Origin: an uncultured Lachnospiraceae bacterium
GTDB taxonomy: Bacteria; Bacillota; Clostridia; Lachnospirales; Lachnospiraceae
DNA: 64,000 nucleotides
Reading direction: 5' to 3'
Assembly: GCA_946539855.1 (NCBI GenBank)
Contig: CAMNHV010000009.1
Span: forward strand, 677-64,676
Shown here: piece by piece, positions 1-64,000 of the stretch
How the letters are laid out: every line of letters begins with the position of its first letter
How positions within the stretch are numbered: the stretch's first letter is position 1
Program-made: the position numbers and the translations under genes
Notes under the pieces: model-generated
What the model was told of the DNA's origin: nothing
Seen by the model: only the letters and a program-made list of their open reading frames with translations
Database searches by the model: none

Positions 1-1
1 C

Positions 2-1411
2 GTGGACTTCCTCGAGGCGTCGGGACAGGGGTACTGGCAGGTCCTGCCGATTGGCCCGACCGGCTTTGGCGACTCCCCTTACCAGCCGTTCTCGGCGTTC
101 GCGGGGAATCCCTACTTCGTGTCCCCGCAGCGGCTGATCGAAGACGGCCTGCTCACCTGGGACGAGGCGAGATCCTTCGACTTCGGTCACGACCAGGAGC
201 GCGTCGACTACGGCGCCCTGTACCAGGGACGAAACGATCTGCTGAAGATCGCTTACGGGCGGTTCCTCGCAGCCGGAAAAGAAGAGAAGGAGTTCAAGGA
301 ATTCTGCGAGAAGCAGGCTTACTGGCTGGACGACTACGCCCTCTTCATGACGATCAAGCAGCTCATGGACTCAAAGAGCTGGATGGACTGGGACGAAGAA
401 TATAAGACGAGAAAGCGCGCTGCCCTTACCGCCGTGCGCAAAGAGAACGCGGAGCAGTTCGACTTCTTCCGCTTCGTGCAGTACGAGTTCCAGAAGCAGT
501 GGGAAGGCCTGCACGAGTACGCGGTGAAGAAGCAGGTGAAGGTCATCGGCGACCTGCCGTTCTACGTCTCCCTCGACAGCGCCGACGTCTGGGCGCACCC
601 GGAAGTGTTCCGGATGCAGAAGGACCTCGTGCCGGAGGTCGTGGCGGGGTGCCCGCCGGACGCGTTCTCCGCGACCGGGCAGCTCTGGGGCAATCCGGTC
701 TACGACTGGAAGGCGCTGAAGAAGGCCGGCTACGGCTGGTGGGTCGACCGGATCCGCAGGAACTGCGAGTTCTTCGACGTCATCCGGATCGATCATTTCC
801 ACGGCTTTGCCGAGTACTACGCCGTGCCGTACGGCGCGGAGAACGCGGCGGCCGGAACGCATGAGAAGGGGCCGGGGATGGACCTTTTCCGTGCCCTTAA
901 AAAGGAGCTTGGCGAGGTCTCCATCATCGCGGAGGACCTCGGGACCAATACGCCGGAGAACGAGAAGCTCCTCGCGGAGAGCGGCTTCCCGGGCATGAAG
1001 GTGCTGCAGTACGCGTTCACGAGCTGGAACAGCTACTACGTGAACCACAGACACACGAAGAACAGCGTCGTCTACACCGGGACGCACGACAACACGACGC
1101 TCCGGGCCTGGGTCGAGGAGATCCAGAACGACCAGCGCGACTTCTGCAGAAGATACATCAATTCCATGAACTCGGATTACGGCGCGCTCACGTGGGACCT
1201 GATCCGCGAGGCTTACCGCTCGGTCGCGGACCTGTGCATCATCCCGCTGCAGGACTATCTGGTCCTCGGGAAAGAGGCACGCATCAACAGCCCCGGCATG
1301 CCGGACGGCAACTGGCAGTGGAGACTGCGCCCGCATTTCCTGTCGCAGGACCTCTCCCGGAGCATCCGGGACCTGGCCGCGCTGTACGACAGGCTGCCGA
1401 AGGCGGAGTGA
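2..1411 (+). CDS. malQ: 4-alpha-glucanotransferase (amylomaltase, GH77), 5'-truncated
   Basis: GH77 motifs WQVLPIGPTG, SPYQPFSAFAGNP, GDLP(F)YV, GQLWGNPVYDW, RIDHF, IAEDLG, YTGTHDN. Confidence 0.95.
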   Translation: MDFLEASGQGYWQVLPIGPTGFGDSPYQPFSAFAGNPYFVSPQRLIEDGLLTWDEARSFDFGHDQERVDYGALYQGRNDLLKIAYGRFLAAGKEEKEFKEFCEKQAYWLDDYALFMTIKQLMDSKSWMDWDEEYKTRKRAALTAVRKENAEQFDFFRFVQYEFQKQWEGLHEYAVKKQVKVIGDLPFYVSLDSADVWAHPEVFRMQKDLVPEVVAGCPPDAFSATGQLWGNPVYDWKALKKAGYGWWVDRIRRNCEFFDVIRIDHFHGFAEYYAVPYGAENAAAGTHEKGPGMDLFRALKKELGEVSIIAEDLGTNTPENEKLLAESGFPGMKVLQYAFTSWNSYYVNHRHTKNSVVYTGTHDNTTLRAWVEEIQNDQRDFCRRYINSMNSDYGALTWDLIREAYRSVADLCIIPLQDYLVLGKEARINSPGMPDGNWQWRLRPHFLSQDLSRSIRDLAALYDRLPKAE

Positions 1412-1432
1412 CGAAGAGGAGGCCAAAGACCC

Positions 1433-1999
1433 ATGGCAGAGGAATACACGAACTACAAGAGACTGAACAGAACGCCGGTGCATCACGGCGCGATCATCGA
1501 CTACTACACGGATGAGGTGCAGCTTCCGGACGGCCGCACGGAGATGTGGGACTTCATCGACCACAAGGGCGCGGCGGCAGCGGTCGCGGTGCTGGACGAC
1601 GGAAGGCTCGTCATGGTGCGGCAGTTCCGCAACGCGCTGGACCGGCTGACGCTGGAGCTTCCGGCGGGCGGGCTGCAGTACAGGGGAGAGCCGACGCTGG
1701 ATGCGGCGCGGCGCGAACTGAAGGAGGAGACCGGCTATGCCGCTACCTCCATGGAGCTGCTCCTGAACCTGCGCACGACGGTCGCGTTCTGCAACGAGAA
1801 GATCGATATCTATCTGGCAAAAGGGCTTGTCCGCGGGCAGCAGCATCTGGATGACGACGAGTACCTGGGCGTCGAGATCCACGACCTCGAGGAGCTGAAG
1901 GGGATGATCTTCCGCGGCGAGATCGAGGACGCGAAGACGATCGCGGGGATCCTCGCCTACGCGGACCGGCTCAGGGAAGAAGAATCCCGGCGCGGCTGA
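1433..1999 (+). CDS. Nudix hydrolase, ADP-ribose/ADP-sugar pyrophosphatase (NudF-like)
   Basis: Nudix box ELPAGG...AARRELKEETG; VRQFR; C-terminal I.DAKT.AG typical of NudF. Confidence 0.9.
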   Translation: MAEEYTNYKRLNRTPVHHGAIIDYYTDEVQLPDGRTEMWDFIDHKGAAAAVAVLDDGRLVMVRQFRNALDRLTLELPAGGLQYRGEPTLDAARRELKEETGYAATSMELLLNLRTTVAFCNEKIDIYLAKGLVRGQQHLDDDEYLGVEIHDLEELKGMIFRGEIEDAKTIAGILAYADRLREEESRRG

Positions 2000-2029
2000 G
2001 AACAAGGAATACGAAGAGAAGGGCATCTA

Positions 2030-2038
2030 TGGTATAAT
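2030..2038 (+). promoter_or_regulatory. Extended -10 promoter element (TGgTATAAT) upstream of glgA
   Basis: Perfect TATAAT preceded by TGn in an AT-rich intergenic gap. Confidence 0.6.
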
Positions 2039-2079
2039 ACTTTTGCAAGCATTTTTGTTGATGCATGGGGGTGCAACAA

Positions 2080-3528
2080 GTGAAAAATATTTTATTTGCG
2101 GCGTCGGAAGGCGTCCCTTTCATTAAGTCCGGCGGTCTGGCCGACGTCGTCGGTTCTCTTCCGAAGGAACTCGATCATGAGTACTATGACGTGCGCGTCC
2201 TGATGCCGAAGTACGCCTGCATGAAGCAGGAAGTCAAAGACAGGATGACGTATCTCACGAGTTTCTACATGGACTTTGACTGGCAGAGCATGTACGTCGG
2301 GATCCTGACGGCACAGGCGGACGGAGTCACTTATTATTTCATCGATAATGAGGACTTCTTCAACACACAGAAGATTTACACGGACGATGCACTGTTCGAG
2401 ATCAGGCGGTATGCCTTTTTCTCAAAGGCGGCGCTCTCCGCGCTGCCGGTGATCGGCTTCCGGCCCGACATCATCCACTGCCACGACTGGCAGACCGGCC
2501 TGATCCCTGTCTATCTCCAGGAGAGATTCCAGGACAACGAGTTCTATCACGGGATCAAGACGATCATGACGATCCACAACCTGAAATTCCAGGGTAAGTG
2601 GAACGTGCAGGACGTCGAGAACATTACGGGCCTCTCGGGCTATTACTTCACGCCCGACAAGCTGGAGGCGTACAAGGACGCGAACCTGTTAAAGGGCGGC
2701 CTCGTCTACGCGAACGCGATCACGACGGTCTCGCCGACCTACGCGGAGGAGATCAAGACGCCGTTCTACGGCGAGGGCCTCGACGGGCTGCTGAACGCCA
2801 GATCGCACGACCTGCGCGGCATCCTGAACGGCATCGACTACGACACGTTCAATCCCACGACGGACACGCGGATCGCAAAGCCTTACGACGCGGAGAACTT
2901 CCGCAAGGAGAAGGTGAAGAACAAGATCGCGCTCCAGAAGGAACTGGGCCTGAAGGAAGATCCGAAGTGCTTCATGATCGGCATCGTCTCCAGACTGACC
3001 GACCAGAAGGGATTCGACCTGATCGCGTATGTGCTCGAAGAGATGCTGAATACGGACGCGATCCAGATCGTCGTCCTCGGCACGGGAGAAGAGCGCTACG
3101 AGAACATGTTCCGGTACTTCGACTGGAAGTATCACGACAAGATCTCCGCGAACATCTACTACTCGGAGGACCTGTCCCACAAGATCTACGCCTCCTCCGA
3201 CGCGTTCCTGATGCCGTCGCTCTTTGAGCCCTGCGGACTCAGCCAGCTGATGGCGCTGCGCTACGGCACGATCCCGATCGTGAGAGAGACGGGCGGACTG
3301 AAAGACACTGTCATGCCGTACAACCAGTACGAGGGAACAGGAACCGGATTCACATTTGCAAACTACAACGCGCATGAGATGATGAACACGATCCGTTACG
3401 CGGAGCAGGTCTACTACGACCGCAAGCGCGACTGGAACAAGATCGTCGACCGCGCGATGGCAGCCGATTTCTCGTGGAAGGTCTCCGCGGGACAGTACCA
3501 GGTCATGTACGACTGGCTGATCGGCTGA
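2080..3528 (+). CDS. glgA: Glycogen synthase (GT5)
   Basis: KSGGLADV motif, IHCHDWQTG, TIHNLKFQG, MPSLFEPCGLSQL, TGGLKDTV; GTG start at 2080 preferred over ATG 2065. Confidence 0.96.
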   Translation: MKNILFAASEGVPFIKSGGLADVVGSLPKELDHEYYDVRVLMPKYACMKQEVKDRMTYLTSFYMDFDWQSMYVGILTAQADGVTYYFIDNEDFFNTQKIYTDDALFEIRRYAFFSKAALSALPVIGFRPDIIHCHDWQTGLIPVYLQERFQDNEFYHGIKTIMTIHNLKFQGKWNVQDVENITGLSGYYFTPDKLEAYKDANLLKGGLVYANAITTVSPTYAEEIKTPFYGEGLDGLLNARSHDLRGILNGIDYDTFNPTTDTRIAKPYDAENFRKEKVKNKIALQKELGLKEDPKCFMIGIVSRLTDQKGFDLIAYVLEEMLNTDAIQIVVLGTGEERYENMFRYFDWKYHDKISANIYYSEDLSHKIYASSDAFLMPSLFEPCGLSQLMALRYGTIPIVRETGGLKDTVMPYNQYEGTGTGFTFANYNAHEMMNTIRYAEQVYYDRKRDWNKIVDRAMAADFSWKVSAGQYQVMYDWLIG

Positions 3529-3553
3529 CGGGCAGCTGCCCATCGGGCTTTTC

Positions 3554-5200
3554 ATGACAAAGAACAACAGTAACGACGGAGTATTTGTGCAGGCCGGGAT
3601 TCTGGCCGCCGCGAGCATCGCGGTCAGGATCATCGGCCTGCTTTATCGGTCGCCCCTCACGGCGATCATCGGAGATGAGGGCAATGGCTATTACGGCACT
3701 GCCTATAATATCTATACCATCATTCTTCTGATCTCATCCTACAGCGTCCCATCGGCGATCTCGAAGGTCATGGCGGAGAAACTCGCGCTGGAGCAGTACA
3801 AGAACGCACAGCGCGTATTTTACTGCGCCCTCGCGTACGCACTCATGGTGGGTGCTGCGGCAGGCCTGTTCCTGTTCTTCGGCGCCGGGATCCTGGTGCC
3901 GGAGCTCTGCGTCCCGGTCCTGAGAGTATTCGCGCCGACGATCTTCGTATTTGGAATCCTCGGCGTACTGCGCGGCTATTTCCAGGCGCGCAGAACGATG
4001 GTCCCCACTTCGGTCTCGCAGATCCTCGAGCAGATCGCGAACGCGGTCGTCAGCATCGGGGCGGCGTGGCTCCTCATGAGAGGCGCAGCCGAAGGGACGG
4101 AAGGCGCCCTGCGCGGCGCGGTCGGCAGCGCGCTGGGAACGGGCTCCGGCGTCGTCATCGCGCTCATCTTCATGCTGTACTGCTTCCGCGCACAGCGGGG
4201 AGAGATGAGAGCGCAGATCCGCCAGGACATGGGCCCTGCGGCGTCCTACGGCAGGATCATGAAGGAGACGATGCTCGCGATCACGCCTTTTATCCTGAGC
4301 AGCTTCATCCTGAACCTGACGACGTCGCTGAACCAGACGATCTTCCTGCGTGAGGTCATTCAGAGCGGGACGATGACCGACATCGAGGCGACGACGATCT
4401 ACGGAATCTTCTCGAACAAAGCGGTCGTCATCACGAACATCCCGATCTCGATCGCGACGGCGGTCGCGGCGGCGATCATTCCCGGCATCTCGACCGCATA
4501 CGCGCGTATGGACATGGAGGAGACGAAGGCGCACGCCTCGAACGCCTCCCGCATCACGCTGATGATCGCGATCCCCTGCGCGGCGGGACTCATGTCGCTG
4601 GCGATGCCGGTGATGTTCCTGCTCTTCCCGCAGAGGGCGTCCGCACAGACGGCGTCGCAGCTGCTGGCCCTTCTCGCCGTGACGGTCGTGTTCTATTCTG
4701 TGTCGACCGTGACGAACGCGGTCCTGCAGGCGATCGGAAAGATGCACATGCCGCTGGTCAGCGCGGGCATCGCGCTCGTCGTCCAGACGGCCTTGCTCGT
4801 CCTGCTGCTGAAGTTCACGGATCTAGGGATCTATTCCCTGGTGCTTGTCAGCGTCGTCTATTCCGTGCTGATCTTCCTGATGAACGAATTCTTCCTGAAG
4901 CGCTACCTCGGCACGAAGCCGGGTGTGGCACGCGTTTATGGCGCGCCTGTCCTCGCGGCGGCCCTGATGGGAGCTGCAGCTTACGGCATTTATCAGGCGT
5001 TCTCGCGCCTGCTTCTCGCGGCTGGAATGCACTCTGACTACTTCAGGAACGCGGCGGCGATCGTTCCCGCGATCCTCGCGGCGATCGTCCTGTACTTCTT
5101 CCTCCTGATCCGCTTCAAGGCGATCGGAGAGGAGGATTTCGGAATGCTGCCGAAGGGGCGGGTCCTCGTGCGTTTATTGAAAAAACTCCGCTGGCTCTAA
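3554..5200 (+). CDS. Polysaccharide biosynthesis / MurJ-SpoVB family MOP flippase
   Basis: About 14 TM segments; GLLYRSPL..IIGDEGNG.YG.AY, RGYFQ, SQILEQI motifs of the SpoVB/YabM/MurJ family. Confidence 0.85.
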   Translation: MTKNNSNDGVFVQAGILAAASIAVRIIGLLYRSPLTAIIGDEGNGYYGTAYNIYTIILLISSYSVPSAISKVMAEKLALEQYKNAQRVFYCALAYALMVGAAAGLFLFFGAGILVPELCVPVLRVFAPTIFVFGILGVLRGYFQARRTMVPTSVSQILEQIANAVVSIGAAWLLMRGAAEGTEGALRGAVGSALGTGSGVVIALIFMLYCFRAQRGEMRAQIRQDMGPAASYGRIMKETMLAITPFILSSFILNLTTSLNQTIFLREVIQSGTMTDIEATTIYGIFSNKAVVITNIPISIATAVAAAIIPGISTAYARMDMEETKAHASNASRITLMIAIPCAAGLMSLAMPVMFLLFPQRASAQTASQLLALLAVTVVFYSVSTVTNAVLQAIGKMHMPLVSAGIALVVQTALLVLLLKFTDLGIYSLVLVSVVYSVLIFLMNEFFLKRYLGTKPGVARVYGAPVLAAALMGAAAYGIYQAFSRLLLAAGMHSDYFRNAAAIVPAILAAIVLYFFLLIRFKAIGEEDFGMLPKGRVLVRLLKKLRWL

Positions 5201-5350
5201 GCTTTATCGGCACAGCCCTGAGCATAAGGCCCGCGGCAGGGAATCAAAAGACCGGTCGCCGGGGATCACAACGTGGAATTAGACAGAAATCATACGACCG
5301 GCGATGGCCGGTGATCATGGTACCGGCGTTCGCCGGGGAAGGAATGATAA

Positions 5351-7141
5351 ATGGCATTTGACGGCATCACGACGGCCTGCCTCGCGCACGAGCTCTCGGA
5401 GCGCCTGCTGGACGGGCGGATCGTGAAGATCGCACAGACGGAGAGCGACGAACTGCTGCTCTCCATAAAACCGTCTCCCGCAAGGGGCGGCGGACAGGTC
5501 CGCCTGTATCTCTCGGCGAACCCGTCGCTGCCGCTCGTCTACCTGACGGATGAGAGCCGGCAGGCGCCCCTCACAGCGCCGGCCTTCTGCATGCTGCTCC
5601 GCAAGCACCTCATGAGCGGGAAGATCACCGGCGTGTCGCAGCCCGCACTGGAGCGGATCCTGCGGTTCGAGGTCGAGCATTACAACGAGATGGGAGACCT
5701 GTGCACGCACACGCTCGTGATCGAGCTGATGGGCAAGCATTCCAACATCATCCTCACGGACGGCGAGGACGTGATCACGGACAGCATCAAGCACATCTCC
5801 CAGATGGTGAGTTCCGTGCGCGAAGTGCTGCCCGGACGAACATACTTCATCCCCGAGACCCAGGGCCGGACGGACCCGTTCCTGGAGACCGAGGAATTCT
5901 TCTGCGCAAAGCTGGCAGAGACCGAGATGCCGCCGGCATCCGTTCTTTCCCGCAGCTATATGGGGATCTCCCAGGTGATGGCGCAGGAGCTCTGCTTCCG
6001 CGCGGGCGTGGATCACGACCGCTCCGCCGGCGCGATGACCGGCGAGGAGGCAAAAGCACTTTGGCGCGCCTTCCACGGACTCCTGGATGAAGTGAAGAAT
6101 GGAAGTTTCACGCCCTCTGTCTACTGCGGGATCCGCGGTGGAGACAGAGAGGAGCCGCAGGAATACGCGGCGGTGCCGCTCACGATGCTGGAGGAGAATC
6201 CGGGCGTCCTTGTGAAGCGGTATGACACCGTCAGCGAGCTCCTGGAGTCCTATTACCGGGAGAAGAACATCAGGACCAGGATCCGGCAGAAGTCGGCGGA
6301 CCTGCGCAGGATCACAAGCACGGCACTCGAGAGAACGTCGCACAAGCTCGATCTGCAGACGAAGCAGATGGAGGACACCGAGAAGCGGGAGAAGTACCGG
6401 CTCTACGGCGAGCTCCTCACCGCGTACGGACACGGCATTCCCGCCGGCGCGAAGGACTGCGAGGTCGACAACTACTATACAGGTGAAAAGGTCCGCATCC
6501 GCCTGGACGAGACTTTGACCGCCTCCCAGAACGCGCAGCGCTACTTTGACCGCTACGCGAAGCTGAAGCGCACGGCGCAGGCGCTGGAGAGCCTCCTCGA
6601 GGAGACGAGGACGCGCAAGGCCCAGCTCGAGATGATCCAGCTCTCGCTGGACATGGCGCAGACGGAAGGCGACCTCATCCAGGTCCGGCAGGAGCTTGAG
6701 CAGGAAGGCTTCGTGAAGCGCACGGCAGTCTCCCGGAAGGGGAAGGAGCGGAGCGCCGAAGGCAAGCCGATGCACTATGTGAGCAGCGACGGCTATGACC
6801 TGTACGTCGGGCGCAACAACATCCAGAATGACCAGATCAGCTTCCATCTGGCGGCGCCGTCGGACATCTGGTTCCACGCGAACGACATCCCCGGATCGCA
6901 CGTGATCCTGAAGACGAACGGGGAGAAGATGGACGACATCCCCGACCGCGTATTCGAGGAGGCAGCCTCGCTTGCCGCGTGGTACTCGAAGGGACGGGAG
7001 CAGAGCACGGTGGAGATCGACTATCTGGAGCGGCGCCACCTGAAGAAGCCGGCCGGCGCGGCGCCGGGCTTCGTCGTCTACTACACGAACTACTCGATCC
7101 GCGCGAAGGCGGATATCTCAGCACTCAAGCAGGTGCCGTAA
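5351..7141 (+). CDS. rqcH: NFACT-family ribosome quality control protein RqcH/Rqc2 (FbpA-like)
   Basis: MAFDG N-terminus, FCMLLRKHL, IELMGKHSNIIL, NAQRYFDRYAKLK coiled coil, GRNN.QND and WFHA..IPGSHV (NFACT-R). Confidence 0.92.
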   Translation: MAFDGITTACLAHELSERLLDGRIVKIAQTESDELLLSIKPSPARGGGQVRLYLSANPSLPLVYLTDESRQAPLTAPAFCMLLRKHLMSGKITGVSQPALERILRFEVEHYNEMGDLCTHTLVIELMGKHSNIILTDGEDVITDSIKHISQMVSSVREVLPGRTYFIPETQGRTDPFLETEEFFCAKLAETEMPPASVLSRSYMGISQVMAQELCFRAGVDHDRSAGAMTGEEAKALWRAFHGLLDEVKNGSFTPSVYCGIRGGDREEPQEYAAVPLTMLEENPGVLVKRYDTVSELLESYYREKNIRTRIRQKSADLRRITSTALERTSHKLDLQTKQMEDTEKREKYRLYGELLTAYGHGIPAGAKDCEVDNYYTGEKVRIRLDETLTASQNAQRYFDRYAKLKRTAQALESLLEETRTRKAQLEMIQLSLDMAQTEGDLIQVRQELEQEGFVKRTAVSRKGKERSAEGKPMHYVSSDGYDLYVGRNNIQNDQISFHLAAPSDIWFHANDIPGSHVILKTNGEKMDDIPDRVFEEAASLAAWYSKGREQSTVEIDYLERRHLKKPAGAAPGFVVYYTNYSIRAKADISALKQVP

Positions 7142-7158
7142 GCGTGAAAACGCCGCAT

Positions 7159-7187
7159 TTGCCAGATAGTTTGAAATTAGGTACAAT
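7159..7187 (+). promoter_or_regulatory. sigma-A-like promoter for the yloC operon
   Basis: TTGCCA-17 bp-TACAAT. Confidence 0.65.
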
Positions 7188-7231
7188 AAGATGTTGCTTT
7201 GCAGCAATATGGAAAGGTGGTCGTTAAAACT

Positions 7232-8110
7232 ATGATTCGCAGCATGACAGGATTCGGCCGCGCGGAGTCGGAGCGGGGAAACGACAAGTTCACAGTAGAG
7301 ATGAAGTCCGTGAACAACCGTTTTCTGGACGTCAGCGTGCGCATGCCGAAGATCTTCAACCCGTATGAGGCATCCCTGCGCGAGATCGTGAAGCGCTACG
7401 CGGAGCGGGGCAAGATCGACATCTATGTCAACTATGAGCATGAGGCGGGATCCGACGTCGTCGTCACCTACAACAGGGCGGTCGCGAAGCAGTATGCGGA
7501 CGCGCTGAAGGAGATGGCAGCGGAGCTCGGCATCGACGGAAGGATCGGCATTCACCAGCTCGCCGGCTATCCGGACGTCCTCGTCGTCAAGGAAGAGGAC
7601 CCGGACCAGGCGGCCCTCTGGGGCGATCTCCAGGCAGCCGTCGAGAGAGCGGCGGAGGAGTTCGTCGCGGCGCGTGAGAAGGAAGGCGCGTTCCTCGCGC
7701 AGGACATCCGCAAAAAACTCGACCTGATGCGCAGGGAAGTCGCTTTTATCCAGGACAGGGCGCCGGCCATCGTCGAGGAGTACCGCAGGCAGCTCACGGA
7801 GAAGGTCCAGAGCCTCCTCTCGGAAGGCGCGGTCGATGAGAACCGGATCGTGCAGGAAGTGACGATCTACGCGGACCGCGTCGCGGTCGACGAGGAGCTC
7901 GTCCGCTTGAAGAGCCACATCGAAGCCATGGACCATGAGCTCTCGAGAGAGGGAAGCATCGGCAAGAAGCTCGATTTCCTGGCACAGGAGATGAACCGCG
8001 AGTCCAACACGATCCTCTCGAAGTCGGACGACCTCGTGATCTCGGATCACGCGATCGAGCTCAAGACCTGCGTCGAGAAGATCAGGGAACAGGTCCAGAA
8101 TATTGAGTAA
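7232..8110 (+). CDS. yloC: YicC/YloC family endoribonuclease
   Basis: MIRSMTGFGR N-terminus, KSVNNRFLD, EELVRLKSH, GKKLDFLAQEMNRESNTILSK, EKIREQVQNIE. Confidence 0.93.
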   Translation: MIRSMTGFGRAESERGNDKFTVEMKSVNNRFLDVSVRMPKIFNPYEASLREIVKRYAERGKIDIYVNYEHEAGSDVVVTYNRAVAKQYADALKEMAAELGIDGRIGIHQLAGYPDVLVVKEEDPDQAALWGDLQAAVERAAEEFVAAREKEGAFLAQDIRKKLDLMRREVAFIQDRAPAIVEEYRRQLTEKVQSLLSEGAVDENRIVQEVTIYADRVAVDEELVRLKSHIEAMDHELSREGSIGKKLDFLAQEMNRESNTILSKSDDLVISDHAIELKTCVEKIREQVQNIE

Positions 8111-8414
8111 GCTGATCAACATCGGTTTCGGCAACATCGTGAACGCCGAGAAGATCATCGCGATCGTCTCCCCGGACGCCGCGCCGGTCCGCCGCCTCGT
8201 ATCGCGGGCCAAGGAGAGCGGACGGAGCGTGGACGCCACGCAGGGGCGAAAGACGAAAGCCGTCCTCGTGATGGAGGGCGATGAAGTGGTACTGTCGGCG
8301 CTGCTTCCGGAGACGATCCGGACGAGGGCGCTGCAGGAGGAGTACGGCATCCGGCAGACAGCCGCCGGGAAGACGGCGGAAGCTGCTTTGCACATCTATG
8401 AAAAGGAGACGTAA
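8103..8414 (+). CDS. remA: DUF370 / RemA family regulator
   Basis: LINIGFGNIV...IIAIVSPDAAPVRR, DATQGRKT.AV, LSAL.PET; TTG start overlaps yloC stop. Confidence 0.88.
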   Translation: MSKLINIGFGNIVNAEKIIAIVSPDAAPVRRLVSRAKESGRSVDATQGRKTKAVLVMEGDEVVLSALLPETIRTRALQEEYGIRQTAAGKTAEAALHIYEKET

Positions 8415-8420
8415 CAGAAA

Positions 8421-8855
8421 ATGATTCATCCTTCTTATGTAGACCTGATGAAAGTGGTCAATAAAGGCGTCGAGGAGGGCGAGACCCCGGTCATCAACAG
8501 CCGCTACTCGATCGTCATGGCGACGGCGAAGAGAGCGCGCCAGATCGTGGACGGCGACGACCCGATGATCGAAGGCGCCTACGGCAAAAAGCCCCTCTCC
8601 ATCGCAGTCGAAGAGCTGAACGAGGAGAAGATCCGGATCCTGTCCGAGGAAGACGCGGCAGCAGCTGATGCTGAAGCGAAGCTCGAGGCGGAGCGCCTGC
8701 GCGCATCGATCAGCGCGGCGGAAGCGGACGAGCTGCTGAGCGGCGAAGAGTTCTCTGAAGAAGAATCCGCGGAAGCGGAGACCGGCGCGGAAGCCGGGGC
8801 GGAAGAGAGCGACGAGGAGCCGGAAGAGACCGGGACGGAAGAAGAAGCAGAATGA
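8421..8855 (+). CDS. rpoZ: RNA polymerase omega subunit with long acidic C-terminal tail
   Basis: SRYSIVMATAKRARQI and KPLSIAVEEL motifs; E/A-rich tail. Confidence 0.9.
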   Translation: MIHPSYVDLMKVVNKGVEEGETPVINSRYSIVMATAKRARQIVDGDDPMIEGAYGKKPLSIAVEELNEEKIRILSEEDAAAADAEAKLEAERLRASISAAEADELLSGEEFSEEESAEAETGAEAGAEESDEEPEETGTEEEAE

Positions 8856-10189
8856 AACTCGCATTCGTGTCGCTGGGCTGCGATAAAAACCTGGTAGACA
8901 GCGAAGAGATGCTGGAACTGCTCTCCCGCGGGGGGCGGTATGTCCTGACAGATGACGAGGAAGAAGCGGAAGCAGCTGTAGTTAATACATGCTGCTTCAT
9001 TGATGATGCCAAAAAAGAGAGCATCGGCGAGATCCTCTCCTTCGCGGAGCGCAGGAAGAGCGGCCAGCTCAAGGCCCTGATCATCACGGGCTGCATGGCG
9101 CAGCGCTACAGTGAGGACGTGCTCCGGGAGATCCCGGAGGTGGACGCCGTCGTCGGAACGACGGCGAGAAAGCGCCTTCCCGAAGCCCTGGACGCCGTGA
9201 TCAAAGACGGCGTGCACGGCGCTGTTTACCTCGAAGACAAGAACGCGCCGGAGGAGACGGCCGACCGGCTCCTTTCCACCGGCGGGCATTACGCGTACTT
9301 AAAGATCGCGGAAGGCTGCAGCAAGCACTGCACCTACTGCGCGATCCCCGGGATCCGCGGCGAATACCGCAGCGTCCCGATGCCGCAGCTCCTCGCGCAG
9401 GCGAAAGACCTCGCCGCACAGGGCGTGAAGGAACTGATCCTGGTGGCGCAGGAGACGACGGTTTATGGCAGAGACCTCTATGGGGAAAAGAAGCTTCCCG
9501 AACTCATCCGGGAACTCTGCAAGATCGAGGAACTGAAGTGGATCCGCATCCTTTACTGCTACCCGGAGGAGATCACGGACGAGCTGATCGGCGTGATCCG
9601 GGACGAGCCGAAGGTGGTCCACTACATCGACATGCCCATCCAGCACGCGTCGGACGACGTCTTAAAGCGCATGGGACGCAGGACAAATCGGAAGGAACTC
9701 GAGGAGACGGTGCGCCGCCTTAGGGAGAACATTCCGGACATCTGCATCCGCACGACGCTCCTCACGGGATTCCCCGGGGAGCTCGAGAAGGATCACGAGA
9801 TCCTGTGCCGCTTCGTGAAGAAGATGAAGTTCGACCGGCTCGGGGCATTCATGTATTCAAAGGAAGAGGGAACGCCTGCCGCGAAGATGAAGCCGCAGGT
9901 CCCGGCTCCCGTGAAGAGGAAACGCCACAAGGAACTGATGCTCCTGCAGCAGGAGATCGCGTTCCGTAAGGCGCGCGCGATGAAGGGCAAGGTCCTCACC
10001 GCGTTTATCGAAGGAAAGATCGCGGGGGAGGATGTCTACACCTCCCGCACATATATGGATACGCCGGGCGTGGACGGAACGCTTTTCATCGAATCGGATG
10101 AAGAGTTCATGTCGGGCGACTTCGTGCAGGTGAAGATCACCGGCGCGGACGGCTACGACCTGATCGGCGTGCCGGTGCCGGAAGAATAA
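8852..10189 (+). CDS. rimO: Ribosomal protein S12 methylthiotransferase
   Basis: SLGCDKNLVDSE, NTCCFI, GCMAQRY, radical SAM CxxxCxxC (GCSKHCTYC), C-terminal TRAM domain. Confidence 0.93.
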   Translation: MKLAFVSLGCDKNLVDSEEMLELLSRGGRYVLTDDEEEAEAAVVNTCCFIDDAKKESIGEILSFAERRKSGQLKALIITGCMAQRYSEDVLREIPEVDAVVGTTARKRLPEALDAVIKDGVHGAVYLEDKNAPEETADRLLSTGGHYAYLKIAEGCSKHCTYCAIPGIRGEYRSVPMPQLLAQAKDLAAQGVKELILVAQETTVYGRDLYGEKKLPELIRELCKIEELKWIRILYCYPEEITDELIGVIRDEPKVVHYIDMPIQHASDDVLKRMGRRTNRKELEETVRRLRENIPDICIRTTLLTGFPGELEKDHEILCRFVKKMKFDRLGAFMYSKEEGTPAAKMKPQVPAPVKRKRHKELMLLQQEIAFRKARAMKGKVLTAFIEGKIAGEDVYTSRTYMDTPGVDGTLFIESDEEFMSGDFVQVKITGADGYDLIGVPVPEE

Positions 10190-10227
10190 GTCCTGCAGTC
10201 TTAAGGGACAGCACAAGGAGCAAGAAG

Positions 10228-10764
10228 ATGAATCTTCCCAACAAACTGACGCTTTTCAGGGTATTTCTGATCCCGGTGTTCGTAGTGTTCATGCTGGTCA
10301 GCGTCACGGGGCCGTATGACAAGTGGATCGCGCTCGCGATCTACGTCATCGCCTGCCTCACGGACATGCTGGACGGCAAGATCGCCCGCAAATACAACCT
10401 GATCACGGACTTCGGCAAGTTCATGGACCCGCTCGCGGACAAGCTTCTCGTCTGCAGCGCGATGATCTGCCTCATTGAGCTCGGGCGCCTGCCCGCGTGG
10501 ATCGTGATCGTCATCATCTCGAGAGAGTTCATCATCAGCGGCTTCCGCCTCGTGGCGGCCGACAACGGCGTCGTGATCGCGGCGAGCTGGTGGGGCAAGT
10601 TCAAGACCGTCTTCCAGATGGCAATGACGATCCTGATGATCGCGGACATCGAGGCCCTTCGCCCCGTCACGCGGATCGTGATGTGGATCGCCCTGATTCT
10701 CACGGTCGTCTCCCTCATCGATTATCTGTGGAAGAACAAGGGCGTTCTGAAGGACGTGAAATGA
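10228..10764 (+). CDS. pgsA: CDP-diacylglycerol--glycerol-3-phosphate 3-phosphatidyltransferase
   Basis: MNLPNKLT, DMLDGKIARK...TDFGKFMDPLADK CDP-alcohol phosphotransferase motif, GKFKT. Confidence 0.95.
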   Translation: MNLPNKLTLFRVFLIPVFVVFMLVSVTGPYDKWIALAIYVIACLTDMLDGKIARKYNLITDFGKFMDPLADKLLVCSAMICLIELGRLPAWIVIVIISREFIISGFRLVAADNGVVIAASWWGKFKTVFQMAMTILMIADIEALRPVTRIVMWIALILTVVSLIDYLWKNKGVLKDVK

Positions 10765-11303
10765 TGGATGATGAGAAAAGCATGATCGACGGGAACACCG
10801 TTTTCGCTCCCTCAGAGGCTGAACAGCCCGTCGCGGCACAGGCGGCTGCGCGCGAAGCGGTCCGGCTCGTCACGGAGCAGGGACTGACGCTGACGACGGC
10901 GGAGTCCTGCACGGGCGGCATGCTGGCGGCGGCAATCACCTCAGTGCCCGGCGTGTCGGCGGTCTATCCCGGCGGTTTTGTCACATACTGCGACGAATTC
11001 AAACACAAGCTGCTCGGCGTGTCGAAGAAATGCCTGAAGAAGAACGGCGCGATCAGCAGGGCCACCGCGAAGCGGATGGCGAAAGGCGCGGCGAAGAAGG
11101 CCGGCGCGGACATCGCACTGTCGGTGACGGGGAACGCTGGCCCCGACGCGCAGGAGGACAAGCCGGTCGGGCTCGTCTATATTGGACTGTACTTTCAAGG
11201 CGTCACAGAGACGGAGAAATTTACGTTTCAGGGCGGGAGGCAAGAGATCCGCGAGGCCGCGTGCCTGAGCGCTCTTCAGATGCTGTACCGCAGGCTGAGC
11301 TGA
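10761..11303 (+). CDS. CinA C-terminal domain protein (NMN amidohydrolase, PncC-like)
   Basis: AESCTGG, G.VTY, GAIS..TA..MA.G, VTGNAGP, KPVGLVYIG; ATG overlaps pgsA stop. Confidence 0.9.
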   Translation: MMDDEKSMIDGNTVFAPSEAEQPVAAQAAAREAVRLVTEQGLTLTTAESCTGGMLAAAITSVPGVSAVYPGGFVTYCDEFKHKLLGVSKKCLKKNGAISRATAKRMAKGAAKKAGADIALSVTGNAGPDAQEDKPVGLVYIGLYFQGVTETEKFTFQGGRQEIREAACLSALQMLYRRLS

Positions 11304-11335
11304 CCCGGCATCTTCCGGGACTAAGGAGTTCATTA

Positions 11336-11788
11336 ATGAAAAAGCTTATGGAGCAGATCCTGAAGTTCGGGATCGTCGGAGTCATCTGTTTCTTCATCGA
11401 CTATCTGGTCGGCATCGCGGCGATGAACATCGCGATGAAAGTGCTGGGAGAGGGCGGATTCGCCACGGCTTCCACGATCGGGTCGGTGCTCGGCTTCATC
11501 GTCTCCGTCATCGCGAACTACATCCTGAGCTTCAAGTTCGTCTTCCAGAGAAAAGAGAACATGGACCGGCGCGCCGAGTTCGTTATCTTCCTGATCCTCT
11601 CGGTCATCGGCCTCGGGATCAACGCGCTGATCGTGTGGGGCTTCACCGGTCCCATCTACAGCTCGAGCGCGATGCTGCGCAGGCTCATGGGCTACAACAT
11701 GGCCTACACCGTCGGCAAGATCATCGCGACGGCGGTCGTCATGGTCTACAATTTCGTCACGCGGAAGAAATTCCTGGAACAGAAGTGA
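11336..11788 (+). CDS. GtrA-family membrane protein (lipid-linked sugar flippase)
   Basis: KFGIVGVICFFID, NY.LS.KFVF, MVYNF.TRK motifs; 4 TM; RBS AAGGAG. Confidence 0.88.
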   Translation: MKKLMEQILKFGIVGVICFFIDYLVGIAAMNIAMKVLGEGGFATASTIGSVLGFIVSVIANYILSFKFVFQRKENMDRRAEFVIFLILSVIGLGINALIVWGFTGPIYSSSAMLRRLMGYNMAYTVGKIIATAVVMVYNFVTRKKFLEQK

Positions 11789-11857
11789 AACGGCCGGCCG
11801 GCGCTCGCATGAGCTTCGGCAGGTGCGGAACGCCGCGGCGCTCCCGGGAGAAAAACA

Positions 11858-12850
11858 GTGGCAGATACATTATATTTCGTGATCCCCTGCTATAACGAAG
11901 AGGAGGTGCTGCCGGAGACGGCAAAGCGCCTGAAAGAGAAAGTCGCCTCTTTGCGGGAAAAGGGAAAAGTCAGCGGCTTAAGCCGCATCGTGTTTGTGAA
12001 CGACGGGTCGAAGGACAGGACCTGGGAGATGATCTGCGAGCTCCATGAACAGGATCCGGTCTTCTCCGGCATCTGCCTCTCGCGCAACAGAGGCCACCAG
12101 AACGCGCTCCTCGCGGGACTTATGACCGTGCGGGACTACGCGGACTTCGCGGTCTCGATGGACGCGGACCTGCAGGACGACGTCGACGCGGTGGACGAGA
12201 TGATCGACAAGTACTACGCCGGAAAGGACATTGTCTACGGCGTGCGGTCCGCGCGGCAGACGGACACGTTCTTCAAGAGGACGACTGCGCACGGATTCTA
12301 CAGCCTCATGAAGGGCATGGGTGCGGAGACGGTCGCGGACCACGCGGACTTCCGCCTCATGAGCGCGAGAGCGCTGGACGCGCTCTCCGGATTTACGGAA
12401 GTGAACCTGTTCCTGCGCGGCATCGTGCCGATGCTCGGATTCCCGACAGACGTCGTTTACTACGAGCGGCACGAGCGGTTCGCGGGAGAGAGCAAATACC
12501 CGCTGAAGAAGATGCTGAGCTTCGCCGTCCAGGGGATCACATCCCTCTCGACGAAGCCGCTGCAGATGATCACCGGACTCGGCTTTTTCATCTTCCTCGT
12601 GAGCATCGTTATGCTGGTCTACTCCTTATTCCGGCACTTCACCGGCGCGACGATCGTCGGCTGGACGTCCCTCACGATCTCCCTGTGGGCGATCGGCGGC
12701 CTGATCCTCTTAAGCCTCGGCGTCATCGGCGAGTACGTCGGCAAGATCTACCTCGAGAGCAAGGCGCGCCCGCGCTTCATCATCCAGGAGTACCTGGACA
12801 GCGAGCACGGCTATGTGGCGGGAGATGAGAGAAAAGCGCAGCGCGAATGA
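11858..12850 (+). CDS. GT2 polyprenol-phosphate glycosyltransferase (GtrB/YkcC-like)
   Basis: IPCYNEEE, VNDGSKD, SRNRGHQNAL.AGL, MDADLQD, ADFRLMS, two C-terminal TM helices, GEYVGKIY.E.K.RP. Confidence 0.92.
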   Translation: MADTLYFVIPCYNEEEVLPETAKRLKEKVASLREKGKVSGLSRIVFVNDGSKDRTWEMICELHEQDPVFSGICLSRNRGHQNALLAGLMTVRDYADFAVSMDADLQDDVDAVDEMIDKYYAGKDIVYGVRSARQTDTFFKRTTAHGFYSLMKGMGAETVADHADFRLMSARALDALSGFTEVNLFLRGIVPMLGFPTDVVYYERHERFAGESKYPLKKMLSFAVQGITSLSTKPLQMITGLGFFIFLVSIVMLVYSLFRHFTGATIVGWTSLTISLWAIGGLILLSLGVIGEYVGKIYLESKARPRFIIQEYLDSEHGYVAGDERKAQRE

Positions 12851-12906
12851 GTGATTGCGGGCCGCGAAAGGCGGCGCGGGCAAGGCGCGGCTGGGATATC
12901 TGCAGA

Positions 12907-13533
12907 TCAGAGCATGAGCTCGTCCCCGTGCTCCTTCAGCCACCTGCGGCGGACGCGGTAGTCCGGCAGGACGGATCCGACGAGCGCCCAGAACGCCTGT
13001 GAGTGATCCATGTGGACGAGATGGCAGAGCTCGTGGACGACGACGTAATCGAGCACGTCCGGCGGCGCGAGCATGAGCTTCCAGTTGAAATTGAGATTCT
13101 TCTTCGCGGAGCAGCTCCCCCAGCGGGTCTTCTGCTCGCGGATGGAGATCCGCCCGTACGAGACGCCGAGAATTTCAGCGTAGTACGCACAGCGCTGCGG
13201 GATGTATTCCGCGGCTTTGCGGCGGTAAAGCTTTTCCAGATACGCGTGCTGCTCCGGCGTCAGCGGGTCACGGTCCTTGCGCTTCTGCAATTCTTCGAGG
13301 CGCTGCTGCTTCTCGGTGAGCTTTTCGAGGACCCAGGACTGCTTGAGTACGAGAAACCGCTCGATCTCCGCGACCGTGGAATACCATGGCGCGCGCACTT
13401 CGAGATTTCCATCCTTCGTGATGAGGATGGAGAGCGTGCGGCGCTTCGAGCGCTTCAGCGTATAGCGGACGGCGAGAGGCATCCCGCCCTTTGTGTGAAG
13501 GATGACCTCACGGACGATAGTTTCTTTTTTCAT
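12907..13533 (-). CDS. M48/SprT-like (YgjP/DUF45) zinc metallohydrolase
   Basis: RWGSCS, LNFNW.L, DYVVVHELCHL.H..HS..FW. Confidence 0.88.
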   Translation of the reverse strand: MKKETIVREVILHTKGGMPLAVRYTLKRSKRRTLSILITKDGNLEVRAPWYSTVAEIERFLVLKQSWVLEKLTEKQQRLEELQKRKDRDPLTPEQHAYLEKLYRRKAAEYIPQRCAYYAEILGVSYGRISIREQKTRWGSCSAKKNLNFNWKLMLAPPDVLDYVVVHELCHLVHMDHSQAFWALVGSVLPDYRVRRRWLKEHGDELML

Positions 13534-13571
13534 AACCCCCAGTTTAGCACAAAGAAAGGAGAAACCGGCAT

Positions 13572-14240
13572 ATGGAACGAAGCGGCAGATGTATTCTGGT
13601 CTGTGCGGGTGATTTTACGCCCGTGGATCTGGGCGTCACGAACGACGACTTCCTGATCGCGGTCGACGCGGGACTCGAGCACCTGCTCCGCATCGACACG
13701 CTGCCGGACCACCTCGTCGGCGATTTCGACTCCCTGGACGAGTCCTACCGGGAACTTGTGGACCGGATGGAAGAGGCGCACCCGGAGAGCGTGACGAGAC
13801 TCAATCCCGTCAAGGACGACACGGACGCGATGGCGGCGGTGATGATCGGCATGGAGCGCGGCTACCGCAGGTTCTACATCTACGGCGGCATGGGCGGACG
13901 GCTCGACCACACGCTCGGCAACCTGCAGCTCCTGACGTATCTCAGAGAGCGCGGGTGCAAGGGCTACCTGATGGACGAGAAGACGATGGTCACCGTGATC
14001 CGCGGCGAGACGATAAGGTTCCACGAGACCTTCGACGGAACCGTCTCCCTCGTGGCGCTCAGCGACGCGGTCCCGGACGTCACGATCCGCGGGATGAAAT
14101 ATGAGACGGAACATGTTACACTTGTGAACGGCACGACGCTCGGCATCAGCAATGAGAAGCGGAGCGGGGCACCGGCGGAGATCACCGTAGGCAACGGATA
14201 CGCTGCAGTGATCGCGAGCTGGGCGCCGACAGTGCAGTAA
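13572..14240 (+). CDS. thiN: Thiamine diphosphokinase
   Basis: IAVDAG, VGDFDS, KDDTD, GG.GGRLDHTLGN, LGISNE. Confidence 0.92.
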   Translation: MERSGRCILVCAGDFTPVDLGVTNDDFLIAVDAGLEHLLRIDTLPDHLVGDFDSLDESYRELVDRMEEAHPESVTRLNPVKDDTDAMAAVMIGMERGYRRFYIYGGMGGRLDHTLGNLQLLTYLRERGCKGYLMDEKTMVTVIRGETIRFHETFDGTVSLVALSDAVPDVTIRGMKYETEHVTLVNGTTLGISNEKRSGAPAEITVGNGYAAVIASWAPTVQ

Positions 14241-14349
14241 CGGCACGATAAGGGCGTGATGCTCGCCCATAAACCTTTTCGTACGGCTTCAGCAGGTGCT
14301 GGCGCTGTACAGGATCACCGCAACCTGAATTCACGATATGGAGGAAAAG

Positions 14350-15894
14350 ATGGAACACAGACCGGTCGTACTCATGATACTCGACGGATATGGCCTCAAT
14401 GACAATCCCGAAGGCAATGCCGTCCTGCAGGCAAAGCGCCCTGTGATGGAAAGCCTCATGCGGGATTATCCGTTCGTCAAGGGATATGCCAGCGGCCTCG
14501 CGGTAGGCCTGCCGGACGGGCAGATGGGCAACTCCGAAGTCGGCCACATGAACATGGGCGCCGGGCGCATCGTCTATCAGGAACTGACCCGCATCACGAA
14601 GGAGATCGAGGACGGGGATTTCTTTGAGAACGAGGAGCTGCTCCGCGCGATCAATAACTGCAAGGAAAAGGGTTCTGACCTGCATCTCTACGGCCTGATG
14701 TCCGACGGCGGCGTCCACAGCCACAACACGCACGTCTACGCGCTGCTCGAGATGGCGAAGCGCAACGGACTGGACCGCGTCTACGTCGACTGCTTCATGG
14801 ACGGCCGCGACACGCCGCCCAAGAGCGGCATCGACTACATCGCGCAGCTCGAAGAGAAGATGGCTGAGATCGGCGTCGGCAAGATCTCGATGATCAGCGG
14901 CCGCTACTATGCGATGGACAGAGACAACAACTATGACCGCGTGCAGTACGCTTACGACGCGCTGACCAAGGGCGAAGGCGTCACGGCAAGCAGCGCGAAG
15001 GAAGCGATGCAGCAGTCCTATGACAAGAACGAGACGGACGAATTCGTGAAGCCCACCGTCATCCTGGATGAGAACGGCGCGCCGAGAAGCCTCATCAAGG
15101 ACGGCGACTCCATCATCTTCTTCAACTTCCGTCCCGACAGGGCGAGAGAGATCACGCACTGCTTCTGCGACGACGAGTTCGACAAGTTCGACCGCGGCGC
15201 GCGCAAGGACGTCACCTACGTCTGCTTCCGCGACTACGATCCGAAGATCCCGAACAAGCACGTCGCGTTCAAGGAGATCGAGCTCACGAACACCTTCGGC
15301 GAGTATCTCGCGGCGAAGGGCATGAAGCAGCTCCGTCTCGCAGAGACCGAGAAGTACGCGCACGTCACGTTCTTCTTCAACGGCGGCGTCGAGAAGCCGA
15401 ACGATGGCGAAGACAGGATTCTCGTCAACTCCCCGAAGGACGTCGCAACGTATGACCTGAAGCCGCAGATGAGCGCTTACGAAGTCTGCGACAGGCTGTG
15501 CGAGGCGATCCGCGCCGGCAAGCACGACGTCATCATCATCAATTTCGCGAATCCGGACATGGTCGGCCACACCGGTGTCCTCTCCGCGGCAATCAAAGCG
15601 GTCGAGGCGGTCGACGAGTGCGTCGGACGCGCGGTCGAGGCGGTCAAGGAAGTCGGCGGCACGCTCTTTATCTGCGCGGACCACGGCAACTGCGAGCAGG
15701 AGATCGACTATGAGACCGGCGCTCCGTTCACGGCACACACGACGAATCCGGTCCCGTTCATCCTCGTGAACTACGAGGAGGGCGTCACGCTCCGCGAGGG
15801 CGGCGTTCTGGCGGACATCGTGCCCACGCTGATCGACATCATGGGCATGGAGCAGCCGAAGGAGATGACGGGCAAGTCGCTGCTGGTGAGATAA
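14350..15894 (+). CDS. gpmI: 2,3-bisphosphoglycerate-independent phosphoglycerate mutase
   Basis: LMILDGYG, GQMGNSEVGH, SDGGVHSH, DGRDT, GRYYAMDRD, NFRPDRAR, ETEKYAHVTFFFNGG, NPDMVGH, ADHGN. Confidence 0.97.
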   Translation: MEHRPVVLMILDGYGLNDNPEGNAVLQAKRPVMESLMRDYPFVKGYASGLAVGLPDGQMGNSEVGHMNMGAGRIVYQELTRITKEIEDGDFFENEELLRAINNCKEKGSDLHLYGLMSDGGVHSHNTHVYALLEMAKRNGLDRVYVDCFMDGRDTPPKSGIDYIAQLEEKMAEIGVGKISMISGRYYAMDRDNNYDRVQYAYDALTKGEGVTASSAKEAMQQSYDKNETDEFVKPTVILDENGAPRSLIKDGDSIIFFNFRPDRAREITHCFCDDEFDKFDRGARKDVTYVCFRDYDPKIPNKHVAFKEIELTNTFGEYLAAKGMKQLRLAETEKYAHVTFFFNGGVEKPNDGEDRILVNSPKDVATYDLKPQMSAYEVCDRLCEAIRAGKHDVIIINFANPDMVGHTGVLSAAIKAVEAVDECVGRAVEAVKEVGGTLFICADHGNCEQEIDYETGAPFTAHTTNPVPFILVNYEEGVTLREGGVLADIVPTLIDIMGMEQPKEMTGKSLLVR

Positions 15895-15937
15895 TAGCAA
15901 CAATGTTTACATGAAGCTGTAAGTGAGGCTGGCACAC

Positions 15938-15976
15938 ATCGGATGGGTGGTTTTCGGACTTCCCATCCGATTTTTT
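15938..15976 (+). terminator. Rho-independent terminator after gpmI
   Basis: ATCGGATGGG...CCCATCCGAT 10-bp stem followed by T-run. Confidence 0.8.
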
Positions 15977-15984
15977 GTTGTGGG

Positions 15985-16013
15985 TTGACAGTCGCGTACA
16001 AGTGATGCATACT
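15985..16013 (+). promoter_or_regulatory. sigma-A promoter of the GntR-ABC operon
   Basis: TTGACA-17 bp-CATACT. Confidence 0.75.
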
Positions 16014-16040
16014 AAGTGTACCATCACAACTAATACACTT
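16014..16040. promoter_or_regulatory. YtrA-type operator
   Basis: AAGTGTA-N13-TACACTT inverted repeat right after the -10, matching the AGTGTA-N13-TACACT YtrA box. Confidence 0.85.
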
Positions 16041-16081
16041 GATACGCGGAAGAAACGTTTCAAAAACAGGAGAGCAACAGA

Positions 16082-16444
16082 ATGCTGATCAATTACCAGG
16101 ACAGCAGGCCGATCTATGAACAGATCGTGGACAGGTACAGACACCTGATCCTCATGGGAGCGCTCGCGCCGGATGAGCAGATGCCGTCGGTGCGGAGCCT
16201 CGCAATGGAGCTGTCGACGAACCCGAACACGGTGCAGAAGGCGTACGCGGAACTCGAGCGGCAGGGCTATCTGTACAGCGTGAAGGGAAGAGGCAGCTTC
16301 GTCTGTCACGCGGACGACCTGCGGCGCGCGAAGGTCACGGAGATCGCGGACGAGATCGCGTCTCTCTTAAGAGAGGGAGAGGAGATCGGAGCCGATCCGG
16401 AGGACATTCTTGAAAAGGCGCGCCGGAGACTGCGGGAAGGCTGA
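16082..16444 (+). CDS. GntR-family (YtrA subfamily) repressor
   Basis: PIYEQI, MPSVR.LA.EL..NPNTVQKAY.ELE..G, GRGSFV; short C-terminal domain. Confidence 0.93.
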   Translation: MLINYQDSRPIYEQIVDRYRHLILMGALAPDEQMPSVRSLAMELSTNPNTVQKAYAELERQGYLYSVKGRGSFVCHADDLRRAKVTEIADEIASLLREGEEIGADPEDILEKARRRLREG

Positions 16445-16485
16445 GCAGCGGCCCGCGAAGTACAAATCGAAAGGAATCTTTCAAC

Positions 16486-17391
16486 ATGATCGAGACAATG
16501 CGAGTTAAAAAATCTTTTGACGGCGTGGCCGCCGTGAACGACGTCTCGCTCCAGATCCGGGAGAAGGAAGTCTTCGGGCTGGTCGGCACGAACGGCGCCG
16601 GCAAATCGACGCTCCTTAGGATGATCGCCGGCGTGATCCGGCAGGACGAGGGAACGATCCTTCTGGACAACGAGAACGTCTATGACAACCCGGAGGCGAA
16701 GCGGAAACTGTTTTTCATCCCGGACGAGCCCTACTTCTTTCCGAACAGCACGATCCCGCAGGTGGAGGGCTACTACCGGCAGCTGTATCCGACGTTCGAT
16801 TCGGCGCAGTTCGGGAAGCTGACGGACGACTTCGGCCTTGACCGGAAGCGGAAGATCGACCGGTTCTCCAAGGGCATGAAGAAGCAGCTGTCGATTCTGC
16901 TCGGGATCTGCTCGGGAACGAAGTACCTGCTGTGCGACGAGACGTTCGACGGGCTGGATCCGGTCATGAGGCAGGCGGTCAAAAGCCTTTTCGCAAAACA
17001 TATGGAAGACAGGGGGCTGACGCCGGTCCTGACTTCGCACAACCTGCGGGAGCTTGAGGATATCTGCGACCACATGGGACTGCTCCACGAGGGCGGCGTG
17101 ATCCTCTCGCAGGACATCGAGACCATGAAGCTCTCGATCCAGAAGGTGCAGTGCGTGTTCGCCGCGGGGATCGACCCGGACAAGGCGATGGAAGGAATGG
17201 ACATCATGGCGCACAGCATACGGGGCAGGCTCCACACGGTCACGGTGCGCGGCAGCAGGGAAGCGGTGCAGGAGCGGTTCCGGAACATGCAGACGATCTT
17301 TTTCGAGATCCTTTCTCCTTCGCTGGAGGAGATCTTTATCAGTGAGACGGAGGTGGCGGGTTATGACATTCGCAAGATCATCACAGAGTGA
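16486..17391 (+). CDS. ABC transporter ATP-binding protein (YtrB-like)
   Basis: Walker A GTNGAGKST, signature FSKGMKKQ, Walker B LLCDETFDGLDP, TSHNL, SLEEIF. Confidence 0.93.
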   Translation: MIETMRVKKSFDGVAAVNDVSLQIREKEVFGLVGTNGAGKSTLLRMIAGVIRQDEGTILLDNENVYDNPEAKRKLFFIPDEPYFFPNSTIPQVEGYYRQLYPTFDSAQFGKLTDDFGLDRKRKIDRFSKGMKKQLSILLGICSGTKYLLCDETFDGLDPVMRQAVKSLFAKHMEDRGLTPVLTSHNLRELEDICDHMGLLHEGGVILSQDIETMKLSIQKVQCVFAAGIDPDKAMEGMDIMAHSIRGRLHTVTVRGSREAVQERFRNMQTIFFEILSPSLEEIFISETEVAGYDIRKIITE

Positions 17392-19591
17392 GGCGGCAGG
17401 AAACAGCGGCTTCCTGCGCAGGCAGAGGGAACTCACGAAGCGGCGCACCGCGGTCTTATCGGTCACGGCCCTGTTCTTCTTCGTGTACTACATCTTCGGC
17501 GCGATCCTGTTTATCTCGAGGGGGCGCGCGGACGGTTTAAGACGCGGCCTGAGCGAAGTCCTGACCAGAAGGAACATCGCCGAGTCGCTGCGCCAGTGGT
17601 TCGGCCTCGGACAGCCGGTCTGGGTGTTCGCGATCTTCGCGGCGGCGCTGCTCGCACTGAGCGGATTCGCGTGGCTCTACGACCGGAAGAAGCTGGACTT
17701 CTACGAGAGCCAGCCGGTGTTCCGGAAAGAGCGGTTCCGCGACGTCTACGTGAACGGGCTGCTGCTGTACCTCGTGCCCTTCGCGATCTGTGCGGCGCTG
17801 TCGCTCCTGATCATCCTGGCATCGGGCTATGGAAACAAAGCGCTGCTCGCGGAGATCGTCCTCGCCGGCGCGAGAATGGGAATGTTCTTCGCGGTGACCT
17901 ACGCGGTGTCGGTCCTGTGCGTGATGCTCGCGTCCAACCTGGTCATCGGGGTCGTGCTGATCGCGTTCGTGCTGCTCTTCGAGATCCTGCTGCGAGCGTC
18001 CCTGACCTATTACTTCAGCAGCTATTTCGCGACGGTCGCGAGGAGCCCCGAGTGGACCGGTTTCTGGCTGAATCCGATCTACAACCACGTGCTTGCGAGC
18101 AGCGTGTACACGCAGAGTTACAGCAGTACGGGGTCGCTTGTGGTCCGTTCCGTGGGCCTTGTGCCGCAGCTGTACCTGTCCTCGGTCCTTCCGCGCGACA
18201 TCGCGAACATCGCGATCGGCTGCGCAGCGCTGGCGCTGTCCGTCATAGCTTATAAAAAGCGCCGGAATGAGACGGCGGGAGACGCGCTCGCGTTCCGCTT
18301 CATGCGGCCGGTCATCAAATTCCCGGCGGCGATCCTCGCGGCGCTGGTCGCCGGCGCCCTCATGGGAGCGATGTTCGGCTTCACCATGGGCGGAAACGAC
18401 ACGCTGCTGATCGTCTTTGTCCTCATCGTCGCGGCGGCCGTGATCTGCGGCTTCTGCGAGGCGGTCTTTGACTCCAACCCGCGGTCGGCGGTGAAGAACG
18501 CGTGGCACATCCCGGTCGCGGCCGGTGCGGCGCTGCTCATCTTCCTCGTGTTCCGCTTTGACGTGTTCGGCTACGACAGCTATCTTCCTGAGAGGGAAAA
18601 GGTTCTCAGCGCCGGCCTCATCGATTATCAGACCTATCGGGAGTACTACTCGTCGAAGGGATGGATGAACCGCGACGATTACGTCGAAGAGTATATGCAC
18701 CTGAAGAACACGGACGACCTGCTGGAACTTGCACAGATCGGGCAGTCCAACCTCCGCAGCTTCAGGGAGAGCGGCAGTGACGCAAACAACACAGGAATAG
18801 ACGGGTGGAGCGCGACCGTCATCTGGCATCTGTCGAACGGGCGGACTGTGATGCGCAGTATGCTGATCCCTTACAACATCGACGCGGCGCTCATGGACCG
18901 CATCATCGGGACGGACGAGTACAGGCAGGTGGTCTATGCCGCCACGATTCCGGAGGAGGAGCCCTTCCCGGAGGGGATCGAGTTCAGCTTCACCGACGGA
19001 TTCTCGACCGGCGCGCGGAAGATCCTCACGAAGGAGGAGTACGCAGCCTTCCGGACGGCTTATGAACAGGATCTCGGGCAGTACTGTTTTTCCCTTGCGA
19101 GGGATGAGACGCCGGTCGGAAAGATCCTGATCCACGGATATGACGAGCGCACGGGCCGATTCGTCGACGAGCAGTACGAGGTCTATCCGGAGTACCGTGC
19201 GACGGCGCGCTTCCTGACAGGCAGCGATCTGGCGCAGTTCCCGCCGAAGGTGGAGCCGGAGCAGTTCTCGCCGGTGCGCGTGCGGCGCTACTATGAGCCC
19301 GGGGAGTGCTTCGAGGCGCCGGAGGGCGTGGAGACGGAGTATGGGACCTACGAGGACGGCAGCCTCACGGGGGCGTACCTCGACGTCACGGACCCGGAGG
19401 AGATCGCGCAGCTGCTGGCGGCGTGCGTGCCGGGCGAGCTGGGGTCCTCCTGGGAGATTCCGAAGAAGCAGTACTATGAGCTGGAATTCTGGCACAAGGA
19501 AGGAATCAGTACTGGTGGAAATTACGTGAATTATGCGAGGTTTAAGGAAGATGAGATTCCGGGGTTTGTGCTGAAGGCGTTCGGGGAGTGA
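17363..19591 (+). CDS. ABC-2-type permease with large soluble C-terminal domain (DUF6449-like)
   Basis: About 11 TM segments, F..LY..KKLDFY.S.P motif, FD..GYD.YLP after last TM; ATG 17363 with GGAGGT RBS overlapping the ATPase 3' end. Confidence 0.8.
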   Translation: MTFARSSQSEAAGNSGFLRRQRELTKRRTAVLSVTALFFFVYYIFGAILFISRGRADGLRRGLSEVLTRRNIAESLRQWFGLGQPVWVFAIFAAALLALSGFAWLYDRKKLDFYESQPVFRKERFRDVYVNGLLLYLVPFAICAALSLLIILASGYGNKALLAEIVLAGARMGMFFAVTYAVSVLCVMLASNLVIGVVLIAFVLLFEILLRASLTYYFSSYFATVARSPEWTGFWLNPIYNHVLASSVYTQSYSSTGSLVVRSVGLVPQLYLSSVLPRDIANIAIGCAALALSVIAYKKRRNETAGDALAFRFMRPVIKFPAAILAALVAGALMGAMFGFTMGGNDTLLIVFVLIVAAAVICGFCEAVFDSNPRSAVKNAWHIPVAAGAALLIFLVFRFDVFGYDSYLPEREKVLSAGLIDYQTYREYYSSKGWMNRDDYVEEYMHLKNTDDLLELAQIGQSNLRSFRESGSDANNTGIDGWSATVIWHLSNGRTVMRSMLIPYNIDAALMDRIIGTDEYRQVVYAATIPEEEPFPEGIEFSFTDGFSTGARKILTKEEYAAFRTAYEQDLGQYCFSLARDETPVGKILIHGYDERTGRFVDEQYEVYPEYRATARFLTGSDLAQFPPKVEPEQFSPVRVRRYYEPGECFEAPEGVETEYGTYEDGSLTGAYLDVTDPEEIAQLLAACVPGELGSSWEIPKKQYYELEFWHKEGISTGGNYVNYARFKEDEIPGFVLKAFGE

Positions 19592-19595
19592 AAGA

Positions 19596-19624
19596 GAGGG
19601 AGCGATGATGTCGCTCCCTCTTTC
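19596..19624 (+). terminator. Rho-independent terminator of the GntR-ABC operon
   Basis: GAGGGAGCGA-tgatg-TCGCTCCCTC + TTT. Confidence 0.75.
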
Positions 19625-19626
19625 AA

Positions 19627-19655
19627 TTTACTTTGCGGCACAATTATCATACAAT
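19627..19655 (+). promoter_or_regulatory. Putative sigma-A promoter for lepA-hemW
   Basis: TTTACT-17 bp-TACAAT. Confidence 0.55.
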
Positions 19656-19728
19656 GACGGTTGTAGTCAGGACCCGCGGGCGGTCCGCGGCGGCGAAAAG
19701 CCGGTGACGTTAGAAAGTGAATCGACAT

Positions 19729-21552
19729 ATGACAGATACTTCGGTATTACAGAAGCATATTAGAAATTTTTGCATCGTGGCGCACATCGACCACGGCAAA
19801 TCAACGCTGGCCGACCGGATGATCGAGAAGACCGGCGTTTTGACGAGCCGTGAAATGCAGAGCCAGGTGCTGGACAACATGGATCTCGAGCGGGAGCGCG
19901 GGATCACGATCAAGTCGCAGGCGGTCCGCCTGATCTATCAGGCGAAGGACGGCCAGGAGTACATGTTCAACCTGATCGACACGCCCGGGCACGTCGACTT
20001 CAACTATGAGGTGTCCCGCTCGCTGGCGGCGTGCGACGGCGCGATCCTTGTCGTCGACGCGACGCAGGGTATCCAGGCGCAGACGCTGGCAAACGTCTAT
20101 CTTGCGCTGGACCATGACCTGGACGTTTTCCCCGTCATCAACAAGATCGACCTGCCGAGCGCGCGCCCGGACGAGGTGAAGAAGGAGATCGAGGACGTCA
20201 TCGGCCTGGAGGCGGAGGACGCGCCGCTCATCTCCGCGAAGCAGGGCATCGGCATCGAGGACGTCCTGGAGGAAGTGGTCACGAAGATCCCCGCGCCGGA
20301 CGGAGATTCCGATGCGCCGTTAAAGGCGCTGATCTTTGACTCGCTCTATGATTCTTACAAGGGCGTGATCGTCTTTGTCAGGCTCCGGGACGGGAGACTG
20401 AAGAAGGGCATGAAGGTCCGCATGTGCGCGAGCGGCGCGGAGGCGGAAGTCGTCGAGGTCGGGTATTTCGGCCCCGGACAGTTCCTTCCGTGCGACGAGC
20501 TCAGCGCGGGCATGGTCGGCTACTTCACCGCTTCCATCAAAAACATCCGCGACGCGAGAGTCGGCGACACCGTGACCGAGTCTGTGCGTCCCTGCGAAGA
20601 GGCGCTGCCCGGCTACAAGAAGGCGCAGCCGATGGTCTACTGCGGCGTGTATCCGTCCGATACCCAGCGCTACCCGGATCTCAAGGACGCACTGGAAAAG
20701 CTTCAGCTCAACGACGCCTCGCTCTTCTTCGAGCCGGAGTCGTCGCTGGCGTTAGGCTTTGGCTTCCGCTGCGGCTTCCTCGGGCTTCTGCACATGGAAG
20801 TTATCCTGGAGCGGCTCGAGCGCGAGTATGATCTCGACCTCATCGCGACGGCGCCCGGCGTCGTCTACAGGATCTTTAAGACCGACGGCACGATGATGGA
20901 ACTGACCAATCCTTCGAACCTGCCCGACGAGACCCTCATCGAGCACATGGAGGAGCCGATCGTCAGCGCGGAGATCATGGTGACGACCGAGTTCATCGGC
21001 TCCATCATGCAGCTGTGCCAGGAGCGGAGAGGAAGATACCTCGGCACCGAGTACATCGAGCAGACGCGCGCGATCCTGCGCTATGAGCTGCCGCTCGGCG
21101 AGATCATCTACGATTTCTTTGATGCGCTCAAGTCAAGATCGAAGGGCTATGCATCTTTTGACTATGAACTCAAGAATTACGAGCCCGCGAAGCTGGTGAA
21201 GCTCGACATCCTCGTCAACAAGACGCCGGTCGACGCGCTCTCGTTCATCGTGCATGCGGACGGCGCTTACGAGCGCGGCAGGAAGATGTGCGAGAAGCTG
21301 AAGGACGAGATCCCGCGCCAGCTGTTCGAGGTGCCGATCCAGGCTGCGGTCGGCGGGCGCGTCATCGCGAGAGAGACGGTCCGCGCGGTCCGCAAGGACG
21401 TCCTCGCCAAGTGCTACGGCGGCGATATCTCGCGTAAGAAGAAGCTCCTGGAGAAACAGAAGGAAGGCAAGAAGCGGATGCAGACGATCGGCAACGTCGA
21501 GATCCCGAAGGAAGCCTTCATCAACGTCCTCAAGCTGGGAGAAAACGATTGA
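19729..21552 (+). CDS. lepA: Elongation factor 4
   Basis: [78 protein letters not shown]. Confidence 0.97.
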
Positions 21553-22760
21553 AGAACTTATCCCTGTACCTGCATATTCCGTTCTGTGTGCGGAAATGCA
21601 GGTACTGTGATTTTCTGTCCGGGCCCGCGGATGAGGCGGCCCGGCAGCGATATGCCAAGGCGCTCTGTCGGGAGATTCGGGCGGCGGGGGAGTTCTGCCG
21701 GGAAAAAGAAACCGTCACGACAGTATATCTCGGAGGTGGTACCCCGTCAGTTCTTGCGCCTGTCCAGATCAGGAAGATTCTGGATACGGTGCGGGAATGC
21801 TTTTCTCTTGAGGAGAATGTCGAGATCACGATGGAGATCAATCCGGGTACAGTGACGGAAGAGGATCTGCGCAGTCTTCGTGCGGCGGGGATCAACCGGC
21901 TGTCCGTCGGGGTGCAGTCCTTCCGGGATGATGAGTTGAAGCTTCTCGGGCGGATCCACACGGCGGAGGAGGCGAAGGATGTCATGCGGGCGGCGCGCCG
22001 CGCGGGATTCTCCAACCTCAGTCTGGACCTCATCAGTGCGCTGCCGGGGCAGAAGCTCGAAGACTTCATCTTCAATCTTGAGGAGGCGGCCGCTTTGCGG
22101 CCGGAGCACATCTCGGTCTACAGCCTGATCCTCGAGGAGGGAACGCCGCTTGCGCGCATGGCGCAGGAAGGGCAGCTGCCGCCGCTTCCGGGCGACGAGC
22201 TGGACCGCGAGATGTATCACGAGACGGCGAAGATCCTCGCTCGGCATGGCTACCACCGCTACGAGATCTCCAATTACGCAATGGATGGCTTCGAGAGCCG
22301 CCACAACAGCGGCTACTGGACCGGGCGCGAATACCTCGGCCTGGGCCTCGGGGCGTCGTCGTACTTCGGCGGAGTGCGCTTCCGCGGGACGGCGTCGATG
22401 GGGGAGTATTTGGGGTATTACGGGGAGAAGGATCTCTCTTCGGTTAAAGTGGAAGGGACGGACTTTTCTTCCATCTCGCAAGAGGGCACTGTGTTTGCGG
22501 ACGCCCCTCGGGAAGAAATGGAACAGCTTTCAGAAGAAGATCGCATGGCTGAATTCATGTTCCTCGGATTGCGCATGACGCGAGGGGTCAGCGAGAACGA
22601 ATTTCTGGAGCGGTTCGGAGCATCAATGGAAGACATCTATGGCAAAGTCCTGCAGAGACATCTCGCAGCCGGCGTCATTGAGAGAACTGACGGCCGCGTA
22701 TTCCTCACAGAGCGCGGCATTGACGTGAGCAATGCGGTGATGGCGGACTATCTGTTGTGA
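21549..22760 (+). CDS. hemW: Radical SAM heme chaperone (HemN-like)
   Basis: [59 protein letters not shown]; conserved position after lepA. Confidence 0.9.
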
Positions 22761-23097
22761 TCGTGGACGGATTACCGCTATGAATACCCACTTTTGTAGA
22801 TATTCATACGCAATCATTATTCTTTAGAAATTGTATATGGACCAGTGATTTCTGAGACTTGGGGCGGGCATTGACCCGCCTCTTTGCATCTGCTATCGTT
22901 ATAAATGTTCGGATGCCTGTTCAGGCGTTCGCAATTACTTCGCTCCTTGTCAGGGTGAAGATCCAGCCTCATATCGAGGCGTTTATCAGCAAACAATTAT
23001 CTTTGAAATGTTTCATGGCCGCAGTGTCATCGGCTCCGGAACGATTGCTTTGTGCTGGGAAAGGTATGCCTTCCCAGACAGGCGGAAAGGAGCACGT

Positions 23098-24906
23098 ATG
23101 TACAGTTGTGTCACTGCGGGAGCCCTGCTCGGGCTCACTTGTTATCTGGTCCGCGTCGAGGTCGACATCGCGCCGGGCCTGCCGGTCTTTGACATTGTCG
23201 GTATGGCGGGGACGCCGGCCCGGGAGAGTCGGGAGCGCGTTCGCGTCGCGCTTCACAGTCTCGGGATCCGGATGCCGGCGAGCCGGATCACGGTCAGTTT
23301 CTCTCCGGCGGACGTTCCGAAGAGAGGATTTGTGCCGGATCTGCCGGTCGCGATCGGCATTCTCATCTGCCTCGGACAGCTGCGGCAGGAAGATCTGGAA
23401 GACACGTTGATTTCCGGGGAGCTTGGTCTCTCAGGAGAAGTCAGGACAGTCCGGCGAGGAATGATGCTTCTTGCGGAAACGGCCGCGAAAGAAGGCATTC
23501 GCACGATCATCGTGCCGGAAGAGAATACGGCGGAGGGCGCGATCGCTGCGGATGGGACGCTCACCACAGGCAGTAAGGAAGCCGCGGGAGGAACACTTCA
23601 TAGTACGATAGAAGCGCATTCAGCAGGCAAGAAAAATGAGCAGAGGCTGAAGGTCATTGGCGTTCGTAACCTGGAGGATTGCATCCGCTATTTGAAAACA
23701 GAGAAGAAAGAGCGGGATGCAGTTATTGCTCCTGCGGTAAGCCGCCTCAGGGAGAGGATCCGCGACGATATGGAGACAGGCCCTGACTTCTCAGATGTAC
23801 ATGGCCAGAGGGAGGCGAAGCGAGCGCTTGAAATCGCTGCCGCCGGATTCCATAACATCCTGATGATCGGCCCGCCCGGCGCGGGGAAGAGCATGCTTGC
23901 TTCCCGCCTTCCTGGAATTCTTCCACCGCTTTCTGAAGCAGAGAGCATGGAAGTGACCGAGATCTACAGTGCCGCAGGATTGCTGGACAGGAAAGATCCG
24001 CTGATCACGAGACGTCCATTTCTTGCGCCGCATCACACGGTCACTGGCGTAGCACTTACCGGCGGAGGGGAGTATCCCATGCCAGGCCTCATTTCTCAAG
24101 CGCACAGAGGCGTCCTTTTTCTCGATGAGCTTCCTGAATTCCGGCGAGATACGGTGAATCTTCTCCGCCAGCCGATGGAAGAGCGACAGATCCGCATCGT
24201 GCGCAGAAGCGGCACGTATACCTATCCTGCTCGTTTTCTCCTTTGCGCTGCGGCAAACCCATGTCCGTGCGGCTTCTGGCCGGACAGATCCAGGTGCCGC
24301 TGCTCCGAGAAAGACGTTGTGCGCTACCAGAACCGGATCCCCGGTCCTCTGCTCGACAGAATCGACTTGTGCATCACCCTTCGTCAGGTCGAAGTGGAAG
24401 AACTCACGGGAGGCGCCTCAGAAGAATCCAGCCGTGAGATCCGCGAGAGAGTGATGCGTGCCGTAGCACGGCAGCAGGAGCGCTTCCAGATGAGTAAGGA
24501 CTGCAGGCAAGACGAGGCTTACCTGCAGGCAGCAGAACGAAATCTGGAGGAGCTTCAATTGCTTGCTGCAGGTCAGATAGCTTCCTCAGATTCCGAACGG
24601 AACTCTGTCCCAGACACCGGAAGTGAATCTCGCCGCGAGGACACGCCATCAGGCAGAAGCAGAACACATTTCAACGGCGACATGCTGCCGGCGGAAGTAG
24701 AGAAATATTGTGCTCTGGGTAAACAGGAGAGGCTATTCGCTGAGAACTTGTTCCGCAGACTCAAGATGTCCGCGCGAGGCTTCCACCGCCTCCTGAAGGT
24801 GGCTCGTACAATTGCAGACCTTGAAGGCGAAGAGAGGATCCTCGTTCCGCATCTCGCGGAAGCTGCAGCCTACCGCTTCCGCTTCGATGCCGTAGAAATG
24901 TTGTGA
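23098..24906 (+). CDS. comM: YifB/ComM AAA+ helicase (Mg-chelatase-related) with insertions
   Basis: ESRERVR.A, GELGLSG.VR, D..DV.GQ..AKRALEIAAAG.HNILMIGPPGAGKSML, F.APHH, AHRGVLFLDELPEF, NPCPCG, GPLLDRIDL, SARG..R.LKVARTIADL; RBS GGAAAGGAG. Confidence 0.93.
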   Translation: MYSCVTAGALLGLTCYLVRVEVDIAPGLPVFDIVGMAGTPARESRERVRVALHSLGIRMPASRITVSFSPADVPKRGFVPDLPVAIGILICLGQLRQEDLEDTLISGELGLSGEVRTVRRGMMLLAETAAKEGIRTIIVPEENTAEGAIAADGTLTTGSKEAAGGTLHSTIEAHSAGKKNEQRLKVIGVRNLEDCIRYLKTEKKERDAVIAPAVSRLRERIRDDMETGPDFSDVHGQREAKRALEIAAAGFHNILMIGPPGAGKSMLASRLPGILPPLSEAESMEVTEIYSAAGLLDRKDPLITRRPFLAPHHTVTGVALTGGGEYPMPGLISQAHRGVLFLDELPEFRRDTVNLLRQPMEERQIRIVRRSGTYTYPARFLLCAAANPCPCGFWPDRSRCRCSEKDVVRYQNRIPGPLLDRIDLCITLRQVEVEELTGGASEESSREIRERVMRAVARQQERFQMSKDCRQDEAYLQAAERNLEELQLLAAGQIASSDSERNSVPDTGSESRREDTPSGRSRTHFNGDMLPAEVEKYCALGKQERLFAENLFRRLKMSARGFHRLLKVARTIADLEGEERILVPHLAEAAAYRFRFDAVEML

Positions 24907-24960
24907 ATCAAAAACAAGTTTATGTCATGAAATGATGGAACAAGAATTGGAGATGATGAG

Positions 24961-26337
24961 ATGAAAAGAGACAGCAGCCGGTACTCCGCGAGGCAGCTTC
25001 TTCTCTGGCTGAGCTATGGAGCACAGATCGGACAGGGAACGCTCCAGAGGCTCACCGGCGAAGTAACAGATGAAATAACAGAAAGCATAGCAGCATCAGA
25101 GAGTGGAGGATTCTCACAAGCATATTCAAATGAAGATGGCGACGAGACTTCCGACACAAGCCAGGAAAGCAGAGATAACGACACGCCCAAAGGTCAAGGG
25201 GCCAGGATCCCGCTGCGGGCTCTGTTCGAGATGGGTGAAGAAGAATTACAGAAAGCAGTGAGCGGAAGGTACCGAGATTTGAAAAACGCGGGCGCGGCTA
25301 CAGGCAGATTGCTGAGGGCGAGATGTCTCGATCCGCAGGGGCTGGAAGAGCAGATAATGCGGACAAAAGTGCGCTACGTCACGATCCTGGACGAGGAATA
25401 CCCGGCAAAACTCCGCGAGACCCCGGACCCGCCATACCTGCTCTACTATATCGGGTCCCTGCCGGACGAGCGGCTGCCATCCGTGGGCATGATCGGCACG
25501 CGCGCCTCGACCGTCTACGGGAGAAAGCAGGCGGAGCAGTTCGCCTCCGCGCTGGCTTTTGCGGGAGTGCAGATCATCTCGGGCATGGCACGAGGAATTG
25601 ACGGCGTCTCTGGAAGATCGGCCCTGCTCGCAGGAGGCCGTTCCTTTGCGGTGCTGGGATGCGGCCCCGACATCTGTTATCCGGAAGAAAACCGCGACCT
25701 CTACGAACAGCTTCAATCGCAGGAAGGCTCGGGCATCCTCTCGGAGTATTGCCCGGGAACGCAGCCGGTCAGCGGACTCTTTCCGCTTCGCAACAGGATC
25801 ATCAGCGGGCTATCGGACGCACTGCTCGTCGTCGAGGCGCGGGAGCGGTCCGGCACAATGATCACTGTTGAGCGGGCGCTGGACCAGAACCGGGAAGTTT
25901 ATGCACTGCCGGCCCGCGTCACGGATGCGGCATCTTCCGGCTGCCTGCAGCTCCTGCGGCAGGGCGCGATGATCGCAACGAGACCGGAAGACATCCTCGA
26001 GGACATCTTCGGAATAGCTGCAGACTTGAGAGCAGGGACGCAACGCAGGCATGAAAAAGCGACGCAGCTGGAAATGAAACAGGAAGTTCGAGGAAAAGGA
26101 GAACCAACCAGGATCACGGGTGCTCCGCTCACTCAGCTTGAGGCCGCGGTTCTGCGTTCTCTGGATGAAGGAGAGGAAAGGAGCGCGGATGACATCTATG
26201 AATCTGTGAGGAAGGCCCTTGGCTACAGCGCGGGGATCCGCGAGATCACGACAACACTGCTGATGCTCTCGATGCGGGGAATCGTCCGGGAAGAATCCCC
26301 GGGCAGGTATACGGTTGGTGGTATACTGGAGGCATGA
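24961..26337 (+). CDS. dprA: DNA-processing protein A
   Basis: YP..LRE..DPP..LY..G, GTR..T.YG, ISGMARGID, AVLGCG.D.CYP.EN, F..RNRIISGLS, VVEA.ERSG..IT...AL.Q.REV. Confidence 0.93.
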   Translation: MKRDSSRYSARQLLLWLSYGAQIGQGTLQRLTGEVTDEITESIAASESGGFSQAYSNEDGDETSDTSQESRDNDTPKGQGARIPLRALFEMGEEELQKAVSGRYRDLKNAGAATGRLLRARCLDPQGLEEQIMRTKVRYVTILDEEYPAKLRETPDPPYLLYYIGSLPDERLPSVGMIGTRASTVYGRKQAEQFASALAFAGVQIISGMARGIDGVSGRSALLAGGRSFAVLGCGPDICYPEENRDLYEQLQSQEGSGILSEYCPGTQPVSGLFPLRNRIISGLSDALLVVEARERSGTMITVERALDQNREVYALPARVTDAASSGCLQLLRQGAMIATRPEDILEDIFGIAADLRAGTQRRHEKATQLEMKQEVRGKGEPTRITGAPLTQLEAAVLRSLDEGEERSADDIYESVRKALGYSAGIREITTTLLMLSMRGIVREESPGRYTVGGILEA

Positions 26338-29060
26338 GTAAAGTATTGTCGATCCGCGTGACAGGTGCGGTGCAGGGCATCGGCTACCGCCCGTTTATCG
26401 CGCGTCTCGCTGAAAAACTAAATCTTGTCGGAGAAGTCAGGAACACCGGCGGCGTCGTCACGATTCTGGCAGCAGGCAGCGCTTCCGCCGTGGATACTTT
26501 CCTGCAGACAGTGCAGACCAAGGTGCCTGCTGGCGGACTGCTTGTGTCCGTGGACGCACGCGACGTAACAGACCGCTATGTGGCAGCTGAGGACAAAGCA
26601 GATGTCTCGAGCGTCGCAGAAGAATATGCGACAGTTGTGGGAAAAGAACCTGCCTTGGATGAAACAGAAGAGCATGCCGCAGAAGCCCTGAATGATAGAA
26701 AAGAGAGTGACGGTATTCTGCCGCTGCCCGAACACTTCCGAATTTGTGAGAGTGAAGTCGAGCAAGTTGATGATCTTCCGGTATTTCCGCCGGATATCGG
26801 GATCTGTGAAGAATGCACAGGTGAGATGGAGGATCCATCTGACAGACGACACGGATATCCGCTGATCAGCTGCGCTTCCTGTGGACCGAGATGGAGCATC
26901 CTCCGGCGGTTCCCGTATGACCGGGATACGACGGCGATGCTTCCGTATGAGATGTGTCCCACCTGCGCTGTGGAGTATACGACCGGACGACGCAGGCATG
27001 CGCAGACAATTTCCTGCCACGACTGCGGACCGCAGATGGTGCTCTACGGATTCGATGGAACACAATTCATCCGCATGAATAGTGCTTCTGAAGGAAGTGA
27101 CATCGACGAAGATCTGATGAAGGCTGCGGCGATCTTGCGGCACGGAGGAATTCTTGCTGCAAAGAGTGTCGGCGGGTATCAGCTGATGTGCCTTGCGAAC
27201 GATGCCGACGCGGCGAAGCGCCTTCGGAAGATAAAAGGCCGTGAAAAGAAGCCTTTTGCTGTGCTGTTCCATGACGTCAGTGCCGTGAAAGAGTATTGCA
27301 TCGTCAATGAGGAAGAAGAGAAACTGCTTCGTTCCTCCGCGCGGCCGATCGTGCTTCTTGAACCCGCAGTTCGCTCCGCCTTCCCCGCAGAAGTATGTGC
27401 GGAGAGCCGGAGGATTGGCGCGTTTCTTCCGTCGGCGGGGTTCCAGACATTGCTTACAGGATTGTGCGGACCGCTGATCGTCACGAGCTGCAACCTGACG
27501 GACGGACCGATCCTGACGCATAACGAGGACCTGCTCACATTCTTCCGGCAGAGCGAAGATCCGCCGGACGCAGTCTACGATCACGACAGGGAGATCCTGC
27601 GGCCGCTCGACGACTCGGTGCTGAGTGTCGTGGACGGGCAGGCGCAGATGATTCGCAGAAGCAGAGGATACGTTCCGATGCCGGTATTCGTGAAGCATGG
27701 GGCTTCTTCCGGGGCCGCGATCCTCGCGCTCGGCGGAGACCTGAAGAGCACATTCTGTCTCATGAAACGCGATCGCGCGATCCTGTCGCAGTATTACGGT
27801 GACCTCGCGGAGTATGGCGTTTACGGAAATTACACCAGTGGGATCCGCGACATGGCGGATGTCTTCGAAGTAAAGCCGGAGATCATCGTCACAGATCTTC
27901 ATCCCGGCTACCTTTCATCGGCGCACGGGAAGGAGATCGCGGAAGAACTCGCTTCAAAAGGAACTGAACAAGTAGAAGAGATCCGCGTCCAGCATCACCA
28001 CGCCCACATCGCTTCTGTGATGGCGGAGCATGGGCTGGAGTCCTGCATCGGTATTGCCTTTGACGGCACGGGATACGGGACGGACGGCCAGCTCTGGGGC
28101 GGAGAGTTCCTATATTGCAAGGGATCCGGATTCGAGAGAGAAGCATCTCTTTCCGCGATTCGTCTATGCGGCGGCGACCGCGCGGCGAAGGACGCGGAAC
28201 TCGCAGCATGCTGTCTTATCACATCATGTGAAAATGCAGTAGACACGAAGCTTGCGCCAGACAGGAATGCCTCCATCGTGGAAGGCACCGGCAAAGTATC
28301 AGGTAGCGATTCAAATTCAGGCTTTTTCCTGGCGCGGCAGAACATCTCCCCCGCCAAGGAGCAAATGGTTCGTGCAGCGCTTGCGCATAACATCAACACC
28401 GTATCTTGCACAAGCATGGGGCGTCTGTTTGACGCCGCGGCTTTCCTGCTTAGCCTTCGAGCAGAGAATTCATATGAAGGAGAGTGCGCCATCGCGCTTG
28501 AAAATGCTGCGATCCGAGCGGCGAAATCAATTCTCTTAGAAGATAATGCAAACGCTGGAGCGGACAGTGACAGGACTGAGTTTTCAGATGTTGGAGCAGC
28601 TGGGAACGAGACCGAAACCGTCAACACCGGCACTCCCAGAAACGAGTCAGATCTCATCCACGCGATCCTCGAGAGAGCGGATCTCTGGAGGCGGGTGGAA
28701 ATGCTTTTCCCGGAACTTGTGAGAGAAGAGGACGGAAGGCTCCTCCTGTCACAGGAAGTCCTCGCGCGAGGAATCATGCAGGCGATGCAGGAGGAATCAG
28801 CGGACTTCGCCGCCCTCCTGTTCCACATGGCGATCCTCGAGGGAAGCGTGCAGATCTGTAGGAAGATCCGCGCAAAGACCGGCGAAACCGCGGTTGCGCT
28901 CTCGGGCGGATCGTTCCAGAACCGGATCCTCGCAGAGGGGTGCGTCCATCTTTTACGAAACGAAGGTTTTCATGTATACTTGAACAGGCTGGTACCCCCG
29001 AACGACGGCGGAATCAGCTTGGGACAGGCTTTTATCGCAGCACAGACGCTGCGGAAATAA
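26334..29060 (+). CDS. hypF: Carbamoyltransferase HypF with three insertions
   Basis: Acylphosphatase V.G.VQGIGYRPF, two Zn fingers (CEEC/CASC, CPTC/CHDC), PYDR..T.M, RRSRGYVP, QHHHAH, DGTGYG, SMGRLFDA, VPPNDGGISLGQA. Confidence 0.95.
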   Translation: MSKVLSIRVTGAVQGIGYRPFIARLAEKLNLVGEVRNTGGVVTILAAGSASAVDTFLQTVQTKVPAGGLLVSVDARDVTDRYVAAEDKADVSSVAEEYATVVGKEPALDETEEHAAEALNDRKESDGILPLPEHFRICESEVEQVDDLPVFPPDIGICEECTGEMEDPSDRRHGYPLISCASCGPRWSILRRFPYDRDTTAMLPYEMCPTCAVEYTTGRRRHAQTISCHDCGPQMVLYGFDGTQFIRMNSASEGSDIDEDLMKAAAILRHGGILAAKSVGGYQLMCLANDADAAKRLRKIKGREKKPFAVLFHDVSAVKEYCIVNEEEEKLLRSSARPIVLLEPAVRSAFPAEVCAESRRIGAFLPSAGFQTLLTGLCGPLIVTSCNLTDGPILTHNEDLLTFFRQSEDPPDAVYDHDREILRPLDDSVLSVVDGQAQMIRRSRGYVPMPVFVKHGASSGAAILALGGDLKSTFCLMKRDRAILSQYYGDLAEYGVYGNYTSGIRDMADVFEVKPEIIVTDLHPGYLSSAHGKEIAEELASKGTEQVEEIRVQHHHAHIASVMAEHGLESCIGIAFDGTGYGTDGQLWGGEFLYCKGSGFEREASLSAIRLCGGDRAAKDAELAACCLITSCENAVDTKLAPDRNASIVEGTGKVSGSDSNSGFFLARQNISPAKEQMVRAALAHNINTVSCTSMGRLFDAAAFLLSLRAENSYEGECAIALENAAIRAAKSILLEDNANAGADSDRTEFSDVGAAGNETETVNTGTPRNESDLIHAILERADLWRRVEMLFPELVREEDGRLLLSQEVLARGIMQAMQEESADFAALLFHMAILEGSVQICRKIRAKTGETAVALSGGSFQNRILAEGCVHLLRNEGFHVYLNRLVPPNDGGISLGQAFIAAQTLRK

Positions 29061-29072
29061 GGATCCTGACAC

Positions 29073-29111
29073 GATGGGATCAGTCTGGGGCAGGCTATTG
29101 CTGCGACGCTG
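29073..29111 (+). pseudogene. Relic second copy of the hypF 3' end
   Basis: Translates D-G-I-S-L-G-Q-A-I-A-A-T-L, matching the HypF C-terminus GGISLGQAFIAAQTL; differences in the GISLGQA core are synonymous. Confidence 0.65.
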
Positions 29112-29146
29112 ACACCGCAGGATCCACATAAAAGGAGAGATTCAAT

Positions 29147-29374
29147 ATGTGCGTAGCATATCCGGGAACAGTCATAGCGGTCCGTCCGGCGGAGCATAAG
29201 GCGACTGTCGATTTTTCGGGCACGACGGTGGATGCGCTGACCGGGGTTTCCGATATCAAGGAGGGCGACCGCGTGCTGGTGCACGCCGGCTGCGTGATCC
29301 GGGTCCTGCAGGAGCAGGAGGCGGACGAGCTGACCGAGCTCTTTAAGGAACTGGAGGAGGCGATCCGGTCATGA
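29147..29374 (+). CDS. hypC: Hydrogenase maturation chaperone HypC
   Basis: MC.AYPG N-terminus with Cys2, GD.VLVHAG; RBS AAAGGAG. Confidence 0.93.
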   Translation: MCVAYPGTVIAVRPAEHKATVDFSGTTVDALTGVSDIKEGDRVLVHAGCVIRVLQEQEADELTELFKELEEAIRS

Positions 29375-30417
29375 GCGCGCTCACTCTGGAACGGATCCGC
29401 GAGGAGCTCGCCTCGTACGACGGCGCGCCCCTGAGGATCATGGAGGTGTGCGGCACACACACCGCCTCCATCGTGAAAAACGGCATCCCATCCCTCCTGT
29501 CTGACAAGATCCGTCTGATTTCCGGACCGGGCTGCCCGGTCTGCGTGACGGTCACGGCCTACATCGACAGGCTGACGGAGCTCGCGCTCACGGAGGGCAC
29601 GGCCGTCTGCGCGTTTGGCGATCTTCTGCGCGTGCGCGGAAGCAGCATGAGCCTCGCGGACGCGAAAGCGCGCGGCGGAAGAGTGCACATGGTCTACTCG
29701 CCGGCGCAGATGCTGGATCTCGCAGAGGCGGATCCGCAGAGGACGTACGTCTTTGCGGCGGTCGGCTTCGAGACGACGATTCCGGTCTACGCGATCCTTA
29801 TTCAGGAGGCGGAGCGCCGCGGAATCCGCAACGTCAAACTACTTACGTCGCTCAAGACAATGCCGCAGGTCATCGGCTGGCTCATGGACTCCGGCGCAAA
29901 GATCGACGGCTTCATCGCACCGGGCCATGTCTGCGCGGTCGCCGGCTACGAGGACTACATTACTGCCGCCGCGAAGTACGGCGTGCCTTTCGTGGTCTCG
30001 GGTTTTGAGGGACCGCAGCTGCTCGCGACGATCTACGCCCTCGTGAAGATGCAGGGCAGGGGAGAGGTCAGAAACCTTTACCCGGGCGTCGTGGAAAAGG
30101 AAGGCAGCCCCGAATCCAGACAGCTCACAGCGGAGTTTTTCGAGCCTTGCGATGCGGCATGGCGCGGCATGGGGATCATCCCCGGCTCCGGTATGCGCCT
30201 GAAAGATGAATTTGCGCAGTACGACGCAGGAAGCGAGGGCCTCACGGAGGACCGCATGGCGACCGGCTGCCAGTGCGCGCACGTGCTGACGGGCGAGATC
30301 ACGCCTGAGCAGTGTCCCCTGTTTGGAAAGGTCTGCACACCGCAGGATCCGCACGGCGCCTGCATGGTGTCGCAGGAGGGGAGCTGCTTTAATCACTTTG
30401 TGGCAAGAGGAATATAA
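29371..30417 (+). CDS. hypD: Hydrogenase maturation protein HypD
   Basis: MEVCGTH, GPGCPVCV, VGFETT.P, PGHV, C.C..VL.G...P..CPLFG..CTP..P.GACMVS.EG.C. Confidence 0.95.
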   Translation: MSALTLERIREELASYDGAPLRIMEVCGTHTASIVKNGIPSLLSDKIRLISGPGCPVCVTVTAYIDRLTELALTEGTAVCAFGDLLRVRGSSMSLADAKARGGRVHMVYSPAQMLDLAEADPQRTYVFAAVGFETTIPVYAILIQEAERRGIRNVKLLTSLKTMPQVIGWLMDSGAKIDGFIAPGHVCAVAGYEDYITAAAKYGVPFVVSGFEGPQLLATIYALVKMQGRGEVRNLYPGVVEKEGSPESRQLTAEFFEPCDAAWRGMGIIPGSGMRLKDEFAQYDAGSEGLTEDRMATGCQCAHVLTGEITPEQCPLFGKVCTPQDPHGACMVSQEGSCFNHFVARGI

Positions 30418-31433
30418 TGACAGAATCATTCATAAAAATGGCCCACGGCAGCGGCGGACAGTCCACGTCCGAACTGATCGCGGGCATCTTTGCGAAGTAT
30501 TTTCATAACGAGTATCTGGACGCGATGGGCGACGCCGCGGTCGTGCCGGGAAGCGGCAGGATCGCGATGACGACGGACAGCTTCGTCGTGACGCCGTATT
30601 TCTATCCGGGCGGCGACATCGGCAGGCTGTGCATCTGCGGCACCGTCAACGACCTTCTGATGAGCGGCGCCGTGCCGAAGTATCTGACCTTCGGCTGCAT
30701 CCTGGAAGAGGGAATGCCGACGGACGCGCTCGAAAAGATCGTGCAGTCCGCAGCGCAGACAGCGGCGGAAGCCGGGATCCAGATCGTCGCCGGCGACACC
30801 AAAGTCATCGAGAACAGCGGCCATCCGGAGGGTGGCATCATCATCAACACGGCTGGTGTCGGCTTCGTCCCGGAAGGCAGATCCGTTGGCGCAGACCAGA
30901 TCCGGGAAGGGGACGCAGTCATCATTTCCGGCACGCTCGGAGAGCATCACGCCGCGATCCTCGGCAAGCGCATGGGCCTCGAAAACACCATCCAGAGCGA
31001 CAATGCGCCGCTCGGCGAGATGACGTCCGCGCTGTTTGCGGCAGGCGTCCGCGTCCGCGCGATGCGGGACGTGACGAGAGGCGGCCTCGGTACCGTGATG
31101 CACGAGTTCGCATCCGAGTCTGGCAAGACGATCATTCTGGAAGAAAAGGCTCTTCCCGTGCGCCGCGACGTTCGCGACTTCTGCGGTATCCTCGGACTCG
31201 ACCCGCTGTATATGGGCAACGAAGGAAAGATGGCGGTGGTCGTCGATCCGGCAGACACTGAGAAGGCGCTGGAAGCGATCCGCGGCAGCCGCTACGGACA
31301 GGACGCGGCGGTCATCGGAGAAGTAGCCGCGGCGGAAAACATGCCGGAAGGCCGGCTCCTGCTCCGCACGCCGGTCGGAGGATTACGGGTGCTTGGGCCC
31401 CTTTACGGAGAGGGGTTACCACGCATCTGCTGA
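30417..31433 (+). CDS. hypE: Carbamoyl dehydratase HypE
   Basis: MAHGSGG, TTDSFVV.P.F.PGGDIGRL..CGTVNDL, GDTKV, MRD.TRGG, NEGK, C-terminal LPRIC. Confidence 0.96.
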   Translation: MTESFIKMAHGSGGQSTSELIAGIFAKYFHNEYLDAMGDAAVVPGSGRIAMTTDSFVVTPYFYPGGDIGRLCICGTVNDLLMSGAVPKYLTFGCILEEGMPTDALEKIVQSAAQTAAEAGIQIVAGDTKVIENSGHPEGGIIINTAGVGFVPEGRSVGADQIREGDAVIISGTLGEHHAAILGKRMGLENTIQSDNAPLGEMTSALFAAGVRVRAMRDVTRGGLGTVMHEFASESGKTIILEEKALPVRRDVRDFCGILGLDPLYMGNEGKMAVVVDPADTEKALEAIRGSRYGQDAAVIGEVAAAENMPEGRLLLRTPVGGLRVLGPLYGEGLPRIC

Positions 31434-31521
31434 ATAACAAGTAATGCAGGACGACAAACATCACGAGCGGAACGCGAAGCGTTCTGCGAGTGCTCAACAA
31501 TTAATTAAGGAGACCCCAACT

Positions 31522-32781
31522 ATGGCACTCATCAAAAAACCCGTCAACGGCATGAAGGACATCCTCCCCCGCGAGATGGAGATCCGGGACTACCTGATCG
31601 CCCTCATCAAGGAGACGTACGGGCAGTTCGGCTTCCAGTCGATCGAGACGCCTTGCGTCGAGAGCATTGAGAACCTGACCAGCAAGCAGGGCGGCGACAA
31701 CGAGAAGCTGATCTTCCGCATCTTAAAGCGCGGCGAGAAGCTTCGTCTGGAAGATGCGAAGAGCGACGCCGACCTCGTCGACTACGGCCTGCGCTATGAC
31801 CTGACCGTGCCGCTCGTGCGGTACTTCTCAAACCACGAAAACGAGCTGCAGATGCCCTTCAAGGCGCTGCAGATGGGTAATGTGTGGCGCGCGGACCGGC
31901 CGCAGAAGGGCAGGTACCGCCAGTTCATGCAGTGCGACATCGATATCATCGGCGAGCCCTCGAACCTCGCGGAGATCGAGCTGATCCTCGCGACGACGAC
32001 GACCCTCGGCCGCATCGGCTTCAAAGGCTTCCAGATCCGGATCAACGAGAGAAGGCTGCTGAAGGCGATGGCGTCCTACAGCGGATTCCCGGAGGAGCGC
32101 TGGGACGAAGTCTTCATCACCCTCGACAAGATGGACAAGATCGGCCTGGACGGCGTCCGCAGCGAGCTCGTCGAGAGCGGTTTCGCGGCGGAGAGCGTGG
32201 AAAAGTATGCCGCGCTGTTCGACGGCCTGAAGCAGACGGACGATCCGCTCGCCTTCCTCGAGGAAGCGCTGAAGGACGTCATCACGGACGACACGATCAC
32301 TTCCCTCCGCGAGATCATGCAGAGCGTGGAAGAAGCGAAGAGCGCGGATTTCCAGGTCGTGTTCGACCCGACGATCGTGCGCGGCATGAGCTACTACACC
32401 GGAACGATCTTCGAGATCGCGATGCCGGAGCTCGGCATCAGCTGCGGCGGAGGCGGCCGCTACGACAAGATGGTCGGGCGCTTCATCGGCAGGGACGTCC
32501 CGGCGTGCGGCTTCTCCATCGGATTTGAGAGAATCATTCTCATCCTCATGGAGAACGGCTTCGAGATCCCGGACGCGCCGAAGAAGACGGCCTACCTCGT
32601 AGAGAAGAATCTCCCGGGCGACAAGCTGACCGCCGTCATCCGCAAGGCGCAGAAGGAGCGCGCGGACGGCAGTCAGGTCCTCCTCGTCCGCATGAACAAG
32701 AACAAGAAGTTCCAGAAGCAGCAGCTCACAGAACAGGGCTACACTGCATTTGAGGAGTTCTACCACGACACGGAGATCTGA
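31522..32781 (+). CDS. hisS: Histidine--tRNA ligase
   Basis: GMKD..P, LRYDLTVPL.R, motif 2 WRADRPQKGRYRQF.QCD, RGMSYYTG, GGGRYD, motif 3 GFSIGFERI. Confidence 0.88.
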   Translation: MALIKKPVNGMKDILPREMEIRDYLIALIKETYGQFGFQSIETPCVESIENLTSKQGGDNEKLIFRILKRGEKLRLEDAKSDADLVDYGLRYDLTVPLVRYFSNHENELQMPFKALQMGNVWRADRPQKGRYRQFMQCDIDIIGEPSNLAEIELILATTTTLGRIGFKGFQIRINERRLLKAMASYSGFPEERWDEVFITLDKMDKIGLDGVRSELVESGFAAESVEKYAALFDGLKQTDDPLAFLEEALKDVITDDTITSLREIMQSVEEAKSADFQVVFDPTIVRGMSYYTGTIFEIAMPELGISCGGGGRYDKMVGRFIGRDVPACGFSIGFERIILILMENGFEIPDAPKKTAYLVEKNLPGDKLTAVIRKAQKERADGSQVLLVRMNKNKKFQKQQLTEQGYTAFEEFYHDTEI

Positions 32782-32785
32782 CAGA

Positions 32786-33550
32786 GTGACGGAGCAGGGA
32801 AAAGCATCCTTCGCCAGCCTCATGGCCGCAGACAAGCCTCATCACGAGAACATCGCGACTGACACCGGCATCCGTCTCGAGCACACAGAGGACGGCCTGA
32901 CGCTCACGGACGGAAAACTCTCCATGCGGGGAGATTTCATGAGCCTGCTTCCCAGGATCCGCCGCGGCAACCTGCACAAGGAACTGCTGGTCCGTGCGGC
33001 GGGTTGGAAGAGCATGGGCGAAGGGAAAACGGACACCCCGACACCTCTCGTGCTGGATGCCACCGCGGGGCTGGGCGAAGATTCTTTTCTCATGGCAGCT
33101 GCGGGACTGCGCGTGGAACTGTATGAGCGGGACCCGGTGATCGCACAGCTTCTTGAGGACGCGCTCGAAAGAGCGGCGGAAGACCCGGAGCTCGCGCCGG
33201 TCGTCTCGCGCATGACCCTCCACTGCGAGGACAGCATCGCGGCGATGCAAAGGATCGGCCGGATGCGGGAGGCGGGAGAAGACGCCGCATTCCCTGACGT
33301 GATCTTCCTCGACCCGATGTTCCCGGGGCGCACCAAGAGCGCCCTCGTCGGGAAGAAATTCCAGCTTCTGCAGCAGCTGGAAAAACCTTGTGACGACGAA
33401 CAGACACTTCTTTCGGCGGCGGTCCTGGCGAGGCCCCGCCGCATCGTGATCAAGCGCCCCGCGAAGGGACCGTATCTGTCCGGCAGGAAGCCGGATTTTT
33501 CACTGCCCGGAAAAGCAGTCCGCTATGACGTGATCCTGCTGCATTCCTGA
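32786..33550 (+). CDS. rsmJ: RsmJ-like class I SAM-dependent methyltransferase
   Basis: VLDATAGLGED, ER.P.IA.LL.D.L.R, DVIFLDPMFP, RRIVIKRP, G..VRYDV. Confidence 0.8.
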   Translation: MTEQGKASFASLMAADKPHHENIATDTGIRLEHTEDGLTLTDGKLSMRGDFMSLLPRIRRGNLHKELLVRAAGWKSMGEGKTDTPTPLVLDATAGLGEDSFLMAAAGLRVELYERDPVIAQLLEDALERAAEDPELAPVVSRMTLHCEDSIAAMQRIGRMREAGEDAAFPDVIFLDPMFPGRTKSALVGKKFQLLQQLEKPCDDEQTLLSAAVLARPRRIVIKRPAKGPYLSGRKPDFSLPGKAVRYDVILLHS

Positions 33551-33585
33551 CAATAGCCGCCTGATATGGAACACTGAGAATATTT

Positions 33586-33611
33586 TGCGGAATCATATGA
33601 TTCCGCATTTT
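33586..33611 (+). terminator. Terminator after rsmJ
   Basis: Perfect 22-bp palindrome TGCGGAATCATATGATTCCGCA followed by TTTT. Confidence 0.75.
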
Positions 33612-33621
33612 CGTACGCACG

Positions 33622-33678
33622 AAGTAGTTGAGCCTAACCGAGAGTTAGATTATACTATCTCTGTTAGCGTAAACTAAG
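33622..33678. promoter_or_regulatory. Three tandem (GT)TAG-N6-CTA(AC) operators, putative DtxR/MntR-type metal repressor sites
   Basis: TAGttgagcCTAAC (33625), GTTAGattataCTA (33644), GTTAGcgtaaaCTAA (33663) overlapping -35, -10 and the start region. Confidence 0.65.
33628..33656 (+). promoter_or_regulatory. sigma-A promoter of the metal-ATPase operon
   Basis: TTGAGC-17 bp-TATACT. Confidence 0.65.
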
Positions 33679-33751
33679 AATCGGCTGTGCGGGAAGCGGA
33701 CTTAAGGATCCAAACGCACGATGAAAGCCGGAAATAGAAGAGGAGGCAGAT

Positions 33752-34072
33752 ATGATTTCCTGGAAGAAACTTGGAATGTTCGCGGGCGGCGTGCTGTTCG
33801 GCACAGCGGGCATCGCGATCCTCGGGAGCGAAGACGCAAAGAAGGTCTACACACACTGCACCGCGGCGGTGCTGCGCGGCAAGGACTGCGTTGTAAAGCG
33901 CGCCGAGATCATCCGCGAGAACTGCGGCGACATCGCGGCGGACGCCGAGGACATCAATGAGAAGCGTGCGGAAGCGGCCAGGGAACGCGAGATCGCGGAC
34001 GCCAGGGCGACGCTGGAAGCTTACACGGAAGTAGACACGAAAGAAAGCACGGAAGAGGAACCCAAAGAGTGA
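33752..34072 (+). CDS. Small P1B-ATPase-associated protein (DUF6110-like)
   Basis: N-terminal Gly-rich TM (FAGGVLFGTAGI.IL.S.DAKK.Y), helical tail; GAGG RBS; overlaps the ATPase start. Confidence 0.75.
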   Translation: MISWKKLGMFAGGVLFGTAGIAILGSEDAKKVYTHCTAAVLRGKDCVVKRAEIIRENCGDIAADAEDINEKRAEAAREREIADARATLEAYTEVDTKESTEEEPKE

Positions 34073-36225
34073 AGTGCAGCATAATGCATGAGTCCGGCCG
34101 GAGAATGCGGATCCGGACGGCGCGAAGACACATGTCGATGCGGGAGGCCGACGTCCTGGAGTACTATCTCCGGGACCTCAGCTACGTCACGGACGTGACG
34201 GTGTACGACAGGGCGGGCGACGCCGTGATCCTGTACGCCCGGAGCGAGGCGACGAGAGCGGACCTCATCCGGCGTCTCGCAGAGTTCGCCTTTGACGACG
34301 AGGCGGCGGAAGCGCTCGTCCCCGAGAAGACGGGACGCGCCCTGAGCCACATGTACGAGGACCGGCTGGCCTTGAAGATCATGGGCCAGGCGTTCCGGCG
34401 CTTTTTCTTTCCCTCCGGCCTGCGCGCGGCGTGGACGGCGGGCAAGAGCCTCCGCTTCATCTGGATGGGCCTGAAGTGCCTTCGCAGATGCAGGCTGGAA
34501 GTGCCGGTCCTGGACGCGACCGCGATCACGGCCTCGATGCTGCGCCGGGACTTCGGGACCGCCTCCTCCGTCATGTTCCTTCTGGAGACGGGCGGGATCC
34601 TGGAGGAGTGGACGCACCGCAAGTCCGTCGACGACCTGGCGCGGTCCATGGCACTGCAGGTCGACCGCGTCTGGATGAAGAGCGGTGACGAAGAGATCCT
34701 CACCGATGTGAAAAACGTTATGCCCGGCGATCACATCATCGTCCGGACGTCAAATATCATTCCGCTCGACGGGAAGGTCCTCTCCGGCGAAGCCATGGTG
34801 AACCAGGCTTCCATGACCGGGGAGTCCGTGCCGGTCGAGAAGCGCCCCGGCGGCTACGTCTATGCCGGGACTGTCGTGGATGAGGGCGAGTGCATCGTCG
34901 AGGTCACGAAGGCTGCCGGCTCGGGCAAGTACGACCAGATCGTCCGCATGATCGAAGACTCGGAGAAACTGAAGTCGGAGACGGAGACAGCAGCTTTTCA
35001 CCTGGCGGATAAGCTCGTGCCCTACAGCCTGCTCGGAACGGCGGTCACATGGCTGCTCACGCGGAACGTCAACAAGGCGCTCTCCTTCCTGATGGTGGAC
35101 TTCTCCTGCGCACTCAAGCTCTCCATGCCGCTGTCGGTCCTCTCCGCGATCCGGGAAGCCGGTAAGCTCCATATGTCCGTCAAGGGCGGAAAATTCCTGG
35201 AAGCTGTCGCGGCGGCGGATACGATCGTCTTCGACAAGACGGGGACGCTCACGCACGCCACGCCGAAGGTCGTGCGGATCGAGACGTTCAGCGGCGAGGA
35301 TGAGACCGAGTGCCTGCGGATCGCGGCCTGTCTCGAAGAGCATTTTCCGCACTCGATCGCGAACGCGGTCGTGCGGGAGGCAGAGGAGAGGGGCATCTCT
35401 CACGCCGAGATGCACTCCAAGGTCGACTACGTCGTGGCGCACGGCATCGCGAGCGAGATCGACGGCTCGAAAGCCGTGATCGGCAGCTACCATTTTGTTT
35501 TCGAGGACGAGGGCTGCACCATTCCGCCTGGAGAAGAAGAGCGGCTGAATGCGCTCCCGAGCGAGTATTCGCATCTGTATCTTGCAGTCGGCGGCGTGAT
35601 GAAGGCGGTGCTGTGCATTTTCGACCCGCTGCGGGAGGAAGCCGCGGACGTCGTGGACAGGCTGCACAGGGCAGGGCTCTCCAGGATCTGCATGATGACC
35701 GGGGACAACGAGAGGACGGCGGCAGCAGTTGCGGCAAAGCTGCATCTGGACGAGTACCGCGCCGGCGTGCTCCCGGAGGACAAGGCGGCATTTATCCGCG
35801 CGGAGCATGCGGCCGGAAGGAAGGTCATCATGGTGGGCGACGGCGTGAACGACACCCCGGCGCTCTCGGAAGCGGACGTCGGCATCGCGGTCTCGGACGG
35901 GGCGGCGATCGCCAGGGAGATCGCGGACATCACGATCTCTGCGGAAGACCTTTACTGCCTGGTGACGCTGCGCGAGATCAGCAGCGCGCTGATGCAGCGG
36001 ATCAGGAGCAATTACAGATTCATCATCGCGTTCAACGCGGCATTGATCGCGCTCGGCGCGTTCGGCATTCTACCGCCGGCATCGTCGGCGCTCCTGCACA
36101 ACGGCTCCACGATCCTGACGGGCCTGCGCAGCATGACGGACCTTCTGCCGGACAAAGCGGCGGTGAACACAGGACGCCTGATTCCACAGAAGACGGAGTC
36201 GGAGCTCGAAGCGGTTCCCGCGTGA
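34069..36225 (+). CDS. Heavy-metal-translocating P1B-type ATPase (SCA-motif type)
   Basis: TGES, DKTGTLT, HP-like EEHFPH, MTGDN, GDGVND.PAL; TM motif DFSCALK instead of CPC/SPC; N-terminal HMA2-like MKCSIMHE..RR.R. Confidence 0.92.
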   Translation: MKCSIMHESGRRMRIRTARRHMSMREADVLEYYLRDLSYVTDVTVYDRAGDAVILYARSEATRADLIRRLAEFAFDDEAAEALVPEKTGRALSHMYEDRLALKIMGQAFRRFFFPSGLRAAWTAGKSLRFIWMGLKCLRRCRLEVPVLDATAITASMLRRDFGTASSVMFLLETGGILEEWTHRKSVDDLARSMALQVDRVWMKSGDEEILTDVKNVMPGDHIIVRTSNIIPLDGKVLSGEAMVNQASMTGESVPVEKRPGGYVYAGTVVDEGECIVEVTKAAGSGKYDQIVRMIEDSEKLKSETETAAFHLADKLVPYSLLGTAVTWLLTRNVNKALSFLMVDFSCALKLSMPLSVLSAIREAGKLHMSVKGGKFLEAVAAADTIVFDKTGTLTHATPKVVRIETFSGEDETECLRIAACLEEHFPHSIANAVVREAEERGISHAEMHSKVDYVVAHGIASEIDGSKAVIGSYHFVFEDEGCTIPPGEEERLNALPSEYSHLYLAVGGVMKAVLCIFDPLREEAADVVDRLHRAGLSRICMMTGDNERTAAAVAAKLHLDEYRAGVLPEDKAAFIRAEHAAGRKVIMVGDGVNDTPALSEADVGIAVSDGAAIAREIADITISAEDLYCLVTLREISSALMQRIRSNYRFIIAFNAALIALGAFGILPPASSALLHNGSTILTGLRSMTDLLPDKAAVNTGRLIPQKTESELEAVPA

Positions 36226-36279
36226 CTATCGTTGAGTGTGATGTGATTCGGCCCGGTGCGGCCGGAAAGGAGAGAGCAT

Positions 36280-36360
36280 ATGAAATGGCACAAATTCTTC
36301 GCCTGGGCGGCGGTCGTCTGCATGGTGATGACGTTCATTACCGGATACCGCAGGAAATAA
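36280..36360 (+). CDS. 26-aa membrane micropeptide MKWHKFFAWAAVVCMVMTFITGYRRK (DUF6219-like)
   Basis: Strong RBS GGAAAGGAG, single TM with His and Cys, basic ends; too short for the ORF track. Confidence 0.75.
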   Translation: MKWHKFFAWAAVVCMVMTFITGYRRK

Positions 36361-36479
36361 CAGGCGAAAGGCGGATGCCGCCAGATCATGCCGCTCTTTT
36401 GCGAATGCCGCCCGCGGAGTAAAATGGTTTCCATGAGGCGGAGCCGGGGACAGGTCCCGCGACAGCAAAGGGGCAGAGC

Positions 36480-38297
36480 ATGAAAGAGACGAAGGCAGCA
36501 GGGACGATCCCTCTCCCGGAATACCCGAGACCGCAGATGGTGCGGGGAGACGGCGGGAGCTGGAAGAACCTGAACGGCATCTGGGAATATGCGATCAGTA
36601 AGAGCGAGGATCTTCCGTCAGCGTATGACGGGCAGATCCTCGTGCCTTTTTCGCCGGAGACGAAGGCGTCCGGCGTGGAGCGCACTCTCCGGGCGGGGGA
36701 GTACCTGCATTATCATTTGAGGGTTGAATTGGACGCGGCGCAGCGGATCCTGCGCGGAGAACGGCTGCTTCTGCACTTCGGCGCCGTCGACCAGGCGTGC
36801 CGCGTCTGCGTCGACGGAATGGAAGCCGGCTATCATGAGGGCGGGTATTTAAGCTTTTCGCTGGATATTACGGCGTTCCTGAAGGATCCTGCCAAAGGGT
36901 TCGACCTGAACGTCGTCTGCATCGACGACACGGACCGGACGTACCACGCGCGCGGAAAGCAGCGCACGAAATGGAGCGGCATGTACTACCCGCCGCAGAG
37001 CGGGATCTGGCAGACCGTCTGGCTGGAGTGGGTGCCGGACGCGTATATCGCGAGCATCGCAATCACGCCGGACTACGACGCAGCAGCGGTCCGCGTGCGC
37101 GTGATTCCGGGCAATAATCACGGGGAAAAACAGTACCCGCTCCGGATCTCAGTTATTACCTCCGGAGAAACACTCTCACAGGCGGAAGGTATGACCGGCG
37201 AGGAAATCGTACTCCCCGTGAAGGACTTCCGGGCGTGGTCGCCGGAGGACCCGTATCTCTATGATCTGGTCGTAGAACTGACCGGCCCGAAGCCGGAAAG
37301 AATGCAGCCGGGAGGAATGACGCCGGACCGCGTCAGGGCGTATTTCGGGATGCGGAAGTTTTCGGTGGGGAAGGACCGGGCTGGGATCCCGCGGCTCTTC
37401 CTCAATGACCGGCCGTACTTCCACCACGGCGTATTGGACCAGGGCTACTGGCCGGACACGCTCCTCACGCCGCCGTCGGATCAGGCGATGATCGACGATA
37501 TTGCACTGATGAAGCGCTTCGGCTTCAACATGCTCCGAAAGCACGTAAAGATCGAGCCCGCGCGCTGGTACTACCACTGCGACCGGCTCGGGATGCTTGT
37601 CTGGCAGGACATGGTGAACGGCGGGCAGGGCTATCACGCATGGTTCGTGACTTATCTCTCGACGGTGTTCCAGTTCCTGCGCGGGCGCTTCGGGGAGAAG
37701 GTCGGAGAACTGTTTTCCCGCAGAAGCAGGCAGGGAAGGGAAGAGTACAGGCGCGAGCTTTTCGCGATGATTAAGCAGCTCGGAAACGCGCCGTGCATCG
37801 CACTGTGGGTCCCGTTCAACGAAGGCTGGGGGCAGTTCCAGTCGAGGCAGATCGCGGAGGAAGTGAAGCGGCAGGATCCCTCGCGCACGGTCGATGCGGC
37901 GAGCGGCTGGTTTGACGGCGGCGGAGGCGACCTGTTCAGCATCCACCACTACTTCTTCTGGCTGAAGCTCCGCCCGCACAGGAGAGTCACCGCGATCACC
38001 GAGTACGGCGGCTACGCCTGCCTGATGGAAGGGCACGTGAGAGCGGACAAGGCCTACGGATACCGGACCTACCGGAGCCGGGAGGAACTGACGGATGCGC
38101 TCGTGAAGCTCCTGAAGACGGAGATCGAGGACAACCTGGACAAGGGACTGTCCGCGGCCGTCCTCACACAGGTCTCTGATATTGAGAACGAGATCAACGG
38201 CCTTGTCACCTACGACAGGGAAGTCATAAAAGCAGGCGCGGAAGAGATCCGCGCCGCCAATGAAAAGATTCTTGATAAGTTCCGCGAGATGACCTAA
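36480..38297 (+). CDS. Glycoside hydrolase family 2
   Basis: [21 protein letters not shown]...[57 protein letters not shown]. Confidence 0.92.
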
Positions 38298-39863
38298 TTA
38301 CGCTTTCGCGAAGAGAGTCACCTTCACGACATCGTAGGAATGCCGCCCATTCAGCGACACGTCAGCAAGCAGCTCCAGCTTGTTCCCGCCAAAGAATTCG
38401 GTGTTCAGCTCGAACGTGGCGTCCGCCGTGTACCCGTGCAGGTTGTTCAGCGGGAGCATCACGGAGGAGGCGCCGTTCACGGTCACGCCTTCCGGCAGGT
38501 AGAGCGTCACGGTGACCCACTGCTGCTCCTTCATAATGTGGTTGTTCATGACCCGGATGCTGATCGTGCGGGGCTCGCCCTTCTTGAAGAAGACGGAGCC
38601 GTGGTAGTCTGTAAAGGACGTGAACACACAGTGGTCATGCCGGACGACGTAGGAGGAGAGCTCGCAGAGATCGCGCACCGGGATCCGGTGTCCCCAGTCC
38701 TGGCAGTCGCCGTTGATCAGGTGGATGTAGTCGTCCTCGTTGGGACAGAAAAGCGCATTCTCATCGCACTTGATCTCCATGCCGCCCTCGGCGAACACGT
38801 CGCAGAGCTCCTGGCCGAGGAAGCCCGGGATCTCGCGCAGGACGCGCTCTGCAAGTTCCTTCGCGGTCTTCGGGATCCAGATGCTGTTCTGGCCGGTTGT
38901 ATTGATGCACATCGTGGTGATGCGGTCGTCGAGCGGGGCGGCCCACTTCTCCGGGATGCCGGAGGCGCCGGAGATGATGCCGAGTAGCGCGCCGAGCGTT
39001 CCGCAGGTGCAGTCCGTGTCCTCGCCGCAGGCGTTCGCCATGATGAGGCTCTGTCCGTAGTCGCCGGCGCCGTAGAGGAGGCCGGCGATCGTGAAGCCGA
39101 CGTTCTCCGGCGTGTCCATGCCGGGCTCGCCGAGCTCAAATCCCTCGTTGTTTTCCTTCGGGATGTCGCTGATCCGGATGTGCTGGACGCCGAACGTGCC
39201 GGGCGCGGTATTGTGGATCCTGCGCCGCGCGTCCGCGATCGGGACGCCTTCCGCGTGGCAGCGCATCGCCTCGCGGACGCAGGCGGTCACACGGCTTTTC
39301 TCAGGGATATAAGAGAGGCCGATCTCGATGAGCTTCATCGGGTCGCTCTCCACGAAAGCGGCGCTCTGCATCGCGGCAAAGAAGATCTCACCGTAGAGGC
39401 CTTCCTCCGCGTGGTCGATCACGCCGTCCTCGTAGGCGTAGCGGGCCGCGATCTCCGGATGGCCGGGCGCGAGGCACGCCCAGAGCTCGGAGCGGATCCA
39501 GCAGCCGTTGCTGTTCTTATAAGTATTGTCGACGTCGCCGCAAAGGGGCGGCTCGATGCCGGCGCGCAAATTCGTCTTGCCGGTGCCGTATTCGACCCAG
39601 TTCGGGATGATATAGGAGAGCCAGTACTCGCCGAGGATCGACGCGTTCACGTTTTTCCCGTAGCGCTCGACCGCGGAGAGCCAGGCGATCTGCAGGTCGA
39701 GGTCATCGTTGGCCGGCGGTCCCTGTGACAGATCCTGCATATAGAATTCTGCGTTCTGCAGCGCGCGCTTCGATTCAAACGGCGCGCCGAAAGTGCCGCC
39801 GATATTCTTTCCCGCCCAGCAGCCGGCGAGTTTGTCCCTGAGTTCGTCGATCTTGAGTATCAT
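38298..39863 (-). CDS. ADP-ribosylglycohydrolase family protein with C-terminal extension
   Basis: G.WAGK.IGG..GAP.E, NDDLD, G.DTDC..GT.GA..G metal-binding motifs; RBS GGAGG before ATG at 39863. Confidence 0.85.
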   Translation of the reverse strand: MILKIDELRDKLAGCWAGKNIGGTFGAPFESKRALQNAEFYMQDLSQGPPANDDLDLQIAWLSAVERYGKNVNASILGEYWLSYIIPNWVEYGTGKTNLRAGIEPPLCGDVDNTYKNSNGCWIRSELWACLAPGHPEIAARYAYEDGVIDHAEEGLYGEIFFAAMQSAAFVESDPMKLIEIGLSYIPEKSRVTACVREAMRCHAEGVPIADARRRIHNTAPGTFGVQHIRISDIPKENNEGFELGEPGMDTPENVGFTIAGLLYGAGDYGQSLIMANACGEDTDCTCGTLGALLGIISGASGIPEKWAAPLDDRITTMCINTTGQNSIWIPKTAKELAERVLREIPGFLGQELCDVFAEGGMEIKCDENALFCPNEDDYIHLINGDCQDWGHRIPVRDLCELSSYVVRHDHCVFTSFTDYHGSVFFKKGEPRTISIRVMNNHIMKEQQWVTVTLYLPEGVTVNGASSVMLPLNNLHGYTADATFELNTEFFGGNKLELLADVSLNGRHSYDVVKVTLFAKA

Positions 39864-40117
39864 GGAAGGTCCTCCTTCTTGATTTGTGGGATGCATCTTT
39901 TCTAAGTATATCGTATTTGTGCGGGTTGCGTGCAAATTGCGTCGGCGCAGTTTCGCCGGTTTTAGGGATCTGATCGGTTCCGGCGTAGTTGTGATTAATA
40001 TCTGCAGGTTTCCGGTTGAAAGTGCGGGGTGATGGGCAGATAATAGGAATATCGGGTCCGAGGACCCGCGGCGCGCGGCCTGAATTGAAGCCGGCGTCAT
40101 TTCCGGAGGTTATTATT

Positions 40118-40861
40118 GTGAAAAGAAAGATCGCAGCCATCCTGGTTTTTGCCACGTTGATGACAGGCTGTGCAGGACAGAAGGCAGTGCCCGGCGCGGG
40201 CAGCGCGGCAGCTTCCCCGGCGGACGCCGCGGCGCAGGAGAGCGCCGTGATGGCGGAGGGGATCGAGGACACGCTCGAGATCATCGGCGGGATCACGGTC
40301 AAACAGAAAGGGGACTCCGTCAGCCTCACAGTGCCGGGGGACTATATCGAGACCATTTCGCAGCAGAGCCTGGACACCCTGCGGGAGCAGGAGGGCGTCG
40401 AGGACGTCGAAGTGAATGAGGACGGCAGCGCGACGCTCGTCATGACAGCGGAGAGATATGAGCAGTTTCTCGGGCTCATCAAGCAGAACATCGACGCCGA
40501 GCTGAAGAGAATCGAAGATGACGACAAGACATATCCCATGGTCAAGGGGATCGAAGCGAACGAGACTTACACCGCGTTCATCGTCTCCACCGACTCGAAG
40601 GAGATCACGACGGCGGAGAGCTATCTCGCGATGGGCTTCTATATGTACGGCGGAATGTACAACGTCTATCTGGGAGCGCCGATCGAGAACGTCCACGTCG
40701 ATTTCGTGAATGCGAAGACGGGCGAGATCATCGGCTCCATGGATTCGTCGCAGGCGGGCAGCACAGAGACGACGAAGCAAGGTGCAGAATCTGAGAAGCA
40801 GAGCACAGAATCCGCTGAACAGGACACAGAGTCCGCAGAAAAGAAAACGACTGGGGAGTAA
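40118..40861 (+). CDS. Hypothetical lipoprotein
   Basis: GGAGGT RBS, GTG start, signal peptide with lipobox MTGC; low-complexity E/S/T tail. Confidence 0.75.
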   Translation: MKRKIAAILVFATLMTGCAGQKAVPGAGSAAASPADAAAQESAVMAEGIEDTLEIIGGITVKQKGDSVSLTVPGDYIETISQQSLDTLREQEGVEDVEVNEDGSATLVMTAERYEQFLGLIKQNIDAELKRIEDDDKTYPMVKGIEANETYTAFIVSTDSKEITTAESYLAMGFYMYGGMYNVYLGAPIENVHVDFVNAKTGEIIGSMDSSQAGSTETTKQGAESEKQSTESAEQDTESAEKKTTGE

Positions 40862-40872
40862 GAATAATAGAT

Positions 40873-41082
40873 ATGGCAACAGACAGACAGGTCCAGCTGA
40901 TCGACGCGGCGGCGCTCGGGAGCATCGATGCGGCGGCGCAGCTGGCGGAAGGATATTTTAAGGGAGAGTTCGGCACGAAGCCGAATTACGAAAAGGCGCT
41001 GAAGTGGGCGAAGTACGCCGCAAAGCGCGGCAATGAGGAAGCGGCGCATCTGGTCGAAGTGATCACTGCAATGGAAGCTTGA
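40873..41082 (+). CDS. Small single SEL1-repeat protein
   Basis: A..LA..Y..G..G...NYEKA.KW...AA..GN.EA pattern. Confidence 0.75.
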   Translation: MATDRQVQLIDAAALGSIDAAAQLAEGYFKGEFGTKPNYEKALKWAKYAAKRGNEEAAHLVEVITAMEA

Positions 41083-41109
41083 CAAAGCAGCCGGTCGGAG
41101 TTACTTTAT

Positions 41110-41118
41110 TGCTATGAT
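41110..41118 (+). promoter_or_regulatory. Extended -10 promoter of the trp operon
   Basis: TGcTATGAT. Confidence 0.55.
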
Positions 41119-41151
41119 GCGTTAAAGCGTAAAGGCAACATGGTGAATGAC

Positions 41152-41187
41152 AGCCCCTGGCAGAGCATCGCTCTGTCGGGGGCTTTT
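41152..41187 (+). terminator. Leader terminator upstream of trpD
   Basis: 15-bp stem (with G-U pairs) AGCCCCTGGCAGAGC-atc-GCTCTGTCGGGGGCT followed by TTT. Confidence 0.75.
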
Positions 41188-41251
41188 GCACGTAGCAATG
41201 AGCCATCAGCAAACGACACCACACAGGAACCGGCAGCAGAAGGAGGATCGT

Positions 41252-42274
41252 ATGATCAAAGAAGCAATCGTCAAGATCGTGAACAAGAGTGACCTGACTT
41301 TTGAAGAGGCGCAGACCGTCATGAATGAGATCATGAGCGGGGAGACGACGCCGACGCAGAACGCGGCGTTTCTCGCGGCGCTCTCCACGAAGAGCACAAG
41401 GGCGGAGACGATCGACGAGATCGCGGGCTGCGCGCACGCCATGAGATCGCTCGCGACGAAGGTCCCGCACGAGGGAATGGAAGTCATGGAGATCGTCGGC
41501 ACCGGCGGCGATGGCGCCTGCACGTTCAACATCTCCACGACCAGCGCAATGGTGGTCGCAGCGGGCGGCGTCAAAGTCGCGAAGCACGGCAACCGCGCAG
41601 CGTCTTCCATGTGCGGCACGGCGGACTGCCTCGAGGCACTCGGCGCGGAGATCCAGGCCGACCCCGACAAGTGCAGGAAGCTTCTTGATGAGGTCGGATT
41701 CTGCTTTATCTTTGCACAGAAATATCACACGGCAATGAAATACGTCGGCCCGATCCGGCGCGAGCTCGGCTTTCGGACCGTCTTCAATATCCTCGGCCCG
41801 CTGACGAACCCGGCGAGCCCCGAGTACTTCCTGCTCGGCGTGTATGACGAGTACCTGGTCGAGCCGGTCGCCAAGGTCCTCGCGACCCTCGGCGTGAAGC
41901 ACGCGCTCGTGGTTTACGGACAGGACAAGATGGACGAAGTCTCGGCGAGCGCGCCGACCACGGTCTGCGAGCTGCGCGACGGCTTCTACCGGACGACAGT
42001 GATCAAGCCGGAGGACTTCGGCTTCACCTCCTGCAGCAAGGATGAACTGCGCGGCGGCACTCCCGAGGAGAACGCGAAGATGACGCGCGACATCCTGCGC
42101 GGAGAGGACAAAGGCCCGCGCCGCACGGCGGTGCTCCTGAATTCGGGGGCGGCGTTCTATGCGGCAGGAAAGACCGGCTCCATCGAGGAAGGTATCGCGC
42201 TCGCCGCGGAAATGATCGATTCCGGCAAGGCTCTCAGCGTGCTGGATGCCTACATCGCCGCGTCGCGCGCCTAA
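41252..42274 (+). CDS. trpD: Anthranilate phosphoribosyltransferase
   Basis: [36 protein letters not shown]; RBS AAGGAGG. Confidence 0.95.
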
Positions 42275-42293
42275 ACAGCGGAGGCGGCAGCGG

Positions 42294-43151
42294 ATGAGCG
42301 GCAAAGACAACACGAACATCCTGCAGGAGATCGCGGCATACACAAGAGGCAGGATCGAGGCGAAAAAGCGCGTGGCACCCCTCGAGGAAGTCCGCGCGCG
42401 GGCGGAGTCACTGAGCAGCACGGAGCAAACCGGCTCTGCGCGGCCGATCCGCGGTGAGAAACGAATTGGATTTGCGGAGTCGCTCGCGGCTCCCGGCATG
42501 CGCCTCATCTGCGAGTGCAAGAAGGCGTCGCCCTCGAAGGGACTCATCGCGCCGGAGTTTCCGTACCTCGCGATCGCAAAGGACTACGAGGCGGCCGGCG
42601 CGGCGGCGATCTCCGTCCTCACGGAGCCGAACTGGTTCCTGGGGAGCGACGCGTATCTCGAGGAGATCGCCCGGTCAGTGACGATTCCGTGCCTGCGCAA
42701 GGACTTCACTGTCGACCCGTACATGATCTACGAGGCGAAGGTGCTCGGCGCGTCGGCGGTGCTCCTGATCTGCGCGATCCTGAGCAAGTCGCAGCTCGGC
42801 GAATACCTCGCGCTCACGCATGAGCTGGGCATGGACGCCCTGGTCGAGACGCACAGCGAGGAGGAGATCCGCATGGCGGCGGAGAGCGGTGCGCGGATCA
42901 TCGGCGTGAACAACAGGGACCTGAAGACGTTCCACGTCGACCTCGGAAACACGGCGCGCCTGAAGGACCTCATCCCGGAGGACCGGATCGCGGTCTCGGA
43001 GAGCGGGATAAGGACGCCCGAAGACGTGGCGGCGCTGCGCGGCAGCGGCATCCGGGCCGCGCTGGTCGGTGAGGCGCTGATGCGCAGTCCCGACCGGAAG
43101 CAGGCGCTGCGGGAGTTTCTGAAAGGCAGCAAGGAAGGGCACCATGGGTGA
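42294..43151 (+). CDS. trpC: Indole-3-glycerol phosphate synthase
   Basis: ICECKKASPSKG, ISVLTEP..F.GS, LRKDF, LVE.H, IGVNNRDL, VSESGI, LVGE.LMR. Confidence 0.96.
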   Translation: MSGKDNTNILQEIAAYTRGRIEAKKRVAPLEEVRARAESLSSTEQTGSARPIRGEKRIGFAESLAAPGMRLICECKKASPSKGLIAPEFPYLAIAKDYEAAGAAAISVLTEPNWFLGSDAYLEEIARSVTIPCLRKDFTVDPYMIYEAKVLGASAVLLICAILSKSQLGEYLALTHELGMDALVETHSEEEIRMAAESGARIIGVNNRDLKTFHVDLGNTARLKDLIPEDRIAVSESGIRTPEDVAALRGSGIRAALVGEALMRSPDRKQALREFLKGSKEGHHG

Positions 43152-43812
43152 TGACGCGGCGAAGACGAGGATCAAATTCTGCGGGATGATGCGGGAGGAG
43201 GACATCGCGGCGGTGAACCGGATCCTCCCCGACTACTGCGGGTTCATTTTCGCGAAAGGGCGGAGACGGACCATCACGGCGCAGCAGGCATCCCGCTTTT
43301 ACCGTCTTCTGGACCGGCGCGTGAAGGCGGTCGGCGTCTTTCTGGACGACCCGGCGGAACGGATCGAGGCGCTCGCTGCGGAGGGGATCATTGACGTGAT
43401 CCAGCTGCACGGCGCAGAGGACGACGCCTTTATAACGAATATTAAGGAAAAGACTGGGTTGCCGGTGATCAAAGCTTTTCCCGTGAGAACGGAGAGAGAC
43501 CTTGAGGCGGCGGCGAGAAGCCCCGCGGACCACATCCTTCTGGACAACGGAAACGGCGGCACAGGGAAGCGATTTGACTGGTCGCTGATAAGAGGATTTG
43601 ACAGGCCGTTTTTCCTGGCAGGGGGCCTCGGACCGGACAACCTCCGGGAGGCGCTGGAGGAGATCTCGCCCTGGGCGGTCGACCTCTCGAGCGGCATCGA
43701 GACGGACGGCGTAAAGGATGAGCGGAAGATGCTGCAGTGCGCGCAGCTGCTGCGCGAAGGCGGCAGCGCGGCAGGAACGGCAGACAGAAAGGAGCACAGA
43801 TATGCAGACTGA
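43144..43812 (+). CDS. trpF: Phosphoribosylanthranilate isomerase
   Basis: [31 protein letters not shown]...KD..K. Confidence 0.95.
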
Positions 43813-44995
43813 GAGCAGGGGAAGATTCGGGGCGTTCGGCGGACAGTACGTCCCCGAGACGCTGATGAACGAGCTGATCCGGCTGGAGGAGAGCTACGAG
43901 TACTACAAGAACGACCCGGAGTTTAACGCCGAGCTGACGCGGCTCCTGAACGATTACGCGGGCCGCCCGTCGCTCCTTTATCACGCGGAGCGGATGAGTC
44001 AGGACCTCGGCGGCGCGCAGGTTTACCTGAAGAGGGAGGACCTGAACCACACCGGCGCGCACAAGATCAACAACTGCCTGGGCCAGGTCCTGCTCGCGAA
44101 GAAAATGGGCAAGACCCGCGTCATCGCGGAGACCGGCGCCGGACAGCACGGCGTCGCGACGGCGACGGTGGCGGCGCTCATGGACATGGAGTGCGAGATC
44201 TTTATGGGCAAGGAAGACACGGAGCGTCAGCGGCTGAACGTCTACCGGATGGAGCTGCTCGGCGCGAAAGTCCACGCGGTGACGAGCGGCACGCAGGTGC
44301 TCAAGGACGCCGTCAACGAGACGATGCGCGAGTGGGCGGGCCGCGTGCACGACACGCATTACGTGCTCGGCTCGGTCATGGGGCCGCATCCCTTCCCGAC
44401 GATCGTGCGCGATTTCCAGGCGGTGATCTCGAAGGAGGCGCGCGCGCAGTTCCTCGAGGCGACGGGAGAGCTCCCGGACGCGGTGCTCGCCTGCGTCGGC
44501 GGAGGCAGCAACGCGATGGGCATGTTCTATCATTTCATCGGGGATGAGGGCGTTCAGCTCATCGGCTGCGAGGCGGCCGGCCGCGGCATCGAGACGGGGC
44601 AGCACGCAGCCACGATGGCGACCGGAACTGTCGGCGTCTTCCACGGCATGAAGTCCTATTTCTGCCAGAACGAGTACGGCCAGATCTCGCCGGTGTACTC
44701 CATCTCGGCGGGTCTCGACTATCCCGGCATCGGCCCGGAGCACGCGTACCTGCGCGACAGCGGAAGAGCGCAGTACGTGCCGGTCACGGATGAGGAAGCT
44801 GTCGAAGCGTTCGAGTACCTCGCAAGGACAGAGGGAATCATCTGCGCGATCGAGAGTGCACACGCGCTCGCCCACGCGATGAAGATCGCGCCGAAGATGG
44901 GGAAGGACCAGAGCATCCTCGTCTGCCTCTCCGGGCGCGGGGACAAGGACGTCGCGGCGATCGCGAAGTACAGAGGAATCGACCTGTCCGAGTGA
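43802..44995 (+). CDS. trpB: Tryptophan synthase beta chain
   Basis: [23 protein letters not shown] (PLP lysine), [37 protein letters not shown]. Confidence 0.97.
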
Positions 44996-45033
44996 GCGTT
45001 GTTTTGATAAGCAGGAAAGGATCCGGAACGGAA

Positions 45034-45813
45034 ATGAGTAAGACCATAAAGAACGCATTTGACCACGGAAAAGCTTTTATCGCATTCATCACGGCCGGGG
45101 ATCCGGACCTGGAGAGCACGAAGCGCTTCATACTGGAAATGGAGCGGGCCGGCGCGGACCTGATCGAGATCGGGATCCCGTTCTCCGATCCGATCGCGGA
45201 GGGCATCGTGATCCAGGAGGCGGACATCCGCGCGCTGAAGGCCGGGACGACGACGGACCGGATCTTCGACATGGTGGCGGAGCTGCGGAAGGAGACCGAC
45301 ATGCCGCTCGCCTTCATGGGATACCTGAACCCCGTCTTTTACTACGGCTATGACCGGTTCTTCTCCAGGTGCCGCGACGTCGGCGTCAGCGGCGTCATCA
45401 TCCCGGACCTCCCTTACGAGGAAAAGGGTGAGTGCTCGAAGGTAGCAGCTTCCTACGGCGTGGACGTCGTCTCGCTCGTCGCGCCGACTTCGAAGGAGCG
45501 GATCCGGACGATCGCGTCGGAGGCGGAGGGCTTCCTCTACGTCGTCTCCTCGATGGGCGTGACGGGCATGCGCAGCGAGATCACGACGGACATCGCCTCC
45601 ATGATGCATGAGATCCGCGAGGCGTCGGACGTGCCCGCGGCGATCGGATTTGGCATCAACACGCCGGAACAGGCGGCGGAGATGGCGCGTCTTGCGGACG
45701 GCGTCATCGTCGGCAGCGCGATCGTGAAGATTGCCGCGCAGTACGGCGCGGAGGCGGCACCGCACATCTATGAGTATGTGAAAAAGATGAAGGACGCGAT
45801 CCGCGGGCTGTAA
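45034..45813 (+). CDS. trpA: Tryptophan synthase alpha chain
   Basis: FITAGDP, EIGIPFSDP.A.G.VIQ, MGYLNP, IPDLP.EE, Y.VS..GVTG, GFGI, DGVIVGSA. Confidence 0.96.
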   Translation: MSKTIKNAFDHGKAFIAFITAGDPDLESTKRFILEMERAGADLIEIGIPFSDPIAEGIVIQEADIRALKAGTTTDRIFDMVAELRKETDMPLAFMGYLNPVFYYGYDRFFSRCRDVGVSGVIIPDLPYEEKGECSKVAASYGVDVVSLVAPTSKERIRTIASEAEGFLYVVSSMGVTGMRSEITTDIASMMHEIREASDVPAAIGFGINTPEQAAEMARLADGVIVGSAIVKIAAQYGAEAAPHIYEYVKKMKDAIRGL

Positions 45814-45911
45814 GAGTGCAGAACATTCCTTGGACCACTGCATAATGATGGACATGATGCAGGGTTTGTAAGGGCGTCGAGCATTCCAAGGCTCAGGGAT
45901 TTGGTGTAAAA

Positions 45912-45951
45912 TGAAACCGGCGGGCGGACCACATCCGTGCCGCCGGTTTCA
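45912..45951. repeat. Inverted repeat upstream of the XRE gene (terminator or operator)
   Basis: TGAAACCGGCGG-N16-CCGCCGGTTTCA, perfect 12-bp arms. Confidence 0.7.
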
Positions 45952-45983
45952 CGATAATAGACACGGAAAGGCGGGCGAACACC

Positions 45984-46601
45984 ATGTCAAAGAAGCTTGG
46001 AACACTCGTGAACGACGCGCGGCTGAAGAAGGGCCTGTCGATGGCAGCCCTCGCGGAGCAGGTGGAGGGACTCTCCTCATCCATGGTGGGCAAGATCGAG
46101 CGGGGCGAGTCGGAGCCCGCGGAAGATGTCCTCCGGGCGATGGCAAAGGCCCTCGGCGTGACGCAGAAATCGCTCGTTGACGCGGCATCCGGCACCGGCG
46201 CGGCAGCAAAGAAGACGGCAGCCAAGAGCACCGCAGCAAAGAGCACCACAGCAAAGAGTGCCGCGACCAAGAAGACGTCCTCCAAGAGCACGACCGCAAA
46301 GAAGACCACTTCCAAGGCGAAGAGCAGCTCCTCCAAATCGTCCTCCGGCGACCTGAAGCTCACCGCGACGGAGAAGAAACTCGTCGAGGCGTACCGCAAG
46401 GCGGGCACGAGCGCGAAGAAGACGGCGCTCAGCGTTCTGGAAGGCAAGGCGACGATGGCGGACTTCATGACGCTGATGATCGCGGACAAGGCGGAAGAGC
46501 TCGGCGGCTCCGGAAGCAGTTCAGGCAAGAAGAACGACCTCGACCTGAGCGATCTCGGGACGCTGCTGTCCGGCACGCTCGGCAAACTCGGCAAGAAGTG
46601 A
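45984..46601 (+). CDS. XRE-family HTH protein with histone-H1-like K/A/T/S-rich linker
   Basis: N-terminal HTH_3 (R.KKGLS...LAE.V..S.S.V.KIERG...P), repeats AKKTAAKSTAAKSTTAKSAATKK, LT..EKKLVEAYRK motif. Confidence 0.85.
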   Translation: MSKKLGTLVNDARLKKGLSMAALAEQVEGLSSSMVGKIERGESEPAEDVLRAMAKALGVTQKSLVDAASGTGAAAKKTAAKSTAAKSTTAKSAATKKTSSKSTTAKKTTSKAKSSSSKSSSGDLKLTATEKKLVEAYRKAGTSAKKTALSVLEGKATMADFMTLMIADKAEELGGSGSSSGKKNDLDLSDLGTLLSGTLGKLGKK

Positions 46602-46629
46602 CAGGCTGACAGCGCAGGGAGGAAACAGC

Positions 46630-48246
46630 ATGAAACTGGTCTTTATCGGCGCGGACCACGAAGTGACGGGAAGCTGCCATTACATCGAAGCTGCGGGCAA
46701 AAAGCTCCTCGTCGACTGCGGAATGGAGCAGGGCAGGGACTACTACGAGAACATGCCGCTTCCGGTCAAAGCGCATGAGATCGACGCCGTTTTTCTGACA
46801 CATGCCCACATCGACCACTCGGGTCTCATCCCGAAGCTCGTCAAAGAGGGCTTTACCGGGCAGATCATCTCGACAGACGCGACGATGCGCCTGTGCGACA
46901 TCATGCTCCGCGACTCGGCGCACATCCAGGAACAGGAAGCGCAGGAGAAGACGAAGCGGGCGGCGCGCTCGGGCGGCGGGGAAGTCCTGCCGGAATACGA
47001 GATGCAGGACGCGATGGCGACGATGAAGCTCTTCACCCCGTACCCGTACGGGAAAGAGTTCACCTACAGCGACGGCATCCGCTTCCGCCTCACGGACATC
47101 GGGCATCTGCTCGGCTCCGCGAGCATCGAGCTGTGGCTGACCGAAGGAGACGTGACGAAGAAGCTCGTCTTCTCCGGAGATATCGGAAACATTAACCAGC
47201 CGATCCTGCGCGACCCGCAGACGACGGACGAAGCCGACTACGTCATCATGGAGTCCACCTACGGCAACCGCCTGCACGAGCGCCCGAAGGGCGACTTTGT
47301 CGCGGACCTGACGGCGATCCTGAAGGACACGTTCACGAGAGGCGGCAACCTCATCATTCCCGCCTTCGCCGTCGGACGGACGCAGATCATGCTTTACTTC
47401 ATCCGGATCATCAAGGAGCAGGGCCTCCTGCCGGAGTTCCCGGACTTCCCGGTCTACGTGGACAGCCCGCTCGCGGTCTCCGCGACCGAGGTGTTCGCGG
47501 AGAGCGACAGGGAGTGCTTTGACGAGGAGACGCAGGCGGTGCTCCGCCGCGGCAGGAACCCGATCATCTGCCCGAACCTCCACCTGCTCATTTCCACGGA
47601 TGAGTCGAAGGCGATCAACGACGACATGACGCCGAAGGTGATCATCAGCGCCTCCGGCATGTGCGACGCGGGCCGGATCCGGCACCACCTGAAGTACAAC
47701 CTGTGGCGCCCCGACTCCACGGTCCTCTTCGCGGGCTACCAGTCCGAGGGAAGCCTCGGGCGCAAGCTCCAGGACGGCGCCGAGACGGTGAAGCTGTTCG
47801 GCGAGGAGATCAAGGTGCGGGCGAAGATCACCCGGATCGACGGCATGAGCGGCCACGCGGACCGGAAGGGCCTGCTCGTGTGGGCCGGCGCGTTCCAAAA
47901 GAAGCCGGACCTCGTGTTCGTCGTCCACGGCGAGGACACGGTCTGCGACGAGTTCGCGGACGCGCTTCACGAAGAGCTCGGACTGAAAGCGGTGGCACCT
48001 TACAGCGGCAGCGAGTTCGACCTGATCGCAGGAGAGTTCACGAAGATCGCGGAGGGCATTCCCGTCGAGCGGGCAGCGGCGAAGCGGAGCGTCTCGGATT
48101 CCTACACGAATCTTAAGATCGCGGAGAAAAAGCTTTCCCGCATCATCGAGGCTGCACAGGGAATGGCGAACAAGGACCTCGACCGGTTCGCGGCGGAAGT
48201 CGCGAAGCTCGCAGAGAAATACAAGATCGACGACGACAGGAAGTGA
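46630..48246 (+). CDS. Metallo-beta-lactamase beta-CASP RNA-processing nuclease
   Basis: VTGS.H, VDCG, THAHIDHSG, GHLLGS, FSGDIG, MESTYG.R.H, AFAVGRTQ, SASGMC..GRI.HH, SGHAD, VHGE. Confidence 0.92.
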   Translation: MKLVFIGADHEVTGSCHYIEAAGKKLLVDCGMEQGRDYYENMPLPVKAHEIDAVFLTHAHIDHSGLIPKLVKEGFTGQIISTDATMRLCDIMLRDSAHIQEQEAQEKTKRAARSGGGEVLPEYEMQDAMATMKLFTPYPYGKEFTYSDGIRFRLTDIGHLLGSASIELWLTEGDVTKKLVFSGDIGNINQPILRDPQTTDEADYVIMESTYGNRLHERPKGDFVADLTAILKDTFTRGGNLIIPAFAVGRTQIMLYFIRIIKEQGLLPEFPDFPVYVDSPLAVSATEVFAESDRECFDEETQAVLRRGRNPIICPNLHLLISTDESKAINDDMTPKVIISASGMCDAGRIRHHLKYNLWRPDSTVLFAGYQSEGSLGRKLQDGAETVKLFGEEIKVRAKITRIDGMSGHADRKGLLVWAGAFQKKPDLVFVVHGEDTVCDEFADALHEELGLKAVAPYSGSEFDLIAGEFTKIAEGIPVERAAAKRSVSDSYTNLKIAEKKLSRIIEAAQGMANKDLDRFAAEVAKLAEKYKIDDDRK

Positions 48247-48307
48247 GCCGGTCCCGCATTTGGCAAATTAACGGTTCCATGTATTAGTGCAAGAAAGGTA
48301 ATAAGAA

Positions 48308-49372
48308 ATGAGTCTTGCGGATATAGAGTTTATTAACATGTGCAAGGACGTCCTGGAGAACGGGACGAGCACGGAGGGACAGAAGGTGCGGCCGCACTGG
48401 CCGGACGGGACGCCCGCCTACACGATCATGAAGTTCTGCGAGATCAATCGCTTTGATCTCTCCGAGGAGTTTCCCATGCTCACGCTCCGCAAGACGGGCA
48501 TCAAGAGCGCGACGGATGAGATCCTGTGGATCTGGCAGAGAAAGTCGAACAACATCCACGACCTCGCGCCCCACATCTGGGACGAATGGGCGGACGAGGA
48601 CGGCGGGATCGGCAAGGCGTACGGCTACCAGATGGGTGTCAAGCATCCCTTCCGCGAGGTAAATGATGAAGGGCTGAAGAATGCTTTTCCAGAGTATTAC
48701 TGCTTCGGCACGCTGCCGGCGGACTATGAAAAGGACTTGAAGAACAGCCAGATCTTCCTCACCGAAGAGGAGAGGACGCTCGCGACGAGCGGTGCATCCG
48801 AAGGCGGAGAGCGGGTCTTCTTTGACGGGGAGACCGGGAGAGTCGCCGCCGTCACGGCGGGCGGCCGCTGGAACGTCGACCAGGTCGACAAGGTCATCTA
48901 CGATCTCGTGAACGCGCCGTTCGGGCGCCGCATCATGACGACGATCTGGAACCCGGAGGAGCTGGACGAGATGAACCTGCAGCCCTGCGCCTACAGCTGC
49001 ACGTTCACCGTGACGCAGAAGGAGGGGCATGAGAAGCTCACGCTCAACATGATCCTGAACCAGCGCTCGCAGGACATTCTCGCCGCCTGGGCGTGGAACA
49101 CCTGCCAGTACGCAGTGCTGCAGCACATGATCGCGCAGACGGTTGGCATGGAAGTCGGGGAATTCGTCCACGTGGACGCAAACGCGCACATCTACGCGCC
49201 GCGCCACATCCCGGCGATCAAGGAGCTGATCTCCCGCACGCCGAAGCCGGCGCCGGAGTTTTGGCTGGACCCTGAGATCCACGATTTCTACCGCTTCACG
49301 AAGGACAGTGTGAAGCTCATCGGCTATGAGGTCGCGGGCGAACAGATCACGGACATCGAGATCGCGATCTGA
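48308..49372 (+). CDS. thyA: Thymidylate synthase with large insertion
   Basis: IWDEWAD, G.AYGYQ, RRI....WNP, L.PC catalytic Cys, NQRSQD; followed by folA. Confidence 0.92.
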   Translation: MSLADIEFINMCKDVLENGTSTEGQKVRPHWPDGTPAYTIMKFCEINRFDLSEEFPMLTLRKTGIKSATDEILWIWQRKSNNIHDLAPHIWDEWADEDGGIGKAYGYQMGVKHPFREVNDEGLKNAFPEYYCFGTLPADYEKDLKNSQIFLTEEERTLATSGASEGGERVFFDGETGRVAAVTAGGRWNVDQVDKVIYDLVNAPFGRRIMTTIWNPEELDEMNLQPCAYSCTFTVTQKEGHEKLTLNMILNQRSQDILAAWAWNTCQYAVLQHMIAQTVGMEVGEFVHVDANAHIYAPRHIPAIKELISRTPKPAPEFWLDPEIHDFYRFTKDSVKLIGYEVAGEQITDIEIAI

Positions 49373-49471
49373 CGCCGCGGGCAGCCGGATCAGGAATGGC
49401 ACAGCCGCGGACCGGGAACGGAGCGCGGAACGGGCAGAGGCGCCGCCTCTGCGGAAAGGAATTGAAATTAT

Positions 49472-49993
49472 ATGAGAGCAATCGTCGCGGTCGACAGCAA
49501 CTGGGCGATCGGCAACAAGGGGCAGCTTCTCGTGAGCATCCCCTCCGACCACAAGATGTTCCGGACACAGACGAAGGACAAGATCGTGATCTACGGGCGA
49601 AAGACGCTGGAGACGTTTCCGATGGCGAGGCCCCTGGATCAGAGGGTCAATATCATTTTCTCGAGGAATCCGGCGTATGAGGTGAAGAACGCGGAGACGG
49701 TCCACAGCGTGGAAGAGCTGCAGGAGCTGCTGCGCACGAAATACGCGGAGCATGACAGCGACGACGTCTACGTGATCGGCGGGGAGAGCATCTACCGGCA
49801 GCTTCTGCCGCTGTGCGACACCGTGATCGTGACGCGGATCGACTTTGATTATGAGGCGGACGCCTTTTTCCCGAACCTGGACCAGGATCCGGAGTGGGAG
49901 TGCGTGGAAGAGGGGGAGGAGCAGACGTACTTCGACGTCGCGTTCCACTTCGACCGCTATGAGCGCGTATCCGGCGGCGCAGGAGCAGTATGA
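49472..49993 (+). CDS. folA: Dihydrofolate reductase
   Basis: AIVAVD.NW.IG..G.L....P.D...F, GRKT.E.F, PL..R.NI, VIGGESIY, ADAFFP. Confidence 0.95.
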   Translation: MRAIVAVDSNWAIGNKGQLLVSIPSDHKMFRTQTKDKIVIYGRKTLETFPMARPLDQRVNIIFSRNPAYEVKNAETVHSVEELQELLRTKYAEHDSDDVYVIGGESIYRQLLPLCDTVIVTRIDFDYEADAFFPNLDQDPEWECVEEGEEQTYFDVAFHFDRYERVSGGAGAV

Positions 49994-51042
49994 GAGCAGT
50001 TCCGGGAGAAAAAAAACATAGCAGGGGCATAAGGCGCAGCGCGATCCGCTGCGCTCTTTGTGCGGCGCTCATCGCGGCGATGCTCCTCACCGGCTGCGGC
50101 AGCAGGCTCGTCTTCACGACGGGATTCCGGGAGGACGAGGTGATCAGCGTCGGCAGCCAGAGCGCGGCCTCGGGGGAGGTGCGCCTCTACATCAGCAACT
50201 ACCTCAACGCGTATGAGGACACGTTCGGGAGCGGGCTGTGGGACGCGGCGCCGGAGGCGGCGCAGACCGTCCGCGACGAGGCACTCGGGAGCCTTCTGCA
50301 GGTGAAGATCCTGAACCTGATGGCGGAGCGGGACCTCATCGCGCTCACGGATGAGGAGGAGACGGCGGCCGCGGAGGCGGGGATCGCCTACTGCGCGACG
50401 CTGACGCCGGAGGACAGGGAGTACATCGGGCTGAGCGAGACGGACATCGTCATGATGATGAGCGAGTATGCCGTCTCCCGCAAGGAGTACGCGCACCTGA
50501 CGGAGTCCGCGGACCTCGGCATCAGCGACGATGAGGCGCGCGTGATCACGATCCGGACGATCCGCACGGAGACGGAGGACGCGGCGAGGGAGGCGTTCGC
50601 CCTTCTCGCGGGGAGCGTCGCCGCGGATCCGAACGCGGTGAGCGGGACCGGGGGAGGCGCGGCCTCGTTCGAGTCCGTCCAGGAGCAGTACAGCACCGAT
50701 CCGCAGAGGGAGTACACCGTCTCGCGGGCGGATCTGCCCGCGGCAGTGGAGCAGGCGGCGTTCGCGCTGGAGTCGGGCGCGATCAGCGGCATCGTCAGCG
50801 CGGAGGACGGGTACTATTACATCATTCTGTGCCTGAACCATTTCGACGAGGCGAAGACGGAGGCGAACCGGGAGGCCATGAAGGAGAAGCGGCTGAATGA
50901 GGCCTTCGCCGACGTGTACGAACCTTTTCTCGCGCAGCAGGACGTCCGCGTCAACGAGGAACTGCTCGGGAAGCAGACGGCGGCGGGCGCGTCCGCGACG
51001 TCGACCAGCAGCTTCTTCGAGGTCTATGACGAGTATTTCTGA
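49990..51042 (+). CDS. Lipoprotein, PpiC/PrsA-like foldase
   Basis: Lipobox LTGC; degenerate rotamase segment (F......YS.D, ...E.AAF.LE.G.ISGIV....GYYII). Confidence 0.7.
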   Translation: MRAVPGEKKHSRGIRRSAIRCALCAALIAAMLLTGCGSRLVFTTGFREDEVISVGSQSAASGEVRLYISNYLNAYEDTFGSGLWDAAPEAAQTVRDEALGSLLQVKILNLMAERDLIALTDEEETAAAEAGIAYCATLTPEDREYIGLSETDIVMMMSEYAVSRKEYAHLTESADLGISDDEARVITIRTIRTETEDAAREAFALLAGSVAADPNAVSGTGGGAASFESVQEQYSTDPQREYTVSRADLPAAVEQAAFALESGAISGIVSAEDGYYYIILCLNHFDEAKTEANREAMKEKRLNEAFADVYEPFLAQQDVRVNEELLGKQTAAGASATSTSSFFEVYDEYF

Positions 51043-51100
51043 AGAGAGCGGAGAAGGCTGTCGGATATAGGAAAAGGTCTTTGGAAGGCGATCTTGGTTG

Positions 51101-51127
51101 TTAGCACTCGTGCGTGACGAGTGCTAA
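51101..51127. promoter_or_regulatory. CIRCE element (HrcA operator)
   Basis: Perfect TTAGCACTC-N9-GAGTGCTAA. Confidence 0.97.
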
Positions 51128-51134
51128 TTTTTTA

Positions 51135-51163
51135 TTGACTTTTTCCCGCGATGGAAATAAACT
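51135..51163 (+). promoter_or_regulatory. sigma-A promoter of htpG
   Basis: TTGACT-17 bp-TAAACT. Confidence 0.75.
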
Positions 51164-51243
51164 CTTCATTGTATGAAAAACAGCTGCTGTTCCGGATCTT
51201 GATCCCGAACAGATACGATCAATAAAACATGGAGGTTTCAAAA

Positions 51244-53364
51244 ATGGCTGAACAAGGTTCCTTATCCATTAATTCCGAGAACATGTTCCCGATCATCAAG
51301 AAGTGGCTCTACTCTGACCGCGACATTTTCCTGAGGGAGCTGGTCTCCAACGGCTGCGACGCGATCACGAAGCTGAAGAAGCTCGACATGATGGGCGAGT
51401 ACGAGCTGCCGGAAGGATACAGCGCGCGCATCGACATCGTCTGCGACCCCGCGGCGAGGACGCTCAAGGTCATCGACAACGGCCTGGGCATGACCGCGGA
51501 TGAAGTAAAAGAATATATCAACAATATCGCGTTCTCCGGTGCAGAAGCTTTTCTCTCGAAGTATCAGGACAAGGCGACGGGCGACCAGATCATCGGCCAC
51601 TTCGGCCTCGGCTTCTACTCGGCGTTCATGGTGGCGGATCTCGTGACGATCGATACCCTGTCCTTCAAGGAAGGCGCGAAGGCGGTGCACTGGGAGTGCG
51701 ACGGCACTTCGACCTACAGTATGGATGACAGCGACAGGACCGCGGTCGGTACGACGGTCACGCTGCACCTGACCGACGACTGCGTCGAGTTCTCAAATTA
51801 CTGGAAAGTGCGCGAGACCGCGCAGAAATACTGCTCATTCATGCCGACGGAGATCTACCTCTCCGAGAATGGGACGAGCCAGACCGAGACGATCGATGAG
51901 GCGGACAGAAAGCCCGACGACGTCGTGATCGAGGTCATCGAGCCGGAGAAGAAGGAGGGCGAGGCAGGCGCGGAGCCGAAGAAGCGCCTGAAGATAAAGA
52001 AGCGCCCCGAGCTCGTCAACGACCCGCACCCGCTGTGGGCAAAGAACCCGAACGAGTGCACGGACGAGGAGTACAAGGCGTTCTACCGCAAGGTGTTCAA
52101 TGACTACAAGGAGCCCCTGTTCTGGATCCACCTGAACATGGACTACCCGATGAACCTGAAGGGCATCCTCTACTTCCCGAAGATCAACATGGAGTACGAG
52201 TCGATCGAGGGCGTCATCAAGCTCTACAACAACCAGGTCTTCATCGCGGATAACGTGAAGGAAGTCATTCCGGAGTTCCTGATGCTCTTAAAGGGCGTCA
52301 TCGACTGCCCGGACCTGCCGCTGAACGTGTCGCGGTCGGCGCTGCAGAACGACGGCTTCGTGACCCGGATCTCCGAGTACATCTCGAAGAAGGTCGCGGA
52401 CAAGCTCGCCGGCATGTGCCGCACAGACCGGGAGAATTACGAGAAGTATTGGGACGACATCAGTCCTTTCATCAAGTACGGCTGCCTCAGGGACGATAAG
52501 TTCTGCAAGAAGATGACGGATTACATCCTGTTCAAGGATCTGGACGGCAAGTACCACACGCTGCCTGACGCGCTCGAGGTCAATAAGATCGACGACGAGG
52601 CGGAAGAAGACGCGGAGAGCAAAGAGAATGCCGCGGAGGGCGAGGCGTCCGAAGGACTTGAGAAGGTCGAGGGCGAGATCGTCGACGAGAACAGCAGCGC
52701 GGTGAGCGGCGACGGGGAAGAGGCCGGCGAAGAAAAGAAGCAGGACCGCACGATCTACTACGTGACGGACGCGCAGCAGCAGAGCCAGTACATCAACCTG
52801 TTCCGCGCGCACGGCATGCAGGCGTTCCTTCTTGAGAACACGATCGACCAGCCGTTCATGCAGCAGCTGGAAGCGAAAAACGAGGGAGTCCACTTCTCCA
52901 GGATCGACGCGGACGTGCAGGACAGCCTGAAGAGCCGCGTCGGGAAGAAGGCTGCGGAGGAGATGAAGGAAGACGGCGAAAAGCTCGAGAAACTCATCCG
53001 CGGCGTCCTGAAGAACGACAAGATCGCCGTGCGGCTGGAAAAGCTGAAGGATAAGAAGATCTCCTCCATGCTGACCATCGACGAGCAGAGCCGCCGTTTC
53101 AGCGACATGATGAAGATGTACGCGAAGAGCGGCATGGGAATGGGCAGCGTTGGTGAGGGCAAGGAAGGCCAGACGCTCATCCTGAACGCGAACCATCCGC
53201 TCGTGAAATACATCCTGTCCCATGAGGAGGACAAGAATGTGAAGATGATCTGCCGCCAGCTCTACGATCTGGCCCAGATCCAGAACGCGCCGCTCTCGGC
53301 GGAGGACATGGCTTCCTTCATCGAGCGGAGCAACGAGATCATGATGGTGCTCGCGCAGGAGTGA
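51244..53364 (+). CDS. htpG: Molecular chaperone HtpG (Hsp90)
   Basis: IFLRELVSN..DA, DNG.GMT, IGHFGLGFYSAFMVA, GTTV.L, GVIDCPDLPLNVSRS.LQ, LN.NHPL; RBS GGAGGT. Confidence 0.96.
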   Translation: MAEQGSLSINSENMFPIIKKWLYSDRDIFLRELVSNGCDAITKLKKLDMMGEYELPEGYSARIDIVCDPAARTLKVIDNGLGMTADEVKEYINNIAFSGAEAFLSKYQDKATGDQIIGHFGLGFYSAFMVADLVTIDTLSFKEGAKAVHWECDGTSTYSMDDSDRTAVGTTVTLHLTDDCVEFSNYWKVRETAQKYCSFMPTEIYLSENGTSQTETIDEADRKPDDVVIEVIEPEKKEGEAGAEPKKRLKIKKRPELVNDPHPLWAKNPNECTDEEYKAFYRKVFNDYKEPLFWIHLNMDYPMNLKGILYFPKINMEYESIEGVIKLYNNQVFIADNVKEVIPEFLMLLKGVIDCPDLPLNVSRSALQNDGFVTRISEYISKKVADKLAGMCRTDRENYEKYWDDISPFIKYGCLRDDKFCKKMTDYILFKDLDGKYHTLPDALEVNKIDDEAEEDAESKENAAEGEASEGLEKVEGEIVDENSSAVSGDGEEAGEEKKQDRTIYYVTDAQQQSQYINLFRAHGMQAFLLENTIDQPFMQQLEAKNEGVHFSRIDADVQDSLKSRVGKKAAEEMKEDGEKLEKLIRGVLKNDKIAVRLEKLKDKKISSMLTIDEQSRRFSDMMKMYAKSGMGMGSVGEGKEGQTLILNANHPLVKYILSHEEDKNVKMICRQLYDLAQIQNAPLSAEDMASFIERSNEIMMVLAQE

Positions 53365-53379
53365 CGGGCAGCAGCCGGA

Positions 53380-53403
53380 ACAGAATAAAGGACAGAATAA
53401 AGG
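53380..53403. repeat. Tandem 12-bp direct repeat
   Basis: ACAGAATAAAGG x2 between htpG stop and its terminator. Confidence 0.8.
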
Positions 53404-53435
53404 GCAGTTCCCGGGAGACCGGGGACTGCTTTTTT
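53404..53435 (+). terminator. Rho-independent terminator after htpG
   Basis: GCAGTTCCCGG-gaga-CCGGGGACTGC + TTTTTT. Confidence 0.85.
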
Positions 53436-53549
53436 CGAGCGATAAAGCCGAATGCGCAGCGCAGGATCCGTTTACGGCTGAGCGCAGATGAATTAAAATA
53501 AATAGTAAGGTTTTAATTCGTATAATACGGAACCGGCAGCAAGGAAACC

Positions 53550-53975
53550 GTGTCATTTCTATCGCCTGAAAAAATTTGTCTCTGCATGGATTATTTATCC
53601 CGCCTGCATATATACACTCGAGGGAACACTTACACGAATGCGAAGAATGCGCTTCAGAACTACCTTAATCTGCGGAATAACATCAGGAATGAGATGAGGT
53701 CCATGTATGCGAATAATTACTCCCAGAACCACATGACGGAAGGCGAATTCCGGGACCATGTGACTGCTGCTGAACAGACCTTAGCTATCGCGGAACAGAG
53801 CTTCAAAGACACGATGAAGGCGTATTACATCCACGCCACAAATGGCCGCGATAATACCCTTGGGAACGCGAGGATCGATACCAAGACACAGGCCGCCGGT
53901 GCGGCCAGATTCGCAGCCTCGAAGGGATTTCTGGAATTCCTGGATGCCGCTGAGCATGCTGCCCAGCAGCACTGA
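53550..53975 (+). CDS. Hypothetical protein (lower-GC, standalone)
   Basis: TATAAT at 53521, AAGGA RBS, GTG start (alternative ATG 53586), own downstream hairpin; no recognisable family. Confidence 0.55.
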   Translation: MSFLSPEKICLCMDYLSRLHIYTRGNTYTNAKNALQNYLNLRNNIRNEMRSMYANNYSQNHMTEGEFRDHVTAAEQTLAIAEQSFKDTMKAYYIHATNGRDNTLGNARIDTKTQAAGAARFAASKGFLEFLDAAEHAAQQH

Positions 53976-54009
53976 GACAGAAGAAGGCACAGCCTTCGAT
54001 GAACAACAG

Positions 54010-54039
54010 GATGCCCCCGGAACTCCCGGGGGCATCTTT
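54010..54039 (+). terminator. Hairpin terminator after the standalone ORF
   Basis: GATGCCCCCGG-aactc-CCGGGGGCATC + TTT. Confidence 0.7.
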
Positions 54040-54133
54040 GCGTGCGCGTCCGGTGTACCCCGCGGCACTCGCACAGAGCGGGCAAATCTGGTAGAATATC
54101 CTCGTCAGTACTACATTCCACAGGGGATCGTTT

Positions 54134-57100
54134 ATGTTTTCCAGTCAGTCTTTTTCCGAGAGGATGTCTGGCGACGCATTTCATATCAAATATGAGCCGC
54201 TGACTTTTTCCGAAGATCATATCGACCTGACGCTCACGCCGGGGGAAGTCCTCGAGGGGAGCTTTCAGATCACGGCGCCGGAAGGGCGCGCCGCGGAGGG
54301 ATTCGTCTCCTCGTCGAGGGCCTGCGTGCAGTGCCTGACGGAGACGTTTTCCGGCGCTTCGGACACGGTCATGTACCGCGCGGACGCATCCGCGTTTTCC
54401 GCGGGAGACGAGCTTGACGGGTGCTTCCGCATCATCTCTAACAACGGGGAGTACGCGCTCCCTTACCATATTTCCGTGCAGCAGGGTGCGCTGCAGTCCT
54501 CGATCGGGCCGGTGCCGACCCTGTCTTATTTCGCGAACCTCGCGAAGGCGAACTGGCACGAGGCCGTACAGCTCTTTTACAGCGAGGGATTCCGGAACAT
54601 TTTCACAGAACAGGAAGAAAAGGAGAGGGGACTGTATGACGGACTGTCCGTCCAGGCCGGCAACGAGCAGAACGTCGAGGAGTTCCTGATCGCGACGCAG
54701 AAGAAGCAGCCGGTCCAGTTCCTCTCGGAAGTCCAGCAGATCCGCCTGGACCTGCCCTACGCGAGGATCACGGGGCAGGAGGCCATCGAATACGTCCTGC
54801 GCATCAGCAAGAACGGCTGGGGATATATCTCCCTGAAGCCGGAGATCCACGGGGATTTCCTGAGCGCCGCGGAGAATATCCTCCGGGAGCACGACTTCAC
54901 CGGAAGCAGCACCCAGCTCCGCCTCCGGATCGAGACGTCGAAGCTTCACGCGGGGAAGAACTACGGACAGGTCCTGCTTCTGGCCCCGTTTGCGGCACTC
55001 AGCGTGCCGGTCGTCGTATCCGTGCGCAGCGTGCCGGGATCGACGAGCCTGTACCACAGAGAGAAGAAGGAACTGAACCGGAAGCTGATGGAGCGCTTCG
55101 AGGAGTACCGCTCCCGCAGGATCCGCAGCGCCGAGTGGGTGAAGGAATCCGCGCAGATCGCGGAGCGCCTTTCCTCCATGGAGCGGGACGACCCCGCGCC
55201 GGTGCTGTACCAGATCCACGCGCTCGTGACGGACGGGGACGCGCAGCGCGCGCAGACCGCGCTGGACAAGCTCCTGCGCCGCCTCTCCGGAGACGCCTCC
55301 GCCGATCCGCTCCTGCAGTACGAGGGGGAGACGTCCGCGGAGTTTTGCTACCGCATCTACCTGACGTCGCTCCTCCATCCCGAGGACGCGCAGCTGACTG
55401 CCGACGTCACGACGCTGCTCGAGGAGTACCACAAGCGGGAGCCGGGGAACTGGCGCATTGCGTGGCTTCTCCTCTATTATTCGGAGGAGTATTCGGGAAG
55501 GCCGTCCGCGGCGTACCGCCTCATGGCGGAGGAATTCTCCTACGGTTCGAGGAGCCCGGTCATCTATCTGGAGGCCTACTTCCGGCTCGCCCAGAATCCT
55601 TCCATGCTGATGGAACTGGATTCGTTCGCGATCCAGCTGCTGCTCTACGCGGCGCGGAAGGGACTCCTCATGGAGTCTGTCCTGACACAGCTGAACAACC
55701 TGTCGCGGCGGGAGAGGATGTTCTCCACGAAGCTTTACAAGATCCTGTGCAGCGGCTATGAGCAGTGCGGCACGCCCTCCCTGAAGAAGGAGACGCTGGA
55801 GAGCATCTGCGCGCTTCTCGTCAGGGGAAACAGGACCGATGAAGAATATCACGACTGGTACCGGCGCGGCGTGGAAGAGGGACTGCAGATCACGCGTCTC
55901 TTCGAGTATTTCATGCTCTCGCTCCCTGAGGACTTCGAGGGCGAGATCCCGCGGATGGTGCTGATGTACTTTGCCTACCAGTGCTCGCTCCCGTGGAAAA
56001 AGACGGCGGCGCTCTACCGCTATGTGTACCGCAGGAAAGAGCAGTTCCCGGATCTGTATCTGCAGTATGAGCCGCAGATCGAGCGGTTTGCGCTGGAGCA
56101 GATCATGGCCGGAAGGACCGGGCGCGACCTCGGATACCTGCAGGGACTGTTCCTGCGCACGTACGCGCTCGACCTGCCGACGGCGCAGAGCGCGGTGCCG
56201 CTCGCTTTCACCGCCGTGGTCCGCACGAACCGCACGATGATGAAAAACGTCATCCTGCGCTACGCGGGCTGCAGAGGGGAGGAAGTGTATCCGCTCGAGA
56301 ACGGGACGGCGTACCTCCCGGTCTACGGCGACCGCAACCAGATCTTCTTCGAGGACCACTACGGCATGCGCTACGCGCAGAGCTGTGCCTATACGTTCGA
56401 CCGGATGCTGGACACGGAGGGACTCGCTGAGATCCTCGCCCAGTATGACGTGTCGGATTTCGGTTTTGACATGTACCTGTCGGGGATGACCGCCCCCGGG
56501 TTCGAGGTGACGGCGCAGAACGCGCCGCGGTTCCTGCGGCTCGCGCAGTCGGACCGCCTGCTCCCGGACACGCGCAGGGACATCCGGATGCGGCTCCTGA
56601 AGTATTACGAAGACAATGACTGCCTCCGCGAGATGGACAGCTACCTGATGCAGGTCGGGCCGGAGGAGCTCACGGCGGCGCAGCGGGGAGACCTGATCCG
56701 CTACCTGGTGAAGGAGGAGCTCTGCGAGAAGGCCCTCGACTGGGTGAGGCGGTACGGCACCTACGGCGTCTCCGGCGACACGCTCGTCCGCCTGTGCACG
56801 CAGGCGCTCGAACAGCAGGATATCCGGGACGACGCCGGATTCGCGCAGATCGCGTTTGACGCATATCAGGCGGGCAGATACAACCAGAACACCCTCTGGT
56901 ACCTGGGCCGCAGCTTCGAGGGACTCACATCGGAACTGGAACAGATCCGCGGATCCCTGAACGGATTTGACCTGGACGACTACGCGCTCGTCCGGCGGGA
57001 ACTGATCCAGATCCTCTACAGCGGCGCGGTGACGGAGCACCAGGAGGAACTGATCCTGCGGGCGAGAGAAGGCGGAGCGGACACGGAACTGCTCGCGGGC

Positions 57101-57769
57101 GCGCTCGCACAGGTATCGCATCTGTACGTGACGGCAGGCGGCCCTTATCCGCCGCAGCTCGCGGAGATGGCATCTTCCTTCGGTCTGCGGGGCGTCCCGC
57201 TGCTGGACATCTGCCGGATCGCGTGGCTGAAATACTGCGCCGAGTCCGGCACAGAGATCTCGCCTTCCGACGAGGAAGTGGTGAGGCTCTTCTTAGGAGA
57301 CCTGCTCCGCCAGGAGATCATCTTCCCGTTCTTTAGGCAGTTCATCGGATTTGTGCCGGAGCTCGCGGCATACGCGGACCAGACGCTCGTCGAGTACGCG
57401 GGCGGGAGAGGCGGACAGCACGTCGTCTTCCACTACGCGATGGACGAGGACGACAAGAGCGTCGTCTTCACGTCCCAGGTCATGAAGGAGATGTACGAAG
57501 GCATCTACGTGACCGGATTCCTGCTGTTCTTCGGGGAGCAGATGCACTACTTCATCACGGACGACCCGGAGGAGAAGAACATCGTCGAGAGCGGCACGGC
57601 CGGCCAGGACGTGCGCGTCATGGATCAGAGCACGCAGCGGTTCGGCATGATCAACTCGATCGCGATGAACGCGGCGCTCAAGAAGAGCCGTGAAGCGTAC
57701 CAGGCGCTGCGGGAGTACAGCCGCCTGTCGTATCTCGCGGACACGCTGTTCGAGTGGAAGAAAGAGTAA
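54134..57769 (+). CDS. Large conserved hypothetical protein (DUF5717-like): N-terminal beta-sandwich domains plus helical-repeat body
   Basis: 1211-aa ORF with host-like codon usage; two Ig/BACON-like beta segments (GCFRIISNNGEYALPY.I.V; GKNYGQV.L...F....VPV.V), then long helical region. Confidence 0.75.
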   Translation: MFSSQSFSERMSGDAFHIKYEPLTFSEDHIDLTLTPGEVLEGSFQITAPEGRAAEGFVSSSRACVQCLTETFSGASDTVMYRADASAFSAGDELDGCFRIISNNGEYALPYHISVQQGALQSSIGPVPTLSYFANLAKANWHEAVQLFYSEGFRNIFTEQEEKERGLYDGLSVQAGNEQNVEEFLIATQKKQPVQFLSEVQQIRLDLPYARITGQEAIEYVLRISKNGWGYISLKPEIHGDFLSAAENILREHDFTGSSTQLRLRIETSKLHAGKNYGQVLLLAPFAALSVPVVVSVRSVPGSTSLYHREKKELNRKLMERFEEYRSRRIRSAEWVKESAQIAERLSSMERDDPAPVLYQIHALVTDGDAQRAQTALDKLLRRLSGDASADPLLQYEGETSAEFCYRIYLTSLLHPEDAQLTADVTTLLEEYHKREPGNWRIAWLLLYYSEEYSGRPSAAYRLMAEEFSYGSRSPVIYLEAYFRLAQNPSMLMELDSFAIQLLLYAARKGLLMESVLTQLNNLSRRERMFSTKLYKILCSGYEQCGTPSLKKETLESICALLVRGNRTDEEYHDWYRRGVEEGLQITRLFEYFMLSLPEDFEGEIPRMVLMYFAYQCSLPWKKTAALYRYVYRRKEQFPDLYLQYEPQIERFALEQIMAGRTGRDLGYLQGLFLRTYALDLPTAQSAVPLAFTAVVRTNRTMMKNVILRYAGCRGEEVYPLENGTAYLPVYGDRNQIFFEDHYGMRYAQSCAYTFDRMLDTEGLAEILAQYDVSDFGFDMYLSGMTAPGFEVTAQNAPRFLRLAQSDRLLPDTRRDIRMRLLKYYEDNDCLREMDSYLMQVGPEELTAAQRGDLIRYLVKEELCEKALDWVRRYGTYGVSGDTLVRLCTQALEQQDIRDDAGFAQIAFDAYQAGRYNQNTLWYLGRSFEGLTSELEQIRGSLNGFDLDDYALVRRELIQILYSGAVTEHQEELILRAREGGADTELLAGALAQVSHLYVTAGGPYPPQLAEMASSFGLRGVPLLDICRIAWLKYCAESGTEISPSDEEVVRLFLGDLLRQEIIFPFFRQFIGFVPELAAYADQTLVEYAGGRGGQHVVFHYAMDEDDKSVVFTSQVMKEMYEGIYVTGFLLFFGEQMHYFITDDPEEKNIVESGTAGQDVRVMDQSTQRFGMINSIAMNAALKKSREAYQALREYSRLSYLADTLFEWKKE

Positions 57770-57817
57770 GTTTTGCTGTTTGTTGGCTATCCGGCTTTGC
57801 CGGAGCGGTGGTAGTGA

Positions 57818-59077
57818 ATGCTGTTCATTAAATCAGTCGACCGAAAATATATGGTGGGATTCGATCTGCAGGATGACTTCTGCCAGATCTCATACTGCAT
57901 TGGAAAAGCGGATCCCGTGACGCTCTCATTGACGCCCGACCGGGAGGAGTTCAGCATCCCGACGCTGCTTTGCAGAAAGCAGGGGACCTCCCAGTGGTAC
58001 TGCGGCAGGGACGCCGCGTTCCACGCGGGCGAGGGTGAGGGAGAGCTGGTCTCGCACATCCTCGAGAGCGCCCTCTACGGAGGGGAGATCGAGGCGGACG
58101 GGGAGCGCTTCAGCGCGGTCTCGCTGCTCGCGCTGTTCATCCGCAGGTGCCTCGCCCTTCTGGAGTCGGAGGTCCGGCTCGACGAGGTGTCGGCGATCAT
58201 GTTCACCTCCCCGGTCATGGACGAGCGGATGGTGGAAGTGCTGCAGGAGGCGGGCGAGCTGCTCGCTTTAAAGGACATCCGGCTCCTGTTCGAGGACCAC
58301 AGCGCGTCCTTCTACAACTACATGCTGTACCAGGACGATTCCATGCGGTCGCAGAAGGTGTACCTGTTCGAGCAGAACGCGCCGGACAGGATCGACCAGA
58401 TGCGGCTCATCTACAACCCGCACACCGTCCCCGTCGTGGGCTACGTGGAGAACGTCTCCTACACGGCGCTCTCGGAGGATCCGGCGCTCCGGGACAGGGA
58501 GTTCTACGACATCCTCTACCGCGAGTGCAGCGGCCAGGCGGTCGGGAGCGCTTTTCTCCTGGGAGAGGGCTTCAAGGACGGCTGGATGCGCACCTCGCTG
58601 TCGTATCTGTGCCGCGGCAGGCGCGTCTTCCAGGGCAACAACCTGTTCAGCAAGGGGGCTGCCTACGGCGCCCTTGAGCGGATGAAGCCGTCGTCGCAGG
58701 GAGCAAAGTTTTTCTTCCTCGGCGAAAACAAGCTGAAGACGAACATCGGGCTCTTCGCGGTGCGCGGCGAGGAGGAGAGCTACCACGCGATCCTGGACGC
58801 GGGCGTGAACTGGTATGAGGCACAGCACACCGAGGACTTCATCCTGGAAGACGGCAACGAGATCACGCTGACGCTCCGGCCTCTGAACGGCGGAGAGAAG
58901 TCACAGTACACGATCCGTCTCGATGAGCTCCCGGTGAGGCCGAGCCGCACCACAAGGATCCGCGCGTCGTTCTCCATGAGGGGCGTGGACAGGCTTTTCG
59001 TTGAGATCGCGGATCTCGGGTTCGGGGAGATCTTCCCCTCGAGCGGGATCCGGTGGGAGAAAGAACTGAGAGTATGA
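57818..59077 (+). CDS. Degenerate Hsp70/actin-fold protein (DUF5716-like)
   Basis: VGFDL.....QISY, SIPTLL, WYCG..A, IMFTSP, FLLGEG, N.FSKGAAYGA line up with Hsp70 NBD landmarks; exact start uncertain. Confidence 0.7.
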   Translation: MLFIKSVDRKYMVGFDLQDDFCQISYCIGKADPVTLSLTPDREEFSIPTLLCRKQGTSQWYCGRDAAFHAGEGEGELVSHILESALYGGEIEADGERFSAVSLLALFIRRCLALLESEVRLDEVSAIMFTSPVMDERMVEVLQEAGELLALKDIRLLFEDHSASFYNYMLYQDDSMRSQKVYLFEQNAPDRIDQMRLIYNPHTVPVVGYVENVSYTALSEDPALRDREFYDILYRECSGQAVGSAFLLGEGFKDGWMRTSLSYLCRGRRVFQGNNLFSKGAAYGALERMKPSSQGAKFFFLGENKLKTNIGLFAVRGEEESYHAILDAGVNWYEAQHTEDFILEDGNEITLTLRPLNGGEKSQYTIRLDELPVRPSRTTRIRASFSMRGVDRLFVEIADLGFGEIFPSSGIRWEKELRV

Positions 59078-59913
59078 CAAGGATCATTCTGACAACAGGA
59101 GAACTGGCGAAGAAGCCATACCGCATCCGCAGGATGGAGCGCAATATCTGGTCGGTGGAGGAGCTGTGTTACTCCCTGCTCCAGAGCGCGCAGTTCCTGG
59201 ACACGGACATCATGGACCCGGAGCTGGTGCGCTGGCTCGATACGGAGTGCGGCTTAAAGGAACTCGCCGAAGTGCTCTCGCATTACCTCGGCCACGGCAG
59301 GCAGCTCGCGGAGTTCGTGAACACGATCCTCGAGTACACCGGCTACGCGCCGAAGGAGACCAGGGCGTCCGTCCGGCAGACCGTGTCGGAGGGGACCGGC
59401 CTTCTTCCTGTGGAAAAGCGGATCCGCAACGCCGACTATCTCGCCGGCAGCGGGAGGACGCACGAGGCGCTCCGCGAGTACGACGCGGTGCTGGAGGCGC
59501 TGCCCGGCGCGGAAGTGCAGCTGCGCGCGCGGACGCTGCAGAAGGAGGGAAGGCTCTACTGCGGGCTGTTCCTGTTCCATATGGCGGCGGAGGCGTTCTA
59601 CAGCGCCTATGAGCTGACGCACGACCCGGAGAATTATCTCTACTACCTGACGGCGGTCCGTCTGGAGCTGCCGCAGGAGGAATATGTCCGCTTCATCTCC
59701 GAGCACCCGGAGGCCTACGAGTACTCCCTGACGCTCGAGCAGCGGATGGAAGAAGCGGAGAAGGGCTACGCCTCGTCGACCTTCGGCAAAGAGGCGGCCA
59801 AATTAAAGGAATATCTGGACGGCGACCGGATGACGAGCTTCGAGGTGGAGCTCGGCCGCGTCGTCGGAGAACTGAAACAGTCGTACCGGCTCTCGAGGGC
59901 GACGGCATTTTAA
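59074..59913 (+). CDS. Hypothetical protein with TPR-like repeats
   Basis: ATGA overlap with upstream gene; AD.LA..GR..EAL.EY..VL and G.LY..LF.F..AA..F..AY TPR-like helices. Confidence 0.7.
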   Translation: MTRIILTTGELAKKPYRIRRMERNIWSVEELCYSLLQSAQFLDTDIMDPELVRWLDTECGLKELAEVLSHYLGHGRQLAEFVNTILEYTGYAPKETRASVRQTVSEGTGLLPVEKRIRNADYLAGSGRTHEALREYDAVLEALPGAEVQLRARTLQKEGRLYCGLFLFHMAAEAFYSAYELTHDPENYLYYLTAVRLELPQEEYVRFISEHPEAYEYSLTLEQRMEEAEKGYASSTFGKEAAKLKEYLDGDRMTSFEVELGRVVGELKQSYRLSRATAF

Positions 59914-59931
59914 GGACGAATGGAGGACCCG

Positions 59932-61365
59932 ATGGCTAATGACATTTATGTAAGTCCGCTGTCACAGCGGTACGCGAGCAGGGAGATGCAGTTCATCTTT
60001 TCTCCCGACATGAAGTTCCGGACCTGGAGAAAGCTCTGGATCGCGCTCGCGGAGACGGAAAAGGAACTCGGCCTTCCGATCACGGAGGAACAGATCGAGG
60101 AGATGAAAGCCCATGCGGACGACATCAACTATGACGTCGCGCGGGAGCGTGAAAAACTTGTCCGGCACGACGTGATGAGCCACGTCTACGCGTTCGGCGT
60201 CCAGTGCCCGAAGGCAAAAGGCATCATCCACCTCGGCGCGACGAGCTGCTACGTCGGCGACAACACGGACATTATCCTGATGCGCGACGCGCTCCGGCTG
60301 GTCCGCGTCAAGCTCGTCAACGTGATCGCGGAGCTCGCGAAATTCGCGCGCGCCTACCGCGACCTGCCGACGCTCGGCTTCACGCATTTCCAGCCCGCGC
60401 AGCCGACGACGGTCGGAAAGAGGGCGACGCTCTGGATGAATGAATTCCTTCTGGACCTGGAGGAAGTGGAACATGTGGAAGGCTCCCTGAAGCTCCTCGG
60501 CAGCAAGGGCACGACGGGGACGCAGGCGTCCTTCCTGGAGCTGTTCGACGGCGACCTGGACAAGGTCGACCGCCTGGACCCGATGATCGCGGAGAAGATG
60601 GGATTCGCGAGCTGCTATCCCGTGTCCGGGCAGACCTACTCCAGAAAGGTCGACACGATCGTCCTGAACTGCCTCGGCGGGATCGCCGCCTCCGCGATGA
60701 AGATGGCGACGGATATCCGGCTGCTCCAGCACCTGAAGGAAGTGGAGGAGCCGTTCGAGAAGAACCAGATCGGTTCCTCGGCGATGGCGTACAAGCGCAA
60801 TCCCATGCGGTCGGAGCGGATCTGCTCGCTCGCGCGCTACGTGATGGCGGACGTCCTGAATCCCGCGATCACGTCCGGCACGCAGTGGTTCGAGCGCACG
60901 CTGGATGACTCCGCGAACAAGCGCCTGTCCGTCCCGGAGGGATTCCTCGCGACGGACGGCATCCTGGATCTGTGCCTCAACGTCACCGACGGCCTGAAGG
61001 TCTATCCGAAGGTCATTGAGAAGAGGCTCCGCAGCGAGCTTCCGTTCATGGCGACCGAGAACATCATGATGGACGCAGTGAAGGCAGGGGCGGACCGCCA
61101 GGTCATGCACGAGAAGATCCGCCAGCTCTCGATGGAAGCGGGCCGGCGCGTCAAGGAAGAGGGGCTCGACAACAATCTGCTCGACCTGATCGCGGCGGAT
61201 CCGGAGTTCCACCTGACGAGAGAAGAACTGGAGAAGTCCATGGATCCCGCGCGCTACGTCGGCTGCGCGCCGCACCAGGTGGACCGGTTCCTTGCGGAGA
61301 CGGTGCAGCCGATCCTCGACAGATATCAGGAGGACCTCGGCGTCAAAGCGGAGATCAATGTGTAA
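59932..61365 (+). CDS. purB: Adenylosuccinate lyase
   Basis: [51 protein letters not shown]. Confidence 0.96.
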
Positions 61366-61438
61366 GAGATTTCGATATTGTAACAGCAAGGTAAGACAGA
61401 GGTATGGAGCGTCTGATCGCTCCGGAACGGAGGAAACT

Positions 61439-62734
61439 ATGGTCAAGGCAGTCGTCGGCGCAAACTGGGGAGATGAGGGCAAAGGCAAGATCGTGGACAT
61501 GCTCGCGGATGAGGCGGAGGTCGTCATCCGGTTTCAGGGCGGCGCGAACGCGGGTCACACGATCGTCAATGATTACGGCAAATTCGCACTCCACACGCTC
61601 CCTTCCGGGGTCTTCCACCAGAACATCGTGAACGTCATCGGCAACGGCGTCGCCCTGGATCTTCACAAAGTGGGAGAGGAGCTCGCGGAGATCGAGAGCC
61701 GCGGCGTGCCGGCTCCCAGGCTCATGATCTCGGACCGGTGCCAGATCGTGATGCCGTACCACAAGCTTTTTGACCAGTATGAGGAGGAGAGGCTCGCGGG
61801 CCGCTCCTACGGATCGACGAAGTCGGGCATCGCGCCGTTCTATTCCGACAAGTACGCGAAGATCGGCTTCCAGGTCAGCGAACTGTTTGAGGATGAAAAG
61901 GAACTTCGCGCGAAAGTCGAGAACATCTGCGTCCTGAAGAACACGATGCTGGTGAATCTCTACGGGAAAGAGCCGCTCAGTCCGGACGATCTGATGGAGA
62001 CGCTGCGCGAGTACCGGGACATCGTCGCCCCCTATGCGGCGAACGTACCGGAATTCCTGGAGAGAGCGATCCGTGAGGGCAAGACGATCCTGCTCGAAGG
62101 ACAGCTCGGAACGCTGAAGGACCCCGACCACGGCATCTATCCGATGGTCACGTCGTCCTCGACGCTTGCGGCGTTCGGCGCGATCGGCGCGGGCATCCCG
62201 CCCTATGAGATCCGTCAGGTCATCACGGTCAACAAGGCATATTCCTCAGCGGTCGGCGCCGGAGAGTTCGTCTCGGAGATCTTCGGGGATGAGGCGGACG
62301 AGCTGCGCAACCGCGGCGGCGACGGCGGCGAATACGGCGCGACGACGGGACGTCCCCGCCGCGTCGGCTGGTACGACTGCGTCGCTTCCAAGTACGGCTG
62401 CCGCCTGCAGGGGGCGACGGACGTGGCGCTCACGGTCCTGGACGTCCTCGGCTATCTCGATGAGATCCCGGTCTGCGTCGGGTACGATATCGACGGAGAA
62501 GTGACGACGGAATTCCCTGTCACCTGGCAGCTCGCGAAGGCAAAGCCCGTGTGGCAGACGCTTCCCGGCTGGAAGTGCGACATCCGCGGGATCAAGAAGT
62601 ATGAAGAACTGCCTGAGAACTGCAGAAACTACATCGAGTTCATCGAGGCGCAGATCGGATACCCGATCACGATGATCTCGAACGGGCCGTCCCGGCACGA
62701 TATCATTTACCGGGAGAGTCCTCTGAAGAAGTAA
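61439..62734 (+). CDS. purA: Adenylosuccinate synthetase
   Basis: GANWGDEGKGK, FQGGANAGHT, GIAP.Y.DK, EGQLG.L.D.DHG.YP.VTSS, EYG.TTGRPRR.GW, ISNGP.R. Confidence 0.96.
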   Translation: MVKAVVGANWGDEGKGKIVDMLADEAEVVIRFQGGANAGHTIVNDYGKFALHTLPSGVFHQNIVNVIGNGVALDLHKVGEELAEIESRGVPAPRLMISDRCQIVMPYHKLFDQYEEERLAGRSYGSTKSGIAPFYSDKYAKIGFQVSELFEDEKELRAKVENICVLKNTMLVNLYGKEPLSPDDLMETLREYRDIVAPYAANVPEFLERAIREGKTILLEGQLGTLKDPDHGIYPMVTSSSTLAAFGAIGAGIPPYEIRQVITVNKAYSSAVGAGEFVSEIFGDEADELRNRGGDGGEYGATTGRPRRVGWYDCVASKYGCRLQGATDVALTVLDVLGYLDEIPVCVGYDIDGEVTTEFPVTWQLAKAKPVWQTLPGWKCDIRGIKKYEELPENCRNYIEFIEAQIGYPITMISNGPSRHDIIYRESPLKK

Positions 62735-63080
62735 GCGAAGACTCCGCCATGGCTGCGGCGGCGGCCTCCATTTTCCTGCGCTCTTCAGGATTGGAATTCA
62801 GTACCTTGGGGCTCGCGATGGTCTCGCGGTGCGTCAGGACGCCGACCGCCCAGATCGTGATCCAGGCCGCGAGCGGCACGAAGATCGTGAGGCCGAGGCA
62901 GGCGCGGAACATGCGGTCCGCGAACGGGGAGGAGAGGAGCGCGAACACGAGCGTCAGGAGGTACATTCCGACCAGCAGCGCAATAGCGATAATGGCGAGG
63001 GCGCGCTGGAGAGGGGTGTATCTCTTTTTCTCTGCTGTATCTTTCTTCCCGGAGAGGTTTGGATTCAGGTCTTCATTCAT
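62703..63080 (-). CDS. Small hypothetical membrane protein
   Basis: Two TM helices (QRALAIIAIALLVGMYLLTLVFAL; F.ACLGLTIFVPLAAWITIW); follows ktrA on the - strand. Confidence 0.7.
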   Translation of the reverse strand: MNEDLNPNLSGKKDTAEKKRYTPLQRALAIIAIALLVGMYLLTLVFALLSSPFADRMFRACLGLTIFVPLAAWITIWAVGVLTHRETIASPKVLNSNPEERRKMEAAAAAMAESSLTSSEDSPGK

Positions 63081-63137
63081 AGCTTGTCCCTCTTAAAAAT
63101 GCGGATCGGATGCGGCCAGCAGTTTCCGGCGTCGCCA

Positions 63138-63782
63138 TCACAGACGGAATTCTTTGCGGACCTGTTCTTCGTTGCCGAGAACGAGGATCGGGACGCCGGC
63201 GTGCAGGACGGTGTCGCCGTCGACGTTGGGGTTCAGCCTGCCTTCTTTGATCCCGAGAATATTGAGGCCGTACTTCCTGCGGGGGCTGATGTCCTCAATC
63301 CGCATGCCGTCCCAGGAATCCGGGACGTTCAGCTCAAAGATGGCGTAGCCGTCCACGAGTTCGAAGTAGTTGGAGATGTTGTCATAGCTGTAGCGGATCG
63401 CGGTCCAGATGCCCAGCTGCCGCTCCGGGAAGACGACGGAGTCCGCGCCGTTGCGCAGGAGGAACTTCTCCTGGGAAGTACCCGCCGCGCGGGAGACGAC
63501 CCTTTTCGCGCCCAGCTCCTTCAGGAGGGATGTCGTCTCCAGAGAGCTCATGAAGTTGTCGCCGATCGCGACGACGCACAGGTCGAAGTTGGAGACGCCG
63601 ATGGTCTCGAGGAACGCGCGGTCCGTGGCATCCCCGATCAGGGAAGTGGTCGTGTACTCGAGCGCTTTGGCGATGCGGTCCTCCTGAATATCGATGAGGA
63701 CGGTCTGCTCGCCGAGCTCATAGAGCTTCTGGCAGGTGTAGCGGCCGAAGCGGCCGGCGCCGATCACAAGTACGTTTTTCAT
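63138..63782 (-). CDS. ktrA: TrkA/KtrA-family potassium uptake regulatory subunit
   Basis: VIGAGRFG RCK-N Rossmann motif, GDAT, VVAIGD, L..NGAD.VVFPE, RCK-C domain. Confidence 0.9.
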   Translation of the reverse strand: MKNVLVIGAGRFGRYTCQKLYELGEQTVLIDIQEDRIAKALEYTTTSLIGDATDRAFLETIGVSNFDLCVVAIGDNFMSSLETTSLLKELGAKRVVSRAAGTSQEKFLLRNGADSVVFPERQLGIWTAIRYSYDNISNYFELVDGYAIFELNVPDSWDGMRIEDISPRRKYGLNILGIKEGRLNPNVDGDTVLHAGVPILVLGNEEQVRKEFRL

Positions 63783-63875
63783 GGTTTTTTACTGCCTTTC
63801 CGACGTGGGGCGCGGATGGAGACCGGCACCTCCGTCTGTGATAAAATGATGACCTGAATGGTTATTAAGTGTTGA

Positions 63876-63998
63876 TCAACCGACGATGATCTTTTCCTCA
63901 GGATAGCGCATGTGCTGCACGGGCTGCCTGGAGGCCGCCGCGTAGGCCAGCGTGAGCGCGCCGACGCGCCCGAAGTACATGAACACGATCAGGATCAG
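63876..63998 (-). CDS. ktrB: C-terminal fragment of TrkH/KtrB K+ transporter membrane subunit
   Basis: Translated by hand: LILIVFMYFGRVGALTLAYAAASRQPVQHMRYPEEKIIVG*; MYFGRVG and YPEE.I.VG are KtrB signatures; runs off the window edge. Confidence 0.85.
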   Translation of the reverse strand: MILIVFMYFGRVGALTLAYAAASRQPVQHMRYPEEKIIVG

Positions 63999-64000
63999 CT

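Follow-up and report, generated by a model that had tools for sequence, protein, structure and literature searches.

An inherited comM-dprA neighbourhood from which an ech operon was probably lost, leaving dprA abutting hypF in a Lachnospiraceae genome

Why should a gene for natural transformation share its stop codon with the start codon of a hydrogenase maturation gene? In the genome under study (G000), an uncultured Lachnospiraceae bacterium, dprA ends in an ATGA that also opens hypF. The first-pass annotation of this DNA had taken the arrangement for a rearranged or imported block that now links competence-type expression to Fe(CN)2CO cofactor synthesis, or else for two gene sets sharing a transcript by accident. 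All coordinates below are positions in the window, the whole 64,000-nucleotide (64-kb) stretch that was analyzed; L077 designates a sister metagenome contig.

The locus is a single co-directional string on the + strand, lepA-hemW-comM-dprA-hypF-hypC-hypD-hypE-hisS-methyltransferase (Table 1). The names first given to comM, dprA, and hypFCDE were correct by Pfam and NCBIfam, all of them scoring above curated cut-offs. Lineage-specific hydrophilic inserts occur in ComM (two, residues 150-180 and 468-522) and in HypF (residues 88-124, 639-661, 738-756, and 780-790). The comM start is preceded by GGAAAGGAG, and comEC and one T2SSE ATPase gene are also present in the genome. LepA is 81-90% identical to its counterparts at the same place in relatives, in which a GH25 lysozyme gene absent from G000 lies between hemW and comM. 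The overlap of the dprA stop with the hypF start was read correctly, as were those of hypC/hypD (ATGA at 29371-29374) and hypD/hypE (1 nt, TAATG at 30415-30419). An overlap of hypF with hypC was rejected, since an 86-nt spacer with AAAGGAGAG separates the two. We also rejected an assembly artefact as the source of the dprA/hypF junction, because a gapless DNA contig from another strain (run X1) covers 22500-26580 across it, with 115 differences in 4081 nt. hisS is the sole histidyl-tRNA synthetase gene found in the assembly (the other homologue is hisZ, beside hisG-hisD on contig C62), and a search at hisS for a T-box or other Rfam element found none.

Table 1. Features of the comM-dprA-hypFCDE locus, in window coordinates.
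Feature	Position	Strand	Evidence or remark
lepA	19717..21552	+	Pfam GTP_EFTU + LepA_C; conserved gene at the left edge of the neighbourhood
hemW (radical SAM heme chaperone)	21549..22760	+	NCBIfam TIGR00539, 313 vs cut-off 205 bits
Sigma-70-like promoter candidate	22871..22899	+	TTGACC-17-TATCGT with TG, upstream of comM; consensus scan only
comM (YifB/ComM AAA+ ATPase, 602 aa)	23098..24906	+	Complete Pfam set ChlI (PF13541, Lon-like, N-terminal) + Mg_chelatase (PF01078, AAA+) + Mg_chelatase_C (PF13335); NCBIfam TIGR00368, 475.4 vs cut-off 362.4 bits
dprA (458 aa)	24961..26337	+	PF02481, E = 6.8e-70; TIGR00732, 237.3 vs cut-off 191.15 bits
Extended -10-like motif TGGTATACT	26319..26327	+	Candidate leaderless hypF promoter, in the last dprA codons
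ATGA, hypF start overlapping dprA stop	26334..26337	+	Sequence; identical overlap in L077
hypF (carbamoyltransferase, 908 aa)	26334..29060	+	Pfam acylphosphatase PF00708, zf-HYPF PF07503 (2 stretches), Sua5/YrdC PF01300, Kae1-like PF17788 + PF22521; TIGR00143, 597.6 vs cut-off 466.1 bits
Promoter-like site, hypF 3' end	28952..28980	+	TTTACG-17-TATACT, upstream of hypC; consensus scan
hypC	29147..29374	+	PF01455; TIGR00074, 49.5 vs cut-off 48 bits
hypD	29371..30417	+	PF01924; TIGR00075, 347.6 vs cut-off 192.8 bits
hypE	30417..31433	+	AIRS + AIRS_C; TIGR02124, 392.4 vs cut-off 251.6 bits
hisS	31444..32781	+	TIGR00442, 311 vs cut-off 287 bits; 10 nt past hypE
SAM-dependent methyltransferase gene (PF04445)	32750..33550	+	Pfam; closes the co-directional string
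Two terminator-like hairpins	33478-33496 and 33586-33607	+	Scan; after the methyltransferase gene

The comM-dprA pair does not stand where most of the family keeps it. As in the canonical Firmicutes neighbourhood, (rnhB-yraN-)comM-dprA-topA, the same two gene families are adjacent and co-directional, and G000 possesses both rnhB-yraN (contig C10) and topA-codY-rpsB-tsf (contig C2); the difference is that comM-dprA is detached from both and lies between lepA-hemW and hypF. The remark that yraN and topA are missing here was accurate, and topA itself is preceded by a radical-SAM gene rather than by the usual dprA. Among genomes that possess both genes and come from other families of the order, 21 of 22 have topA after dprA. 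Within the family, as read from coordinate tables, this order is found in about 100 of the 116 genera other than that of G000, vs 0 of 35 genomes of the same genus. Genus-wide, comM-dprA has departed from its place before topA and is now found upstream of echABC(D)EF and hypFCDE, followed by hisS. The suspected rearrangement is thus real but old and common to the whole genus, and the neighbourhood is therefore ancestral in the clade, an outcome of the synteny survey that the first-pass annotation had named as evidence against its proposal.

We found HypF proteins 52-58% identical to that of G000 in 22 genomes of the genus, 20 of which were fetched and mapped. The genes echA-F are directly upstream of hypF in 13 of these 20. 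Four genomes carry ech between dprA and hypF on a single contig (G006, G087, G075, and G061; by Pfam), and nine have ech directly 5' of hypF with comM-dprA on a separate contig, which in three of the nine (G106, G108, and G025) continues from dprA into echA-echB. In five, dprA directly precedes hypF, with spacers of 110 (G007), 41 (G014), about 206 (G031), 281 (G076), and 13 nt (G084), and two hold unrelated cargo in the slot, a GNAT cluster (G020) or oadB (G092). In G018, G083, G074, and G095, dprA and the gene for the Ech large subunit share a contig and a strand and are no more than about 5 kb apart. L077, in which ComM, DprA, and HypF are 78, 74, and 70% identical to those of G000, has the same comM-dprA-hypF order and ATGA overlap. 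Outside the genus, ech genes are directly upstream of hypFCDE in 25 of 35 named Clostridia loci; among metagenome loci, ech lies upstream of hypF in 20 of 35, directly in 19 and about 6.5 kb off in one. Judged by gene order, the ech-hypFCDE module is widespread in Clostridia. One such ech-hyp cluster, Clo1313_0564-0570 and following genes of Clostridium thermocellum, has been published (PMC4676874). Between this cluster and that of G000, the likeness is the hypF-hypC-hypD-hypE order, which in relatives of G000 comes directly after echA-F; the differences are that G000 is devoid of ech genes, keeps hypA and hypB (two copies of each) away from hypFCDE, and has as likely client an Mbh-like hydrogenase on another contig.

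No Ech orthologue was found in G000. The best large-subunit match, 39% identical, is encoded on contig C21 in an Mrp/Mbh-type cluster that includes hypA, and the nickel-binding motifs of this subunit read RVCGICSHSH and DPCFSCLDC. With RxCGxCxxxH, DPCxxC, and NuoB/H/L-like plus Mrp-like subunits, the cluster classifies as a group 4 membrane-bound [NiFe] hydrogenase. It is likely the one [NiFe] hydrogenase remaining in G000 and the client of the Hyp proteins. All 8 genomes whose slot lacks ech encode an Mbh-like large subunit of this kind; the 13 that hold ech there have none.

Our preferred reading, with a probability of about 0.7, is that the dprA-hypF adjacency is a by-product of ech operon loss within an inherited neighbourhood, and that hypF, having a candidate promoter of its own, is not bound to the transcript or ribosomes of dprA. 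The ech operon would have been deleted from between dprA and hypF in the lineage of G000, and the two genes would abut because of that loss, the leftover spacer having contracted until the stop codon of dprA ran into the start codon of hypF. hypFCDE would have been retained because the remaining hydrogenase still needs its Fe(CN)2CO cofactor. On this reading the adjacency is not an import, and it was not built to tie transformation to hydrogenase maturation. A transcript shared by accident came closest among the readings first offered.

As for expression, hypF seems to bear a small promoter of the extended -10, leaderless type in the end of dprA, where TGGTATACT is 6 nt from the hypF ATG. Leaderless mRNAs start at the AUG, with a -10 element a few bases upstream, and are best known from Actinobacteria, Deinococcus, and archaea. 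The pattern TGNTATAMT has 2 matches in the window vs 0.36 expected, one at an intergenic promoter position and the other before hypF. Genome-wide, 9 motifs lie at 6 nt and 8 at 7 nt from an ATG opening a long ORF, vs 5 or fewer (about 1-2 on average) at every other distance between 0 and 79 nt; the first-ATG start set gives 8 and 5 motifs, respectively, vs 3 or fewer elsewhere. About 17 other genes in G000, like hypF, combine TGnTAnnnT 6-7 nt 5' of the ATG with the lack of a usable Shine-Dalgarno sequence. In this they resemble known leaderless genes, from which the hypF case differs in being predicted from sequence only and in having its candidate promoter inside the coding sequence of another gene, where the DprA C-terminal Gly-Ile-Leu could account for the retention of TGGTATACT. 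The candidate has no -35 element. L077 retains the -10 motif before hypF, and the SD-like GGAGG is there replaced by GGAAAC. Among 75 other hypF starts, a -10-like motif occurs 6-8 nt 5' of hypF in four (G014, G020, G084, and L077), all in loci without ech before hypF. In the three ech-less genus relatives of this set the distance is 7-8 nt, the 8-nt spacing of G014 and G020 falling outside the 6-7 nt peak; the ech-less relatives G007, G031, G076, and G092 have no such motif before hypF. RNA contigs from three metatranscriptome runs touch comM, dprA, and hypF, and none spans or begins at the dprA/hypF junction. If active, the motif would start a hypF-hypCDE-hisS message at or beside the hypF AUG, and read-through from the comM promoter may supplement it. 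A promoter inside dprA that drives hypF, which had been listed beforehand as telling against a joint unit, is therefore in place as a prediction.

The promoter-like site upstream of hypC, in the 3'-terminal part of hypF, falls within a stretch (28933-29007) that is 93-95% identical to L077 vs a mean of 80%. The two hairpins past the methyltransferase gene are among the best-scoring + strand terminator-like matches listed. The other four listed on this strand (23120, 25531, 27406, and 30478) lie within comM, dprA, hypF, and hypE and have weaker T-tails, and none of the scan matches listed is at the dprA/hypF junction.

ATGA stop-start overlaps with translational coupling occur in bacterial operons, and the 4-nt overlaps at dprA/hypF and at hypC/hypD resemble them. 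Under strict coupling, the comM-dprA transcript would be the sole source of HypF, with ribosomes terminating at the dprA TGA and reinitiating on the overlapping ATG, and the amount of HypF would track comM-dprA expression. In keeping with this, a sister lineage whose proteins differ by 22-30% retains the overlap, the junction is free of terminator-like sites, the SD-like GGAGG lies 1 nt from the ATG and thus too near for normal initiation, and identity to L077 reaches 92-95% over the final 100 nt of dprA (mean 80%). However, the promoter-like element at leaderless spacing sits in these same 100 nt and accounts for the same conservation, so that coupling is not needed; the 13-281 nt spacers of the relatives show that the overlap is dispensable, and RNA folding around the junction is no better than that of shuffles (z = -0.08). 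Coupling is thus not the best reading of hypF expression, and we hold it to be possible at rather poor odds. A selected regulatory link, with transformation and [NiFe] cofactor synthesis in one unit owing to required co-expression, strikes us as most improbable. comM-dprA does lie beside the hydrogenase module in much of the genus and the fused junction is old, but the content of the slot varies by species (ech, ech plus an unknown 750-aa gene, the GNAT cluster, oadB, or nothing), and genus members with a second HypF type have hypF elsewhere. Moreover, the essential hisS on the same string argues for constitutive rather than competence-type transcription, and a literature search for dprA and hypF together found no paper. 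The competence-cofactor expression link first proposed is accordingly unsupported, and the apparent hypF promoter in the end of dprA weakens it. One may also imagine, although it is very unlikely, that selection maintains the dprA-hypF fusion and that comM-dprA-hypF are expressed together, coordinating DNA-uptake recombination functions with [NiFe] cofactor synthesis (when energy is limiting, for instance), with TGGTATACT serving both as DprA C-terminal codons and as hypF promoter. The motive for this idea is the conservation of the overlap across the protein divergence from L077.

The origin of the block invites two further alternatives. A lower GC content had been noticed in comM, dprA, and hypF, and it is real, though confined to third codon positions: GC3 is 0.62, 0.65, and 0.62, respectively, vs a genome mean of 0.804 (sd 0.083; 1235 ORFs of at least 250 aa, of which 58, or 4.7%, do not exceed 0.62 and 77, or 6.2%, do not exceed 0.655). 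The neighbours have 0.845 (lepA), 0.73 (hemW), 0.76/0.80/0.78 (hypC/D/E), and 0.87 (hisS). One recombination event, from a donor outside the clade or from an ech-less congener of lower GC3, could have removed ech and lowered GC3 together. Such an event would fit three consecutive genes in the lowest 5-6% of GC3, a dip whose two ends, on either side of the deletion point, fall close to gene borders, normal values in other competence genes (comEC 0.81, T2SSE ATPase 0.88), and the lower GC3 of these genes in relatives (0.44-0.77). Still, the block has normal or high GC1 and GC2, which sets it apart from the clearly foreign islands of G000; no closer homologue exists outside the genus, where identity to named loci does not exceed 45%; and differences from the X1 strain are even, at 2.8% in the block and 2.2% in the flank. 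GC3 also tracks protein conservation across the string (Spearman 0.92, n=9 genes), and this rank order recurs in weaker form in relatives, with a dip of 0.1 or less vs about 0.2 in G000. Position and identity are consistent with vertical descent: ComM, DprA, and HypF are 51, 41, and 49% identical to same-genus orthologues, which is the spacing between deep genus lineages, and G000 shows no outlier behaviour in the identity matrices. We consider such recombination unlikely; by these comparisons the comM-dprA-hypF neighbourhood is inherited in its syntenic place, and the term "imported" finds no support. The dip itself is only partly explained, weak constraint being insufficient as its full cause. 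It is also quite unlikely that the empty slot is ancestral and that ech and its neighbour gene were inserted in other species. The HypF tree, in which G000 and the deep branches are unresolved, scatters the ech-less genomes over more than one clade, and the slot does accept other cargo; yet ech directly before hypFCDE is the common Clostridia arrangement outside the genus, and loss is more parsimonious than insertion, time after time, at one place in one orientation. On distribution and parsimony, we infer that ech was lost rather than inserted.

The locus carries a caution, in that a stop-start overlap between genes of unrelated function, together with a compositional dip, resembled an imported or purpose-built operon, and relatives reveal the probable scar of an operon loss. 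A genus of gut Clostridia has relocated comM-dprA from topA to a hydrogenase island. In G000, the orphaned accessory gene hypF seems to own a leaderless-type promoter in the terminal codons of the gene that now precedes it, a promoter geometry that appears to be used by at least about 17 genes of this genome.

Every gene between 19.7 and 33.6 kb of the window, which is contig C9 of the Lachnospiraceae assembly (G000; 2.21 Mb in 94 contigs, 94.5% complete, 59% GC), lies on the + strand. The six names that the first-pass annotation had given to comM, dprA, hypF, hypC, hypD and hypE all score above curated Pfam and NCBIfam cut-offs, and the dprA stop does overlap the hypF start as ATGA. The further overlaps claimed for the hyp genes hold for hypC/hypD (ATGA) and hypD/hypE (one base) but not for hypF/hypC, which are 86 nt apart. 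The dprA/hypF join is also continuous in DNA assembled from another strain (X1, ~97% identical), where one contig spans it, and it is therefore no assembly artefact. The same contig has 18 other letters in place of 114 nt at 26580-26695 (HypF residues ~83-121), an indel polymorphism within the lineage-specific insert in the linker from the acylphosphatase domain to the zinc fingers.

Table. Genes of the lepA to methyltransferase string in the window.
Gene	Position	Strand	Family assignment
lepA	19717-21552	+	
hemW	21549-22760	+	
comM	23098-24906	+	Pfam and NCBIfam
dprA	24961-26337	+	Pfam and NCBIfam
hypF	26334-29060	+	Pfam and NCBIfam
hypC	29147-29374	+	Pfam and NCBIfam
hypD	29371-30417	+	Pfam and NCBIfam
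hypE	30417-31433	+	Pfam and NCBIfam
hisS	31444-32781	+	
PF04445 methyltransferase gene	32750-33550	+	

As had been noted, yraN and topA are missing from the window; we located rnhB-yraN together on contig C10, behind rbgA-lepB, and topA-codY-rpsB-tsf on contig C2. Both halves of the usual Firmicutes neighbourhood are present in this genome, but comM-dprA is detached from them. Outside the genus, dprA is followed directly by topA in 21 of the 22 genomes with both genes (24 other families of the order) and in ~100 of the 116 genera with both genes (120 other genera of the same family, counted by eye from coordinate tables), compared with 0 of 35 genomes in the window's own genus. There the order is lepA-hemW-(GH25 lysozyme)-comM-dprA, a variable slot, and then hypFCDE-hisS; the comM-dprA/hydrogenase neighbourhood is inherited. 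A closer relative, represented by a sister metagenome contig (L077), shares the window's comM-dprA-hypF order together with its ATGA overlap, with ComM, DprA and HypF 78, 74 and 70% identical to those of G000. The GH25 lysozyme gene of relatives, which encodes choline-binding repeats, is missing from G000: only a 337-nt spacer (22760-23098) separates hemW from comM, and we detected no GH25 homologue anywhere in the assembly. This is the second gene loss at the locus, in a genome of small size (2.2 Mb). The left flank of L077 (1-500) is unlike the window's, with an AT-rich small ORF and a strong terminator upstream of comM and no hemW, and its comM match begins only at residue 39.

The block had been proposed to be rearranged or imported, partly on the impression that comM, dprA and hypF are lower in GC. 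Rearrangement stands, although genus-wide synteny makes it ancient. Import from outside the genus was rejected: no named homologue exceeds 45% identity, and G000 is no outlier in identity matrices, its ComM, DprA and HypF averaging 51, 41 and 49% identity to same-genus orthologues against 51-58, 38-49 and 48-54% among deep lineages of the genus. The compositional impression was correct and is a third-position effect. GC3 is 0.62, 0.65 and 0.62 in comM, dprA and hypF, compared with 0.73-0.87 in flanking genes and 0.76-0.80 in hypCDE, while GC1 and GC2 are normal or high; the genome-wide mean is 0.804 (sd 0.083; 1235 gene-like ORFs, 250 aa or longer), and only 4.7% of these ORFs have a GC3 of 0.62 or less. 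Because GC3 tracks protein conservation over nine genes of the string (Spearman 0.92, n=9), relatives share the same rank order at smaller amplitude, and all three proteins carry lineage-specific hydrophilic linker inserts, the evidence points to weakly constrained rather than foreign genes. The dip is not fully explained, since relatives show one only about half as deep and comEC (0.81) and the T2SSE ATPase gene (0.88) have normal GC3, values that also weaken low expression as a general cause of low GC3. The dip could alternatively stem from ancient recombination with another species of the genus whose GC3 is lower, which we regard as improbable. Elsewhere in the genome, C1:71500-94700 and C22:23800-30400 are low in GC at all three codon positions (GC3 0.39-0.60, GC1 ~0.5) and, unlike the comM-dprA-hypF block, look like truly foreign islands.

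Twenty-two genomes of the genus encode a HypF with 52-58% identity to that of G000; 20 of them were fetched and searched by tblastn to map the interval between dprA and hypF. In five, dprA directly precedes hypF, with spacers of 110 (G007), 41 (G014), ~206 (G031), 281 (G076) and 13 nt (G084); two have unrelated genes in the slot, a GNAT acetyltransferase cluster (G020) or oadB (G092). Four (G006, G087, G075, G061) hold there, on one contig, an Ech-type group-4 [NiFe] hydrogenase operon (ech) of five to six genes, identified by Pfam as NuoL-, NuoH- and NuoB-like proteins, the large subunit and a 2x[4Fe-4S] protein. The remaining nine have ech immediately upstream of hypF and comM-dprA at the end of another contig, which in three of them (G106, G108, G025) continues through a 750-aa gene without assigned function into echA-echB. 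The window itself has a 749-aa ORF upstream of lepA (17342-19591; no family, sub-threshold DUF6449 match only), and at least nine relatives carry a 27-31% identical gene that separates dprA from echA. The genus has two HypF types: the first, linked to dprA and hisS, is 52-58% identical to that of G000 over the best segment (47-52% full length), and the second, located elsewhere, 37-42% (~36%). Among members with the second type, ech still lies within ~5 kb downstream of dprA in G018, read from the fetched genome, and in G083, G074 and G095, by coordinates; G018 has ech-hypC behind dprA, yet its second-type HypF is on another contig.

Outside the genus, echA-F lies directly upstream of hypFCDE in 25 of 35 named loci (Caproiciproducens, Eisenbergiella, Butyrivibrio, Lacrimispora, Acetivibrio and others), and an ech-hyp cluster of C. 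thermocellum has been published (PMC4676874). Metagenome loci have ech upstream of hypF in 20 of 35 cases (19 directly, one ~6.5 kb away). Among the 35 named loci, comM-dprA occurs within 4 kb upstream of hypF in a single case, which may be the same genome as G092 (counted once). With echA-F before hypFCDE as the rule outside the genus, parsimony, which is not proof, makes ech-hypFCDE the older unit and the ech-less slot derived. In a quick HypF tree of 23 rows the ech-less genomes are scattered and deep branches are unresolved, so that it neither counts ech losses nor places G000.

No Ech orthologue was found in G000. Its only [NiFe] hydrogenase is an Mbh/Mrp-type group-4 cluster at C21:22002-30890 (L037:10003-18890), comprising the large subunit, hypA, MnhE/G/B-like (Mrp-like), MbhD-like, NuoK/L/H/B/C-like and 2x[4Fe-4S] ferredoxin-like genes; hypA lies inside the cluster, which opens with the large-subunit gene. 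That large subunit is 39% identical to EchE with intact nickel-binding motifs, and we found no HycI protease in G000, consistent with the subunit ending at its own DPCxxC motif. All eight genomes whose slot lacks ech encode such an Mbh-like large subunit, which was detected in none of the 13 whose slot contains ech. The Hyp proteins would still be needed for the Fe(CN)2CO cofactor of this hydrogenase, a probable reason why hypFCDE was retained. Two copies each of hypA and hypB lie outside the window's hyp locus. On C68 (1172-6206; L038), the gene for a 981-aa NAD(P)H/FAD iron-sulphur oxidoreductase lies between hypB and hypA, and a ferredoxin-domain aldo/keto reductase gene follows, an unusual setting for nickel-insertion genes; the second hypB is on C31.

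How hypF would be expressed without ech was approached by motif scans. Consensus scanning returned promoter-like sites upstream of comM (22871-22899) and in the hypF 3' end before hypC (28952-28980). Of the terminator-like sites, four weaker ones fall inside comM, dprA, hypF and hypE, and two of the top-scoring hairpins follow the methyltransferase gene; none lies where dprA meets hypF. Given the comM site and the uninterrupted junction, read-through from comM into hypF is plausible. The two-hexamer scan detected no promoter within dprA, but it is blind to promoters with only an extended -10 element, and we therefore added a motif search. The last dprA codons, TGGTATACT (26319-26327), form such an element ending 6 nt before the hypF ATG. 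TGNTATAMT matches twice in the 64-kb window against 0.36 expected, the other copy being at an intergenic promoter position. Genome-wide, distances from TGNTANAMT to the ATG of long ORFs peak at 6 and 7 nt (9 and 8 cases; at most 5, and ~1-2 on average, at other distances from 0 to 79 nt), and when first-ATG starts are counted the two peak values are 8 and 5, with no other distance above 3. Eleven of the 17 peak ATGs stand at the very start of the open frame, with no Shine-Dalgarno sequence. From this sharp peak, G000 appears to have a class of leaderless mRNAs, whose exact spacing hypF shares. Among the ~17 genes with a TGnTAnAAT-like motif at this distance are those at C2:66622, C26:2984, C27:21909, C48:7405 and C50:3562.

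We put at about 0.6 the probability that hypF acquired its own promoter after loss of the ech promoter, here embedded in dprA. L077 keeps the motif intact but has GGAAAC in place of the SD-like GGAGG, which in G000 is uselessly placed, 1 nt from the hypF ATG. A motif 6-8 nt upstream recurs at four of 75 other hypF starts (G084, G014, G020, L077); at all four ech no longer precedes hypF, and no locus with echF upstream has it. Against an own promoter, the motif lies in coding sequence and lacks a -35 element; two relatives have it at a distance of 8 nt, and four ech-less relatives do not have it at all. Translational coupling of dprA and hypF is possible but not required. RNA folding of 26265-26375 gave no structure beyond shuffles (z = -0.08). 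Short RNA contigs from three metatranscriptome runs (depth 2-5) cover parts of comM, dprA, hypF and hypD/E. No contig spans position 26334 or has its start there; the data are assembled rather than read-level, and DNA carry-over may contribute to them.

A competence-type expression link to the hyp genes, as first proposed, is argued against by the essential hisS on the same string. No second histidyl-tRNA synthetase gene was found (the one further homologue, adjoining hisG-hisD, is hisZ), and scans and Rfam returned no T-box, promoter or terminator in the 10 nt between hypE and hisS; over 16000-36000, Rfam gave only a chance sub-threshold rpfG match (26 vs 76 bits). For this essential enzyme to be supplied, transcription through hypCDE must be sufficiently steady. 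In all relatives examined hisS lies directly 3' of hypE; its first 22 residues are specific to G000, and the true start may be further downstream. A literature search returned no paper with both 'dprA' and 'hypF'. In summary, the earlier reading holds for rearrangement but not for import, and its fallback of an accidentally shared transcript comes closest: dprA and hypF most likely came to share their context by accident, through operon loss. The novelty is small, namely a genus-wide relocation of comM-dprA beside a hydrogenase island, together with a predicted promoter within the end of dprA.
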